From IMG/VR virus record IMGVR_UViG_3300045988_041547, positions 1-36,278 of that record: a DNA stretch of 36,278 nucleotides. The stretch is one strand, 5' to 3'. This DNA comes from a virus. The position numbers and the translations under genes are program-made. The first letter of the stretch is position 1, and every line of letters begins with the position of its first letter. Under the pieces are notes generated by a model. It was not told the origin of the DNA, did no database searches, and saw nothing but the letters and a program-made list of their open reading frames with translations. Positions 1 through 36,278 of this stretch are shown piece after piece.

Positions 1-277
1 CGAACACCCACGCCTCGCCGGACACCCGGGCCTTGTCGAACACCCGGGCCTCGCCGGACACCCGGGCCTCGCCGAACACCTGCGCCTCGCCGGACACCCG
101 GGCCTTGTCGAACACCCACGCATCATGCTCCTGACTCAGGTTGGCTTCACTTTCAATCCAGCCACCTAGGTCACCGGCTTTTATCTCCCAGCGCTCGATA
201 TCAACGAGTGCGCGGATGCGGTGCAGCGTGACGCCAAACTCCACCTTAGTTTCATCGGTAAGTTCGTACTTTTTCAT
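1..277 (-). CDS. N-terminal part of a hexapeptide-repeat (beta-helix-like) phage protein; continues across the circular junction into 35955..36278
   Basis: Minus-strand ATG at 277 with GGAGGA 6 nt upstream (tcctcc at 284..289 on +). The frame is open to the window edge. Own translation: MKKYELTDETKVEFGVTLHRIRALVDIERWEIKAGDLGGWIESEANLSQEHDAWVF, followed by VFDKAR/VSGEAx repeats. The frame matches ORF 35955..36272 once the 49-nt overlap is collapsed (merged product 183 aa). Confidence 0.75.
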   Translation of the reverse strand, partial: MKKYELTDETKVEFGVTLHRIRALVDIERWEIKAGDLGGWIESEANLSQEHDAWVFDKARVSGEAQVFGEARVSGEARVFDKARVSGEAWVF

Positions 278-293
278 GCAGATTCCTCCATTT

Positions 294-470
294 CTATTGT
301 TCCCCTCGGATTGTCCTAGGGTGCCATTTTCTCTCGTCCCGGTAGCGGACAATATCCATCTGCCGTTTCCGGCTGATTTCTACCCGCTCACGGTGGAACG
401 CTTGGTAGCGCTCACAGCTGTCATGACATACGGAGTGTCGGTCTGGGCAATCCTTACATGGGGCCGTCAT
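294..470 (-). CDS. small Cys/His-rich (zinc-finger-like) early protein, 58 aa
   Basis: Own translation: MTAPCKDCPDRHSVCHDSCERYQAFHRERVEISRKRQMDIVRYRDERKWHPRTIRGEQ. It is below the ORF-track size cutoff. ATGA start/stop overlap with the upstream gene, and purine-rich GGGTGGAGGA directly upstream. Confidence 0.55.
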   Translation of the reverse strand: MTAPCKDCPDRHSVCHDSCERYQAFHRERVEISRKRQMDIVRYRDERKWHPRTIRGEQ

Positions 471-682
471 TCCTCCACCCCAAAGGCCCGCAGAAACGGA
501 ATGCGCGGGATCTTCGTGCGGTTCCCGCTCACCATAACGGGGAAGGGGAGCAGATCAGGCCGCTGGTGCGCCGCCACCCGGATATAGTCCGGGGTGCAGT
601 GGGCCACTTTCGCCGCCTGGGCCGGGGTAATAACGGCGGTGTCCATCTGCCGGATCTCCTCTAAAAGCTCCATGTCATTCAT
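467..682 (-). CDS. excisionase/MerR-type helix-turn-helix DNA-binding protein, 71 aa
   Basis: Internal ATG of ORF 467..739 preceded by AAGGAGG. MNDMELLEEIRQMDTAVITPAQAAKVAHCTPDYIRVAAHQRPDLLPFPVMVSGNRTKIPRIPFLRAFG resembles Xis/AlpA-type HTH proteins. Confidence 0.6.
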   Translation of the reverse strand: MNDMELLEEIRQMDTAVITPAQAAKVAHCTPDYIRVAAHQRPDLLPFPVMVSGNRTKIPRIPFLRAFGVEE

Positions 683-821
683 GGTCTTCCGCCTCCTTAT
701 CCATATCGGCTCGCATTTTAAGCATCTTAGCCCCGGCATTTACCAGTGCAAGGCTTTTCTGGTCAAGCTGTTTCAGCATTTCCACGGTCTCCTTGATGGT
801 TTTCTTGGTTTCTTCGCTCAT
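675..821 (-). CDS. small hypothetical early protein, 48 aa
   Basis: Own translation: MSEETKKTIKETVEMLKQLDQKSLALVNAGAKMLKMRADMDKEAEDHE. AAAGGAGG RBS 6 nt upstream. Its stop overlaps the next gene's start, consistent with translational coupling. Confidence 0.5.
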   Translation of the reverse strand: MSEETKKTIKETVEMLKQLDQKSLALVNAGAKMLKMRADMDKEAEDHE

Positions 822-884
822 GTTATAGCCTCCTTTTCGGTGGGATTTATGGGATGCGGCGATTCAGGCTCACCGCTCAGGGCC

Positions 885-1088
885 TTATTTCAGGAGGATA
901 TGCAGCCGGTCTGTTATTGCATAATAGCTAAGACACGAGATAGGCTTGTCAGCCAGATTCAAGACATTGTCATCAAACCAATTTCCATCCGCCACAACGT
1001 GGTGTCTCAGGTCCTGGATGATGATTCGGGTATCATCGGTTATCATCCGGTGGCCCTTTAACAGGCCCTCTAATGTTAAATCGTCCAT
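885..1088 (-). CDS. first early-operon gene, hypothetical 67 aa
   Basis: Internal ATG of ORF 885..1214 preceded by GGAGG (7-nt spacer). The longer form would run through the AT-rich promoter/operator region. Product starts MDDLTLEGLLKGHRMITDD...; no recognisable HTH. Confidence 0.55.
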   Translation of the reverse strand: MDDLTLEGLLKGHRMITDDTRIIIQDLRHHVVADGNWFDDNVLNLADKPISCLSYYAITDRLHILLK

Positions 1089-1140
1089 GTGCTTACCTCC
1101 ATGTGATTTTGCTTTGTTTGTAATCTCAATTTCTGAGGTT

Positions 1141-1169
1141 ATTATACCTAATAATTTTAGATTTGTCAA
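1141..1169 (-). promoter_or_regulatory. early (lytic) promoter, perfect sigma-70 consensus
   Basis: The minus strand reads TTGACA (1169..1164), a 17-nt spacer, then TATAAT (1146..1141). It sits about 50 nt upstream of the first minus-strand early gene. Confidence 0.65.
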
Positions 1170-1195
1170 TAGTAAGAATCTAATTTTTTTAGATT
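1157..1195. promoter_or_regulatory. candidate operator sites (TTAGATT half-sites)
   Basis: TTAGATT at 1157..1163, its inverted partner AATCTAA at 1177..1183 (13-nt spacer), and a third TTAGATT at 1189..1195. The first lies inside the spacer of the minus-strand promoter; the third lies between the two divergent promoters. Confidence 0.45.
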
Positions 1196-1201
1196 TTTGT
1201 A

Positions 1202-1230
1202 TTGATTTTTTCATCCGGTTCTGATATTAT
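1202..1230 (+). promoter_or_regulatory. promoter of the XRE repressor gene
   Basis: TTGATT (1202..1207), a 17-nt spacer, then TATTAT (1225..1230) with an upstream TG (extended -10). It is 26 nt before the ATG at 1256, which has a GGGGAGG RBS. Confidence 0.5.
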
Positions 1231-1255
1231 ATAAGAGCAGAGGGGAGGTGCAAAA

Positions 1256-1666
1256 ATGCCAGAAAACGAAACAGTTGGGCGGCGAATCAAGACTGTAAGG
1301 CAAGAAAAGGGAATGACACAAGCCCAACTTGCAGATCACAAAGATGTTAAGGTGACGAAAAACTACATCTATCTGATCGAGAGTGGGAAAACAGCTCCAG
1401 CAGAAAAGTTAGTTAAAGATATCGCAAAAGCGTTTGGTGTATCGGAAACGTGGCTGCTGACCGGAGAGGGTAATAAATACCCGCTCCCAGAGGACGAAAC
1501 CGCCGCTTATGTTGACCAGCTCTTGCATGATGCAGAAAACCCGCTATACGACATAATCCGGGCGATTATGAAAACGTACAGCGAGTTGGATGGAAACAGT
1601 CAGGCCGTGATCCGAAACACAATTGAGCAATTCCAGGAAAACTTAAAAAAAGAGGGTCGGGGTTAA
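1256..1666 (+). CDS. XRE-family HTH transcriptional regulator (CI-like repressor candidate), 136 aa
   Basis: VGRRIKTVRQEKGMTQAQLADHKDVKVTKNYIYLIESGKTAPAEKLVKDIAKAFGVSETWLLTGEG is a classic Cro/C1-type HTH. The gene is divergent from the early operon. Confidence 0.8.
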   Translation: MPENETVGRRIKTVRQEKGMTQAQLADHKDVKVTKNYIYLIESGKTAPAEKLVKDIAKAFGVSETWLLTGEGNKYPLPEDETAAYVDQLLHDAENPLYDIIRAIMKTYSELDGNSQAVIRNTIEQFQENLKKEGRG

Positions 1667-1679
1667 TCCCCGGCCCTCT
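1651..1679 (-). terminator. intrinsic terminator hairpin between convergent genes
   Basis: agagggtcgggg / ttaa / tccccggccctct forms a 12-bp stem. The minus-strand reading is followed by a U-run (aaaaaaa at 1644..1650 on +). It lies downstream of the minus gene 1789..2193 and overlaps the 3' end of the XRE gene. Confidence 0.5.
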
Positions 1680-1788
1680 CTATATGCCGTTTTACCAGCG
1701 TGTATATCTGGCTTAAAAATGTTAGATTGCTAACCTTCTGGACCATTCTAATGATTTCATCTCTGTACTCCTGTTCCATATGTATCTC

Positions 1789-2193
1789 CTATTCGTCTCG
1801 CTTTGCCGAGCAAAGCCCAAACGGGAAAATCCCGTCGGTTTTTGGCGTGGCTCTTTCGACATCACGGAGCATATCCAGCATCGCGTAACAGTCTTGCATT
1901 TGGTGGGTAACATTTTCGTCCTGCTGGATTTTCTCAAACATCCGGTTTGCTAACTCTGTAGCAGCGCCTTCGCGTTCGCAAATATACATTCGCTTGATCC
2001 CCTCCAGCTCTGCGCGGTATCCATTGCGCCCGAGATAGGGGGATATCCGCTCCATAGCCCTATACCACGATGCCTTTTCATCGTCATAGTTAATTTCTTC
2101 CTCCGTGTGCTGGTCGATTGCGATTTTTAGTAGCTCCTGCATATAGGTCAGCAGGAGCTGATACATTTCGTCCCGTGTTGTTGGTTTCTTCAT
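1789..2193 (-). CDS. hypothetical protein in the lysogeny module, 134 aa
   Basis: ORF-track ORF with an AAGGAGGAA RBS 6 nt upstream of the ATG. No family recognised. Confidence 0.6.
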   Translation of the reverse strand: MKKPTTRDEMYQLLLTYMQELLKIAIDQHTEEEINYDDEKASWYRAMERISPYLGRNGYRAELEGIKRMYICEREGAATELANRMFEKIQQDENVTHQMQDCYAMLDMLRDVERATPKTDGIFPFGLCSAKRDE

Positions 2194-2632
2194 GTGTGTT
2201 CCTCCTTATATGGTTCGCATCATTTTGCCAACATCGGCAAAATGCTCAAATACTCCAATTTGGGGGACGGTTGATCTAGCTTGGATAGATGCTTGTCTAA
2301 GCTCGGTTAAAAAATCACCTAAGTCAAGCCTAGACAAGCTCTATTATTCTGTGCTTTCATTTTTTATCAATTTTTCCGTTTTTCCTCTTGCGTTCTCCCG
2401 TGATTTTTAGTAAAATCATATTGTGATTGAGCCGTTGTAAAATGGTATGTGGGCTCCGTCTAAACTCTTCCGTTTCTAGCGGCGGGAGGTCTTCATGGCA
2501 CTGCATCATCGTCCCCACCTCCTTGCGGTGCCTATGCTTAGATTATACCAATCCATTTATTCCAATCAATACCATTTATGTGCTCATTTAGTGCTCTTTG
2601 ACGCTCAAATTGCGCCAAATCTGGAAAGGTCG

Positions 2633-3151
2633 ATGGGAATGAGCCAGAATCAGTCTGAGCTGATACGGCAGCTCCAGCAAATGCGGATGGAGAAGGGGCT
2701 GACCTACCAGGCCATAGTAGACGCTTGCGAGATGGCCGGGGAGCCTGTGTCTATGTCCTCTGTCCGGCGGATTTTTTCCGATGATCCAGACCGTCCGGAG
2801 GCTTTCCGGGTCACCACGCTCCAGGCTGTGGCTCGGGCCGTAATCGGTAATGCATACAACGCGGAAACAGTCCCGCCGTCTGATTTAGCGGCGCTCCGGG
2901 CCTTGCTAGCTGTCCGTGAGGAGACAGACAAGGATCGGCAGCAGGGGATCATAGACAGGACAGAGCAGATAGCCCGGATGCAGTCCACCATAGATGAGCT
3001 ACAAGCCGAGATCAAGCGGAAGTCTAAGACCATCAAAATCATGATCCTTTGGGCCTCTGTTATGACGATGCTGCTAATTGCGTTTTTTGTGGCCCTTGCG
3101 GTCTATGTTGTTTGGGATTTGTCGCACCCTGGGTGCGGGATATTAAGATAG
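2633..3151 (+). CDS. membrane-anchored XRE-like HTH protein (HTH + coiled coil + C-terminal TM helix), about 172 aa
   Basis: Internal ATG of ORF 2495..3151. LIRQLQQMRMEKGLTYQAIVDACEMAGEPVSMSSVRRIF is HTH-like. DRTEQIARMQSTIDELQAEIKRKSKTIK looks like a coiled coil. IMILWASVMTMLLIAFFVALAVYVVW is a hydrophobic helix. The start is uncertain (2633 or 2639). Confidence 0.6.
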   Translation: MGMSQNQSELIRQLQQMRMEKGLTYQAIVDACEMAGEPVSMSSVRRIFSDDPDRPEAFRVTTLQAVARAVIGNAYNAETVPPSDLAALRALLAVREETDKDRQQGIIDRTEQIARMQSTIDELQAEIKRKSKTIKIMILWASVMTMLLIAFFVALAVYVVWDLSHPGCGILR

Positions 3152-3163
3152 GAGGAGTTAAAA

Positions 3164-3811
3164 ATGGAGCAATTAGTTGGTACGCTGCTCCTGTTGTTCG
3201 TCTTTTCCGCTATCCTGATTGGGGCCCTGATGTGGCAAAAATCCGGCACAAAGCGGGCACAGAAAAAAGCGGAAGATCAAAATCGGCAGGATGAGACCCG
3301 GCAGAAGATCGCGGAGGCAGAGGCCGAGTGGAGGAAGCAGCCCCACTCTTGGGATGCTCCAGTGGCCCCGGAAAAGCCAAAGGAGGAGCCGAAAAAGGAT
3401 GATGGCGTAACATTTAAGGCCACCGGGATGGCCTACCACATGGACGGTCTAGAAAAAATCGCCGCTGAAAACTTGGACTATGAGATGACAAACGCGGAAA
3501 TAAAAGAGGAGTATGAGCAGTACGACAGAATCTATAAGTACGAGTACCCGGTAGAGACCGTGGAGCTTGTTCCGGAGCCAGACAACGAGGCCGACCCAAA
3601 CGCCATTGCTGTTCACATCAATGGAGAAAAGGTGGCCTATATTAAGAGAGGTAGCACCACCAGGGCCCGGAACCTCCTGGCAAGCAGAAACAGAAAAATA
3701 ACCGCTGAGGTGTACGGTGGGCCCTACAAAATGGTGGAGGAGGACGATGATGGCAGGTTGACCGTCATCAAAGACGAGAGCCCCATCCGCGTTATTATCA
3801 AGATCAAATAA
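3164..3811 (+). CDS. membrane-anchored HIRAN-domain protein, 215 aa
   Basis: N-terminal TM helix LVGTLLLLFVFSAILIGALMW, then a charged linker. The C-terminal part, FKATGMAYH...VELVPEPDNEADPNAIAVHINGEKVAYIKRGSTTRARNLL, matches the HIRAN pattern (v.L.rEPdNpyDpnAi.V...g..iGyi). A GGAGGAG RBS lies upstream. Confidence 0.6.
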   Translation: MEQLVGTLLLLFVFSAILIGALMWQKSGTKRAQKKAEDQNRQDETRQKIAEAEAEWRKQPHSWDAPVAPEKPKEEPKKDDGVTFKATGMAYHMDGLEKIAAENLDYEMTNAEIKEEYEQYDRIYKYEYPVETVELVPEPDNEADPNAIAVHINGEKVAYIKRGSTTRARNLLASRNRKITAEVYGGPYKMVEEDDDGRLTVIKDESPIRVIIKIK

Positions 3812-3814
3812 AAA

Positions 3815-3844
3815 ATGCCCCCGGTGTCCGAGCACCGGGGGCAT
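3815..3844. terminator. perfect 12-bp hairpin between the HIRAN gene and int
   Basis: atgcccccggtg / tccgag / caccgggggcat. The run of A before it gives a U-run only on the minus-strand reading. On + it may act as a weak terminator or insulator before int. Confidence 0.4.
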
Positions 3845-3953
3845 TGCAGAATAAGGGAGATGCCAAACGACACCAGCGGAAACGGGATCGATTGGAGGAA
3901 TCTGCGCATTTATTATAGCGGATATCTCCCGGAATTACAAGGGGGGAAATCAT

Positions 3954-5060
3954 ATGCAATGCCGGAAATGCCGTGCAGAGGCCCCAGGCGGGGCCAATTA
4001 CTGCCCAAAGTGCGGGGCTAAATTAGTTGTTGCGCACGGAGTAAAAAGTCGTGGCAACGGTCAAGGAACCGCTTTTAAGCGTGGGAAAACGTGGACAGCA
4101 AAGTGGAGCCTCCCGGCATACATTGATGAAAATGGGAAACTGCATCACCCACGTAAAACAAAGGGTGGATTCCAGACAAAAAAAGCCGCATTGGCTTATG
4201 CGTCATGCCCACCGGATTCCGTTGTCAAAGCGCCTACACTCCGAGCATACCATAAGACATGGCACAACGCAGGATTTACAAAATTGAGCAAATCAAAGCA
4301 AATAGCCTATGATATAGCGTGGAAGCGCTGGGCTGGCCTATATGATAAGCCTGTGTCTAATATCTCCATAGGTGATTTGCAGGGGCAGGTGGACACTGAG
4401 ACCTCCACATACTACCCCGCACGGGATATGAAAACCGTAGCGTCACACCTCCTGAAAATGGCCGTTGCAGAGGGCCATCTCCGGGCAAATCTGGCGGAAT
4501 ATATCGAGCTTCCACCGCTGGATGAAAAAGAGATGACCCCGTACACCGAGGACGAGATTAAATTATTCTGGGCGGCATACACCGCCGGTGATACGTTTGT
4601 GGGCTACATCCTGCTGATGATCTACACCGGCATGATGCCCGGTGAGCTATTTATCCTCAAAAAAGACATGATAGATTTTGACAAATGCGAAATTCGGGGT
4701 GCTGGTCTGAAGACCAAAAAGCGGAAAGAAACGCCCCTGGTATTTCCGCAGTCAATCAGCCCCGTGCTCCGCAAACTCTGTGACTGCTCCAAGAGCCGAA
4801 AAGATTACGTTTTATGCATGGACCGCGACAAATTTTACCCAGAATACCATAGAGCTGTCCAAAGCGCTGGATGCAGGGATCTCCCGCCGTACTCCTGCCG
4901 CCATACCACTGCTACAGCACTGGCGCTTGGAAACATCGCCCCTTCTGTTATTCAGGAGGTTATGAGGCATAGTAAATTTACAACGACGCAGCGCTATATT
5001 CACCCCGATAATGCCGCTTCCCATGCCGCGATCAATCAGATCGTGACAAGCGCAGAGTGA
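3954..5060 (+). CDS. int: tyrosine integrase with N-terminal zinc ribbon, 368 aa
   Basis: N-terminus MQCRKCRAEAPGGANYCPKCG (CxxC..CxxC). The C-terminus has tyrosine-recombinase boxes: ...MMPGELFIL..., CRHTTATALALGNI, VMRHSKFTTTQRYIH. It sits directly upstream of the tRNA-derived attP. Confidence 0.9.
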   Translation: MQCRKCRAEAPGGANYCPKCGAKLVVAHGVKSRGNGQGTAFKRGKTWTAKWSLPAYIDENGKLHHPRKTKGGFQTKKAALAYASCPPDSVVKAPTLRAYHKTWHNAGFTKLSKSKQIAYDIAWKRWAGLYDKPVSNISIGDLQGQVDTETSTYYPARDMKTVASHLLKMAVAEGHLRANLAEYIELPPLDEKEMTPYTEDEIKLFWAAYTAGDTFVGYILLMIYTGMMPGELFILKKDMIDFDKCEIRGAGLKTKKRKETPLVFPQSISPVLRKLCDCSKSRKDYVLCMDRDKFYPEYHRAVQSAGCRDLPPYSCRHTTATALALGNIAPSVIQEVMRHSKFTTTQRYIHPDNAASHAAINQIVTSAE

Positions 5061-5062
5061 CG

Positions 5063-5085
5063 CTATTGGCTACATATTGGTTACA
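5063..5085 (+). repeat. left copy of a direct repeat flanking the attP core (candidate Int arm-type site)
   Basis: ctattgg (5063..5069) and attggttaca (5076..5085) recur at 5314..5320 and 5328..5337. Confidence 0.45.
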
Positions 5086-5121
5086 CAAGGCGAATTTTTG
5101 TAGTGTTTTCAACGGTTTTGA

Positions 5122-5185
5122 CTCCCCTGCTAAGGGAGTAGGCCGGGAAACCGGCGCGAGGGTTCAAATCCCTCCTTCCGCGCCA
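5122..5185 (+). other. attP core: 3' portion of tRNA-Ser(GCU), not a complete tRNA gene
   Basis: ctccc-ctGCTaa-gggag anticodon arm, long variable arm taggccgggaaaccggcgc, T-arm gagggttcaaatccctc, acceptor 3' strand cttccgc-g-cca. There is no matching 5' acceptor strand or D-arm upstream. Confidence 0.75.
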
Positions 5186-5187
5186 AA

Positions 5188-5232
5188 AGTACCGCATTTG
5201 CACTTGATTTTGTGTAAATGCGGTACTTTTTT
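5188..5232 (+). terminator. rho-independent terminator after the tRNA fragment (usable in both directions)
   Basis: agtaccgcattt ... aaatgcggtact forms a 12-bp stem followed by tttttt. An A-run before it makes it usable for the converging minus-strand accessory operon as well. Confidence 0.7.
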
Positions 5233-5313
5233 GCTATATTTATTTGAAAGTCTGCGCTTTGCGAATCCGCTAGGAATCACGCAGGATCACCCCAAATTAG
5301 GCAAAAATATACC

Positions 5314-5337
5314 CTATTGGTCACAACATTGGTTACA
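5314..5337 (+). repeat. right copy of the direct repeat flanking the attP core
   Basis: ctattgg (5314..5320) and attggttaca (5328..5337), nearly identical to 5063..5085. Confidence 0.45.
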
Positions 5338-5814
5338 TCATTCCGCCGCGATCCCGTGGTAATACGCCGCCAATTTGGCTTCCGGTCCAGGTCCGTCCTT
5401 GTCAAACAGAAACGCTTTTGCGAGATCGGCGTAAAACTCTACCTTGTTGCATCCGTGCTTTGTTGCCACGCTGCAATAGTCCGAGTACATCATATTCATG
5501 GCGGTGTTCCATTCCTCCGGTGTGATGTGCTCCATCACTACCCCAGCAGTTTTCGCCGCGTCGGTGGTCTGGGCTACTGTCCAATGTCCCCCAGTGCTAC
5601 CATCATCGTTTTTCATATGGGCGTTCCACTTCTCCAGGGCGTGGTCACTAAGTTTCCCAGCATGACACACACAATGCTCCATGTCGTTGACGTGCTCCCA
5701 GCACTCAATCATAGCGTCAACAGCCGCCATAGAGCGAGTGCCGATAGGTAGGGCTAGATACTCGGCTAGTTCATGTTCTAGCTTTTCTCTGTACTCCTTC
5801 AATTTGCTTTTCAT
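5338..5814 (-). CDS. hypothetical accessory protein, 158 aa
   Basis: ORF with an AGGGGGG RBS. It is the last gene before attP. No function assignable from sequence. Confidence 0.65.
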   Translation of the reverse strand: MKSKLKEYREKLEHELAEYLALPIGTRSMAAVDAMIECWEHVNDMEHCVCHAGKLSDHALEKWNAHMKNDDGSTGGHWTVAQTTDAAKTAGVVMEHITPEEWNTAMNMMYSDYCSVATKHGCNKVEFYADLAKAFLFDKDGPGPEAKLAAYYHGIAAE

Positions 5815-5826
5815 TGTATTCCCCCC

Positions 5827-6267
5827 TTATGCCAGTTTTACGACACTGGCGCAGACGTGGGAGATTGTACCCGCCACGCCTCCAAGCGTAGCGCTGATGG
5901 TGGGGGTGCCATTGCAGCACACTGGGACATAGATTGTAGTCTCTGCGTGGAGCGTGTACACAGAGCCAGCGGCTACCGTTTCCTGCGCATTGAGGCAAGG
6001 AAGCGTTGCCGTGTCCTTGAGTCCCTGGAGCACCGCCACGCCAGCAGCTGACGGTGTGAAGGTCACGTCATAGGATACGCGATAAAGGCCGGAAGAGTTG
6101 ACCTGGAAGCCTCCTGCAACCGTGTCTACTGAGCATCCGGTGTCAGTGTTGAGCACGCCCAGCACGGATACGGGGGTGCCGGTGGCAACAAACGCCTGTG
6201 ATGCGTCGTTATAAGCGTTCTGGGCGCTCTTATAGTGGGGATTTTTAAGATTTCTGTTGCAGCTCAT
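5827..6267 (-). CDS. stand-alone BclA-C-terminal-like (C1q/TNF-type jelly-roll) protein, 146 aa
   Basis: AAGGAGAA RBS. The segments ...GGFQVNSSGLYRVSYDVTFTPSAAGVAVLQ...TTIYVPV...ISHVCASVVKLA follow the beta-strand pattern and ...as..v.kvA C-terminus of the Bacillus/Clostridium BclA C-terminal domain. Confidence 0.55.
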   Translation of the reverse strand: MSCNRNLKNPHYKSAQNAYNDASQAFVATGTPVSVLGVLNTDTGCSVDTVAGGFQVNSSGLYRVSYDVTFTPSAAGVAVLQGLKDTATLPCLNAQETVAAGSVYTLHAETTIYVPVCCNGTPTISATLGGVAGTISHVCASVVKLA

Positions 6268-6287
6268 ATTGTTCTCCTTTCAGAAAT

Positions 6288-6311
6288 GCCCGGGGCAATT
6301 CCGCCCCGGGC
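6288..6311 (-). terminator. 9-bp GC hairpin between accessory genes (attenuator or weak terminator)
   Basis: gcccggggc / aattcc / gccccgggc. On the minus strand it is followed by AUUUCU. Confidence 0.35.
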
Positions 6312-6340
6312 TTATCGCTGTTAGAGCGGTTGGTTGTTGG

Positions 6341-6979
6341 TTATGCGCACCCGCAGCCGCTATTGCAGCCGCAGAAGGGAGATGGCCCAGCCGTGTAAGT
6401 GTAACCGTTCGGATAACGGACAACACCGTACATGCGGTTGTCAGCCTCCAGAGCAGAGACCTTATCCCGCAGCTGCTGGATTTCGTTGGCCTGCATCAGT
6501 GCCCGGGTCTGCTCACCCTCGGCGTGGATCGCCGTAGTGATGTCGCAGGTCTGCCGGTCAATCTGTGCGGACAGGTTAGCGGTCGCAAGTCTGTTGTCGC
6601 AGCAACACTGGGCAATCTGAGACTGGATGTTGTTCCCGGTCTGCATAATCGTTGTGTTTGTGCCCGCCTGCGCAAGCGCAACTTCTTTGCCAAGCTGACC
6701 GATGTTGCTCTGCATCTCATAGCCCAGGTTGCAAATTCCGTTGCCCAGGTTGGACAGCCGGTCGTTGATCTGTCCGAACTGCTGCCCAAACAGAATCTCC
6801 TGCTGAGAGGCCGCAGTTGCATAACGATCAAGCTCCCCGCTGTTCTGGCGGTTAAATCCGTTCCAGCCGCCCATAATGACAAACAGAAACAGGATGATAA
6901 TCCACCATGCACCGTTACCGGCCATGCCGTCAGCATCCTTGGTTACCGCTGCCAGGTCGGAAAGACTATAGTTTTCCAC
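6341..6979 (-). CDS. membrane protein with coiled-coil region, CCC motif and Cys-rich C-terminus, 212 aa
   Basis: GTG start with an AAGGAG RBS. TM helix AWWIIILFLFVIMGGW. Gln/Asn-rich helical repeats, QCCCDNR, and C-terminal FCGCNSGCGCA. Confidence 0.65.
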   Translation of the reverse strand: MENYSLSDLAAVTKDADGMAGNGAWWIIILFLFVIMGGWNGFNRQNSGELDRYATAASQQEILFGQQFGQINDRLSNLGNGICNLGYEMQSNIGQLGKEVALAQAGTNTTIMQTGNNIQSQIAQCCCDNRLATANLSAQIDRQTCDITTAIHAEGEQTRALMQANEIQQLRDKVSALEADNRMYGVVRYPNGYTYTAGPSPFCGCNSGCGCA

Positions 6980-7029
6980 AAAATCACTCCTTGTCGTTAG
7001 ATTTTATATAACACCGTAGCGCTCCGGGG

Positions 7030-7254
7030 TTATTTCAAAAATTCGGAAAATTCCGCCGCCTGCCGCTTGAGTTGCTGAAACTGCTCCTGCGTCATTTGCC
7101 CGCTGGAGAGCATCTGCTCTACCTGCCGTTTTGCCCCCTCCGGGGTCATACCGGCGGCGAATTTGCGAAACTCAGAAATCATAGCAAGCGGGTTATTTGC
7201 TGTTGTTTTTTGCGGCTGACTTTGCCGCAGAAATTGGCTCAGTGGGTTTGTCAT
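7030..7254 (-). CDS. small hypothetical protein, 74 aa
   Basis: ATG with a GGAGG RBS (9-nt spacer). It overlaps the 3' end of the upstream gene by 62 nt in another frame. Confidence 0.5.
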   Translation of the reverse strand: MTNPLSQFLRQSQPQKTTANNPLAMISEFRKFAAGMTPEGAKRQVEQMLSSGQMTQEQFQQLKRQAAEFSEFLK

Positions 7255-7570
7255 TTATAGTTGCCTCCAATCTTGCTATACGCTCTTCCAGGCTCCGTAC
7301 GTCAACCGCTGGAGCCTCCTTGTGGGGCGATATGTCAAATGCCTGTACGGTCTTATAGCCTGCGCCGTCTGTCTGGCAAAGCCAGATCATTGGTGCAGTA
7401 TCATCCATCACAATAGCATTGCTGTTTGGCGCCATCTGGAGCGCCTGCGCTCCATTTTGTCCATTGACATGTATTACCTCATATCTTGGCGCCTGCTGCT
7501 GGGGTTGCTGATTGTAGTAGTTGCCATAGCCCTGATACGGGGCATTGTAAGCTCCATACCCATATGCCAT
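7193..7570 (-). CDS. Tyr/Gly/Asn/Gln-rich N-terminus protein, 125 aa
   Basis: ATG at 7570 with GGAGGTG 8 nt upstream. MAYGYGAYNAPYQGYGNYYNQQPQQQ low-complexity head, then a globular part and LEERIARLEATI. Confidence 0.6.
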   Translation of the reverse strand: MAYGYGAYNAPYQGYGNYYNQQPQQQAPRYEVIHVNGQNGAQALQMAPNSNAIVMDDTAPMIWLCQTDGAGYKTVQAFDISPHKEAPAVDVRSLEERIARLEATINDKPTEPISAAKSAAKNNSK

Positions 7571-7715
7571 TTGCCTCACCTCCTGGATTAAGCATACCGC
7601 AGCCGGTGATTATTCGCCACGCTGCGAAAGTCTCCCTTTTTTATCAAATTTTTATCAAAAAAGTATCATTTATGGCTTGGCATATACACAGATGAATTCT
7701 AAATTTAAGAGCAAG

Positions 7716-7745
7716 AAAATCCCCCACCGAAAGGTGGGGGATTTT
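7716..7745 (-). terminator. strong intrinsic terminator after the lysis operon
   Basis: aaaatcccccacc / gaaa / ggtgggggatttt is a perfect 13-bp stem flanked by A/T runs on both sides. Confidence 0.8.
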
Positions 7746-7746
7746 C

Positions 7747-7944
7747 TCATACCCGATTCATTTTTCTCCGGACTTTGCCAGACAAATGCCGGATTCCACC
7801 CGGCGAGTAGTCCATGATCTCCCCGCAGGATTCCAACGTTTCCCCGGCGGCACGCAGGTCAAAAAACCTGCGCTCTGGTCCGGTAAAATTGCAGGTTGCG
7901 CGGAAATGCTCCAGCTCCGGAATGGTGTAGTCTCTGATCTGCAT
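7747..7944 (-). CDS. small sigma-70 region-4 / LuxR-like HTH protein, 65 aa
   Basis: ATG with a GGAGGTG RBS. FTGPERRFFDLRAAGETLESCGEIMDYSPGGIRHLSGKVRRKM resembles region-4-type HTH mini-proteins. Confidence 0.45.
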   Translation of the reverse strand: MQIRDYTIPELEHFRATCNFTGPERRFFDLRAAGETLESCGEIMDYSPGGIRHLSGKVRRKMNRV

Positions 7945-7959
7945 CCCCGTCACCTCCAA

Positions 7960-8991
7960 TTACCGATTCGTGATAATCATAACCCTTACGGTGCTCTCCG
8001 GCATATCCAGCACCAGCTCTTCCCCTTCTCCGGCTTTGCCCTTGAGCTTGCCAGCTGCCACCAGCTTGTCAACCTCAGTACGGTAATAGTCCGGCAGCTC
8101 GGAGATCAGGTGATAATACCGCTCAATCGGCTGGAGCCTGCCATCACTGCCAAGCCCTACAACCATATTGGTCTGCATATCACCGTCCGCACCCAGATAG
8201 TAGGTATCGCCGCCTGCTTCAACTTTCCACGCATTTTCCAGCATATAGCCCTCCTTGTCGAAGTAATACCACGTATCCTTGATCTTTGCCCACTGCTCTT
8301 TGTAGTAGGTAGTGGTGCTGTTGGCGTACCACCAGCCCTTGCTGTCCTTGTGCCAGCCGATGGTGTACTTACCGGTAGTACCAGCCAACAGACTTGCGTC
8401 GCCCAGCACATTGACGTCAAACCGCCCAGAGCATCCGGGGATGGTGTAGGAGCTGCTGTACTGCCAGATTGCCCAGCCAGCCGCAGACGCTGTGCTGGCA
8501 TACTGCGCATACCACTGGACGTATCCACCCACCCGGTTAATGTCCACATATTTTCGGAGATAGTCCAGGTTGTAGTATGTACCAGCCCGGTACCCAGCCG
8601 CCTTGATCGTCTCACAGAATGCCACAGTATGGGCGTTAAATGCCTCTTTGCCCAGAGTGACGCCCTGCTTTTTGGCGTAGGAGACGGTGTCATACTCAAA
8701 ATCGTAGAACACCGGCAAGGCCAGCTTATCCTTGTACGGTTCCAGCAGCTTGAGCACAAATGCCGCCTCCGCTTTTGCCCCGGCAGCATTGAGGGCATAG
8801 CTAAAGTGATACACACCCACAGGGATTCCCTGAGCAATCGCACCCTCAATATTATGGATAAAATAGTTGTCGGTGTGGCTGACGCCGTAGCCGGTGCGGA
8901 TAATGGCAAACCCAATGCCCGCCGCCTTGATTTTCGCCCAGTCCAGAGCGCCGTTATGCTCCGAAACGTCGATACCGATAATTTTAGCCAT
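7960..8991 (-). CDS. endolysin: GH25 muramidase + Trp/Tyr-rich cell-wall-binding repeats + C-terminal extension
   Basis: MAKIIGIDVSEHNGALDWAKIKAAGIGFAIIRTGYG is a GH25 N-terminus. GWHKDSKGWWYANS..YYKEQWAKIKDTWYYFDKEGYMLENAW looks like choline-binding-type repeats. The start overlaps the holin stop. Confidence 0.85.
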   Translation of the reverse strand: MAKIIGIDVSEHNGALDWAKIKAAGIGFAIIRTGYGVSHTDNYFIHNIEGAIAQGIPVGVYHFSYALNAAGAKAEAAFVLKLLEPYKDKLALPVFYDFEYDTVSYAKKQGVTLGKEAFNAHTVAFCETIKAAGYRAGTYYNLDYLRKYVDINRVGGYVQWYAQYASTASAAGWAIWQYSSSYTIPGCSGRFDVNVLGDASLLAGTTGKYTIGWHKDSKGWWYANSTTTYYKEQWAKIKDTWYYFDKEGYMLENAWKVEAGGDTYYLGADGDMQTNMVVGLGSDGRLQPIERYYHLISELPDYYRTEVDKLVAAGKLKGKAGEGEELVLDMPESTVRVMIITNR

Positions 8992-9205
8992 TGTCGTTGT
9001 CCTCCTCAACGTTGACCTCCGGCAGCCCTGCAATACTGGTCAGCAGGCTCACAACGCCTGCCAGTGCCGCAGTGCCTACCACGGTTACCCAGTCCACTGC
9101 GCCGATGGTCACGGCAGCGGGAATCATTGCAACTGCCGTCTGCGCCACCGTTTTCACAGCACGGATACCGGCGGCTTTCCACCACATCTTTGTCTTAATG
9201 GGCAT
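8984..9205 (-). CDS. holin (phi LC3-like), about 73 aa
   Basis: AGIRAVKTVAQTAVAMIPAAV and VTVVGTAALAGVVSLLTSIAG are hydrophobic segments, followed by an acidic tail. It sits immediately upstream of the endolysin. ATG 9205 has better RBS spacing than 9214. Confidence 0.75.
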   Translation of the reverse strand: MPIKTKMWWKAAGIRAVKTVAQTAVAMIPAAVTIGAVDWVTVVGTAALAGVVSLLTSIAGLPEVNVEEDNDNG

Positions 9206-9461
9206 GTTTATCATCCTCCAAATCCTTAATCCGATGGTTGATTACCTTGATCTGCTCCTCAACGACGGGCACCCGCCGTGCAAATCCATTGTGTTCTCTG
9301 ACCTCCCGGGTCAGCTCCTCCAGTTTCGTTTCGGTAACCGCCTGATGTTTCTCCAAATTTGCCTGCATCTTTTTTGCCGTGCTGTGGCTGGTAATAACCA
9401 CACCTACCAGCGCCAGCACCCCTGTAATGAGTGGCGGCACGATTGCAATCACAAGCTCCAA
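9195..9461 (-). CDS. XhlA-like membrane protein of the lysis cassette, 88 aa
   Basis: N-terminal TM helix ELVIAIVPPLITGVLALVGVVI plus a coiled coil (KLEELTREVREHNGFARRVPVVEEQIKVINHRIKDLE), as in the XhlA family. Confidence 0.6.
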   Translation of the reverse strand: MELVIAIVPPLITGVLALVGVVITSHSTAKKMQANLEKHQAVTETKLEELTREVREHNGFARRVPVVEEQIKVINHRIKDLEDDKHAH

Positions 9462-9464
9462 TAA

Positions 9465-9863
9465 TTACACCTCCGCAAAATATGTTTTGTCCTCAAGCCC
9501 GGTCGGCACGCCGTCCTCCAGCGCGACATAGAGGTGCGTGCCGTCGGTATAGTGGTACCCTGTCTTGACCTCACGCCCCTCTGTCCAGCGCAGTGGATTC
9601 TTCAGAGTGCCCAGCGCGTCAGGGTCTTCCACCAGCTCCCACGTAAATCCGGCGGACGAGGCGTACACCGGTTTCCATTTATACCCTACCTTTGGCTCCA
9701 TCGTCGGCACCGGCTCCTCTGGGATTGTCCCCAGTATCAATGCGATTTTTTCACTGTCCGTTAACGGCTCCATGCTGCGCTCCGCGTTGAGCTGTGATTC
9801 CTGCATTGCCGCAATTTCCTCGGCGGTCATGTCTCGGATGACGCCATTGTCGTTTATCTTCAC
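9465..9863 (-). CDS. hypothetical tail-fibre-associated protein
   Basis: ORF 9465..9878. A GTGA start/stop overlap with the fibre gene favours GTG at 9863; the TTG at 9878 is the alternative. Confidence 0.55.
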   Translation of the reverse strand: MKINDNGVIRDMTAEEIAAMQESQLNAERSMEPLTDSEKIALILGTIPEEPVPTMEPKVGYKWKPVYASSAGFTWELVEDPDALGTLKNPLRWTEGREVKTGYHYTDGTHLYVALEDGVPTGLEDKTYFAEV

Positions 9864-11023
9864 GCCTTTACCCCCCAAATTGTGATTGTTCCAGCCGCAG
9901 TGTTTTCGGTTTCTTCTGCAACGACTGTATTTATGCGGATACCGTTAACATAACCGCCAGAATACCCAGTTGAAGGAGGTTTTCCGGCGCCGACCATTGG
10001 TGTCCCTTGCACCAAAGCTACCGTTGGTCCAACCAAGCATGTCATAGCTGGATCACAATCAACAAAAATCAACGTTACCGCACCGTTCGAGTGGTTTACT
10101 GTGCCAAATTTATACCCGCTACCAAATGCTTTCCATTTAGTCGTCCCGTCTTGCAACGTACTTAACTCTATTGTCCTGTACACAACATCAGTTTTAGCAG
10201 TAAATCTTTCTGTAGCTGCGCTATCTGATGCGACCACAAGAATTCTTATTTTTTTGAGGTAGTCAAAATTCAGCTGGTCAACGACCGCCTCACTAAGCGA
10301 TATAGTGCCAATTTGTTCCCACGTCTCGCCGCCCCCGCCGCTAGGCATATCCACCGGCCTCCACGCTGTCGGTACCCCGTTATCATCCACCGCAGCAATT
10401 TTGACGATCTGTCCCACAGCGGCACCCGTGACATCCAACCCAGTTCCGGCGGGACCCTGTGGACCAACTGGACCCTGAGGTCCCGTCTCGCCCTGAGGTC
10501 CCTGTGCACCGGTGTCTCCCTTTGGTCCCCGCGCTCCGTCAAACTCCCCGGATGCTTTTGCCTGTGCCAGCGCCTTGTCGGTAGCACCCTGTAGATCATC
10601 CTCCGTCAGCGCACCCAGCCCCTTTGCCGTGATCTCCACAGCGCCGGTCTGACCGTTGACACTGGAGACACCAGCGATTCCGCCACCCTTTTCCAGGGCT
10701 TCAATGCGTTCATCCAGCTGCTCCCATGTCCGTATTTCGGTGGGGGTGTACGCATAGTCACTGGGCTTCGGGCGCGTCTCCAGCTGAATCCGTGCCATGT
10801 CCATCGTATGCTCCGGCGTATACGCCCAAAACACGATGGCATGTGGCAGCTGCATCAGCTCCGGCGGGATTGCCACCTGCTGATTCTCAACCTTAAATGG
10901 CACCGCCTTGCCGCCCCACTTAAAATGCACCTCTGGCACATTCTCCGGCTCCGTGATGGTGATGGTGATGTCACGATCCCACTGATAAACGTGGGATTCG
11001 CCGTTTGAAAGACTATACTGCAT
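9860..11023 (-). CDS. tail fibre with collagen-like Gly-X-Y repeats, 387 aa
   Basis: GARGPKGDTGAQGPQGETGPQGPVGPQGPAGTG triplet run. The C-terminal roughly 130 aa are encoded by visibly more AT-rich DNA. Confidence 0.8.
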   Translation of the reverse strand: MQYSLSNGESHVYQWDRDITITITEPENVPEVHFKWGGKAVPFKVENQQVAIPPELMQLPHAIVFWAYTPEHTMDMARIQLETRPKPSDYAYTPTEIRTWEQLDERIEALEKGGGIAGVSSVNGQTGAVEITAKGLGALTEDDLQGATDKALAQAKASGEFDGARGPKGDTGAQGPQGETGPQGPVGPQGPAGTGLDVTGAAVGQIVKIAAVDDNGVPTAWRPVDMPSGGGGETWEQIGTISLSEAVVDQLNFDYLKKIRILVVASDSAATERFTAKTDVVYRTIELSTLQDGTTKWKAFGSGYKFGTVNHSNGAVTLIFVDCDPAMTCLVGPTVALVQGTPMVGAGKPPSTGYSGGYVNGIRINTVVAEETENTAAGTITIWGVKA

Positions 11024-11498
11024 CGTCAGCCTCCCACTTCACCCACGCCTCCATCCAGACGTACAGTGCGCCATCCTTGAGGTAATAGGCATTGTCGATG
11101 AGCGGCACACCCTCTGCGTACACAATCGGGTTGTCCACGGTACCCGTTGGGTGTTCCTGCTCCACGTATTCCTGCCGTACCAGCACGTCACCAACATAGA
11201 TGTTGTGCCAGTCAAAGCCAATCTTGTCGGACTGGACCGTTTCGGACTTCAAGCCACCCAGTGTCTGGATTGTACTGAGCGTCTTCTGTGCCTTTCGTGC
11301 CGTGGACTCCCTGACCTCACCCGTGCTGCCGAAGATTGTCCGCATCACCTCATCTGATGTCAGCGCCTTATCCTCCACCACTCTGTCTACCTCAGTCCAT
11401 GCAGCTGCATCCGTCTCTGCCGGAAGATAAAGTGTGCCGCTGATGTAGATAGATCCATTGGTTAAAAATTTCCCGTTAGCTGCTGTAATGCTGAACAT
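11013..11498 (-). CDS. hypothetical baseplate/fibre-associated protein, 161 aa
   Basis: ORF with an AAGGGGGAA RBS, located in the tail-tip module. Confidence 0.6.
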   Translation of the reverse strand: MFSITAANGKFLTNGSIYISGTLYLPAETDAAAWTEVDRVVEDKALTSDEVMRTIFGSTGEVRESTARKAQKTLSTIQTLGGLKSETVQSDKIGFDWHNIYVGDVLVRQEYVEQEHPTGTVDNPIVYAEGVPLIDNAYYLKDGALYVWMEAWVKWEADDAV

Positions 11499-11510
11499 AT
11501 CAATTCCCCC

Positions 11511-12503
11511 TTAACTATTCGTTTTAAACATGATGGTTCCGCCGCCGCCGCACTCGCCCTCTGTCTTCTGGAAGATGTCACTGGACTGCCACTTGTTGCC
11601 GCTCCCGGGTATTTGACCGTGTGCATAAAAGCTGCCATCCGTGTAAGCCGCCCAATCCGTAAAGATTGTGTCGTTCGCCGTGTAATAGCCGGATAGAGAG
11701 CCGCCGCCGGAATACCCGCCATCTGCGGGGATCAGCGGGCAGCCGGAAATTTTAATTTGCTCCGTGTTGCTGCCTGCCATAATGCCCCAGACGCTGAAAG
11801 AGACAATCGCAACGTCTCCAATTTTGACATACCGTCCTCTTTGGTAGCTATACGAGGACATTCCGGACAGCGTTGGGGTCCAGGAACCGGAGGAAATGCC
11901 CAGAATTGCGCCGATGGAAGCAGAGGTCAGCTGCTTGCCCGAGTCCATGAGATTGCCCACGGCATCCAGAAGCGCCACGTTTTGGGCGGCAGTTGGCGTC
12001 GTTTTATCCGCCTTTCCGCTGGTTGCCGCCTCCGCTGCCGTTTTTGCCGTTTCCGCAGCCGCCTGTGCCGCTTGAGCTTTCTGCATGGCATCAATCGCCT
12101 GTGTTTTTGCTGTCTCGACGCTGGAAATATCTGTTGCCGACATGTCCGCGTTTTCTGCCACAGCCGCCCGTTCCACGTCCAGGATGAAATTTGCACTGCC
12201 GAGCACGTTTTCCCCACTGGTCACCGTCAACTGGCACTCCGTCTTGCCTGCCACAGCCGCCATCTGCTGTGTCAGCGTTACCGTTACCGTAGACCATGAG
12301 ACGGTGGCTACAACGCTGAACGCCTTTTTATCCGGCTTGGTCCCATCAATGGTTACCGTAGCACCGGATGGTATCTTCCACGGGATCGACCCGTTGTACA
12401 ATTCAAAAGTTAGGTCTCGTGATCCAACGTCATACTGGCTCGCATGGATAATCGGCGGCATGCCGCCAGGGACCATGTTTATTTTACACACCTGCGTAAT
12501 CAT
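11511..12503 (-). CDS. BppU-like baseplate upper protein, 330 aa
   Basis: The N-terminus INMVPGGMPPIIHASQYDVGSRDLTFELYNGS...ATVTIDGTKPD...ECQLTVTS..VLGSANFILDVERAA fits the BppU N-terminal domain pattern. An Ala-rich coiled coil follows. Confidence 0.65.
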   Translation of the reverse strand: MITQVCKINMVPGGMPPIIHASQYDVGSRDLTFELYNGSIPWKIPSGATVTIDGTKPDKKAFSVVATVSWSTVTVTLTQQMAAVAGKTECQLTVTSGENVLGSANFILDVERAAVAENADMSATDISSVETAKTQAIDAMQKAQAAQAAAETAKTAAEAATSGKADKTTPTAAQNVALLDAVGNLMDSGKQLTSASIGAILGISSGSWTPTLSGMSSYSYQRGRYVKIGDVAIVSFSVWGIMAGSNTEQIKISGCPLIPADGGYSGGGSLSGYYTANDTIFTDWAAYTDGSFYAHGQIPGSGNKWQSSDIFQKTEGECGGGGTIMFKTNS

Positions 12504-12515
12504 CGTTCCCCTCCT

Positions 12516-14177
12516 TTACCATGTCGCGTGTTCCGTGATGCTTCCGGAAACCGCAAGGTTTCCGTCTATATACGCATATCCATTATTCAACAGAAAAATT
12601 CTGGTGGTACCTGTTTGTATTCTTACGCCTGCGTTGGTGGCTACAACGTAGTTCTCTCCTGTGGCATCCGCCACGCCGATCCCGTCTGTCGTATCCTTTC
12701 CTGTGCTTCCCTGCATATAGCCGATGCTTCCGCCTTTCGTCCCACCGGATGTCTGATACACGGAAAACTCTCCGGACAGTGATACGTTGGCCGCGTCAAT
12801 ACATCCGGTCTTTATCAGGTTTGCATTCAGCGTTCCGGTTGTGATAAAATCTGCAACAATCCCGGATTCCAACGATGCGCCCATGGTGAACGGGCCGTTG
12901 TAGCCGTTGGCACTAGCTCCCCAGCCCTGGTAATTAAAACGCCAGACTTTTACAGCTTTTGTGGGGTCGGGATCGTCGGCGATGTATAACGTGTCTGGCT
13001 CTCCGTCTCCGTTGGTGTCCAGTAGCCGGACGCTGCCGCCCTGCGCGCCGAGGATATTGGCGGTCAGTTGCTCAATAGCGGTCCTCATAAATGAGTCAGT
13101 GGGCCGCTTTTTAATCTCTTCACCCTGGTTAATGATTGTGTCTGTAAAATTGGATCTAGCGTCTCCTAATGTTACGCTGTCATACCTGCCCAGCAGGACA
13201 TTGTAGGCCGTTTCAACGACCTCTGCCGTCGTGGCGACTCCCATGGCTGGAAACTCGACTGTTACAGTGTCGCACGGCTCCACTCGCTCCATAAGCGCCA
13301 GCTCCGCATACTCTTTAGTCTGTTCGAGTTGCACAAACGAAACCTCTATGCTGACCCTCGGCACCCCGATGTTGTTATCATCAACGTATTTCTGAGCTCT
13401 TGCCAATAGATCCGCCTGAGATGGTGCCTCCTCCCATTCACCGGAAAAATCCACCGGGAGAATTTTAATATAACCGTATGTGCCGGGAGCATTGACCAGT
13501 TTGCTGTCCAACTGCACTAAGTCCCCATCCGGCCCGTACCAGTATGGGTAGATTCCAGTATATACGCTCTCGCAGTTCTCCTCCTGCCGGAGGTCTGTTA
13601 GGTTTTTGCCATACCGGATTCTTACGCCACGATCAAAGCCCCAGCTGGTGTGCAGCTTTACCGTCCACCTGTCAAACTCATACTCGCCTGTGCCGTAGGC
13701 GTCCAGTATGCTGCCCTCTGCGCCGCCCAGCAATGTCCATATGGCGGTAGGCACATCAACGGAGAATTTTGCAGATACAGTCTTGTCTGTCCAAAACTCA
13801 AATGGGCAGTCAGTCGCCGCATGATTTTTTAGCCCCAGCAACGCCTCTGCTGTGCTGGTCGCGCTGAACGGCTCAACAACAACCCCGGCCAGGTCATAGC
13901 TGATGTGCCGTGCATATACGGTTACCATGCCGCCGATCGGGCGGGTGATCTCGTATATCCGGTATGGCTGAGGATTGCCGGTGATCGTGTATGGGGCCAG
14001 GATGAGGTTGCGGAGCCGCAAATCATCGTAGTGGTTGCCTGTGATTGGGTACTCCATCTCCAGCTCCATGATCCCGTTCCGCGTCCACCTGGTCACTGCA
14101 CTGGCGCAGTCTCCCAGCACTCCAATACCGTTTGTTTCAAATTTTGCCTCGCTGGCATCGTACAAAATGGGTTTCAC
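12516..14177 (-). CDS. tail-associated lysin / tail endopeptidase-type protein (Tal), 553 aa
   Basis: GTG at 14177 forms a GTGA overlap with the Dit stop. The N-terminus VKPILYDASEAKFETNGIGVLGDC...MELEMEYP is typical of siphovirus prophage-tail proteins. Confidence 0.75.
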   Translation of the reverse strand: MKPILYDASEAKFETNGIGVLGDCASAVTRWTRNGIMELEMEYPITGNHYDDLRLRNLILAPYTITGNPQPYRIYEITRPIGGMVTVYARHISYDLAGVVVEPFSATSTAEALLGLKNHAATDCPFEFWTDKTVSAKFSVDVPTAIWTLLGGAEGSILDAYGTGEYEFDRWTVKLHTSWGFDRGVRIRYGKNLTDLRQEENCESVYTGIYPYWYGPDGDLVQLDSKLVNAPGTYGYIKILPVDFSGEWEEAPSQADLLARAQKYVDDNNIGVPRVSIEVSFVQLEQTKEYAELALMERVEPCDTVTVEFPAMGVATTAEVVETAYNVLLGRYDSVTLGDARSNFTDTIINQGEEIKKRPTDSFMRTAIEQLTANILGAQGGSVRLLDTNGDGEPDTLYIADDPDPTKAVKVWRFNYQGWGASANGYNGPFTMGASLESGIVADFITTGTLNANLIKTGCIDAANVSLSGEFSVYQTSGGTKGGSIGYMQGSTGKDTTDGIGVADATGENYVVATNAGVRIQTGTTRIFLLNNGYAYIDGNLAVSGSITEHATW

Positions 14178-14878
14178 AGTGTCCACCACCTCGGTATGAT
14201 CTCGATCTTGGTCACTCCGCCCGTCCACGATACCGGATTCTCACCCGGCTCCAACTCCGGAAACTCAGCGGCCTTAATCGTGCTGTTTTTGTTGCTCAGG
14301 CCCTTATAGGCGTCCTGAGTGGAGCAGTCAATCGTCACATAGCCGTCTATTGCCGTGATCTGCGCCGTTTTGCCCCCCACCGTCACGGTTCCCTCCCCGC
14401 TTCCGTATACGGTCAGTAAGGGGAGCGCAGTCTCCCCGGCGTTATAGAGCGTGCCCGGGGAGGTGAACGTCACCGGCGTTTCCCCATCTTTGCGGAAAAG
14501 CTGGGGTTTGCAGTCGAATGTAATGTCAAACTGTCCAGACTCCCAATACGCCCCAATCAGCTGCGGTTCGATTCCGCCGGACAGCATCCCCAAGCGGAAA
14601 TGATCCGGGAAATAGGTGTCCTCCAGCCTGCAATACTGCCCCTTTGGCAATGCCGCGCGAAACGCCGCAAACTTAGCCTTAAAATCGGATTGGATACCGC
14701 ATACATACCGGATTTGCACATTGTTATATCTGCCGTTGTCATAGGTCAGTGTTCCATTACGTCCGGGCACCGATACCGTGGTTACGTCTCGCTCTGCGGT
14801 GGAGAAAACCCCATCCCCAGAAATGGCGATGCCGTAATCAGCGGTGTCAACTCCGCCAAAAATAAATTTATTTCTCAG
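14174..14878 (-). CDS. distal tail protein (Dit); start apparently non-canonical
   Basis: The Dit-like N-terminus KFIFGGVDTADYGIAISGDGVFSTAERDVTTVSVPGRNGTL lies upstream of the first ATG/GTG/TTG (14770) in an open frame. AGGTGG at 14890..14885 sits 6 nt before an in-frame CTG at 14878. Confidence 0.6.
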   Translation of the reverse strand: MRNKFIFGGVDTADYGIAISGDGVFSTAERDVTTVSVPGRNGTLTYDNGRYNNVQIRYVCGIQSDFKAKFAAFRAALPKGQYCRLEDTYFPDHFRLGMLSGGIEPQLIGAYWESGQFDITFDCKPQLFRKDGETPVTFTSPGTLYNAGETALPLLTVYGSGEGTVTVGGKTAQITAIDGYVTIDCSTQDAYKGLSNKNSTIKAAEFPELEPGENPVSWTGGVTKIEIIPRWWTL

Positions 14879-17800
14879 TTCAATCCACCTGCCCTCTGTG
14901 TAAACATATGATTGATCCTAGATACCACCACATCCGCCAGCTCGTTGACGTTTTGCCCGGAGGTGCCGTAGACATTGACCACCGGGGAGAAATTAGTTGT
15001 TCTGCTTCCCCCGCTGACCGGCACGCCGAGGCTGCCGGAGAGGTTGCCCCCCAGAGTGCCGACGGCCTTAGAAACGTCTTTGGCCTTGGCCTTGATGCCC
15101 TCCACCATGCCAGCCGGGATCATCGCGCCGACCTGGTCACGGAAGACCTTGGACGGCGAGTGGATCCCAAGAGAGGACTTGGCAGAATTTAGCGCTTTCT
15201 GTGCCGCATTTCTGGCTGCTCTGGATATCAGTCCGCTACCGGAGTTAATGCCATAGGCCACACCAGCAGAGATGTTGTAGCCAAGCGTGTTCCATCCGCC
15301 GATCTGCATGGCGTTTTTTGCGGCGTATGCTGCCGCCGCCGCCGCTCCGGCCACGGTAGCGGTCCCGGCGGTAATTCCTCCAGACACAGCCCCGGCGGCA
15401 GAAACGCCAGACTGGCGGAATGTCCCGGACATACTCCCCCATACAGTATTGATAGAGGTCGCTTGCTGCTTGGCGGTGGATCGGATGTTATTAGACTGCC
15501 CCGCAAGCCCGGTCTTGATTTGGTTCCCGGCGCTCTGGCCGGACTGCCGGAAGCGTCCTGCGGTTGTAGTCCATACGTTTGTTACATCCGTAGCCAACTT
15601 ACGCCCTGCGGTCTGCACGCTGTTGGATTGCAGCAGCAGACCAACCTTAATTTTAGTCCCGGCTTCCGTGCCCGCCGCCTGGAACTCTCCGCCGCTGGAC
15701 GACCAGGACGTTTTGAGCGCATCCGCAAGCTCTGCCCCGGCCTTCTGTACATCCCCGGCCCCGCTTTTGAGCCCATTAGAGATTCCCTGGGCCACAGCGT
15801 CTCCAAGGTCAGTCCATTTAATTTGTGCAATGGCGCTATGCGCAGCCATGCCTAGTTCCTGGGCGGCATCCTCGACAGCTGGTGCCTGTGCCGCAATTCC
15901 CGCCGCCAGCTCACTGCCGCTTTCCGCGCCTTTGCTGGTCATGTCGGTACTGCTGTAGCCGTCCACGGCACTTTGACCCATTGCAGCACCGGAATCATAG
16001 AGCGTTCCGGCGCTCATTGCCGCGCCAAGCACCGCCTTTTCTGTGGCGTTTTGACCTGCCGCCTGGAATTTGCTGCCCCACTCTGCAAGCTCCGCATCCG
16101 TCAAATCGACAAACTGCGCCACCTGCGCCGCGCCTTTTAGACCCATGTCATAGAGCTGTTGCACCAGGGCCATTGTGCCAGAATCTCCAGACGCAACTGC
16201 CCGATTCCACAGGGTCTCCATGTTGGCATTCCAGTTTTCCTGCGCCTCAATGTTGGCCTGGAGGTTTGAGGCCATATCGCTGAGGCTCATGTCCAGGCTA
16301 GTCTCGGCTTTTTCAAAATCGTTAACCACAGAATCCGTTGCATCGGTTACCTTGCTATTAAAATCGTCTACGGACATGCCCGCATCGATCAGATAACCAG
16401 CCACGGCAGAGGTAGACACGCCGATGCTGTCGGCCATGTTGCCGTACTCCTTGCCCAGCTCCTGGGTGGTCGCGGCCAGCTCCAGCATTTTTAATGCCCG
16501 TTCTGTATCTGCGGTCACTTGCGCGTCTGCATCCTCGGTATACTGCTCTGCCTGTTTTGAGAGCTCCTCGTATGCTGCGCTAAGGTCACCGCCAGCGTTT
16601 AGCGCATCATAAGCAGCAACGCCAACTTTTGCAAGACTCGTCGTGGCAGTCTCTTCGGCGGTGGCCTGTTCTTGGGCAGCTTCCGCCGCCTCCAGGTGCT
16701 CCTCTGCAAGGCTATTGTTGGCAAGTTCCGCCTTGTGCGCTTCGTTCCACTGGGCCGTCATTTTCCGTCCCAGTGTGTCCTCAGACACGCCCAGCAGTGC
16801 AGCCGCATCCTCGGCGGGTAGATACCCGTCATTGACCAGGCCAATCAGGGACTGCTCATATTGGTCGGTTACGGCCCTTGCCTCGTCGAGGGAGCCTTGC
16901 AAATCGTCGTAAGAGTCTCGCGCCCCCTCCAGGCATACCGCCGCATCCTGCAATTCAATGTTGGTGCTGGTCGTGGCTTTACCATTCTTTTTGATCTCTG
17001 CGGTTGACTGCCTCGTAGCATCTTGCAGGCGGTTTTCCGCGTCCGTCACCCGGTCTTTGGCCTTGGTGATTTTGTCCTGGATCTCCCGCTGCTCTTTTAG
17101 TGATTTTTGGTAGTCCTTTGCGCCTTTTACAAGCTCGGCGTAGATATCAGAGTCGGCGCGGTCTGCCTCGGCCTGTGCAAGCTCCTTTTGAGTTTTAACC
17201 GTCTCGTCCAGGCTGTCGTTGTACTCGCCCTCTGCGGCGATGGCCCCATTGGTAGCCTCTGCCAGAGCGGCCCGCACCTCTGCAAGCTCGTCCTGTACTG
17301 CGGCATACTCCTCCGCCGTCAGGGTGGAGTCCTGTGTTTTCTTTTGCAGTTCCTCATAGCGGTTTGCAAGGTCAACGACATTCTGGTTTTCGCTGAGACG
17401 CTCCTGGGCCTTGCTCATATCCTCCAGGTGCTTTTTTATCTGGATCGTCGGATCAGTCGCGTTGTGGATTGCGTTTCCAAGTGCGATTGCTCCGGCAGTC
17501 GCCGCCGCAGCTCCCGCTACTGCAAGCCCAGCAGCTCCGGCAGAGCCAAGGGTTGCAGTTAGGGCAGTGGCCAGACCGCCGCCGCCCTCCAATGCCGCTA
17601 CAAATTTACCGGCACCGATAACGGCGGATCCGGTTCCCTGTACCAGTTTCCCGATCCCGCTTGTGGCCGTGCCCACGGCGGTGGTCACCGGTCCAATCGC
17701 CGCAGCTACCGCCGCCGCCTGGATGATACTTTTTTTCTCGCTGTCGTCCAGCTCGCCAAAGCCCTTTACAAGCTCCGTGGTTTTCTGGATCAGCGGGGTG

Positions 17801-18876
17801 ATGGTCGGTAGGATCTCCTCACCAAACGCCGCCGACAGGTTCTTGGCCTCGGATTGCAGCGTACGCAGGGAGTTAGCTGTACCGTCAGAGGTAGCCTTAT
17901 AGTCCCCCTGCGCGTTTTTGGTCTGAGACAGGACGTATTTATATCGCAGCGTGACCTTCTCGGCCTGGCTCATGCCGTCATAGACCAGGCCGCAGTCGGA
18001 TGCAAACTGCTTTAGGTTTGTCTCCGTCATGACGATACCCAGCGTTTTAAGGCTCTCGGTCTCGCCGGTAAACACACCCTTTAGCGCAGTCATAGCCTCG
18101 TCAATGCCGATATTTTTAAAACTGGACAAGTCCCCAGCAAGGCCAGCGAGGCTCGTGGACATGTCCGCCGCCTCTTTGGTGGTAAGACCCATGGAGGTAC
18201 CCATGTCTCCAAAAAGGCTTGTAGCCTCAAGGGCCGCGCTCTCGGACATGCCGAAATTCTCTGTTGCGGTCTTCGCCCAGTCCTTGACCTCCTGGGCGTT
18301 TTTCTTAAAACTCGCATCAACCTTGTTGAGGTTTTCTTCGTAATCTGATGCAAATTTAACCGCAGCCACGCCAGCTGCGGCGATTGGGGCAGTAATGCTG
18401 GTGGTCAGAGTTTTACCCACGCCGGTGATTTTATCGCCGGTCTCAGAAATGCTCTTACCGGTCTTTTTGATCTTCTCACCGGCATCCTGCATACTATTAC
18501 CAAGTGTTGCCCCGGCCTGTTTTGCTTGCTCCTCTAGCTCTTTTAGCTTCCGCTCGGTGTCGGCAATTTCTCGCTGGATTGCCTGATATTGGGCCTCACC
18601 CAAGTCCCCGCTTTCCATCTGTTCGCGGGCTTTTTGGCTTGCCCCTCGTAGCTCTGCTAGCTTGTCCTTGGTGGCCGTGACAGCCTCACCTAAAAGCTGC
18701 TGTTTCTGACGCAGCAGCTCGGTGTTGGTGGGATCCAGTTTGAGCAGCTTATTGACGTCTTTCAGGGCGCTTTCCGTCCGGCTCACCTGGCTATTTACTT
18801 TTTTGAGAGCATCTGTCAGCTTTGTGGTATTGCCGTCGATTTCTACGGTGATACCCTTAATTCTGCCGTTTGCCAT
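14875..18876 (-). CDS. tail tape measure protein, 1333 aa
   Basis: Very long Ala/Gly/Glu-rich coiled-coil ORF between the chaperone pair and Dit. Confidence 0.9.
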   Translation of the reverse strand: MANGRIKGITVEIDGNTTKLTDALKKVNSQVSRTESALKDVNKLLKLDPTNTELLRQKQQLLGEAVTATKDKLAELRGASQKAREQMESGDLGEAQYQAIQREIADTERKLKELEEQAKQAGATLGNSMQDAGEKIKKTGKSISETGDKITGVGKTLTTSITAPIAAAGVAAVKFASDYEENLNKVDASFKKNAQEVKDWAKTATENFGMSESAALEATSLFGDMGTSMGLTTKEAADMSTSLAGLAGDLSSFKNIGIDEAMTALKGVFTGETESLKTLGIVMTETNLKQFASDCGLVYDGMSQAEKVTLRYKYVLSQTKNAQGDYKATSDGTANSLRTLQSEAKNLSAAFGEEILPTITPLIQKTTELVKGFGELDDSEKKSIIQAAAVAAAIGPVTTAVGTATSGIGKLVQGTGSAVIGAGKFVAALEGGGGLATALTATLGSAGAAGLAVAGAAAATAGAIALGNAIHNATDPTIQIKKHLEDMSKAQERLSENQNVVDLANRYEELQKKTQDSTLTAEEYAAVQDELAEVRAALAEATNGAIAAEGEYNDSLDETVKTQKELAQAEADRADSDIYAELVKGAKDYQKSLKEQREIQDKITKAKDRVTDAENRLQDATRQSTAEIKKNGKATTSTNIELQDAAVCLEGARDSYDDLQGSLDEARAVTDQYEQSLIGLVNDGYLPAEDAAALLGVSEDTLGRKMTAQWNEAHKAELANNSLAEEHLEAAEAAQEQATAEETATTSLAKVGVAAYDALNAGGDLSAAYEELSKQAEQYTEDADAQVTADTERALKMLELAATTQELGKEYGNMADSIGVSTSAVAGYLIDAGMSVDDFNSKVTDATDSVVNDFEKAETSLDMSLSDMASNLQANIEAQENWNANMETLWNRAVASGDSGTMALVQQLYDMGLKGAAQVAQFVDLTDAELAEWGSKFQAAGQNATEKAVLGAAMSAGTLYDSGAAMGQSAVDGYSSTDMTSKGAESGSELAAGIAAQAPAVEDAAQELGMAAHSAIAQIKWTDLGDAVAQGISNGLKSGAGDVQKAGAELADALKTSWSSSGGEFQAAGTEAGTKIKVGLLLQSNSVQTAGRKLATDVTNVWTTTAGRFRQSGQSAGNQIKTGLAGQSNNIRSTAKQQATSINTVWGSMSGTFRQSGVSAAGAVSGGITAGTATVAGAAAAAAYAAKNAMQIGGWNTLGYNISAGVAYGINSGSGLISRAARNAAQKALNSAKSSLGIHSPSKVFRDQVGAMIPAGMVEGIKAKAKDVSKAVGTLGGNLSGSLGVPVSGGSRTTNFSPVVNVYGTSGQNVNELADVVVSRINHMFTQRAGGLN

Positions 18877-18888
18877 GTGATTGCCCCC

Positions 18889-19409
18889 TTAAAATCTATC
18901 AAAATCCGCCTGATTTGCCATCGGCGTATAGTTCTCGTTGTCGTTCGCTGCCTCAGTGGTGATATCAAGCACCATACCCACATCCAGGCACTCCAGGTCT
19001 TGGAGCGTTAGGCCCACCTGGAGCGCCCGGAGCAGATAGACGGCAGTGTTTATCTCTCGGTCTGTTCCACGTCGTTTTTTTTTGCCGCAGACATCGTGGT
19101 GGTCTGCTGGTTGTAGAGATCCATGATCCCCTGGAAAGCTCCAGAGATATCCGCCGGGTTAAACTCTGCCAGCCAGTCAAGCATATTCTCCTCGCTGGCC
19201 TCTTTGACCTTCCCTGCAGCCTGCATGGCCATCACATAGCCCAGCCGGGTCAGCATCTCAGTGGTAGCAGCGTCTCCAGCGCCGCCATCGTTGCATTTTG
19301 CGAAAAACACAAACAGATCCAGGCGCATCACCCGGCGGAAGTGGAAGGGTGTAGCCCCATCTGCAAGCAGCTCCACCGGCTTGTCGCCAAACATTACCGT
19401 CCCTCTCAT
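18889..19409 (-). CDS. tail assembly chaperone G-T fusion produced by a -1 programmed frameshift
   Basis: After a slip on A-AAA-AAA (19083..19077), the -1 frame stays open for 62 codons (KRRGTDREINTAVYLLRALQVGLTLQDLECLDVGMVLDITTEAANDNENYTPMANQADFDRF). It stops at 18889..18891, 12 nt before the tape measure ATG. Confidence 0.7.
19050..19409 (-). CDS. tail assembly chaperone (gpG-like), 119 aa
   Basis: GGAGGAG RBS. Position between the major tail protein and the tape measure. Ends shortly after an A9 slippery run. Confidence 0.8.
   Translation of the reverse strand: MRGTVMFGDKPVELLADGATPFHFRRVMRLDLFVFFAKCNDGGAGDAATTEMLTRLGYVMAMQAAGKVKEASEENMLDWLAEFNPADISGAFQGIMDLYNQQTTTMSAAKKNDVEQTER
19075..19083 (-). 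other. slippery A9 run (frameshift site)
   Basis: Nine consecutive T on + (A on the coding strand), read GCA AAA AAA AAC in the 0 frame. Confidence 0.7.
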
Positions 19410-19424
19410 GGTGTCACTCCTCCA

Positions 19425-20018
19425 TTACGCCGCCACCGCAGTGGGCATATAGACAGCAGCATACCAGCTGTCATATACGGTGGTGTCGGTTCCCTTGGTC
19501 TTGTCATCAGACGTGCGAGCTTTGACGATGTTCTTTTTCAGTGTGTCGTCATAGATGCTGGTTGCCGTGATCGTCATGGTCTCGGTTTGGGGCTCTACGG
19601 TGTCCTCGTTGGTCTGACCGGACACAGAGGGGCGAGCAGCAGTGCAGTGATACAGGACATGGCGGATTGCCTTTGCGTCTCCCTCAAACTCAAAGAGCAG
19701 GGCAAAAAAGTTGGTCTTGACCTCGGTATCCTCAATCATGACGTTCTTCCCGTCCTTCGCTTCGCCGAGGATATCGGTGCGGAAATCCTCTGGGATCAGG
19801 GCGCTCTCGTAATCGCCCTCGTAGCCGTTGTTGGCGGCAGAGGAAAAATAAACCACGCCGTCAGCATAAAAGGGGGTGCTGTCGCCCTGGGCATCCAGGG
19901 ACAGAGACACGGCACCGGGCCAGGGCTTCACATCGCCGTAGGTGGCGGTGCCGGTGTCGCTCAGGGTGCCTTTTGCATAGTGCACATTTCTCAGGTTGTA
20001 TTTTACTTTGTTAGCCAT
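19425..20018 (-). CDS. major tail protein, 197 aa
   Basis: [18 protein letters not shown]...[27 protein letters not shown] resembles phi13-family major tail proteins. It lies just upstream of the chaperone. Confidence 0.8.
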
Positions 20019-20352
20019 CTAGCATAACCTCCATCTCATATCTCTCCTGGTACATCCGCTCAGAGTCAATATAACTCTCATACCTCGTCCAGCTCATTCC
20101 GTGCGCAGCCATAACGGCCTCCGCCACCTGTTCCGCCCGGAAATCCTTGTGATCAAAATAGAGCTCGATATACAGGATTTCAATTTTTTTGTAATTGCCC
20201 CCATCCGCGTACATGGGGTCATCACCGGGAAAATAAAAAATAGCATAGGGAGGCGCTGGTGCCTGACCGTCCGGGAACTGATAATAGGTGTGTTTACCAC
20301 CGATTGCGGCAGCAACCTCTCCAACCATTTTGTTTATCTCCTGATAGGTCAT
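20011..20352 (-). CDS. tail completion / tail terminator-like protein, 113 aa
   Basis: Position between the gp10-like gene and the major tail gene; overlapping starts and stops. Confidence 0.5.
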
Positions 20353-20732
20353 TCTTTCAGCGCCTCCTCTACCAGCTCTAAAAACTGTTTCTGAGTCTCC
20401 TCATTGACCGGCGCAATGTGGACGTGCGCCGGGGTGCGGCCTCCAGTTCGGTTGGCGTGTCCATGCTCCAGCAAATGGGTCAGGCCGGGCTTGATACGGT
20501 TAAAGACCACGGTGCTGGTGTGCGTCCGCTCTGTCTGGGTCTTTGTAGCCCATCCCCTTGCGTAATCTCCGGTGTCTTTGGGAGACGTGCTCTTTAGCGT
20601 CTTAGCCGCTTTCTGACCGGCCTTTTTTGCTGCCATTTCGATGGCCGTTATGGCATCGTCTCCGTACTCATCCAGGATAGAGTTTAGGGCATCACTCAGT
20701 CCACCGATCTTAACCTCAATCGTGCGTGCCAA
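20349..20732 (-). CDS. HK97 gp10-family head-tail joining protein, 127 aa
   Basis: ...PKDTGDYARGWATKT......LLEHGHA... is the typical gp10-family pattern, and the position fits. Confidence 0.65.
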   Translation of the reverse strand: MARTIEVKIGGLSDALNSILDEYGDDAITAIEMAAKKAGQKAAKTLKSTSPKDTGDYARGWATKTQTERTHTSTVVFNRIKPGLTHLLEHGHANRTGGRTPAHVHIAPVNEETQKQFLELVEEALKE

Positions 20733-21036
20733 TCTTTACCTCCGCATATAGCTCCACCGTCTCTCCGGTCTGGTACGTCCGGTATATGGCATACCGTCTG
20801 CCGTCATATTCGGCAATCTGCTGGCCGTCGTATTCGTCTGAGCAGACGATAAACTTTAGCGCGGGTTTCGTCCCGCCCTGTCCGGCCTCATAGTACTCTT
20901 GCCGCTCCACAGATTTGACCCGGCAAAAAACCGTAGTCCTTTCTGCGTCGCTCTGGATCGGTACGCCGTACTCGTTATTCGCGCTCGTCTCCCGGATCAG
21001 CGTTAACAGATCATTCCGCATCGTTTGTGCCCTCAT
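20716..21036 (-). CDS. head closure / head-tail adaptor protein
   Basis: ORF 20716..21090. The start was chosen just after the upstream stop (ATG 21036 or 21021). ...TVFCRVKSVERQEYYEAGQGGTKPALKFIV...YAIYRTY fits SPP1 gp16-like proteins. Confidence 0.6.
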   Translation of the reverse strand: MRAQTMRNDLLTLIRETSANNEYGVPIQSDAERTTVFCRVKSVERQEYYEAGQGGTKPALKFIVCSDEYDGQQIAEYDGRRYAIYRTYQTGETVELYAEVKIGTHD

Positions 21037-21307
21037 GGTGCCGCCGGATGCAGTCCGTCTGATACTGCCACGACTCAAAATAGCCGTCATTGCCGCCGTC
21101 GGCGTGGCGGTACATCACATATGTGATGATAGCCTCCTGCGTCACTGGGTCAGGCGCATTGATGTAGGTATCAGACACACCCGCTCGCTGCATGGCTTGA
21201 CAGGCAGCCTGAATCGCCATCTGTATCTCGCTGTCCAGGAGCTCGTGCGATATGCGGAGATTTTTTTTACACCGGGCCACCATCTCGGCCATCATCCCCG
21301 CACTCAT
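21011..21307 (-). CDS. gp6-like head-tail connector protein, 98 aa
   Basis: Small acidic ORF directly after the capsid gene. ...LRISHELLDSEIQMAIQAACQAM... resembles the gp6/QLRG family. Confidence 0.6.
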   Translation of the reverse strand: MSAGMMAEMVARCKKNLRISHELLDSEIQMAIQAACQAMQRAGVSDTYINAPDPVTQEAIITYVMYRHADGGNDGYFESWQYQTDCIRRHHEGTNDAE

Positions 21308-21309
21308 AA

Positions 21310-22443
21310 TTAGCCGCCGGTCTTGGGCAGATTGACCACGGTAAAGCCGTGCCAGGTGGTCACGTCAATGTCCGCGCTGGTCTCGCCCCGGATGGTAATG
21401 AGGCCCTCGGCAAACTTGTAGCCGTCGCTGTCCTCCACGGTCGTATCGCCAAACAGTGCCATTTCGGCGGTCTGGGGGTTGCCATAAAACATCGTTTTAG
21501 TAGCTGCCGAGGCGCTGGCGGCGGTGCCAGTCAGAGCCTTGATATTTTTGTTGAGACAATAGCGGCAGCTCAGGCCGTTGTTGACCTTGATAGTGCCAGT
21601 GTTGGGGTTGAGGGTGTCGGGTACGATGGTATACACCGGCAGATACTCGTTATTGCCCTTGATCGCGCCGAAGGCAAGCAGATCCTTCTTATTGAGGAAA
21701 AGATAGGCAGCGCCTTCGATTCCCTCGTCACCGCCATAGCCCAGGACAACATTCTCCAGGGTGTCCTTGTCGATGGCGGTTACATCCAGAGACTGGTTCA
21801 GGGCGGAGGCCAGGATATTGGTTACGGCAATCTCACTGGCCTTTTTGCGCAGCGCATCCCGGACAGCCGCCACAACCTTGCTCTCATAGTCAAGAGGGGA
21901 CTGTCTGCGGATATCCTTAGACACATAGGCTAGGGTGGCGTACATGGTGGGGGTCAGATCCACATAGGCAAACATATCGGTTACGTCCGCCTCGGTGGGT
22001 GCGGTGCCCTCAGTCTTAGCGCCAGCGGCGGCAATGCCGTCCTTCTGGTAAGCCACCCGGTAGGTTCCCATCCCGGTGCAGTCGGTGACCTTGATAAGGT
22101 CGATCAGGCTGGAGACCTGGGTCTCATACAGGCCGTTAATGCCGCTCACCTCGGTGGGCTGTGCGATTTTCCCGCCGGACAGCAGGAGAGAGCGGGTCTG
22201 GAACTGCGCACGGCGGCACTCCATAAACCGCTTCGCCCGCTCCTCGTTAGCGTTGGTCGTGGTCGGCACCACCTGGCCCAGCTTGTCTGCGAGGTTGGTC
22301 TTCGCCCGGAGGGCGGTCTCCTCCTTGATGAGCTCGTCCGCCTCTGCATTCAGCTCGGCACAGCGCTCAGTGGTGGCGTCGGGCAACTCGGAAAGGATCT
22401 CGGCCTTTCTGGCCTGGATTTCAAGCAATCTCTTTTCGTTCAT
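21310..22443 (-). CDS. major capsid protein, HK97-type, 377 aa
   Basis: N-terminal coiled-coil delta-like region, size, and position after the prohead protease. Confidence 0.85.
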   Translation of the reverse strand: MNEKRLLEIQARKAEILSELPDATTERCAELNAEADELIKEETALRAKTNLADKLGQVVPTTTNANEERAKRFMECRRAQFQTRSLLLSGGKIAQPTEVSGINGLYETQVSSLIDLIKVTDCTGMGTYRVAYQKDGIAAAGAKTEGTAPTEADVTDMFAYVDLTPTMYATLAYVSKDIRRQSPLDYESKVVAAVRDALRKKASEIAVTNILASALNQSLDVTAIDKDTLENVVLGYGGDEGIEGAAYLFLNKKDLLAFGAIKGNNEYLPVYTIVPDTLNPNTGTIKVNNGLSCRYCLNKNIKALTGTAASASAATKTMFYGNPQTAEMALFGDTTVEDSDGYKFAEGLITIRGETSADIDVTTWHGFTVVNLPKTGG

Positions 22444-22454
22444 GTTTTTCTCCT

Positions 22455-23048
22455 TTAGCTTAGTTTCAGTTTGATTTCCACCCGCGCTCTGGCAAGGGCA
22501 GCTTCCGCCACCTCCACGCGCCGCGCCTGAGCGTCCGCCTCCAGGGCCGCGTCTCGTCTTGCGCTGATGGATGTATCGTCATAGGCCGGGATGCTCACAG
22601 CAGAGACATCATAAAGCCTTTTGACTCGTCTGATAGTCCATTTTCGGGCCTCGCGGTCATAGGATTCTTCCGCGACCGTAAATTGGAAACTCATGCGGTC
22701 TACATACCCGCCCTGAATTTCCTCATACAGTTCCCGGCCCTCCTGAGTGCCGTCCAGTCTGGCCCGGATAAACAGGCCCTTATCGTCCACGCTGAGGGTC
22801 AGCGTATGATTGCGCGTCCGCGCCATGACCTTGCCCTGATGGTTGTAATTAAAAATCACATCGTCCATGCGAGTGTCGGCAAAAGCATCCGGGGAAATTT
22901 CCTCCTTGTACTCGTTGCCGTCCATCTCAAAAAGGACGGTCTCGCGGTTAAACACTACCGCATAGCCCTCGACCCACAGCTCCTGGCCCTCCTCGGCGCT
23001 CCGGGTCTGGAAGTCAAACTGTCTCGTCTGGCTCTCCGGTCTCACCAT
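22455..23048 (-). CDS. HK97-family prohead protease, 197 aa
   Basis: ...VEGYAVVFNRETVL...EISPDAF...YNHQG... pattern. Located between the portal and capsid genes. Confidence 0.8.
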   Translation of the reverse strand: MVRPESQTRQFDFQTRSAEEGQELWVEGYAVVFNRETVLFEMDGNEYKEEISPDAFADTRMDDVIFNYNHQGKVMARTRNHTLTLSVDDKGLFIRARLDGTQEGRELYEEIQGGYVDRMSFQFTVAEESYDREARKWTIRRVKRLYDVSAVSIPAYDDTSISARRDAALEADAQARRVEVAEAALARARVEIKLKLS

Positions 23049-24255
23049 TGTCTTTTACCTCCTTGTCGTCCTCGCCTACCTGGTACTGGTTTTGATTGAG
23101 GGCGTTGACATAGTTCAAACTCACCTGCCGCACGTCTCCGCCCTCGATCGGTGCCATACCAAACATTTCTCGGATCTCGTTGGCGCTCAGTAGCCCAATC
23201 TCTTTTACCGCCTGGATCAGCTGGATTTTAGTGCTATCCGATGATGTGGACAGCAGATCCCCAGAAAATACGATCCGGTTGCCCATGTCCCGCTCCCGCT
23301 GGGTGAAACAAGCATTCGTAAATGCCTGTCCCATCATCTCCCATATGGGGTTGATAACGGAATCCATCCACGCCTTGCGGCTCTCTGGGCTGGCGGCATT
23401 TTTCACAATGTCCTCGCCGGTGCGGAAATAAATAAACAGGTTTTCCCGCACCAGCCGCATCTGCGCGGCGTTAGCACTGTACGCCGTGACACTGAGCGGC
23501 GTGTAGCTCTCCGTCGGGTCGGTGGCGATAATGCCGCCGCTCCGGGCCGCAGCTTCAAATCGTCTTGCAAAATCCTCCTGGTTTGCCTTAACGTCCTTAG
23601 GATCCAGCATGGCCCGCTTGATGGACAGCAGCCCACGCACCTTATTGCTGACGGACAGGGCCTCCATATAGCCCTCGTCGCTGCTCTTAATCATGGAGAG
23701 CGTGTTGTTGATTGGCGCGTTGCTGTCTCCGGCAACATCCAGGCCGTTGTAAAACTTCCTTAGGATCACCGTGTCCTCAACGTTGACATACCGGTGGTTG
23801 CCCTCCCAGTCGTCAAACTCGATCGCGTAGCCACCGCCCTGGATCTCGCGCACCTGGAATTTGCTATAGACGATCGGGATAAATGCCTTTGGCACCACCC
23901 TCCGCCCGTCAATCGCCCAGTCCACATAGCACAGGGCCGTGGATTTGGTCTCAAGCTGCGTAATCAACTTGTATTTGAGGTCATAGCCAGACATGAGCCA
24001 GTTTGGCTGCTGATTCAGCATTTTTGCGTATACGCTGTTATGCTTCACATCCTTTACCCGCCCTTCGGAATCCAAAATCACATGGCGGGCTTTCCCCATT
24101 GCGGCAGCTGTAGCAATCGCGTCAACGATCGCCCGGACTGTCTCCTGGTCGTATGCCTCCTTATTCCACATAGGGGAGGCGGCTTGGCTGGTCACGGCAC
24201 TATTTGCCCACAGCCTCGCCCGGATTTTATTAAAAAAATCTGTAAACAGTCCCAT
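23014..24255 (-). CDS. portal protein, 413 aa
   Basis: Size and position immediately after TerL; acidic C-terminus. Confidence 0.85.
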   Translation of the reverse strand: MGLFTDFFNKIRARLWANSAVTSQAASPMWNKEAYDQETVRAIVDAIATAAAMGKARHVILDSEGRVKDVKHNSVYAKMLNQQPNWLMSGYDLKYKLITQLETKSTALCYVDWAIDGRRVVPKAFIPIVYSKFQVREIQGGGYAIEFDDWEGNHRYVNVEDTVILRKFYNGLDVAGDSNAPINNTLSMIKSSDEGYMEALSVSNKVRGLLSIKRAMLDPKDVKANQEDFARRFEAAARSGGIIATDPTESYTPLSVTAYSANAAQMRLVRENLFIYFRTGEDIVKNAASPESRKAWMDSVINPIWEMMGQAFTNACFTQRERDMGNRIVFSGDLLSTSSDSTKIQLIQAVKEIGLLSANEIREMFGMAPIEGGDVRQVSLNYVNALNQNQYQVGEDDKEVKDNGETGEPDETV

Positions 24256-24257
24256 CG

Positions 24258-25928
24258 CTACCTCACATACGTTAAAAATTCTTCCTCGTGATTTGTGTAA
24301 CAGGTGTAGGCATTCAGCAAGCTAACCATGCCGTCAATCCGCTTGACGCTGCTGCTCTTGACCGGCTGGATACTCTCAATGCCGTCCCTGTTTAGGCTCT
24401 TGACCCCGGTGTTGAGTAGGCACCATCTAAGCATCGGGTTCCGCTGGTATATCACCCGGTGATCCTTAAACAGCCCATGGAGCTGCTTCATGGGGTATGT
24501 CCATGTGTAGGGGCCCTGACGGATCTTCTCCATCTCAAACCCGCAGCTGTCCATTTCCTCACGCCAGTACCCGGACAGCGCCGCATCATAGCCAATCCAC
24601 AGTGGGCGGATGTTGTAGGTTTTCACCATGCCCAAAAACCACCCGGTCACGGCATGATAGTCCACAGTGGCACCGCCGGACAGATCGAGCCAACCTTTCT
24701 CAGCCCATAGCCTATATGGGGCCTCGCCCTTCCTTTTCTGCTCCACATCCCCAGCCCGACTTTGCGGGAGGAAATATTTCTGGAGCACATAAAATTTCGG
24801 GTCGTTCGGCTTGCGGATCAGCAGGGTGGCGCAGGTCAGGTCTGTGGTAGCGCTTAGGTCACATCCGCCTATTGCGTAGCTGTCCCGCAGCTCCTCCATG
24901 TCCTTAACCTCGTCGTTTACGGCCTCCTCATAGGTTAACCATGCCTCCGAGGTGTTCTCCGGGATGTTAAAATCCTTAGTCAGTACCGTGGGCAAAAACG
25001 TGGGGTCGCGCTTGGCCTTTTCCACATTCTCCGCCAGGGTCTTAATAGATTTGATCTTTCCCAGCCCGGGGTTTGCCTTCGCCCAACATTTCGGGTCTGT
25101 CCACTCCTCGCGGCTGTCCAACTCATAGATCAGCGGCAGAAGCCGGTAGTCCTCGAATCCCTCTACCCATAGGGCCACGTTTGAGGCGTAATTGTATTTG
25201 TTGTCAAAAAACGCCTCGCGCACAAATCCGTTGGTAGAGATCAGCCATGCTAGGGGCTGCTCTCGTGCCGCCTGGGACTGCACCATAACGTCATAGATTT
25301 TCGAGTTTCGGGCCTCGTGGAATTCATCCTGGCTAAAAAAGTGAGCGTTTAGACCGTCCATCGTGGACGTGTCAGAGGCCAGGGCTTTAATAAAACTAAA
25401 CGTAGCCGGGATATAAATATCTGACTGCCGTTTTTTGCTGATCGCAGACAGGGCCGGGGACTGGCTCCGCATATTTGCCACCTCGTCAAAAATCAGCTTC
25501 GCTTGATCTTTTTTGTTGGCGGTGCAATATATCTCAGCACCAGATTCCCCGTCATCCACGGCGATATCCCATTCCACTGCCGCCGTCTCCGTGGACTTTC
25601 CACATTTTCGGCCTCGAATGTCGATCACCTCGCGGAATCTCCTGAGCCCGGTGTCTTTCTCTTTCCACCCGTGCACCAACTGTAGCTTGGCCTTTTGAAA
25701 CAGCTCTAGCTTGATAGGCTGTCTTGCAGTCTTTCCTTTTGACGTCCGGCAGAAACGCTCGATAAACTGGATGTGCCGCTCACCGGCACGCTCGTCAAAA
25801 TAAAATGTGAAGCCATCCGGCGGGCTGTCCATCCATCCGCACTCTCGCTCATACACTGCCCGGACTTTCTCCGAGACCACCTCCGACCCGCTATGGATCG
25901 CGCTTAGGTATTCTTTCGGGTAATTCAT
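24258..25928 (-). CDS. terL: terminase large subunit, 556 aa
   Basis: Walker-A-like IRGRKCGKSTE, a C-terminal nuclease-like half, and an ATGA overlap with TerS. Confidence 0.9.
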   Translation of the reverse strand: MNYPKEYLSAIHSGSEVVSEKVRAVYERECGWMDSPPDGFTFYFDERAGERHIQFIERFCRTSKGKTARQPIKLELFQKAKLQLVHGWKEKDTGLRRFREVIDIRGRKCGKSTETAAVEWDIAVDDGESGAEIYCTANKKDQAKLIFDEVANMRSQSPALSAISKKRQSDIYIPATFSFIKALASDTSTMDGLNAHFFSQDEFHEARNSKIYDVMVQSQAAREQPLAWLISTNGFVREAFFDNKYNYASNVALWVEGFEDYRLLPLIYELDSREEWTDPKCWAKANPGLGKIKSIKTLAENVEKAKRDPTFLPTVLTKDFNIPENTSEAWLTYEEAVNDEVKDMEELRDSYAIGGCDLSATTDLTCATLLIRKPNDPKFYVLQKYFLPQSRAGDVEQKRKGEAPYRLWAEKGWLDLSGGATVDYHAVTGWFLGMVKTYNIRPLWIGYDAALSGYWREEMDSCGFEMEKIRQGPYTWTYPMKQLHGLFKDHRVIYQRNPMLRWCLLNTGVKSLNRDGIESIQPVKSSSVKRIDGMVSLLNAYTCYTNHEEEFLTYVR

Positions 25929-26308
25929 CCAGACGCCACAAACCGCAAGATTTCTTCCGCCGGGTCAACAGCGGCCCCCTCCGGCAACATATCGCACAGC
26001 TGCTTAATCACCTTGCTGTAGGTGTTGAGGCTCTTGTCGTAGATATCCACGGCAGAGGACTTTTTCAGTCCAAACTGGGACGCGCCGTTTTGGTATGCCT
26101 CAATCATGCCGTCCCGGCTGATGATCTCCCGCGCCTCGTCCAGCAGCACGGCGGAAAAAGCCGCGTTATTCAGCAGTTTGTCGCACAGCCGCATTTTTTC
26201 TCCAGGCAGATCCTTAAAGATCTTTTTCAATCTGGAGTACTCTGCCTTTGTCTTTTTATGTCTCTCGTTCTCCGAGTAGATATGCTCAAACCTTCCGTAT
26301 TCGTCCAC
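25925..26308 (-). CDS. terS: terminase small subunit (P27-like), 127 aa
   Basis: GTG start with an AGGGGGTG RBS. Helical protein directly upstream of TerL and downstream of an HNH gene. Confidence 0.7.
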   Translation of the reverse strand: MDEYGRFEHIYSENERHKKTKAEYSRLKKIFKDLPGEKMRLCDKLLNNAAFSAVLLDEAREIISRDGMIEAYQNGASQFGLKKSSAVDIYDKSLNTYSKVIKQLCDMLPEGAAVDPAEEILRFVASG

Positions 26309-26373
26309 GACCTACACCCCCTTGTAAATGGTCAGTCAGTTTGAAAGAGGGCCCCCCACCGGTCCCCAAATCT

Positions 26374-26694
26374 TTAGCGAACTAAAGTGCCCCCTGGGGG
26401 GGATTGAACCGGCACCGGCTGGCCGTCCTCGTCGAACTGATAGTCACTCGCTATGCCCATGCGCTCTGCATAGTGCTCTGCCTTGTGGCAAGCATCACAC
26501 AGGCTCTCCAGATTACCGGGATTTAGCGTTATGTTTGGGTCATTGATATTGTCCGGAGCTAGGCGGATAATGTGGTGTACGTCCGTTGCCGGTGCTCCGC
26601 ATCTCCGACATAGGTACTTATCGCGCATAAGCGCATATGCCCTTGCGTCTCTCCATAGGGCAGAGTGGTAAAATGCTTTGGCAAATGGTTTCAT
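26374..26694 (-). CDS. HNH endonuclease (packaging-associated), 106 aa
   Basis: CRRCG....DVHHIIRL......N...NLESLCDACHKAEH is an HNH motif with two CxxC pairs. Confidence 0.85.
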   Translation of the reverse strand: MKPFAKAFYHSALWRDARAYALMRDKYLCRRCGAPATDVHHIIRLAPDNINDPNITLNPGNLESLCDACHKAEHYAERMGIASDYQFDEDGQPVPVQSPPGGTLVR

Positions 26695-27539
26695 TTCCCA
26701 AGCCCTTTCACAATTTCCAGCTCTCTATCACTCAACCTCCAGACACGAGCGGCTGCACGTTCTGCGGCTGCACGTTCTGCGGCTGCACGTTCTGCGGCTG
26801 CACGTTCTGCGGCTGCACGTTCTGCGGCTGCACGTTCTGCGGCTTTTGCGTCTGATAACAGTAGGCCGGAGCCGAATATGGCTTTCCCGTGCTCAGCCTG
26901 TGCATCCAACTTTGACACTCTGGTGCAATCCTTACGTCTGACCTCAAAATCAATCCCATACTTGCTATACTTCTGGAGCATAGCCGCCGTTAGGATATGA
27001 CCCGGGTATTGGTATTTCGGAAGCTCTCGACGCGTCTCTTGCCGGATTTTGACCATAGCTGCCTCGATCATGCTGAGTAAATCCGGCGCTGTCCTGGCTA
27101 CCACATCGCCGCCCAGGTTGGTAACAAACGCCGTACGTACAACCGCACCATTTGCATATGTAATATCAGCACCACAGACGATGTGTGTCATCTCCATGCA
27201 AGTATCTTTGCCGCCAAAGGCGGTAAGAGACGGGGCGAATAGGAAGAATCTAATGCCGCGCTCAAGATAAAATCTGCATATCCGGGTCAGAATGCTAAAT
27301 GGTGGATTATCCAGAACAGTACATCCGTCTGGGTAGTCGTAGTGTTCGTAGTCTCCACCGGGGTAAAACGGCCTCGCGATATTATCAGGATCAATGTCAT
27401 ACTGTTTACAGGCCCAGGCTTTGACCGCCTCATAGATCAGTGGTGGAGTATAACAGTCGTCCGTGGTCTTTTTTGGTTTGAATTTGTCCACAAATGCCTC
27501 GTATTCCGGGTTGTCGTTAAACAAGCTCGTCTGATCCAT
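26691..27539 (-). CDS. putative N6-adenine DNA methyltransferase with a C-terminal (AAERA)n linker, 282 aa
   Basis: TTDDCYTPP near the N-terminus and a DNPPF catalytic motif (DPPY/NPPF class). AAGGTGGTGAG RBS. The C-terminus holds the AAERA repeats followed by RVWRLSDRELEIVKGLGK. Confidence 0.6.
   Translation of the reverse strand: MDQTSLFNDNPEYEAFVDKFKPKKTTDDCYTPPLIYEAVKAWACKQYDIDPDNIARPFYPGGDYEHYDYPDGCTVLDNPPFSILTRICRFYLERGIRFFLFAPSLTAFGGKDTCMEMTHIVCGADITYANGAVVRTAFVTNLGGDVVARTAPDLLSMIEAAMVKIRQETRRELPKYQYPGHILTAAMLQKYSKYGIDFEVRRKDCTRVSKLDAQAEHGKAIFGSGLLLSDAKAAERAAAERAAAERAAAERAAAERAAAERAAARVWRLSDRELEIVKGLGK
26751..26844. repeat. perfect 15-bp tandem repeat, 6 full copies plus 4 nt
   Basis: ggctgcacgttctgc is repeated head to tail from 26751 to 26840, then ggct. 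It is in frame in the methyltransferase gene, encoding AAERA x6-7. Confidence 0.95.
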
Positions 27540-27759
27540 GCTCTCACCACCTTTTGCGCTCCCTATTTGTACCCCGCCGGGAGCTGGCGGCGCCCTGATG
27601 CGTCACAGGCTTACGCTTTGCGCAGCGACCAAGCTGCGCCATTTCCCCCCACGTTGGTTTTACCTACCCGGCGTGGGTTCCGGGCTGCTCTAATTTCTCT
27701 ACCAACCGAGCACATTCAAGCCCACAATTTATTTGCCGCCGTGGGCAAGCGGCAGGCGT

Positions 27760-27824
27760 TGCAAGGGGCTGGAATTGAACCAGCCTGACGGATTATGCAG
27801 CTACCGTCCCGCACCTGCCCTTGC
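27760..27824 (-). ncRNA. tRNA-like module B (acceptor stem + T-arm, non-canonical core, 65 nt)
   Basis: On the minus strand: GCAAGGG ... GACGG-TAGCTGCATAAT-CCGTC ... GCTGG-TTCAATT-CCAGC-CCCTTGC-A. The acceptor pairing is a perfect 7 bp and the T-arm a perfect 5 bp with a TTCAATT loop. There is no D-arm, and a 12-nt loop sits where the anticodon loop would be. Confidence 0.35.
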
Positions 27825-27873
27825 ATATGTCGCGGCCTGTTGCACATCGTTGAGAGGTGTGCCGCGCTCTATC

Positions 27874-27987
27874 TGGCGCAGGTGGGTGGATTTGAACCGC
27901 CCTGGCACATAGGTCAGAAAGGAGATCGTCCAAGGGCAATTTTAGGAGGAATTGCACGAAAAAGTAGCCAGCTACCGGAGCACCTGC
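27874..27987 (-). ncRNA. tRNA-like module A (acceptor stem + T-arm + encoded CCA, 114 nt, with extra hairpins)
   Basis: On the minus strand: GCAGGTG ... GCAATT-CCTCCTAA-AATTGC hairpin ... GGCGG-TTCAAAT-CCACC (one C:A mismatch) - CACCTGC-G-CCA. It is too long and lacks a proper D-arm for a canonical tRNA. Confidence 0.35.
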
Positions 27988-28056
27988 GTATTTTGACGGG
28001 GCAGGTGATGGCAAACACAGGAGGAATCATCTGATGGGACCCGCACCGTCAATATT

Positions 28057-28085
28057 ATTATACCAGCAAAAATCATGCACGTCAT
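28057..28085 (-). promoter_or_regulatory. candidate promoter reading into the non-coding region and the methyltransferase/packaging operon
   Basis: On the minus strand: ATGACG (28085..28080), a 17-nt spacer, then TGgTATAAT (extended -10, TATAAT at 28062..28057). It lies just after the stop of gene 28094..28390. Confidence 0.45.
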
Positions 28086-28093
28086 GCGCACAT

Positions 28094-28390
28094 TTACAGT
28101 GCGCCGTACTCTCTCAACCGATCCCGAAATGAAGCAAGCACAGCACGGCACCGCCCGTGAAAATCAGTCCTACAAACTGGGATATAGCGGATTTTTTGTA
28201 TTTCCTCGTAGCTAACCCCACCGACGATAGAATACACAATATCGTCCGCAAGGGAAGGTTCTACCGAGTATGCTGCATCGTATAGCAGTAGTCGCCGTTC
28301 ATAGTCTGGCTGCCTTGCCAAAAACCTTATGTACTTTTCTTCGTTTTGCTGGAATCCATAATCCGCATAAGTTTTGTTCCTAGTTTTCAC
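28094..28390 (-). CDS. hypothetical protein, 98 aa (possible late regulator by position only)
   Basis: ORF-track ORF, last early-region gene before the non-coding stretch. No family recognised. Confidence 0.55.
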   Translation of the reverse strand: MKTRNKTYADYGFQQNEEKYIRFLARQPDYERRLLLYDAAYSVEPSLADDIVYSIVGGVSYEEIQKIRYIPVCRTDFHGRCRAVLASFRDRLREYGAL

Positions 28391-28511
28391 AGCCCACCTC
28401 CGTAATCTCCTTTGTCAGCCGTGCCAGCTCGGCTTCCCGGGCATTCTCGGCTTTGATAGCGCCGTATGCTGTAAGGTCACTGTAGCCCTCACTGTTTTGC
28501 CATGGTTTCAT
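28380..28511 (-). CDS. small hypothetical protein, 43 aa
   Basis: Own translation: MKPWQNSEGYSDLTAYGAIKAENAREAELARLTKEITEVGCEN. ATGA overlap with the upstream stop and GGGAGGG upstream. Confidence 0.4.
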   Translation of the reverse strand: MKPWQNSEGYSDLTAYGAIKAENAREAELARLTKEITEVGCEN

Positions 28512-28705
28512 ACAGCCCTCCCATTCCTGGAGCTTTGCATGCCCGACACAAGAAATTCAAAGATATTTTCCCAGTGTACGGCGCTGTGGAACCCCAGTGC
28601 CCGGAGCCTGTCACGCCTTGCAAGCATTTGCTTACAAAAGCTGTTTGCTTTATTACGCTCAAGCCCCAGCGCCATGAGCTGCTTTACAAATGTCTTACGC
28701 TTCAT
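28508..28705 (-). CDS. hypothetical protein, 65 aa
   Basis: ORF-track ORF in the coupled operon. Confidence 0.5.
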   Translation of the reverse strand: MKRKTFVKQLMALGLERNKANSFCKQMLARRDRLRALGFHSAVHWENIFEFLVSGMQSSRNGRAV

Positions 28706-28982
28706 TCGCTTCTTCCTTTCCCGCCTCGCTCAACCATATCATTGTGTTTATCACTCCATCCGGAATATGATCCGCATTCCGGAAACTCACGAGAAATTCA
28801 GCCAGTTCCCGGTTGGACATTGACCTGATCCGGTCACCTCTTGTTATTGGTTGATTTTCCACCGCTCGGTTAAACTCAGCACATTCGCTCCCTTCGGCAA
28901 ACTCCGCCTTTTCCGGCGATCCGCAGAAACGCTTGTCTGGACAACGAGAAAACGCCTTTTTACTGCAATGGTAGGTAACCAT
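28695..28982 (-). CDS. hypothetical Cys-containing protein, 95 aa
   Basis: ORF-track ORF that overlaps its neighbours on both sides. Confidence 0.5.
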   Translation of the reverse strand: MVTYHCSKKAFSRCPDKRFCGSPEKAEFAEGSECAEFNRAVENQPITRGDRIRSMSNRELAEFLVSFRNADHIPDGVINTMIWLSEAGKEEANEA

Positions 28983-29322
28983 TATTCACCGCCTCCCGAA
29001 TATCCTTCTCAGCCTTCCGCATAGCTGGTGCATCCGGCTTATCCATCCAATGAGTCACCCCATACGTCCCGCAGCACTCACTATCGTAATACTGCCCTCC
29101 GACACGATACCCCATAAAAACATCCGTTTTCCCGATGGCAAGCAGCACGTCTTTCCCGCCGGGTGTAGGCTGCACCTCCACATCTGCCCACGGAGACGGT
29201 AGCCTCGAAATAACCGAAATCGCCATAGCCGCCGCAGTTGCGGCCTCAGCGTTGCCCTTGCATTCCTCCGCAAATTCCCTCAGTGCCGCGATTGCGGCCT
29301 GACGGTCAATGTAATCAGCCAT
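28960..29322 (-). CDS. DUF551-like protein, copy 2
   Basis: MADYIDRQAAIAAL...RLPSPWADVE...GVTHWMDKPDAP. The N-terminus and the LPSPW / THWM..PDAP motifs are shared with 30306..30722. Confidence 0.6.
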   Translation of the reverse strand: MADYIDRQAAIAALREFAEECKGNAEAATAAAMAISVISRLPSPWADVEVQPTPGGKDVLLAIGKTDVFMGYRVGGQYYDSECCGTYGVTHWMDKPDAPAMRKAEKDIREAVNNGYLPLQ

Positions 29323-29330
29323 TGATGATG

Positions 29331-29792
29331 TCATCTCCTACTAATTGTAATACGTAGTTGCCTGCCCAGCCAACCTAAGCCAACCTGAGTAAGATAGTAT
29401 GTTGTACCACGCGCATTCCGGTGTACTGTAAACAGCTCTTTCGGCAGTTTGTCAAGGATTTTGTTTCCTTCCGGAACATCTGCGTAGTAGTTCCGGTATG
29501 CCTTATAAAATGCTTTCCCGTGCCGGTGGTAGGGGCGCTTGTAGTCAAGTCCAACCATGTGTTCGCAGATTTCGATTGCCCGGTTCAATTCTTCCGGCGA
29601 TAAATCCATTTCAATCCCCATGTCCAACCCCATTTCACCGAGTGCTTCCGCGTGCATATCGTCCCACTTTTTCACCCAGTTCCAAGGATGGGTGCAGCCA
29701 AGCACACCGTCTTTGTGCTCCAGCCCATGTTCTCCCTCTGCTTCCGGGCAAACATCCTCCGGGTCAGAAAGCGGGCAGCAATCACACCTCAT
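29331..29792 (-). CDS. hypothetical Cys-rich protein, 153 aa
   Basis: Internal ATG of ORF 29331..29831 with a GGGAGG RBS. Product begins MRCDCCPLSDPEDVCPEAEGE... Confidence 0.55.
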   Translation of the reverse strand: MRCDCCPLSDPEDVCPEAEGEHGLEHKDGVLGCTHPWNWVKKWDDMHAEALGEMGLDMGIEMDLSPEELNRAIEICEHMVGLDYKRPYHRHGKAFYKAYRNYYADVPEGNKILDKLPKELFTVHRNARGTTYYLTQVGLGWLGRQLRITISRR

Positions 29793-29796
29793 CGTT

Positions 29797-30309
29797 TTAA
29801 CCTCCCATCGTAATATCCACCCCAAACGCATCCATCAGCCGTTTGGCGGCCTGTCTGTTGATCCGATGTCTCTGCCAACTGCCTTTCGCCCCGTTGAGAC
29901 TGAGGCCCGAAGCGTTGGAAATCTCTATCCACGTGTGCTCCCGTTTCAGAGCGTAAGCCTTGTCCATATCCAAATCCGCTGTCAAGGCATAGGGCTTCCT
30001 GCTGATCTTCTCGGGCTTAACGGGCTTGCCCATCTCCTGTGCCAGCAGCGCCCAAGCTTCTTCCTTGACGGTGCCGGGGTTGTCCTGCAAAATGGACAGC
30101 TTAGCCCGGGGATTGTCGTGCATCCACTCGGTGCAGTTGGTATCAAAGGTCATGCCCTCCAGGCTCTCACGCCCGGTGCGCTGGTAGTGCAGCCATATCC
30201 GGCTGTGATGGGTGAGACAGATGGTTTCATTCGGCACCTCCATCCTTTTTCGCTCCGCAATGGGAACTCGCACTGAGAGCACTAGGTCTTGCGCTGCATC
30301 GTACTTCAT
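29797..30309 (-). CDS. hypothetical DNA-binding-like protein, paralog B, 170 aa
   Basis: ATGA overlap with the DUF551 stop. The C-terminal roughly 130 aa (HHSRIWLHYQRTG...RKPYALTADLDMDKA...GLSLNGAKGSWQRHRINRQAAKRLMDAFGVDIT) align with 31363..32178. Confidence 0.6.
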   Translation of the reverse strand: MKYDAAQDLVLSVRVPIAERKRMEVPNETICLTHHSRIWLHYQRTGRESLEGMTFDTNCTEWMHDNPRAKLSILQDNPGTVKEEAWALLAQEMGKPVKPEKISRKPYALTADLDMDKAYALKREHTWIEISNASGLSLNGAKGSWQRHRINRQAAKRLMDAFGVDITMGG

Positions 30310-30722
30310 TTCCCCACCTCTGGCGCATCCGGTAGGGGCATCCAGTGAGTGACTTTGCAATCTATCGGATTGTTATACACATCATCCGGTGTGAATTTCC
30401 GGTTCTCCCACCACCCAGTCGGCACATACCAATCGTCAAGTTTCTCATTGTAAACCCCATATTCTTCGATATCGTTCCATCTCCAGCCGCTTTCGCCTCG
30501 CAGAACTTCTCCTGCCTCGTAAATTGCAGGCACTACAAACACATAACCGTTCCGGTTGCATACGGCAAGTACCTCAGTTTCTGATACCGGGAGAGCGTCC
30601 TCCACGCTTATCCACGGAGACGGCAGCATTCTCAGTGCCTTGTAAGCCTCCGGGCTGATTCCTTCTGCTTCTACTTCGTCAATTACCGCAATCGCAGCCT
30701 GACGGTCAATGTAATCAGCCAT
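30306..30722 (-). CDS. DUF551-like protein, copy 1
   Basis: MADYIDRQAAIAVI...MLPSPWISVEDALP...KVTHWMPLPDAP. Internal ATG of ORF 30306..30758 with a GGAAGGAG RBS. Confidence 0.65.
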   Translation of the reverse strand: MADYIDRQAAIAVIDEVEAEGISPEAYKALRMLPSPWISVEDALPVSETEVLAVCNRNGYVFVVPAIYEAGEVLRGESGWRWNDIEEYGVYNEKLDDWYVPTGWWENRKFTPDDVYNNPIDCKVTHWMPLPDAPEVGK

Positions 30723-30763
30723 CTTTATCGTCTCCTTCCAACAAGTTTGCCATGACACCGCTC

Positions 30764-31093
30764 CTAAATCTCTATATCGTCCAGTGCTCTAATCGTCCGA
30801 TGCATCTCCCGGCGGGAAATCGCGAACCGATCAAATCCACCCGCAAGTGCTACCTCAGTAACAGCGATTATTTCCCGTGCCGCCGAAGTCTCGGAGCGGA
30901 GGTTGTAAGCCTCCTTACCCCAGACCGGCTCCAGCTGTTTGAGCAGCTGGAAAGCACCGCCGAAAATCAGGTTGTCAGCCCGGCCCGTCCGGAGCATATA
31001 GCCAAATAGGCCCCGGCGTGCTTTGGTCTGGATTGCCTCCCGATACAGGAGATGCAAGTCCCAGCCAACCTCGTTAATTGTGATTGTTTTCAT
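30764..31093 (-). CDS. hypothetical protein, 109 aa
   Basis: Internal ATG of ORF 30764..31126 preceded by GGAGGAA. Confidence 0.55.
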   Translation of the reverse strand: MKTITINEVGWDLHLLYREAIQTKARRGLFGYMLRTGRADNLIFGGAFQLLKQLEPVWGKEAYNLRSETSAAREIIAVTEVALAGGFDRFAISRREMHRTIRALDDIEI

Positions 31094-31238
31094 TTTGATT
31101 CCTCCATTTGGTAATTTTGAGTTCACCGCATTGCTTCTCTACGCCGCTTCCAATAAAGTCCCGGTAGATGTCCTCGTTGGCAGGGCTGGTGCCCAGCAGA
31201 GGCTCAGTGTAGGTCAGCTTAATATGTAGTTTTTTCAT
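31074..31238 (-). CDS. small hypothetical protein, 54 aa
   Basis: Own translation: MKKLHIKLTYTEPLLGTSPANEDIYRDFIGSGVEKQCGELKITKWRNQNENNHN. GAAAGGAAAA upstream. Confidence 0.35.
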   Translation of the reverse strand: MKKLHIKLTYTEPLLGTSPANEDIYRDFIGSGVEKQCGELKITKWRNQNENNHN

Positions 31239-31362
31239 GGCTTGATTTTCCTTTCTCAGTGTCCTATAATATGGACAGTTCTATTTTGCTTTGCCGCGCT
31301 GGGAGTTGCCGCTCCCGGGCGGCTTTTCTTATGTTTTCCTTTCTGCGTTTTAGCTCGCCAGC

Positions 31363-32178
31363 TTATTTTGTGATGTCAATCCCATATGCGTCCAGCAACC
31401 GTTTTGCGGCGTGCCGGTTAATTCTCTGCCGTTCCCAGCTGCCCTTTGCGCCGTTGATGCTTAATCCGGCAACTGTAGCAATTTCCCTCCATGTGTGGCG
31501 GTTTTTTAGCTCTTTGGCTTTTTCCATGTCCAAATCCGCAGTCAAGGCATACGGTTTTCTGTCTGTTGGAGTTTTTTCTCCCCGAGTAATAACACCTTCC
31601 TTCTCCAGCAACGCCCACGCCCTTTCTGTGACGTTTGCCGGATCGTCCTGCATCAAAGATAGCTTGTCTCGTGGGTTCCCGGGCATAAATTCCGTGCATC
31701 CAGTGCCAGTAGTAAACCCTTTCAAACTCTGCTTCCCAGTGCGTTGGTAGTGGAGATATATCCGCGAGTGGTGCCCAAGGCAGAGCGAATAACCACAGTG
31801 GTAACGGTTTTGACCCTTTTCACCGCCGCTTAACGCAAGCCTCCAGACACATTTTGCGCACCCGCTACTGCCATTTCCAATTTTCAGCTTTTCGCTCTTC
31901 CGCTTGGCAACGTTTGTGTGTTTATCGCGGTATTTTATCACCGCCGTAAGGTCAACGTCTCGGCAACACACCCCATATGCCCGAAATTCCCATTTCCCGC
32001 TGTGCCATCGGACTCTCTCGCATCCAGAGCTCGGTGGCCACACGCCCGAATTTGAGGCAATCTTCGCCGCCTTTATCGCTTCGTCCTCAGTGGAGTATCG
32101 CCCAACAAAATCTCCATTGCGGGTAACATACCACCGCTTGCCTCTCTGAGTGACCTCTGCATTACCCATATTTTGCAT
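31363..32178 (-). CDS. AP2-like N-terminal domain + paralog-A C-terminal domain protein, 271 aa
   Basis: GKRWYVTRNGDFVGRYSTEDEAIKAAK and RVRWHSGKWEFRAYG look like AP2-type DNA-binding repeats. The C-terminal half is paralogous to 29797..30309. Confidence 0.6.
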   Translation of the reverse strand: MQNMGNAEVTQRGKRWYVTRNGDFVGRYSTEDEAIKAAKIASNSGVWPPSSGCERVRWHSGKWEFRAYGVCCRDVDLTAVIKYRDKHTNVAKRKSEKLKIGNGSSGCAKCVWRLALSGGEKGQNRYHCGYSLCLGHHSRIYLHYQRTGKQSLKGFTTGTGCTEFMPGNPRDKLSLMQDDPANVTERAWALLEKEGVITRGEKTPTDRKPYALTADLDMEKAKELKNRHTWREIATVAGLSINGAKGSWERQRINRHAAKRLLDAYGIDITK

Positions 32179-32482
32179 TCCCGCACCCTCTCAAAAACTC
32201 CAGCATCTGCTCTCGGCTGCGTTGCACGTCTTCCCGCGTCACGTTTCCCCACATAGGTTCCGATTTCCGCTGTGGCATTCGCTCCATGAGCTGACCGACG
32301 GTCGGCGCATAGCCTTTCGTGTCCGTCTGTACAAACGCCTGAAGCGCTGCTTTTGCGTCCTCGTAGCTCTGAGCCTCAAACGCCAGGGCGAAGGCAGCCG
32401 CCTTATTCCGCACTTCTGCGTCTCGCACCGGGTAAAATTGGCGGTATAGCCCGACAAATTTCACTGCTTCTGAGTTTGTCAA
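32162..32482 (-). CDS. G39P-like helicase loader/inhibitor candidate, 106 aa
   Basis: EAVKFVGLYRQFYPVRDAEVRNKAAAFALAFEAQSYEDAKAALQAFVQTDTKGYAPTVGQLMERM follows the SPP1 G39P N-terminal domain pattern. It lies directly after the replisome organizer. Confidence 0.45.
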   Translation of the reverse strand: MTNSEAVKFVGLYRQFYPVRDAEVRNKAAAFALAFEAQSYEDAKAALQAFVQTDTKGYAPTVGQLMERMPQRKSEPMWGNVTREDVQRSREQMLEFLRGCGNAKYG

Positions 32483-33162
32483 AATATCCCCTCCAATTCG
32501 TCCGGGTTAATACCCATGATGAAATTTTCACCGTCTGTAGGTGCAGTATGTGCAGCGGAATCGGGCGGTTCATCCTCCCAGCGTCCTTGGTTAAGCCATG
32601 TGGCAGGATTCGGTATATACTGCCCTCCGTCTTTCGTCCAACGGTCCCAAGTTTTCTGGTACTCCACCGCATCCAGAATCACTTTCGTCAGCTCCTCACT
32701 AGGTTTGAGCTTACTCCATGCCTTCAAAGCGGCTTGCTTCCCAGTTTTGTTGGGATAAATTGCCCAAAAGCGGTCAAACCGTTTCCCAGGGGGGGACTTT
32801 TGGGGGGTATCTCCTACTTCCTTTATCCTACTTCCTACTTCCTTTATCCTACTTCCTTCTTCCGCTTCCTGTTTGCTTCCGTTTGCTTCCGTTTGCTTTT
32901 GACTTGCTTCCAGCTTGCTTCCGTTTGCTTTTGACTTGCTTCCACCTTTAGCGCCGCTTTCAGATTTTTTTATGCTCAAATCCATGGTCGGCTTAACGTT
33001 AACAAACATGGCACCAGGTATCGTGTCCGGGTCTGGCTCAATCCCATCAAGCCCATAATCCAATATCGACATAAGATATTGGTACGCTACCGATTCAGAT
33101 ACAGCTTTTTCAAGTCTCCTTGCCGCATCCCTGTAGGAGCGGAACACTTTGACAGTCTCCAT
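32479..33162 (-). CDS. replisome organizer / replication initiator-like protein, 227 aa
   Basis: The C-terminal FDRFWAIYPNKTGKQAALKAWSKL...WTKDGGQYIPNPATWLNQGRWEDE is the DnaD/organizer-type motif. A central low-complexity region coincides with DNA iterons. Confidence 0.65.
   Translation of the reverse strand: METVKVFRSYRDAARRLEKAVSESVAYQYLMSILDYGLDGIEPDPDTIPGAMFVNVKPTMDLSIKKSESGAKGGSKSKANGSKLEASQKQTEANGSKQEAEEGSRIKEVGSRIKEVGDTPQKSPPGKRFDRFWAIYPNKTGKQAALKAWSKLKPSEELTKVILDAVEYQKTWDRWTKDGGQYIPNPATWLNQGRWEDEPPDSAAHTAPTDGENFIMGINPDELEGIF
32814..32944. repeat. iteron-like array (candidate origin of replication)
   Basis: The minus strand carries ten GGAAG(C/T)(A/G)(A/G) octamers: 5 GGAAGCAA, 1 GGAAGCGG, 4 GGAAGTAG. 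These include a 21-nt unit x2 (32814..32855) and a 22-nt unit x2 at a 32-nt period (32891..32912 and 32923..32944). Confidence 0.6.
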
Positions 33163-33172
33163 GTGATCCCCC

Positions 33173-33538
33173 CTATGTCTCCAAAATTCTGATTTGATAT
33201 CTCCAGAGCATCAGTTTCCGTTTGATGGTATACTCTGGAGTCCGTACGCCCTTGCAATCCTCAACCACAGTCTTACCGTCCTGCCGATATACAAAATCAG
33301 CTATGTACCTGCAAGGACGCTCAATCACCTTGCCCGGGCGTTTGCCGCCTCTTGGTCCCGTGATATCCGGTTCTCTCTGCGCTGGGATTAGCTCAAATAC
33401 AACCTGTCTCCGCAGGTCTGTAATGCGTCCAGCAGCTTCCAAGATTTGCAGCTCTCTGTATCGCTTAAATTCTTTTCGGCTGTCAAACGTCTGCCCGTCT
33501 GCCCGAATTTTACGGGCGTGATACTTGTTATAGGTCAT
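33173..33538 (-). CDS. DUF1064-family protein (resolvase-like), 121 aa
   Basis: NKYHARKIRADGQTFDSRKEFKRYRELQILEAAGRITDL..Q..FEL...YIADFVY...GKTVVEDCKG..TPEYTIKRKLM is the classic DUF1064 pattern. Confidence 0.7.
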   Translation of the reverse strand: MTYNKYHARKIRADGQTFDSRKEFKRYRELQILEAAGRITDLRRQVVFELIPAQREPDITGPRGGKRPGKVIERPCRYIADFVYRQDGKTVVEDCKGVRTPEYTIKRKLMLWRYQIRILET

Positions 33539-33541
33539 GGC

Positions 33542-33952
33542 TTAAAACGGGAGATCGCTGTCGTCTTCCTCCAGCGGGGTAAAATCAGCAGCCTCGCCGT
33601 TAGGAGCATCATAGCTGTCGGAAGCGGTGTCGCGCTTGGAACTACCGAAGTAGACATTGTCTGCCACTACCTCAGCGCTGCGGCGCTTGTTGCCCTCCTT
33701 GTCCGTCCAGACCCTAATCTGGAGTCTGCCGGATACTACCGCCATGCTGCCCTTGGTGAAGTATTTGGAGACAAACTCTCCGGTACTTCTCCAGGCAACC
33801 ACGTCAATAAAATCGCATTCCTTCTCACCGTTCTGGCTCTTGAAATCGCGGTCAACAGCCAGCGTGAAGGATGCAACTGCAATCCCGCTGCCGGTGTGCC
33901 GAAGCTCCGGATCACGGGTCAAGCGGCCCATGAGAACAATATGGTTCAGCAT
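33542..33952 (-). CDS. ssb: single-stranded DNA-binding protein, 136 aa
   Basis: MLNHIVLMGRLTRDPELRHT..G.AVASFTLAVDR OB-fold N-terminus and an acidic DDSDLPF tail. Confidence 0.9.
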   Translation of the reverse strand: MLNHIVLMGRLTRDPELRHTGSGIAVASFTLAVDRDFKSQNGEKECDFIDVVAWRSTGEFVSKYFTKGSMAVVSGRLQIRVWTDKEGNKRRSAEVVADNVYFGSSKRDTASDSYDAPNGEAADFTPLEEDDSDLPF

Positions 33953-34764
33953 CAGGTTTCACCGCCCTCAGAAGCTGCTACAACCTCGCCCGTCTCGGAA
34001 TCCACGATTGTTACGTCAGGCTCGGCGAACATATCGTCCGAAATGGTGTCCTTGATGGTTTCGTCGGTGCTGATGGCTCTGGCAAAATCGGATTTCAGCG
34101 GGGCGTATTTGAGCACACGTTTAAGGACAGTCTTTTTTGCCATTTCCTCAAAATTGGTCTGCCAAGGCCCGTTTCCGTAGGACTTGGAATATTTCTGCGC
34201 GTGAGTTTGTACATCCTCAATGGACATAACTTCGAATCCGTATCCGCCGTCTTTGGTATGGAATACGGCATAGAAAAAGATAGGGGCACCGCGATCAGAT
34301 TTTGCAGGAATGTGATGCAGTTTAGGTTCCAGGCCCAACTCATAGGTAAAATCGTCGTTTTCGTAGACGGTGTGGGCCTGAATCATCTTGACTTCGCCAG
34401 AACGATAGGCCAAATCAATCAAGCCCTTGTAGCCCAACTGGAACTGGCATTCCAGTCGTCCATGGTTGAGATAGGGAATGAGGTAAGCTTGTCCAAGAGG
34501 TGTGTTAGGCTCAACGCCAAGCTGGGCGGCAGTCATCATAGCACCGAGGAAGCTGTTCGCGCTGCATTCTGACAGTTTTGGGTTGGTGCTAAGAGCGGAA
34601 AGCGTAATCCGGGTGAAACGTTCCGGCGTAATGACAGAGGGGAGCGCTTTAGCGATTTCTCCCTCCATGCTCTTTATCAAGGAGCGGATGCCCTTGGGCT
34701 GTTTACTTGTGGCAACGGCCTTTTGCTCCTGGGCCTTAGAAATAATACCTTCGTTCATGTTCAA
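33952..34764 (-). CDS. recT: RecT-family single-strand annealing recombinase, 270 aa
   Basis: ...RFTRITLSALSTNPKLSECSANSFLGAMMTAAQLGVEPNTPLGQAYLIPY... is the RecT core. It is paired with an upstream exonuclease. Confidence 0.85.
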   Translation of the reverse strand: MNMNEGIISKAQEQKAVATSKQPKGIRSLIKSMEGEIAKALPSVITPERFTRITLSALSTNPKLSECSANSFLGAMMTAAQLGVEPNTPLGQAYLIPYLNHGRLECQFQLGYKGLIDLAYRSGEVKMIQAHTVYENDDFTYELGLEPKLHHIPAKSDRGAPIFFYAVFHTKDGGYGFEVMSIEDVQTHAQKYSKSYGNGPWQTNFEEMAKKTVLKRVLKYAPLKSDFARAISTDETIKDTISDDMFAEPDVTIVDSETGEVVAASEGGET

Positions 34765-35735
34765 ATCTCCTTTACCTCAAATTTTCTGTATGCAGTGGTA
34801 TGGTAGTAGTCACTCAGATTTAATTCAGGGTGTGCCGCCTGAAGCTGTTTGGTATCCAGACTCCGGCGGCTCTGGCTTTTCCAGCTTACAGCAAAGTCGG
34901 AACAGGTACCGCGCTCTGCATCTCCAAGCCGCCGCTTGAGCTGATTGGCGATTGCATCGGCTTCCTGCGCAGCTGCTTTGGAGCGCTCTTTTGCAGACAG
35001 GTAATCCTCAACGAGGCGGTCACATCCGAATAGGTCAATGGTGGTACCATCGGAATGGGGGTGTACTGCCAGCAAGGCTTCTGCCGTTCCCGCTCCGCTA
35101 TCTGCGGGAGGCTCAGTATCCGTCTCGATGTAATGCCAGAACTCAGCCGCAGCGTCCCGGATTGCGACGAATTCCGCTGGGCTGACGTATGTAGAGCCCT
35201 CGCACCATTCAGGTGTAGCGGCATCCGACACGGTGGTAAGCTGAAATACCTTGAATTCTTTTCCGAGTACCACCACGGCCAAGTACCAGTATGGATACCC
35301 GGTGATTGCCATATAGGCAACACACTGAGCGTAGTAGCTTTCGGGGAAATTTTCACCGGCAAACCGCCCAGCGCTATAGGCAGAAGCGGTTTTGCATTCC
35401 AGCCCTGCCTTGTGACCGATAATCCGACGGTCAATGTTCGCGTGGAGGTGAGGGTAATCGGTGTTGCGAATGATGTAGTTTTCGTGGGCTACCTTCCAGC
35501 CGCTCAGTTCAGAAAAGCGCTGGGCTACATAGTCCTCCAAGTCCGTCCCCTGACGCATAGCCTCGTTTGGTTCACTGTCTGGAATCCGCCCGGTCTTATT
35601 GCCCCAAACAGAATAGGCAGAAGCATATTTATTCAGTCCCAAGATGGAGCCAATCTCAGACCCACCAATAGACTTTCTGCGTTCGGCAAGCCAAGTGGCG
35701 CGGTCCATATCGCTGGTCTTGACCTTGATAATCAT
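34761..35735 (-). CDS. YqaJ-like (lambda-Exo-type) recombination exonuclease, 324 aa
   Basis: Internal ATG (ATGA overlap, GGAGG RBS). DRATWLAERRKSIGGSEIGSILGLNKY...DRRI...GLECKTA has PD-(D/E)XK YqaJ features. Confidence 0.8.
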   Translation of the reverse strand: MIIKVKTSDMDRATWLAERRKSIGGSEIGSILGLNKYASAYSVWGNKTGRIPDSEPNEAMRQGTDLEDYVAQRFSELSGWKVAHENYIIRNTDYPHLHANIDRRIIGHKAGLECKTASAYSAGRFAGENFPESYYAQCVAYMAITGYPYWYLAVVVLGKEFKVFQLTTVSDAATPEWCEGSTYVSPAEFVAIRDAAAEFWHYIETDTEPPADSGAGTAEALLAVHPHSDGTTIDLFGCDRLVEDYLSAKERSKAAAQEADAIANQLKRRLGDAERGTCSDFAVSWKSQSRRSLDTKQLQAAHPELNLSDYYHTTAYRKFEVKEI

Positions 35736-35953
35736 TCTGCTACCTCCGGCAACGGCAAATAGAGTTCTTCCAGTATGTTTTCTGCAAGATCGTCTTTGCA
35801 CGCCTTGCAGTACCATGCATCGTCCCAGTGGTATGCATAATCCGATGTAATTGGTTCCTTGCAGCAGTGGCAAACAGGCAGCTTTCGCAGCTGCTCGGTT
35901 TGGCGACGATCATACCGCTCAAAATCTTTAATTGGATCGTCTGTAAATCCCAT
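35732..35953 (-). CDS. small zinc-ribbon-like protein, 73 aa
   Basis: Internal ATG of ORF 35732..36109 with a GGAGGAAGG RBS. CHCCKEP...YCKACKD form CxxC pairs. Confidence 0.6.
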   Translation of the reverse strand: MGFTDDPIKDFERYDRRQTEQLRKLPVCHCCKEPITSDYAYHWDDAWYCKACKDDLAENILEELYLPLPEVAE

Positions 35954-35954
35954 G

Positions 35955-36278
35955 TTATCCTTCCTCCCCAAGCTCAATCTGAGCCTCTGCAAGGTCTGCG
36001 GCAAGCTGATATGCCTTACCGTGTTTGTTGTCACCGTGGGTCTGCTTGACCTTCGCGCGGAACTCATCCACCGTGCCGCGGAAGCAGCCGCAGCAAACGG
36101 AGATGGCAAAACCAGTCAAAAGCTTCGTGCGGAAGAATGTAGTTGTATCATCACGGCTGCCGATCGGCCCAACAGTCAATACATGCACTGTCTTTGACAC
36201 CAGCGCCTCGCCGGACACCCGGGCCTTGTCGAACACCCACGCCTCGCCGGACACCCGGGCCTTGTCGAACACCCGGGC
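35955..36278 (-). CDS. C-terminal part of the hexapeptide-repeat protein that starts at 277
   Basis: The ORF is open at the window edge. VFDKARVSGEAWVFDKARVSGEAL repeats, then TVGPIGSRDDTTTFFRTK...SVCCGCFRGTVDEFRAKVKQTHGDN. In frame with 1..277 across the 49-nt overlap. Confidence 0.75.
   Translation of the reverse strand, partial: ARVFDKARVSGEAWVFDKARVSGEALVSKTVHVLTVGPIGSRDDTTTFFRTKLLTGFAISVCCGCFRGTVDEFRAKVKQTHGDNKHGKAYQLAADLAEAQIELGEEG
36230..36278. repeat. 49-nt exact terminal overlap with 1..49 (circular-closure signature)
   Basis: cgaacacccacgcctcgccggacacccgggccttgtcgaacacccgggc is identical at both window ends. Confidence 0.95.

Follow-up and report, generated by a model that had tools for sequence, protein, structure and literature searches.

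The stretch of DNA analysed here, which we call the window, is 36,278 nucleotides long and derives from a gut-bacterial prophage. Its plus strand carries a repressor gene, two further co-oriented genes that we refer to as gene 1 and gene 2, and an integrase gene, in that order (Table 1). The repressor is of the short XRE type without a peptidase domain and, together with the tyrosine integrase, places both genes in a lysogeny module, as the earlier note on this DNA had proposed. Gene 2 begins 12 nt past the stop codon of gene 1 with its own Shine-Dalgarno sequence (GGAGGAG), and is oriented with the repressor and integrase genes and opposite to the early/replication genes. The hairpin that closes the gene 1-gene 2 unit has an A-run on the plus strand and a T-run on the minus strand, and is found directly 3' of gene 1 in relatives that have no HIRAN gene (L106, L107, L114, L001 and L003 were compared). 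Upstream of gene 1, a divergently oriented small ORF and its promoter may form a regulatory region that belongs with gene 1. Both gene 1 and gene 2 are kept as proteins in many independent contigs, which argues that they are real genes and not chance ORFs.

Table 1. Features of the repressor-integrase interval of the window.
Feature	Position	Strand	Evidence and remarks
XRE/CI-type repressor, 136 aa	1256..1666	+	HTH_19 1.5e-15; HTH_3 1.5e-13; PHROG transcriptional repressor
Conserved small ORF (MMQCHEDLPPLE...), divergent from gene 1	2357..2569	-	Strong sigma-70-like promoter, 2569->2542
Gene 1, tail-anchored protein, 172 aa	2633..3151	+	ORF; hydropathy; AF2 model, pLDDT 75
Gene 1 C-terminal TM segment, aa ~135-161	3035..3115	+	KD19 maximum 2.57 at aa 142; pLDDT 87-95 over aa 131-160
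Gene 2, membrane-anchored HIRAN protein, putatively ThaL-type, 215 aa	3164..3811	+	
Gene 2 N-terminal TM anchor, aa 4-24	3173..3235	+	KD19 = 2.68 at aa 4; AF2 helix
Gene 2 HIRAN-type domain, aa 82-215	3407..3808	+	pLDDT 93-98; Pfam HIRAN at aa 127-186
Conserved GC-rich hairpin, 13 bp stem, closing the gene 1-gene 2 unit	3814..3845		Terminator-like scan
Tyrosine integrase, 368 aa, N-terminal zinc ribbon	3954..5060	+	Phage_integrase 1.2e-15; Zn_Ribbon_1; PHROG_1 integrase 3e-36

The identity and architecture of gene 2 as a membrane-anchored HIRAN protein are firm. Hydropathy identifies a single hydrophobic segment at its N-terminus (KD19 ~2.7), in agreement with the TM helix noted earlier, and in the AF2 model (mean pLDDT 92.3) this segment runs on into a charged helical stalk that reaches aa 58 (helix 2-58). 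A Pro/Lys/Glu-rich linker (aa 59-81; pLDDT 69-71 over aa 61-80) joins the stalk to the C-terminal domain. The K/R-rich sequence QKSGTKRAQKK, with a net charge of +3, lies directly after the TM segment, and by the positive-inside rule the C-terminal domain is therefore predicted to be cytoplasmic.

The assignment of that domain to the HIRAN fold had initially been made from the motif PEPDNEADPNAIAVHINGEKVAYI, which aligns with RDPNNPYDKNAIKVNNVNGNQVGHL of HLTF, and the profile and structure searches that the earlier note had suggested both support it. PF08797 matches aa 127-186 of gene 2 with 25.5 bits, above the gathering cut-off of 24.7, and a profile of the gene 2 family retrieves HLTF HIRAN chains from the PDB at E = 1.2e-5. 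When the AF2 model was compared with the PDB using Foldseek, the best 16 matches were all to HLTF HIRAN or to 3k2y, a bacterial stand-alone protein (prob 1.00, E ~1e-3), after which E jumps to 0.17; the TM-scores of these comparisons are modest (TMt 0.37-0.53) because of an insertion in the domain and the long N-terminal helix. Amongst the models in BFVD, the top matches are phage proteins annotated as 'HIRAN domain-containing', with E down to 1e-14. The insertion is helical, family-specific and contains a conserved EN.DY (aa 89-116), and a C-terminal beta-hairpin bears an invariant GG.YK motif. We also considered an Rz-like spanin for the N-terminus of gene 2 and rejected it, as the PHROG matches (E = 0.009-0.06) reflect TM-plus-charged-helix composition and the lysis genes are located elsewhere in the window (GH25 lysin, 7960-9033).

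In human HLTF, Y72 and Y93 flank the cavity of the HIRAN domain in which a single-stranded dinucleotide is bound (PMC4666394). Across 122 sequences of the gene 2 family, G88, P139, D144, A147, V150, G185, G186 and K189 are invariant, Asn141 (HLTF Asn91) is present in 121, and the position equivalent to HLTF Tyr72, Tyr91 in the window protein, is aromatic or His in 119. Asp144 corresponds to Asp94 of HLTF, for which Kile 2015 and Hishiki 2015 reportedly describe a role in 3'-OH recognition. Position 143, equivalent to the stacking residue Tyr93 of HLTF, is Tyr or His in 90 of the 122 sequences, but the window protein and the sequences closest to it have Ala; judging from this substitution, DNA-end binding may be weaker in the window clade.

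Gene 1 encodes a tail-anchored protein. Its homologues begin with MSxNQ, which makes the second ATG, at 2639, the probable true start. The AF2 model comprises helices at aa 3-21, 25-34, 41-49, 60-75 and 82-164, corresponding to a divergent XRE-like HTH (aa 3-75) and one long helix that ends in the TM segment. A KRKSKTIK sequence just before this segment places the HTH in the cytoplasm, and the short conserved tail beyond it (WDLSHPGCG; only ~11 residues follow the TM) is predicted to be extracytoplasmic. The C-terminal TM helix described previously is upheld as one strong hydrophobic segment, so that hydropathy gives one TM in each of the two proteins and both are membrane-anchored, as had been suggested. 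Homologues of gene 1 form 41 clusters, and a separate count at 50% identity gives 340 representatives; among 148 family representatives, 98 have a TM at the C-terminus.

The XRE-like HTH that had also been claimed for gene 1 is weak in the window protein itself and stands through its relatives. No Pfam family covering gene 1 was found, HTH_31 reaches 18.2 bits where 27 are required, and Foldseek returns C-proteins and XRE regulators at prob 0.75-0.93 with E > 0.3. An hhalign comparison with an XRE alignment gives E = 3.5e-4 in the correct register, and two family members with the same C-terminal TM and tail carry a bona fide HTH_3 domain, L064 at 35.4 bits (cut-off 23) and L016 (6304-6723). 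The conserved small ORF just upstream, with its divergent promoter, may be under the control of gene 1. Two other sets of matches to gene 1 were dismissed. The Spore_III_AB match (SpoIIIAB, PF09548) reaches 29.3 bits against a cut-off of 32.5 and is made by 1 of 141 family members, the window protein alone; the TAL-effector and Fur structures that the gene 1 profile matches in the PDB are noise of a repeat or HTH-like kind.

Several further searches provide context for the locus. A near-identity search of INPHARED with positions 1200-5200 did not find a related isolate phage; its sole result was a match of 55-64 nt at 3923-3986, which lies immediately upstream of the integrase start and overlaps it. 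The tRNA scan found none, and a tRNA-based att site is therefore not callable. No credible Rfam match was found in window positions 1-8000. In a plasmid collection, the HIRAN family has one partial match, to a Rhodococcus plasmid, from which we take it that the family is not plasmid-borne.

The earlier note had treated genes 1 and 2 as a two-gene cargo and had itself named lack of joint conservation as grounds for abandoning that view. We found that the two genes are not conserved together. Amongst IMG/VR loci seeded with gene 1, 18 of 19 have no HIRAN gene and have gene 1 directly 5' of the integrase, an arrangement also seen at every other contig place examined, including P0010, P0044 and P0046, all three of which are likewise without a HIRAN gene. 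The sole exception is the clade of the window's own phage, in which the HIRAN gene lies between the two. Conversely, a gene of the gene-1 type neighbours the HIRAN gene in only about 5 of the 53 clusters obtained after dereplication. The two gene types share a module in the window clade, L016-18, L040, L053 and L134, and in a divergent form in L064, with gene 1 preceding the HIRAN gene in the window and following it elsewhere. Narrow HMMs recovered three lineages in which both occur and broader HMMs about five, which is still a small minority. Separately, L015 carries a divergent HIRAN-like cargo that was spotted by eye only.

Close relatives whose integrase is 84-86% identical to that of the window have gene 1 alone, and comparison with them shows the HIRAN ORF to be a clean presence/absence insertion between the gene 1 stop codon and the conserved hairpin. 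Judged from this comparison, gene 2 is an accessory, moron-like insertion in a transcription unit that runs from repressor to integrase. Gene 1 is not cargo; it is conserved in the window's phage lineage, where it goes with the integrase end of the module. The possibility that genes 1 and 2 form one two-component membrane system, in which an HTH sensor or regulator and a HIRAN effector act on incoming DNA, draws on their adjacency and co-transcription in the window and its closest relatives, on the cytoplasmic nucleic-acid-binding domain that each carries on a single TM anchor, and on the handful of separate lineages in which they share a module. It is largely refuted by the many loci at which either gene occurs without the other (about 48 of the 53 HIRAN clusters for gene 2), by a gene order that is not fixed and by the sister phages with gene 1 alone, and we now regard it as very improbable. 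The region is shown to contain two independent lysogeny-module genes and not one system.

Gene 2 has close relatives in five clusters, and the whole domain of ~135 aa occurs in at least 762 clusters at 90% identity, most of which have a precomputed PF08797 match. This one domain is fused to one TM, two TMs, TM2 domains, C-terminal TMs, W-rich segments, a zinc ribbon or no anchor at all, and hydropathy shows no clear TM in roughly a quarter to a half of the family. A K/R bias follows the TM in 14 of 17 relatives with a single N-terminal TM, and the two-TM hairpins or C-terminal tail anchors of other relatives likewise put the domain inside. Because a single domain is combined with so many anchor types, it is membrane location, and not any particular anchor, that appears to be the selected feature.

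Genomic position was scored over 53 dereplicated HIRAN clusters, with denominators of 49 or 45. In 37 of 49 clusters the HIRAN gene has a co-oriented XRE gene no more than 1.6 kb upstream, and in 32 of 49 the start of a co-oriented integrase gene is no more than 2.2 kb downstream; both are present in 30 of 45, and an integrase in any orientation is found within 4 kb in 39 of 45. The repressor-HIRAN-integrase order occurs with both tyrosine and serine integrases, and its hosts range from Oscillospiraceae, Lachnospiraceae and Faecalibacterium amongst the Clostridia to Streptococcus. Annotated Streptococcus prophages include family members. Streptococcal proteins match the domain profile at E = 6e-27 and 8e-20, the latter for pneumococcal IPP-prophage proteins in the repressor-integrase slot (tblastn E = 8e-6). 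The name thaL comes from a study of the arms race between prophages and transformation which only names the gene, carried by phiRMV8 (PMC12637031). Gene 2 is probably ThaL-type, a likeness measured on the IPP-prophage proteins at the same position. The earlier remark that no characterised system has this architecture therefore holds as regards function and does not hold for the architecture itself, which belongs to a large, named family. A literature search for HIRAN in connection with superinfection exclusion, anti-phage action or membranes did not find a functional study.

Taken together, these observations lead us to suggest that gene 2 places a cytoplasm-facing HIRAN domain at the membrane as a superinfection-exclusion-like factor against incoming linear DNA, an interpretation we advance tentatively and consider somewhat more likely to fail than to hold. 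An N-out/C-in TM helix, the helical stalk and the flexible linker would keep the domain on the cytoplasmic face, and its pocket (Asp144, Asn141 and Tyr91) would bind a free 3'-OH DNA end as HLTF does. For a domain fixed at the membrane, the ends within reach would be those of linear DNA entering the cell; by analogy with HLTF, their capture by gene 2 is plausible. With its leading end bound, and thereby held or blocked, an invading phage genome would fail to enter, circularise or replicate, and the lysogen would not be killed. From its position in the repressor-to-integrase unit, gene 2 is presumably made in the lysogen. Consistent with an exclusion function, the lysogeny-module position is strongly conserved, the gene behaves as an accessory element, most pocket residues are kept family-wide, and the sister phages L012-L014 carry an Ltp-type lipoprotein gene in the same or a neighbouring slot. 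As Ltp and P22 SieA are not reported to bind DNA ends, and nor, to our knowledge, is lactococcal Sie2009 reported to act in this way, exclusion by end binding would be without precedent. The broader proposal, that membrane-tethered HIRAN proteins constitute a new and widespread class of prophage exclusion factors which sense a free 3'-OH at the cytoplasmic mouth of the entry site and not a phage-specific protein, we consider unlikely on present evidence.

The same features could serve other ends. In an abortive-infection role, the domain would sense the burst of free 3' ends made as a phage infects or replicates, and clustering of the TM helices would depolarise the membrane, killing the cell before phage release, much as if lambda RexAB were condensed into one protein. 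Defence proteins of the single-TM sensor-effector kind are common, and rexA and rexB, which are co-transcribed with cI, resemble gene 2 in combining a lysogeny-module position with a TM segment and a DNA sensor. PADLOC also returns a weak match to the HIRAN component of a candidate defence system (PDC-M03B, E = 6e-4); that component is the partner of a HipA kinase that is absent here, and the extreme diversity of anchors suits localisation better than a specific pore, leaving abortive infection improbable in our estimation. We place at the same level a role in lysogeny control, in which the domain would detect DNA damage (3' ends at stalled forks or gaps) and feed repressor inactivation or control of the integrase and excision. 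This would explain the seat of the gene between a short peptidase-less XRE repressor and an integrase, reflected in the cluster counts above, and the ImmA-like M78 peptidase gene that precedes the HIRAN gene in L022-24, and it would accord with the eukaryotic HIRAN domain being a sensor of stalled forks (PMC4666394). The near-constant adjacency to an integrase could itself point to integration or lysogeny control and is set against exclusion. Three phages with the HIRAN gene, however, have repressors only 20-30% identical to one another, one of which is 72% identical to that of a phage without it, so that the HIRAN ORF does not track repressor type; moreover, the gene is accessory within one phage lineage and occurs with both integrase types, and a membrane tether fits poorly with sensing forks in the chromosome.

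Transforming ssDNA enters Gram-positive bacteria 3' end first. A membrane-bound HIRAN domain, being a binder of ssDNA 3' ends, could trap the leading end of competence-imported DNA and so shield the prophage from 'chromosomal curing' by recombination, and the only paper naming thaL is concerned with the conflict between prophages and transformation (PMC12637031). According to that paper, however, the thaL-carrying phiRMV8 lysogen is transformable, and recombination removes all three prophages studied at about the efficiency with which it transfers a base substitution (PMC12637031), making an anti-transformation role highly unlikely. Least probable of all, to the point that we give it hardly any weight, is that gene 2 brings the phage's own DNA, as ends or as intermediates of replication, to the membrane while the phage becomes established or replicates, as p16.7 does in phi29. 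The layout matches that of p16.7, an integral membrane DNA binder (PMC4974454), but the gene points the same way as the repressor and integrase genes and against the early/replication genes, is dispensable in sister phages, and has no sequence or fold relation to p16.7.

If membrane-tethered HIRAN domains do capture DNA ends, they would represent a mechanistically new form of superinfection exclusion and give stand-alone HIRAN domains of bacteria or phages their first physiological role, and one small protein could act broadly on phages and perhaps on other incoming DNA. The family is common in prophages of gut Clostridia and Streptococcus and yet functionally blank, and few positions in the genome of a temperate phage are as informative as its seat, the repressor-integrase interval. 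A probable named homologue, thaL, is carried by a prophage of pneumococci, which are naturally transformable and genetically tractable, and this opens the question to direct testing. Gene 1, a membrane-tethered HTH gene that travels with the integrase, merits study separately from the HIRAN gene.

Amongst known systems, lambda RexA and RexB, one a DNA sensor and one a membrane protein, are encoded by two genes co-transcribed with the repressor and exclude other phages; they have no homology to the window genes and form an obligate pair, unlike genes 1 and 2. The PDC-M03 or HipA-HIRAN (HipI) pairs, which are candidate defence or toxin-antitoxin systems, resemble gene 2 in containing a stand-alone bacterial HIRAN domain, which in their case is soluble and paired with a HipA-like kinase, whereas gene 2 is membrane-anchored and prophage-borne. 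We did not find a HipA-family kinase gene amongst the ORFs neighbouring gene 2, and its PADLOC match reflects the shared HIRAN domain only. The p16.7 protein has an N-terminal TM, a coiled coil and a C-terminal DNA-binding domain, in that order. This integral membrane protein organises the replication of phi29 at the membrane and has ssDNA and terminal protein as its ligands (PMC4974454); as predicted for gene 2, DNA is bound on the cytoplasmic side, by an unrelated fold and as the product of an early lytic gene of a virulent phage as opposed to a lysogeny-module gene.

Ltp of Streptococcus thermophilus TP-J34 is a proven superinfection exclusion factor encoded in the lysogeny module, a surface-exposed lipoprotein that acts outside the membrane (PMC3952083). 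With Sie2009 and P22 SieA (PMC10883804) it shares the genomic slot and membrane association of gene 2; all three are made by the lysogen, and none is known to contain a DNA-end-binding domain such as is predicted for gene 2. The window genes have no match to any of the three in Pfam, PHROGs, NCBIfam or PADLOC. Human HLTF HIRAN (PDB 4XZF, 4S0N, 5BNH and 2MZN) shares its fold with gene 2 by Foldseek; in contrast to HLTF, gene 2 is membrane-anchored, has no helicase or RING partner domains, has Ala in place of Tyr93, and possesses a helical insertion of ~30 residues after the first strand as well as an extended C-terminal hairpin. The thaL-type proteins of Streptococcus, like gene 2, combine one or more TMs with a HIRAN domain and are encoded, co-oriented, between a CI/XRE repressor and an integrase. 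They are only about 27-37% identical to gene 2, whose phage has a host in the Oscillospiraceae, and are anchored differently: Javan349 has two TMs at the N-terminus and IPP12 a TM at the C-terminus, as compared with the single N-terminal TM of gene 2.

The window is the ~36-kb genome of a temperate siphovirus-like phage whose genes lie nearly all on the minus strand, the exception being a plus-strand lysogeny block. A phage 98-100% identical to it is found in IMG/VR (UViG_3300045988_027065), and the host is a monoderm gut bacterium of the Clostridium class, since gene 2 recurs at 98% identity in an Oscillospiraceae MAG (L126). Within the lysogeny block, gene 2 begins 12 nt after gene 1 with its own ribosome-binding site, GGAGGAG, and is directly followed by a GC-rich 13-bp hairpin (3814-3845) with an A-run on the plus strand and a T-run on the minus strand, which resembles a bidirectional terminator or one that acts on antisense transcripts. 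Just past the integrase, the minus strand encodes a DUF7841 protein and a BclA_C-like (C1q/TNF-like) protein (5338-6267) whose position is kept in relatives and which may be tail-fibre or receptor-binding accessories. Near the lysin gene of a sister phage (L003), a 57-aa gene (9513-9686) matches the anti-CRISPR family AcrIC5 in Pfam.

Features of the phage genome, with coordinates in the window
Feature	Coordinates	Strand	Remarks
XRE repressor	1256-1666	+	
Small ORF	2357-2569	-	Begins MMQCHEDLPPLE...; divergent from gene 1
Gene 1	2633-3151	+	
Gene 2	3164-3811	+	
Tyrosine integrase	3954-5060	+	N-terminal zinc ribbon; 368-aa type
1333-aa ORF	14875-18876	-	Putative tape-measure protein, judged from length and location; no family match
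TerL		-	
Capsid gene		-	
GH25/choline-binding lysin		-	
RecT/YqaJ		-	

Gene 2 encodes a genuine HIRAN protein, on which Pfam (score above the gathering threshold), profile comparison, modelling and structure searches agree. A profile built from 122 relatives matches HLTF HIRAN chains (E = 1.2e-5); the 16 best Foldseek matches in the PDB consist of HLTF HIRAN and 3k2y, a bacterial protein in which the domain stands alone, and the best in BFVD are uncharacterised phage HIRAN proteins. The confident AF2 model (pLDDT 92) comprises a predicted N-terminal TM helix that extends as a charged helical stalk (aa 2-58), a Pro/Lys/Glu linker of lower model confidence (aa 59-81), and the HIRAN domain (aa 82-215), into which a helical segment is inserted (aa 89-116) and which has a long hairpin at its C-terminus. 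Because Lys and Arg crowd immediately C-terminal to the TM, the domain is predicted to be cytoplasmic. The HLTF cavity for a single-stranded dinucleotide is flanked by Y72 and Y93 (PMC4666394). In our alignment, Asp144 of gene 2 corresponds to HLTF Asp94 and is invariant among the 122 sequences, Asn141 to Asn91 and Tyr91 to Tyr72; the equivalent of HLTF Tyr93 is Ala in the window clade and Tyr or His in 90 of the 122 relatives.

Gene 1 is also predicted to be membrane-anchored. Its AF2 model (pLDDT 75) shows a four-helix N-terminal domain and a single helix (aa 82-164) whose final ~27 residues form the C-terminal TM. The HTH assignment is weak for the window protein by itself; some members of its family (340 representatives at 50% identity) combine a canonical HTH_3 with the same TM and with a conserved tail motif, W/Y-D-x-x-H/N-P-x-x-G-aromatic. 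No Pfam family covers this group, and a Spore_III_AB match was spurious. In gene 1 itself the predicted extracytoplasmic tail of ~11 residues (aa 161-172, window 3113-3148; WDxxHPGxG, broadened in distant relatives to D-x-x-H/N-P-x-x-G-aromatic) is among the best-kept parts, and conservation this strong suggests a functional contact on the outer side of the membrane.

The HIRAN domain, these anchors and the slot between repressor and integrase bear out the earlier note, which had correctly observed both genes; its reading of them as a two-gene cargo is refuted on a criterion that the note itself set, as the pair is not conserved together. The HIRAN gene is absent from 18 of 19 gene-1-seeded IMG/VR loci, and in those 18 the integrase lies directly 3' of the gene 1 relative (gaps of -4 to ~200 nt), the single exception being the window's own phage (L105), in which the HIRAN gene separates the two. 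Gene 1 relatives also stood directly 5' of the integrase at all other contig places examined, alike with 368-aa tyrosine or 441-543-aa serine recombinases. Both recombinase types occur at the same position within one phage lineage (window 3954-5060; L007, L011, L015, L108-L118), which amounts to a module swap, as gene 1 stays fixed upstream of either. Conversely, a gene-1-type neighbour occurs in only ~5 of the 53 HIRAN clusters left after dereplication, there in the order XRE-HIRAN-G1-Int, the opposite of the window. In sister phages with integrases 84-86% identical, the same hairpin directly follows the gene 1 stop, so the HIRAN ORF is a precise insertion between stop codon and hairpin; the hairpin is kept 3' of gene 1 in relatives lacking the HIRAN gene. 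One locus (L015) carries between repressor and gene 1 homologue an N-terminal-TM and coiled-coil protein (2860-3477) whose C-terminus resembles a divergent HIRAN (KVAGVTF...LVRTEFNGEPAIEV...VGYI); as HMMs missed it, co-occurrence may be slightly under-counted.

We infer for gene 1 the probable role of a membrane-tethered regulator that belongs to the integrase end of the lysogeny module. In some lineages a gene-1-type ORF runs into the start of the serine integrase or lies right against it (L134, 5468-6127/6124-7491, with an ATGA-type overlap of 4 nt; L053, 5601-6125/6133), an arrangement that hints at translational coupling with the integrase. The obvious candidate target for the HTH of gene 1 is the divergent region just upstream, which is conserved across relatives. 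There the small ORF keeps its N-terminus, M(M/K)QCHEDYPPPE, the remainder being variable, behind a strong predicted sigma-70-like promoter (2569->2542, minus strand; TTGATT-16-TATAAT with TG) overlapped by a tandem 14-nt repeat (2543-2570); it may serve as the operator region of gene 1 or as a PPP-stalling leader. The slot that separates the repressor from gene 1 varies in content: it is filled in the window by a 134-aa ORF (1789-2193, minus strand) with a perfect Shine-Dalgarno, AAGGAGGA, and no match in Pfam, PHROGs, NCBIfam or PADLOC, and in sister phages by an Ltp lipoprotein (L012-14), a PH_gly_zipper protein (L007-10) or a 2-TM protein (L011).

With gene 2, the uncharacterised ThaL-type family probably gains a new member. 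In a profile search, proteins of 130-250 aa that carry the domain in full (~135 aa) formed at least 762 clusters at 90% identity. The domain is held by one or two N-terminal TMs, TM2 domains, C-terminal TMs or W-rich segments, and is more rarely joined to zinc ribbons or to nothing. Every anchored layout is predicted to keep the domain inside the cell, and the diversity of anchors points to localisation as the property under selection. Where flanks suffice, two thirds of the clusters have the gene flanked by an XRE/CI repressor and an integrase, all three in the same orientation; 39 of 45 clusters have an integrase no more than 4 kb away. Examples come from unrelated phages and from Streptococcus, whose annotated prophages Javan349 and IPP12 list the gene as a 'hypothetical protein'.

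The HIRAN domain of gene 2 would bind free 3'-OH ends and, held at the inner face of the membrane, would be placed to meet those of DNA entering the cell, which would make gene 2 a superinfection-exclusion-like factor. That it is instead an Abi-type sensor-effector seems unlikely given the diversity of anchors. We are similarly doubtful of a sensor of DNA damage or for lysogeny control, as the gene is accessory and independent of repressor type: the repressors of the three HIRAN-positive phages in the window lineage are only 20-30% identical to one another, and one of them shares 72% identity with the repressor of a phage without HIRAN. Anti-transformation is very improbable: the thaL-positive lysogen of pneumococcal prophage phiRMV8 could be transformed, and the efficiency of its curing was normal (PMC12637031). 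Tethering of the phage's own DNA, as by p16.7 (PMC4974454), is likewise very improbable, the orientation and the dispensability of gene 2 both speaking against it.

The exclusion-like reading draws support from the known occupants of the slot: the neighbouring position is taken in sister phages by Ltp, a proven exclusion lipoprotein (PMC3952083). The earlier note knew of no characterised system with such an architecture; the architecture had already been named thaL (Kwun et al., PMC12637031), and is thus known by name, not by function. The family is large and very consistent in position, and the hypothesis of end capture is novel and directly testable.

Follow-up and report, generated by a model that had tools for sequence, protein, structure and literature searches.

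The five minus-strand genes p1 to p5 at positions 5338-7570 of the viral record IMGVR_UViG_3300045988_041547, together with a small HTH gene lying just upstream, are, on sequence evidence, one copy of a conserved and self-contained phage cassette and not a spore-coat moron. An earlier sequence-only reading of the window, i.e. the whole stretch of 36,278 nucleotides that was analysed, had regarded them as an accessory cluster with spore-coat or exosporium-like composition that might convert the spore or cell surface of the lysogen. Profile searches of 193 related loci showed a conserved cassette rather than a sporadic add-on, in which the order HTH - p1 - p2 - p3 - small beta protein, with or without a DUF7841 protein, is retained in about 190 phage loci whose backbones differ widely.

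The five reading frames were found where the sequence-only reading had placed them, each preceded by a GGAGG-type ribosome-binding site (RBS) read directly from the DNA: p1 at 7193-7570 (ATG at 7570, 125 aa), p2 at 7030-7254 (74 aa), p3 at 6341-6979 (GTG start, 212 aa), p4 at 5827-6267 (146 aa) and p5 at 5338-5814 (158 aa), with 62 nt shared between the overlapping frames of p1 and p2. The strong terminator claimed upstream of the cluster (7716..7745) is real; RNA folding gave a minus-strand hairpin at 7713-7748 with a dG of -32.3 kcal/mol (z = -7.1; as stable in 0 of 200 shuffles) and a U-rich tail after it, an intrinsic terminator that ends the transcript of the lysis genes and the small HTH gene. 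Between p3 and p4, a GC-rich minus-strand hairpin (6288-6311; dG -27.3 kcal/mol, z -4.9, as stable in 0 of 200 shuffles) followed by AUUUCU may act as a partial terminator or an attenuator. The cluster ends with a further minus-strand terminator hairpin (5190-5225; z -3.7, then CUUUUGG), which directly adjoins a tRNA fragment at about 5118-5185 on the plus strand. This fragment, read as the attP core, is the 3' two-thirds of tRNA-Ser(GCT) and runs from the anticodon arm through the long variable arm and the T arm to the 3' end of the acceptor, with CCA; ARAGORN found no complete tRNA here, and blastn matched the fragment to tRNA-Ser in other phage records. As it lies between the five genes and the tyrosine integrase (3954..5060, plus strand; N-terminal zinc ribbon, Pfam Phage_integrase 1.2e-15), itself outside the cassette, the proposed attP beside the cluster is supported and the picture of a terminator-bounded unit adjoining it is borne out. 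An Rfam scan of 4800-8200 gave chance-level matches only, overlapping the terminator. Four features were added to the first reading, namely the p1/p2 overlap, the hairpin at 6288-6311, the terminator at 5190-5225 and the HTH reading frame.

The HTH gene (7747..7944, minus strand, with an RBS) abuts the endolysin stop, lies upstream of the terminator and encodes a 65-residue stand-alone protein, a putative HTH of LuxR/GerE or sigma-70-region-4 type. The window copy had no Pfam match at E<=1. With the profiles PF00196 and PF08281, a 73-aa homologue in one relative (L052) matched GerE at 1.8e-13 (50.3 bits, above the cut-off) and Sigma70_r4_2 at 5e-7, as well as PHROG sigma-factor families, and a homologue in another (L097) matched GerE faintly. 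An iterated profile search, which may have drifted, placed homologues ahead of p1 in about 90 of the 193 loci. Judging from these homologues, the HTH gene belongs with the cluster in relatives and is likely to be a dedicated regulator of the cassette.

The control region before p1 (7571..7712, minus strand) is A/T-rich, with three GATA repeats and a -10-like TATGCT (7591-7596) about 8 nt ahead of the p1 RBS GGAGGTG (7577-7583); no recognisable -35 is present in this region, and the GATA-T-run and TATG(A/C)T elements are conserved across 15 aligned relatives. A regular-expression search with the B. subtilis consensus, which may not transfer to Oscillospiraceae, detected no sigA/E/K/F/G consensus before p1, either in the window or in 52 of 54 relatives. 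On the plus strand, TTGGCA-17-TAAATT at 7677-7705 is a relic sigma-A promoter directed away from the cluster, and relatives carry a perfect TTGACA-17-TATAAT at the equivalent site, driving inserted divergent genes. The flanking terminators, the cassette's own HTH and the lack of a constitutive or sporulation promoter consensus support the autonomy of the cassette.

The product of p3 is the only one of the five with a hydrophobic segment, and its earlier description as a transmembrane (TM) protein with CCC and a CGCNSGCGCA tail held on closer analysis. An acidic N-tail (SLSDLAAV) leads to a Gly-flanked single hydrophobic helix (residues 23-39) and then to a long coiled coil that contains a QCCCD motif; the protein also has a GVVRYPNGYTYTAGPSPF motif and the Cys/Gly tail, with nine Cys in total, and the conserved features are visible in a diverse family alignment. 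Charges in the N-terminal flank numbered 43 positive against 95 negative, and a conserved Arg follows the TM helix; from this charge bias an N-out/C-in topology is predicted. The family is large, with 3,946 matches (about 3,900 clusters) at 90 % clustering and 843 clusters at 50 % identity, and corresponds to phrog_16490, to which no function is assigned. Two candidate identities were rejected. Weak similarity to the tail of ZorA (PADLOC E 0.012; NCBIfam 1.4e-4, 20 bits against a 190-bit cut-off) is coiled-coil noise and does not make p3 a defence protein. The possibility of an i-spanin was prompted by a LysB-like neighbour in crAss-like phages, however, this neighbour (gp27) is a different protein, unrelated in sequence to p3 and without the CCC motif, and p3 is abundant in phages of monoderm hosts.

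The product of p4 is a stand-alone protein with six Cys, including the conserved Cys3, Cys91, Cys117-118 and Cys139, and is devoid of a signal peptide or collagen (GXY) repeats. Its AF2 model (pLDDT 88, pTM 0.80) showed the ten strands of the TNF/C1q jelly roll, and the Foldseek probability was 1.00 against BclA, BxpB, ExsFA, C1q-like and TNF-family chains, the best PDB matches being 3tyj/1wck (BclA), 8d02 (BxpB) and 7r1m/9h3d (ExsF). The Pfam family BclA_C (PF18573) was matched at 23.5 bits (E = 5.5e-5), which is below its gathering cut-off of 38 bits; 23 of the 24 p4 homologues matched it as well, the strongest at 1.9e-8. On the basis of Pfam, AF2 and Foldseek we are confident that the modelled p4 adopts a TNF/C1q-like jelly roll, and its identification as a stand-alone jelly roll of the BclA-C/ExsF kind stands. 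A PDB sequence/profile search gave nothing meaningful for p4, nor did such searches for the alternative Cys-rich beta protein of related cassettes and two peptidase-like neighbours. In comparisons of the p4 profile by hhalign, no relation was seen to the collagen-repeat tail fibre of the window (9860-11023) or to the alternative Cys-rich beta family. Since p4 and the b5 family both have an N-terminal Cys and CC motifs, the possibility of an Ena-type (DUF3992) pilus subunit was considered for them; the top 50 Foldseek matches included no Ena chain, and no sequence match was found.

The remaining three products are less readily placed. The Tyr/Gly/Asn/Gln richness ascribed to p1 is present, but limited to the first ~27 residues of its low-complexity N-terminus, after which come a small conserved domain (VNGxNGA...PNS...D..P.WL..TDGAGY) and a short coiled coil at the C-terminus; p1 matches phrog_21718, with no function assigned, and a PDB sequence/profile search with the family alignment gave nothing meaningful. 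The helical, Q/M-rich p2 has a SHOCT-like C-terminal motif and matches phrog_22984, with weak Pfam matches to SHOCT/DUF7726; in distant phages, analogous M/Q/N-rich genes of 74-81 aa occupy its position. In p5 an N-terminal helical hairpin precedes a DUF7841 domain (PF25223; residues 51-152, 75 bits, E 7.1e-21, above the 25.2-bit cut-off) with invariant NxDGxxGxHW and NMMYSDY motifs. There are 944 p5 homologues, and PF25223 was found in 120 of 120 among the matches listed. The AF2 model of p5 is all-helical (pLDDT 88), with no PDB fold match at E<0.6 by Foldseek and no meaningful match on PDB sequence/profile search. None of p1, p2, p4 and p5 has a hydrophobic N-terminus or signal peptide. As the sequence-only reading had it, no product resembles a standard virion or lysis protein in Pfam, PHROGs, NCBIfam and PADLOC; in the same databases no cassette component matched a characterised exclusion, defence or lysis family, and, with the PDB included, none assigned a function to any of p1-p5.

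Across the related loci, the cassette consists of the HTH, the Y/G/N/Q-rich p1, the M/Q-rich p2, the Cys-rich coiled-coil p3, a small beta protein, belonging either to the TNF-like p4 type or to a different Cys-rich family, and an optional DUF7841 p5. Profiles detected p3 in 189 loci, p1 in 179 of these 189, p4-like proteins in 150, p2 in 133 and p5 in 60 of the 189, p5 being found also in many crAss-like phages. The p2-p3 adjacency is almost constant by tblastn, with p2 directly preceding p3 in at least 133 loci, and the beta-protein gene follows p3 within 600 nt in 178 of 191 cases; co-variation between p3 tail type and beta-protein type is partial only and confounded by phylogeny. The phage contigs concerned range from 27 to 55 % GC and from about 30 to 150 kb, the longest measuring 148 kb, and in one very large phage group the cassette is near-universal (core-like). 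Named hosts are Clostridia (Oscillospiraceae). Crassvirales, e.g. cr52_1 and cr273_1, contain p3, p5 and the order p3 - beta protein - low-complexity gene, and the N4-like Vibrio cholerae phage 12VC501 encodes p3 alone, with an identical QCCC motif, in its early region. The p1-p2-p3-beta unit also occurs among the early genes of lytic-type C. perfringens phages, in an architecture shared by C. perfringens phage HMD-PC1 and Dulem virus 36. No Bacillus phage among 50,697 records searched had any cassette gene, and the literature on DUF7841, the C. perfringens phage names, BclA_C and prophage or sporulation morons yielded no description of the cassette.

This distribution bears most directly on the proposal that p1-p5 are prophage-encoded components of the spore coat or exosporium that convert the spore surface, which we regard as highly improbable. 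It has a basis in the solved structures nearest to p4 and in its stand-alone nature and size of ~16 kDa, as in ExsF (bioRxiv 10.1101/2025.02.11.637640). Soluble products without signal peptides would suit coat proteins assembled from the mother cell, the composition is partly Tyr/Gly/Gln-rich and Cys-rich, the HTH that accompanies the cassette is of LuxR type and about the size of GerE, and among the clostridial hosts one contig has the sporulation gene bofA at a distance of 7 kb. However, a dedicated spore-coat role is unlikely because the cassette occurs in phages of bacteria that never sporulate. The sequence-only reading had itself counted a prevalence of homologues in non-sporulating hosts against its idea, and this is partly what was found: Crassvirales, which have Bacteroidota as hosts (PMC10136315), carry p3, DUF7841 and the ordered genes, and p3 is present in a Vibrio cholerae phage. 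Its early placement in lytic-type phages, its near-universality in one group, the lack of any member in Bacillus phage records and of a sigE/K/F/G-like promoter, and the occurrence of the TNF fold outside spores likewise argue against conversion of the spore surface. Profile and structure searches agree with the spore idea on the fold of p4, that of the BclA C-terminal domain (CTD), BxpB and ExsFA, but not on families: at E<=1 in Pfam and NCBIfam, none of the five proteins matched a coat or exosporium family (CotF/Coat_F, CotJ, GerQ, CotY/Z and others), and, for a BclA-type glycoprotein architecture, p4 had no exosporium leader or Collagen match. Lysogenic conversion may concern the vegetative cell envelope.

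The position of the cassette varies among phages, which fits an autonomous accessory unit. In temperate phages it stands after the lysis genes and beside the integrase, in Dulem virus 36 and two other loci (L126, L129) directly after tail-fibre or receptor-binding genes, and in one (L140) ahead of the major head gene. In degraded prophages it persists intact where the neighbouring portal and holin genes are truncated, or next to an IS element; the proteins are identical to those of intact phages, so these remnants may be recent and not selected. Its co-orientation with late genes, the neighbouring fibre and head genes, the frequently adjoining small peptidase-like genes and the core-like distribution would suit virion-associated accessory proteins, where p3, presumed to be a trimeric coiled coil, and p4 form an extra fibre, whisker, decoration or ejected membrane-inserting protein, p1, p2 and p5 act in assembly and the Cys clusters stabilise the particle outside the cell. 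Cytoplasmic assembly of products without signal peptides, as for virions, would agree with this, as would the frequency of the TNF/C1q fold at phage fibre tips and knobs (PDB 9k09, 8ke9, 3rwn); viral structural matches of p4 in PDB and BFVD are mostly fibre heads, those in BFVD including fibres with collagen repeats, whiskers of the fibritin kind and an L-shaped tail fibre. We nevertheless consider a virion role unlikely, as a strong terminator separates the cassette with its dedicated HTH from the late/lysis operon, the C. perfringens and Vibrio N4-like phages place it in the early region, remnants lacking structural genes keep it intact, the p3 TM helix is bona fide and no member has a PHROG structural category.

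Proximity to lysis genes raises another explanation, an accessory module by which p3 and its partners would adjust the timing of the holin, the disruption of the membrane or release. The window has the cassette directly downstream of XhlA-like, holin and GH25 endolysin genes, and endolysin and holin are frequent upstream neighbours in relatives; in crAss-like phages DUF7841 and p3 come after genes annotated as holin and LysB-like, and the p3 gene of cr273_1 is five genes upstream of the endolysin. A lysis role is quite unlikely all the same: the lysis set of the window is complete without the cassette, inserted genes often separate the two or the cassette is elsewhere (early region, before the head gene), the LysB-like protein is unrelated to p3, and no holin, antiholin or spanin family was matched in Pfam or PHROGs.

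We tentatively favour, with less than even confidence, an intracellular membrane-anchored complex that acts on the host envelope, for instance in superinfection exclusion. In this scheme, p3 would insert N-out/C-in, leaving its coiled coil, CCC motif and Cys/Gly tail in the cytoplasm, and would recruit the partners that lack signal peptides, i.e. the beta protein (presumably a trimer), the low-complexity p1 and p2, and p5, into a membrane-anchored assembly. Transcription would start at a promoter that depends on an activator, a part probably played by the HTH of the cassette itself. The target of the assembly would be the envelope or membrane of the host, in infected cells and lysogens alike, where its likeliest role may be to block or alter a membrane-associated step such as DNA entry of a superinfecting phage. 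Against this explanation, known superinfection-exclusion systems are usually single genes and not cassettes of four to six genes, and extracellular fibres are the more typical setting for TNF-like trimers and Cys-rich proteins. A bolder and rather doubtful extension is that p3, as a Pf3-like N-out anchor, nucleates an assembly of prion-like low-complexity proteins and Cys-rich TNF-like trimers, cross-linked or metal-bridged, on the cytoplasmic face. If true, it would be an undescribed phage-built intracellular structure in phages of Clostridia, Bacteroidota and Vibrio, convergent with the building principles of spore coats.

The p3 family is carried by phages that abound in the human gut, among them Oscillospiraceae siphophages and crAss-like phages. 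Recognition of the cassette turns scattered 'hypothetical' genes into one conserved, separately regulated and testable unit, whose function would bear on a large part of the interactions between gut phages and their hosts, whether it lies in superinfection exclusion, a new step of envelope remodelling or a new virion appendage. It also cautions that a BclA-like fold and Tyr/Gly/Cys-rich composition alone are insufficient to infer a spore function.

Comparison with known systems places p4 closest to ExsFA/BxpB (ExsF) and the BclA CTD of the Bacillus cereus-group exosporium, with the same fold (Foldseek E 5e-8 to 4e-7, TM ~0.7) and, as in ExsF/BxpB, a stand-alone chain of about 150 aa without signal peptide. 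However, sequence identity is 14-17 % only, with a Pfam score under the gathering cut-off, p4 has neither the collagen-like region nor the exosporium leader of BclA, and it is phage-encoded, with partner genes also in phages of non-sporulating hosts; we know of no counterpart in ExsF or BclA to its conserved N-terminal Cys and CC motif. The fold is also that of phage fibre tips, such as collagen-repeat tail fibres, the Sf6/HS1 tail-needle knobs and the cyanophage A-1(L)/A4 fibre domains, with which trimerisation is probably shared, although p4 is not fused to a shaft and a lysis cassette and terminator lie between it and the structural genes. Single-gene exclusion proteins (lactococcal Sie2009, P22 SieA, HK97 gp15, T4 Imm/Sp) are small, membrane-anchored and encoded outside core modules, in temperate as well as virulent phages and, in temperate ones, often beside the lysogeny/integrase region. 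Despite the lack of sequence or profile similarity to them and the larger make-up of four to six genes with low-complexity and TNF-like beta proteins, the cassette may be analogous in its small membrane-anchored protein outside core modules and its temperate and virulent carriers. Early proteins of the type of phi29 p16.7 and phi29 p1 organise viral processes at the membrane through an N-terminal TM segment and a coiled coil. Although p3 has no detectable homology to them or evident DNA-binding domain, and differs in its Cys-rich motifs and beta-protein partners, its short N-tail, one TM helix and predicted cytoplasmic coiled coil, along with the early-region location of the cassette in some lytic phages, suggest an analogous architecture.

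The window represents a siphophage-like genome of ~36 kb with its late genes on the minus strand. An XhlA-like gene (9195-9461, -; an 88-aa protein with a TM segment and a coiled coil, XhlA-like by our own reading) precedes the holin (8984-9214, -) and a GH25/choline-binding endolysin (7960-9033, -), and downstream of these lies sORF, a 65-aa putative HTH ORF (7747-7944, -). The strong terminator which the sequence-only reading had placed upstream of p1 is real, RNA folding giving a very stable hairpin at 7713-7748 (-) with a dG of -32.3 kcal/mol and z of -7.1. The five minus-strand genes are all present, each with its own GGAGG-type RBS: p1 (7193-7570, -), p2 (7030-7254, -), p3 (6341-6979, -; GTG start), p4 (5827-6267, -) and p5 (5338-5814, -). 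RNA folding also places a GC-rich hairpin between p3 and p4 (6288-6311, -) and a terminator closing the cluster (5190-5225, -). Since the 3' two-thirds of a tRNA-Ser(GCT) (~5118-5185, +) and then a tyrosine integrase (3954-5060, +) follow directly beyond this terminator, the attP position proposed earlier is reasonable; ARAGORN found no complete tRNA, and the fragment matches tRNA-Ser in other phage records (blastn). The GC content of the cluster is not distinct from the rest of the phage. The final ~20 codons of p1 (7193-7254) overlap the start of p2 in a different frame, by 62 nt, and as comparable overlaps are seen in L100 (9735-9790) and L097-L099, related loci, translational coupling is suggested. 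Just upstream of the integrase and on its strand are two genes, 2495-3151 (+) and 3164-3811 (+), one with a sub-threshold match to Pfam Spore_III_AB (Stage III sporulation protein AB; E 2e-6, 28.3 bits against a 32.5-bit cut-off) and the other with a HIRAN domain (E 1.2e-5).

The compositional features described earlier hold, namely the N-terminus of p1 (MAYGYGAYNAPYQGYGNYYNQQPQQQ) and the single hydrophobic helix, CCC motif and CGCNSGCGCA tail of p3. Only function-unknown PHROGs are matched by p1, p2 and p3 (phrog_21718, phrog_22984 and phrog_16490, respectively), and searching NCBIfam, PADLOC and the PDB by sequence gave no significant match. The p5 protein is a member of DUF7841 (E 7e-21), and its all-helical AF2 model (pLDDT 88) has no fold match in the PDB. 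For p4, Pfam BclA_C is matched below the cut-off (E 5.5e-5), as it is in 23 of 24 homologues. The confident AF2 model of p4 (pLDDT 88, pTM 0.80; alignment of 24 sequences) has BclA-CTD (3tyj, 1wck), BxpB (8d02) and ExsFA/ExsF (7r1m, 9h3d) as top solved structures, and it was thus correctly recognized as a stand-alone BclA-C-like jelly roll. The fold is, however, not spore-specific, because C1q/TNF proteins and phage fibre tips or knobs are close runners-up, and among predicted viral structures the model matches stand-alone 130-150-aa proteins of gut sipho-, myo- and podophages as well as heads of collagen-repeat fibres, fibritin whiskers and tail fibres. We regard p4 as a new stand-alone member of the TNF/C1q-like fold. 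A probable tail fibre of the same phage (9860-11023, -), located beside 9465-9878 (-) and the XhlA-like gene, has a collagen triple-helix repeat (Pfam E 1.4e-4), and hhalign finds no kinship of its C-terminus to p4.

The p3 family comprises 843 clusters at 50 % identity and 3,946 at 90 % identity, the latter mostly from phage-sized contigs of 35-45 kb. Across 96 loci retrieved with the window protein, p2-p3 adjacency is near-constant and p1 is usually upstream, while p4 and p5 appeared patchy by tblastn; profile searches revise this picture for p4, since hhalign identifies the 133-aa gene that follows p3 in loci scored p4-negative as a diverged p4 (probability 97.7 %). The synteny survey that the sequence-only reading had called for, enlarged with distant loci to 193 by profile search, recovered a conserved cassette: p3 is found in 189 loci, accompanied by p1 in 179/189, a p4-like gene in 150/189, p2 in 133/189 (likely too low a count, p2-like genes being short, of low complexity and probably missed) and p5 in 60/189. 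A small HTH gene resembling sORF lies upstream in ~90 loci. Where the TNF-like gene is absent, p3 is followed by b5, an unrelated type of Cys-rich protein of ~130 aa, and one or the other occurs within 600 nt for 178 of 191 p3 genes. Three further kinds of gene recur nearby. One encodes a ~180-aa protein that resembles the N-terminus of p5, combining a helical hairpin with a Y/R/D/G low-complexity region; another encodes a small helical protein of ferritin-like type, and the others small peptidase-like proteins. The last are of a HExxH type (~104 aa; phrog_1233, a weak 'peptidase' PHROG match) or a Cys/His type (~120 aa; the function-unknown phrog_3754) and lie no more than a few genes from the cassette (L140 7824-8186, L126 7885-8199, L185 4703-5086); their recurrence hints at processing of cassette proteins. 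Cassette-bearing contigs span 27-55 % GC and reach 148 kb. The cluster is therefore a widespread phage cassette, of which no description was found in the profile libraries or literature searched, and it is conservatively placed among phage accessory membrane modules.

Intact cassettes also occur on bacterial contigs that lack the remainder of the phage, adjoining a rve-family IS element in L102 (9401-11751) and truncated portal and holin genes in L098 and L099. The proteins they encode match those of intact phages exactly, and hence these prophage remnants may be recent.

The sequence-only reading had taken the five proteins as resembling spore coat and exosporium components, possibly acting in lysogenic conversion. 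In favour are the p4 fold, the low-complexity and Cys-rich composition, a LuxR-type HTH of GerE size, bofA near the cassette on one host contig, and the lack of signal peptides in p1, p2, p4 and p5; coat proteins are assembled in the mother-cell cytoplasm without them. Close relatives of the window have host bins in Oscillospiraceae, Dysosmobacter and Ca. Limivicinus. Against this, p3, DUF7841 and the p3-beta arrangement are also found in phages whose hosts never sporulate, so that the expectation set out against the spore reading, homologues mainly in non-sporulating hosts, is borne out in part. In the crAss-like cr52_1, gp23 is a full p3 (Gly-rich TM helix, ASCCCD motif, ...DGCGCGY tail), directly preceded by the DUF7841 protein gp22 and before that by the 'LysB-like' gp21 (gp20, upstream of it, is unannotated), and followed by a beta-rich protein. 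In cr273_1 the p3 (gp13, ICQCCCENRLA) is followed by a ~113-aa beta protein and a helical protein with a charged low-complexity region, and an N4-like Vibrio cholerae phage has a p3 whose AECCCD aligns to AQCCCD of the window p3. DUF7841 occurs in at least 15 crAss-like records, adjoining lysis-type genes in cr6_1 and cr52_1, the two inspected. Hosts of Crassvirales are described as Bacteroidota (PMC10136315). No cassette members were found in Bacillus, Listeria, Staphylococcus or Streptococcus phage records.

Further, the cassette is core-like in a large phage group, and lytic-type phages carry it among early genes: the C. perfringens phages HMD-PC1 and vB_CpeS-17DYC retain the p1-like / p2-like / p3 / b5 order and compositional signatures, with an antirepressor on one side and Gam/recombinase genes on the other. 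In Dulem virus 36 the same order, with the same compositional signatures, directly follows the receptor-binding protein. Pfam and NCBIfam gave no match to coat-protein families, exosporium families or an exosporium leader. In neither the window nor 53 relatives does a sigE/K/F/G consensus lie within 160 nt upstream of p1, as judged by B. subtilis consensus sequences, which may not hold for Oscillospiraceae. Taken together, the spore-coat interpretation is largely wrong, and prophage-encoded coat components are highly improbable.

Annotated CDSs of the crAss-like loci L104, L106 and L107 contain many in-frame TAGs (10 in cr6_1 gp27), consistent with stop-codon reassignment in these Suoliviridae; as these break standard ORF finding, cassette members there are probably under-counted. 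One Oscillospiraceae-type prophage and two crAss-like phages have reverse-transcriptase genes a few kb upstream of the cassette or DUF7841 gene (L097 4930-6027, L106 1233-2261, L107 1074-2099); those of the crAss-like phages carry an intron RT annotation, and one of them adjoins a Mtd-like tail protein.

Relatives have in common, ahead of p1, a GATA/T-run element and, ~8 nt before the RBS, a -10-like TATG(A/C)T, and as a -35 is absent, an activator-dependent promoter is suggested, for which the adjacent putative HTH of sORF would be the obvious candidate activator. About 120 nt upstream of p1, relatives (L018-L025, L003, L021-L023) carry a perfect TTGACA-17-TATAAT sigma-A promoter on the opposite strand, pointing away from p1 and driving inserted divergent genes; its 17-nt spacer differs between phages yet is palindromic (for example CCGCCCAATGGGCGG, ACACACGTGTGT, CTACGCTAGCGTAG). 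The window retains a degenerate relic, TTGGCA-17-TAAATT (7677-7705, +), with no gene behind it. On the strength of the divergent promoter and inserted genes, this intergenic site is a transcription boundary and a gene-insertion hot spot. In two large low-GC phages (L140 4576-5106, L173 4620-5213), the slot of the small soluble HTH is occupied by a gene that, read from sequence, appears to combine several hydrophobic stretches with a HTH-like segment at the C-terminus (…KTFSEIGELLDLDNPRIV…).

We tentatively, and only weakly, favour a role in host interaction or another accessory function, for example superinfection exclusion, since the cassette forms an autonomous unit that brings its own terminators and HTH, varies in position (early in lytic, post-lysis in temperate phages) and persists in degraded prophages. 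No characterised family of exclusion or defence proteins could be connected with it. We consider a virion appendage unlikely and a lysis accessory somewhat more doubtful still. Among cassette products, a hydrophobic segment is confined to p3. In 27 diverse members of its family the N-flank carries 43 positive and 95 negative residues and is thus net acidic, while one Arg is conserved behind the helix, and an alignment of diverse members retains an N-terminal SLSDIAAV motif, the Gly-flanked TM helix, QCCC(E/D)TQRAID, a P-rich or VRYP motif and the terminal Cys/Gly cluster. We infer that p3 inserts N-out/C-in, the orientation in which small proteins of the Pf3-coat type insert. The coiled coil and Cys clusters of p3 would then lie in the cytoplasm alongside the signal-less cassette products, as a membrane-anchored complex with the beta-protein as cap. 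In a more novel reading, the cassette may represent a new phage-built intracellular assembly.

Follow-up and report, generated by a model that had tools for sequence, protein, structure and literature searches.

An orphan abiF-type RNA hairpin between two non-decoding tRNA-like modules as a candidate counter-defence RNA of a phage

What use might a phage have for RNA that keeps part of the shape of a tRNA and yet seems unable to decode? The question is raised by 554 nt of minus-strand sequence (positions 27540..28093) in a viral DNA of 36,278 nt from a gut phage (IMG/VR virus record IMGVR_UViG_3300045988_041547), the whole of which was analysed and is called the window here. Coordinates and sequences agree with those of an initial annotation made from the letters alone, which had described the stretch as non-coding and GC-rich. 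It is overlapped by short open reading frames only, and comparison with relatives (given by L numbers) supports its non-coding character, the differences being indels of lengths not divisible by 3 and swaps of whole modules. As to GC content, the description is right only mildly (0.572, against 0.50-0.61 in the rest of the window). The first gene downstream (26691..27539, minus strand; phrog_21498) encodes a 282-aa protein with the DNA-methyltransferase-like motifs CYTPP and DNPPF and an (AAERA)n repeat; beyond it lie genes for HNH, TerL, portal, protease and capsid. Megablast and blastn among 50,697 phage records returned no DNA relatives of the non-coding region.

The central claim of the annotation was that the minus strand carries two tRNA-like modules, designated A and B, that are not ordinary tRNAs. 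The modules are real and conserved, each with a 7-bp acceptor stem stacked coaxially on a 5-bp T-stem that closes a UUCRANY T-loop. A detector for acceptor-plus-T-arm structures, run over the whole window, found TTCRA-loop minihelices at modules A and B only. Dinucleotide shuffles of the full 36 kb gave a mean of 0.7 minihelices per 72 kb (both strands), and against an expectation of about 0.01 in the region, 2 were observed, both on one strand. That they are not ordinary tRNAs is equally clear: ARAGORN found 0 tRNA in the window, Rfam at gathering scores found nothing, and on these two negatives an ordinary tRNA was rejected. Moreover, RF00005 gave no match in 27400-28250 even at E <= 10, and the D-arm, 5-bp anticodon stem and 7-nt anticodon loop of a cloverleaf are missing from both modules. 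Judged from these features, with no D-arm and with loops of 8 and 12 nt, the modules should be unable to decode.

Other identities fared no better. At E <= 10, the Rfam matches in 27400-28250 were abiF, a weak tRNA-Sec and two spurious ones, with no YrlA or other tRNA mimic; neither this search nor ARAGORN gave any signal for the Y-RNA-like role that had been suggested. A tmRNA would call for a tRNA-Ala-like domain (G3.U70 and a CCA end), a tag-peptide reading frame and pseudoknots; it was rejected because the ARAGORN tmRNA search was negative, position 3 of module A is A-U, and the CCA tail is unconserved. The remnant of an attP or integration site was rejected as well, the integrase being 23 kb off at 3954-5060 and both acceptor strands being present.

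Module A (27987..27874, minus strand, 114 nt) has the acceptor stem GCAGGTG/CACCTGC, paired at 7/7 positions (27987-27981 with 27884-27878), and the T-arm GGCGG-TTCAAAT-CCACC (27901-27885), with one C.A mismatch in this window. Its interior consists of a 25-nt D-region without a canonical D-arm, a long variable region, and the hairpin reported earlier as GCAATT-CCTCCTAA-AATTGC, which is indeed present (27955..27936) as 6 bp with an 8-nt loop, CCUCCUAA. This loop is the same in 7 of 10 related sequences and thus almost invariant, the variants being a 7-nt CCUCCUA in L186 and CCUCCUCA in L200 and L201. A role as a processing handle, of the kind discussed below, would not alone account for it. 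The G-CCA end given for the module exists in the window as a GCCA tail and is not conserved; tails among relatives read GCCA, TCCA, ACAA, GCAA and GAAA. The stems change in a compensated manner: the acceptor stem of L001 is GCCGGAG/CTCCGGC, with two doubly compensated pairs, and a T-stem pair goes from C-G to U-A in L186 and L195, with the C.A of the window as the intermediate. Since L001 changed this acceptor stem and left module B unchanged, a pairing of the 3' acceptor strand with a GCAGGTG inside module B was discarded.

Module B (27824..27760, minus strand) is, as claimed, 65 nt long, with a 5-bp hairpin GACGG/CCGTC and a 12-nt loop. It is D-armless; the acceptor stem is GCAAGGG/CCCTTGC, a 9-nt linker follows, and the T-arm is GCTGG-TTCAATT-CCAGC (as RNA, GCUGG-UUCAAUU-CCAGC). 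The 3' end has the discriminator A, and CCA is not encoded. The minimum-free-energy fold is the acceptor stem plus the T-arm (z = -3.27; 0/200 shuffles as good), and the match to the tRNA-Sec model is weak, at 22.6 bits against a gathering score of 47. Among the 4 distinct sequences, the T-stem shows one compensated pair and two G-U changes, which is indistinguishable from shuffles. The module is absent from L166, L168, L200 and L201 and must be considered dispensable, since four relatives do without it.

Exactly between the two modules, at 27866..27830 on the minus strand, lies a 37-nt hairpin of the abiF type, and it is this position that alters the likely role of the modules. The earlier reading had passed over it, the most informative element of the region. 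Its sequence is CGCGGC-A-CAC-CUCUCAACGAU-GUG-CAACAG-GCCGCG-A. The Rfam abiF model RF03085 matches it in cmscan with 33.2 bits and E = 5e-4, all of model positions 1-37 being covered. Spacers of 7 nt (module A to hairpin) and 6 nt (hairpin to module B) separate it from its neighbours, as they do such hairpins from true tRNAs (for example, 7 and 4 nt in Mycobacterium phage Chaser).

Could the abiF match be a chance resemblance, in an ordinary spacer hairpin between tRNA-like elements? The motif is only 37 nt, and the score is below the gathering threshold of 37 bits, as it is in the close relatives L088, L166 and L167. However, the E-value of 5e-4 applies to the region searched, and the 11-nt loop CUCUCAACGAU (11/11 bases) and the 3' CAA bulge equal the RF03085 consensus base for base. 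Moreover, the hairpin is nearly invariant among relatives whose flanks have diverged by 10-20%, three relatives having a changed loop, CUCGACG. At one position of the outer stem, 5 sequences have C-G, 1 (L001) has U.G and 1 (L002) has U-A, so that the helix stays 100% paired and the change is compensated; the G.U state pairs on the minus strand only. The A-U inner-stem variant of the window recurs in unrelated contigs from independent lineages, and elsewhere the motif scores 40-58 bits beside tRNAs or tRNA-like elements. Taken together, chance is a very improbable explanation.

The initial annotation had proposed covariation analysis, and five stem pairs do covary across module A and the abiF hairpin, four of them in module A. 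In a condensed alignment of 7 sequences, which are few and phylogenetically related, 95.4% of the cells in the stems of module A and the hairpin are paired and 5 pairs are changed on both sides; 0-1 of 500 shuffles reach the observed values, and slid controls are 35-46% paired. These figures bear on a deflationary view of the locus, namely that it is a decaying tRNA gene array whose modules are functionless pseudo-tRNAs, with selection on the hairpin alone or on nothing. There is something to be said for it. Pieces resembling tRNA fragments are scattered about, among them module C (27673..27725, minus strand), in which a D-arm-like GCUCGGUUGGUAGAG lies inside GUGGG/CCCAC. Module C is paralogous to a "module 0" of L002, L166 and L168, and the canonical D-arm GCTCAGTTGGTAGAGC of module 0 in L002 and L166 is degenerate in module C. 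The number of modules varies among relatives, the CCA tail is not conserved, and module A has no folding advantage over shuffles (z = -0.3). Nor has module C (z = -0.2), and the z-scores for module C, the 3' part and module A, at -0.2 to -0.4, are uninformative. Against decay, substitutions in module A compensate one another in the acceptor, T and variable-arm stems, which supply 4 of the 5 double-change pairs (0-1/500 shuffles for the alignment overall), and all stem substitutions in module B except one preserve pairing. In addition, non-decoding partners have arisen at the equivalent position in several unrelated lineages, and we consider simple decay quite unlikely.

The abiF motif is an RNA antitoxin that binds and neutralizes the AbiF protein in cis and in trans (PMC12373285). 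It goes under other names as well, RCd22 in C. difficile phi027 and AbiFr in Prevotellaceae, and is the antitoxin of the AbiF/Abi_2 HEPN type III toxin-antitoxin system. The toxin gene is nowhere to be found in the window: a Pfam scan for Abi_2 (PF07751) found none among its roughly 30 open reading frames, tblastn with two AbiF proteins gave nothing (best E = 0.4), and PADLOC found nothing in the open reading frames neighbouring the region. In a positive control, the Phocaeicola plasmid L196, the hairpin (59.1 bits) precedes an Abi_2 gene (170 bits) by 20 nt; the arrangement of an Abi_2 HEPN toxin gene directly downstream of the RNA is thus seen in the control and is lacking in the window. The 282-aa downstream protein was considered as a hidden AbiF and rejected, having no Pfam, PADLOC or PDB-sequence match and DNA methyltransferase-like motifs. 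With no toxin gene of its own, the hairpin of the window is most likely a phage counter-defence RNA.

The window does not stand alone. The exact abiF loop pattern occurs in at least 119 viral contigs, and nearly all of these copies fold into the hairpin, with stems that differ and yet remain complementary (outer stems, more than 100 copies). Isolate phage records with the hairpin number 75, including mycobacteriophages, cyanophages and T7-like Aeromonas phages. Several score at the RF03085 gathering level: Acinetobacter phage Acj61 (58 bits), Mycobacterium phage Thibault (54.9), Synechococcus phage S-CREM1 (52.2), Aeromonas phage T7-Ah (50.7) and Chaser (40.5). Here, too, the toxin is hardly ever seen: Abi_2 was not among the matches listed (25 of 32 Pfam families) for 59 open reading frames just downstream of viral hairpins, an AbiF homologue was present in 1 locus only among all loci examined, and none was found in the complete Chaser genome.

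What does recur is the tRNA. Of the viral-contig copies, about 45% have a tRNA, or a tRNA-like module that does not decode, in the same orientation 3-9 nt downstream. An ARAGORN tRNA begins 3-9 nt past the hairpin in 41 of 113 distinct contexts, and in 6 a tRNA ends 3-11 nt ahead of it; all tRNAs within 300 nt of a hairpin are on the same strand, none on the opposite one. The acceptor-plus-T-arm detector finds a downstream minihelix in 41/111 contexts, as compared with 16/2260 random positions. After clustering by flanks, the adjacency of hairpin and tRNA or tRNA-like element is found in at least 13 of 44 lineages. Some 14 of the downstream partners are non-decoding, in forms that include a 64-nt D-armless element, a 68-nt element with a CAU triloop and an 80-nt element; hence it is the tRNA shape that recurs, not decoding. 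About 55% of the phage hairpins have no adjoining tRNA-like element, and processing by tRNA enzymes is therefore not the sole route of maturation. We found no published account of phage orphan abiF hairpins with tRNA-like modules, although Zilberzwige-Tal et al. 2025 (Cell) may mention such hairpins; the sole mention found in the literature is a passing "abiF sRNA" annotation in cyanophage S-CREM1 (PMC9964418).

The explanation that we prefer, to which we give an even chance of being right, is that the region is transcribed from a promoter as a leader, which RNase P and RNase Z cut at the tRNA-like modules, freeing a mimic of the AbiF antitoxin that silences AbiF in the host. From a promoter at about 28085-28057, some 510 nt of structured leader would be transcribed in front of the methylase and packaging genes. 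Host RNase P would cleave the 5' ends of modules A and B, and RNase Z or another 3' trimming activity would cleave past module A. The RNA so freed would be about 45-50 nt long (roughly 27873..27825) and would consist essentially of the abiF hairpin. This hairpin could then occupy the host HEPN RNase AbiF in place of the labile antitoxin RNA of the host itself, keeping AbiF inactive during infection or induction, so that abortive infection would be avoided. The functional core would be the orphan abiF hairpin, with modules A and B as handles for processing and stability. Transcription from this promoter, the RNase P and RNase Z cleavages, and the binding and inhibition of AbiF are all steps that we infer; as RNase P/RNase Z substrates, the modules present only the structural prerequisites that can be read from the sequence, an acceptor/T-arm minihelix and spacers of 7 and 6 nt.

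The promoter had been noted before. A sigma-70-type promoter-like site is found at 28057..28085 (minus strand), with the -35 ATGACG, a 17-nt spacer and the extended -10 TGgTATAAT; 10 of 12 positions match and the TG is present. However, shuffles yield a mean of 1.1 such sites, and it should be regarded as a consensus match only. The -10 is retained in L002, and L166 and L168 have a different AT-rich -10 at the equivalent position. The site is the presumed start of the non-coding transcript. A terminator-like hairpin with a T-run (28075..28093, minus strand) overlaps the -35 at the end of an upstream 98-aa open reading frame, and L166 and L168 have an analogous hairpin and T-run.

A different assignment of roles would make the tRNA-like modules themselves the active agents, as decoys or inhibitors of tRNA-targeting defence nucleases or tRNA-modifying toxins, with the hairpin as an independent second anti-defence RNA. 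Candidate targets in that case are anticodon nucleases, PARIS-type or retron effectors and possibly the HEPN activity of AbiF itself. Phage tRNAs are known to neutralize PARIS and retron effectors (PMC11464382, PMC11555353). Modules A and B retain the acceptor/T-arm shape with abnormal "anticodon" loops of 8 and 12 nt, the loop CCUCCUAA of module A barely varies, and non-decoding tRNA-like modules recur beside abiF hairpins in other phages. But the interiors of the partners are wholly different among lineages, which fits a need for shape only more readily than mimicry of a particular tRNA; four relatives manage without module B; and the constant tight spacing of 3-9 nt to the hairpin goes unexplained if the two are independent. 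We regard the decoy role as rather unlikely. The modules have the look of handles by which an anti-AbiF RNA is processed, not of decoys themselves.

The rest of the stretch bears on another possibility, in which all 510 nt form a cis-acting leader that controls the methylase and packaging operon and the abiF resemblance is incidental. Such a leader might act by antitermination, through mRNA stability, or by translational control via CCUCC loops or the 3' element. The stretch does lie directly upstream of the late genes, with no clear terminator before the ATG: a hairpin UGCCGC-(9 nt)-GCGGCA followed by AAAUAAAUU (27734..27754, minus strand) was not called by the terminator scan and is not a canonical intrinsic terminator. 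It also has two AUUCCUCCU loops, which are anti-Shine-Dalgarno-like. Near its 5' end, a leader hairpin GACGGTGCGGG...CCTGCCCCGTC with AUUCCUCCU in its loop (27995..28050, minus strand) folds with z = -2.6, equalled by 2 of 200 shuffles, and a T->G change in L172 and L002 mends its sole mismatch. The hairpin GCGCAGC-UUGGUC-GCUGCGC that had been pointed out at 27619..27638 (minus strand) is present, retained in L001 and altered in L002 and L186. Just before the ribosome-binding site lies a conserved 3' leader element (27553..27617, minus strand), made up of a GCGU-(9 nt)-ACGC hairpin and a helix of GCUCCC (27584-27579) with GGGAGC (27563-27558); a pseudoknot is possible if CCGCC (27590-27586) also pairs with GGCGG (27578-27574). 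L001 has two copies of this element, and the helix is compensated as GUCCCC/GGGGAC in the second of these and as CCCCC/GGGGG in L195. That this conserved element, with its covarying helix, stands before the ribosome-binding sites of three different genes (one MTase-like, of 282 aa, one ParB-MTase and one 95-aa open reading frame) speaks for the leader, as does the published finding that in the canonical system the gene downstream is also transcribed less in the presence of the abiF-motif RNA (PMC12373285). On the other side, the core of module A and the hairpin precedes different genes, the 3' element also occurs without this core, and many phages carry the hairpin in unrelated settings, some of them within tRNA arrays. 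Moreover, the CCUCCU loop has no significant complementarity in the window: its 4 complementary matches are equalled in 29/100 shuffles, and a trans-acting anti-Shine-Dalgarno seed found no support either. We hold a purely cis-acting leader to be distinctly unlikely.

From the antitoxin mimic proposed for the window, a broader proposition may be put forward, tentatively and with a little less than even confidence: that orphan abiF hairpins are a broad counter-defence against AbiF/Abi_2 in phages of several bacterial phyla, recurrently released by RNase P/Z from tRNA arrays or from non-decoding handles, the window being a case of tRNA genes reduced to processing modules. Carriers of the hairpin include gut phages, cluster J and L mycobacteriophages, cyanophages and Acinetobacter phages of the T4-like type, and T7-like Aeromonas phages. 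The HEPN toxin-RNA antitoxin system AbiF is a widespread form of defence and the proposed ancestor of Cas13. If the proposition is true, it would constitute a second natural case of RNA antitoxin mimicry, after pseudo-ToxI, and a close parallel to the RNA anti-CRISPRs; intergenic hairpins that stand unannotated in at least 75 sequenced phages would acquire a function, and phage tRNA arrays a part of their purpose; and tRNA genes would prove capable of being pared down to handles by which other RNAs are processed. From a more utilitarian standpoint, the hairpin might serve as a small genetic part for silencing AbiF-type toxins or for improving the host range of therapeutic phages.

How does the locus compare with known systems? 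With RF03085 it shares the 6-bp outer stem, the 1-nt bulge, the 3-bp inner stem, the loop CUCUCAACGAU and the 3' CAA-containing bulge; it departs from the consensus in its inner stem, CAC/GUG, and scores 33.2 bits against 37. Unlike the AbiF system, the window has no abiF gene, downstream or elsewhere; unlike RCd22, with its two motifs and a terminator, it has a single copy; and its hairpin is flanked by tRNA-like modules. A structure of PbAbiF with its RNA is reported in two reviews (PMC12737573, PMC13064643), which regard the AbiF RNA as the ancestor of Cas13 crRNA repeats.

Among anti-defence phage tRNAs, T5 tRNA-Lys acts against PARIS (PMC11464382) and tRNAs act against retron effectors (PMC11555353). 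Location in phage tRNA arrays and a counter-defence purpose would be common ground; those tRNAs are functional or uncleavable and replace depleted host tRNAs, whereas modules A and B are predicted not to decode. The cos-region hairpin of phage sk1 is likewise phage-borne and protects against lactococcal AbiF, which it inhibits (Rince et al. 2000; tested in Zilberzwige-Tal et al. 2025; as reported in PMC13064643 and PMC12184496), but it is reported to be without resemblance to the AbiF ncRNA, unlike the near-consensus copy in the window. RNA anti-CRISPRs (Racrs) are solitary repeat units in phages (PMC10651486). Like them, the window hairpin would be a small phage RNA that imitates the RNA of a defence system in its protein-binding hairpin, and the analogy is close since the AbiF RNA is the supposed ancestor of Cas13 crRNA repeats; Racrs differ in that they target CRISPR-Cas effectors. 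We know of no described link between Racrs and tRNAs.

An acceptor/T-arm minihelix suffices for recognition by RNase P and RNase Z and sets the ends of neighbouring RNAs, and small RNAs are matured by tRNA processing in the stable RNAs of the phage T4 tRNA cluster and in mascRNA/MALAT1. The window has acceptor/T-arm minihelices of this kind, with processing predicted; to our knowledge, none of the RNAs just named delivers an antitoxin mimic. For that logic, the counterpart is pseudo-ToxI of Pectobacterium phage PhiTE (Blower et al. 2012, PLoS Genet), a phage copy of a type III RNA antitoxin that reportedly neutralizes the toxin of the host, so that the phage evades abortive infection, and that is said to be a tandem-repeat array processed by the toxin itself. 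A phage-encoded copy of an antitoxin RNA is what we propose for the window too; where pseudo-ToxI belongs to the ToxN family, the toxin here would be the HEPN protein AbiF, and the copy would be a single hairpin, presumably matured by tRNA-processing enzymes.

In a permissive Rfam search of 27400..28250, one clear match emerged: minus-strand positions 27866..27830 align with the abiF RNA (RF03085; 33.2 bits, E = 5e-4, full model covered; gathering score 37). This hairpin lies exactly between the two tRNA-shaped modules of the noncoding cassette (27540..28093), 7 nt past module A (27987..27874) and 6 nt ahead of module B (27824..27760). The initial annotation overlooked the hairpin; at gathering scores, Rfam matches nothing in the region. 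Its 11-nt loop (CUCUCAACGAU) and CAA bulge are those of the abiF consensus. AbiF is an abortive-infection RNase of the Abi_2/HEPN type, and the abiF motif serves as its RNA antitoxin, binding and neutralising it in cis and in trans (PMC12373285); reviews cover a complex of PbAbiF with its RNA, solved by cryo-EM, and the origin of Cas13 from AbiF. In the window, the Abi_2 domain is absent from about 30 nonstructural ORFs searched with Pfam, PADLOC gave no match, and tblastn with two AbiF proteins gave none either. The positive control, a Phocaeicola massiliensis plasmid (OY726013.1), showed the canonical layout, with a hairpin 20 nt upstream of an Abi_2 gene (299 aa, 170 bits). On this plasmid abiF motifs flank the gene on both sides, at 2501..2537 upstream (59.1 bits) and at 3528..3587 downstream (44 bits). 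Since the window hairpin scores below the gathering score and is unlinked to an abiF gene, it is named here a divergent, orphan abiF-type hairpin; it should work as the abiF RNAs do, though it departs from the family on these two membership counts.

Orphan hairpins of this kind recur in other phages. A pattern scan found the loop CCTCTCAACGATGNNCAA in at least 119 viral contigs, and nearly all copies fold as a hairpin whose outer stems differ yet stay complementary. Nine of 13 loci tested score at or above gathering (41-56 bits), and 3 of the 4 below it belong to the window's own lineage. A chance match in the window is regarded as very improbable. Among the matches listed (25 of 32 Pfam families), none of 59 ORFs starting within 600 nt downstream carries Abi_2, and in all the fetched loci (1.5 Mb) an AbiF homologue was found only at L095 (3615..4496, plus strand; 27.5% identity to Phocaeicola AbiF, E = 7e-26), where the hairpin (4559..4577) is just downstream of the gene, not upstream. 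One 37-nt query matched 75 isolate phage records, 54 of them Mycobacterium phages and the others from Synechococcus, Aeromonas (T7-like), Acinetobacter (T4-like), Salicola, Arthrobacter, Rhizobium and further hosts. These hairpins (for instance JN201525.1 90374..90409, GU911519.1 77198..77234, MT740748.1 20552..20587, and MZ005679.1, Mycobacterium phage Chaser, 65382..65418) lie in intergenic DNA, and almost none is annotated, the sequence being either blank or overlapped by "hypothetical protein" calls. Rfam scores, all above gathering, are 58 bits in Acj61, 54.9 in Thibault, 52.2 in S-CREM1, 50.7 in T7-Ah and 40.5 in Chaser. No Abi gene stands beside the hairpin in the isolate phages examined, nor is there an AbiF homologue in the complete Chaser genome. 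In the T7-like Aeromonas phage, the hairpin sits between the connector and scaffold genes. One contig (ERZ1034873 NODE-47) has two tandem abiF-like hairpins immediately past the 3′ end of a tRNA, near the match at 6416..6436 (minus strand), the second degenerate (CACCTCTCCACGATGTGG); the pair resembles the layout of RCd22, the two-motif abiF antitoxin RNA of C. difficile phi027, but a toxin gene was not found.

The window covers the greater part of a siphovirus-like temperate (pro)phage of human-gut metagenomic origin, encoding an integrase, HTH repressor, YqaJ/RecT/SSB, HNH, TerL, portal, protease and capsid, and its cassette region is identical to ENA ERZ28596500 scaffold_665. The cassette, on the minus strand, is bounded by a 98-aa ORF (28094..28390) and by a 282-aa gene (26691..27539, minus strand; phrog_21498) that heads the packaging and late genes; its protein has DNA-methyltransferase-like motifs (CYTPP, DNPPF), no Pfam match, and an (AAERA)n repeat present in differing numbers of copies among relatives. 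Modules A and B were recovered where the initial annotation had placed them, together with the GCAATT/AATTGC hairpin and its CCTCCTAA loop, the GCGCAGC hairpin and the TGgTATAAT promoter-like site. They are indeed not ordinary tRNAs, ARAGORN calling neither tRNA nor tmRNA, and to find two TTCRA-loop minihelices (acceptor plus T-arm) within 230 nt of a single strand greatly exceeds the chance expectation (0.7 per 72 kb in dinucleotide shuffles of the whole window). The description needs amending on other points: G+C is raised, but only mildly; the G-CCA end of module A falls away as a feature, the GCCA tail not being kept in relatives; and its acceptor and T-arm are present, but the T-stem carries a C.A mismatch in the window. 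Where the upstream ORF ends, a terminator-like hairpin with a T-run (28075..28093, minus strand) overlaps the promoter-like site's -35, and two relatives, L166 and L168, have the same layout with a different hairpin.

Relatives came from loci anchored on the 282-aa protein, DNA pattern scans and exact-protein look-ups, and gave ten distinct cassette sequences (window, L172, L001, L002, L166, L168, L186, L195, L200 and L201). Module A and the hairpin form the constant core, whereas module B, module 0 (which has a canonical D-arm sequence), the tRNA-fragment-like module C and the leader hairpin are variably present. One outer-stem pair of the hairpin is C-G in the window, U.G in L001 and U-A in L002, the G.U state being viable on the minus strand only. 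In module A, L001 has GCCGGAG/CTCCGGC in place of the acceptor GCAGGTG/CACCTGC, with two doubly compensated pairs; the T-stem is GGCGG/CCGCC in four relatives and GGTGG/CCACC in L186 and L195, with the window as the C.A intermediate; and the 4-bp variable-arm stem has one compensated pair. In a condensed, gap-free alignment of the module A stems and hairpin (7 sequences), 95.4% of cells are paired and 5 of the 25 pairs have substitutions in both partners, values matched by 0-1 of 500 shuffles, and slid controls are 35-46% paired. For module B just four distinct sequences are available, and their one compensated T-stem pair and two G-U changes are indistinguishable from shuffles; the fold of module B is much better than that of shuffles (z = -3.27), and that of module A is not (z = -0.3).

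Across distinct viral contexts, an ARAGORN tRNA lies within 300 nt of the hairpin in 56 of 113, always on its strand and never opposite. In 41 of the 113, a tRNA begins 3-9 nt past the hairpin (tRNA-Arg(UCU) in 30 of these, mostly one large cyanophage-like lineage), and in 6 one ends 3-11 nt before it. An independent minihelix detector found a downstream minihelix in 41/111 contexts versus 16/2260 random positions, and with flanks clustered the adjacency holds in at least 13 of 44 lineages. About 14 downstream partners are not decodable tRNAs: 64-nt D-armless units like module B (L047, L103), 68-nt units whose 7-bp "anticodon" stem is capped by a CAU triloop (L132, L151), 80-nt modules (L098, L136), and units with two-base "anticodons" (L079, L116, L154). 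The order is tRNA-Asn, hairpin, 4 nt, tRNA-Gly in S-CREM1, and tRNA-Gly, 7 nt, hairpin, 4 nt, tRNA-Lys in Chaser. Since about 55% of viral-contig hairpins lack a tRNA-like neighbour, as do T7-Ah and Acj61, while Thibault's nearest tRNA is 270 nt downstream, the link is frequent, not obligatory. That the window region is simply a decaying tRNA array is unlikely, given the compensatory stem changes and independent recurrences. Chaser also encodes a Ro-like RNA-binding protein, a polynucleotide kinase, an RNA ligase and a HicA-like toxin, which looks like an RNA-repair and RNA-defence toolkit. Two T4-like cyanophage-type contigs (L130, L089) have a TTGACA-17-TGgTATGAT promoter-like site about 70-110 nt upstream of the hairpin, inside a tRNA array, which suggests that the hairpin and tRNA-Arg(UCU) form their own transcription unit.

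For bacterial RNase P and RNase Z, an acceptor/T-arm minihelix suffices as a substrate. In the mechanism we propose, a structured leader would be transcribed from about 28057, RNase P would cut it at 27987/27988 and 27824/27825, and 3′ processing would trim after about 27874. The ~45-50 nt hairpin RNA so freed would occupy host AbiF, so that the toxin would remain inactive even were the host to lose its own antitoxin RNA to decay in the course of infection; since the loop is nearly invariant across phyla, a single phage-borne copy could target many AbiF homologues. This model leaves unexplained the CUCGACG form that the hairpin loop takes in three relatives, the near-invariance of module A's CCUCCUAA loop (the same in most relatives, minus one A in L186, and CCUCCUCA in L200/L201), and the second AUUCCUCCU in the leader loop. 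The two AUUCCUCCU copies, anti-Shine-Dalgarno-like, occupy the hairpin loops at 27936..27955 (module A) and 28013..28021 (leader), both on the minus strand; a search for complementary targets within the window was not significant. That the modules themselves act as decoys, as the initial annotation suggested, is conceivable, if improbable.

A conserved ~65-nt element directly before the ribosome-binding site (27553..27617, minus strand) recurs in L001 (3811..3906), L166 (~668..745), L168, L195, L200 and L201, with two copies in L001 and no Rfam family match. It comprises a GCGU-(9 nt)-ACGC hairpin followed by the helix GCUCCC...GGGAGC, and a pseudoknot with CCGCC/GGCGG is possible. The helix has compensated changes, to GUCCCC/GGGGAC in the second copy of L001 and to CCCCC/GGGGG in L195. 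Three different genes follow the element (the 282-aa methyltransferase-like gene, a ParB-MTase gene and, in a further case, a 95-aa ORF), and it may be a regulatory cassette for gene starts. That the region as a whole is a cis-regulatory leader we consider unlikely.

In the literature, the Cell 2025 AbiF paper not being covered, we found no account of phages using orphan abiF hairpins, in their genomes or in tRNA arrays, for counter-defence; the sole trace was a passing mention of "abiF sRNA" in the S-CREM1 annotation. Among the closest functional precedents for the proposed anti-AbiF role is the pseudo-ToxI of phage PhiTE. RNA anti-CRISPRs (PMC10651486) belong with it, as does the sk1 hairpin, which inhibits AbiF without resembling AbiF's RNA (PMC13064643).
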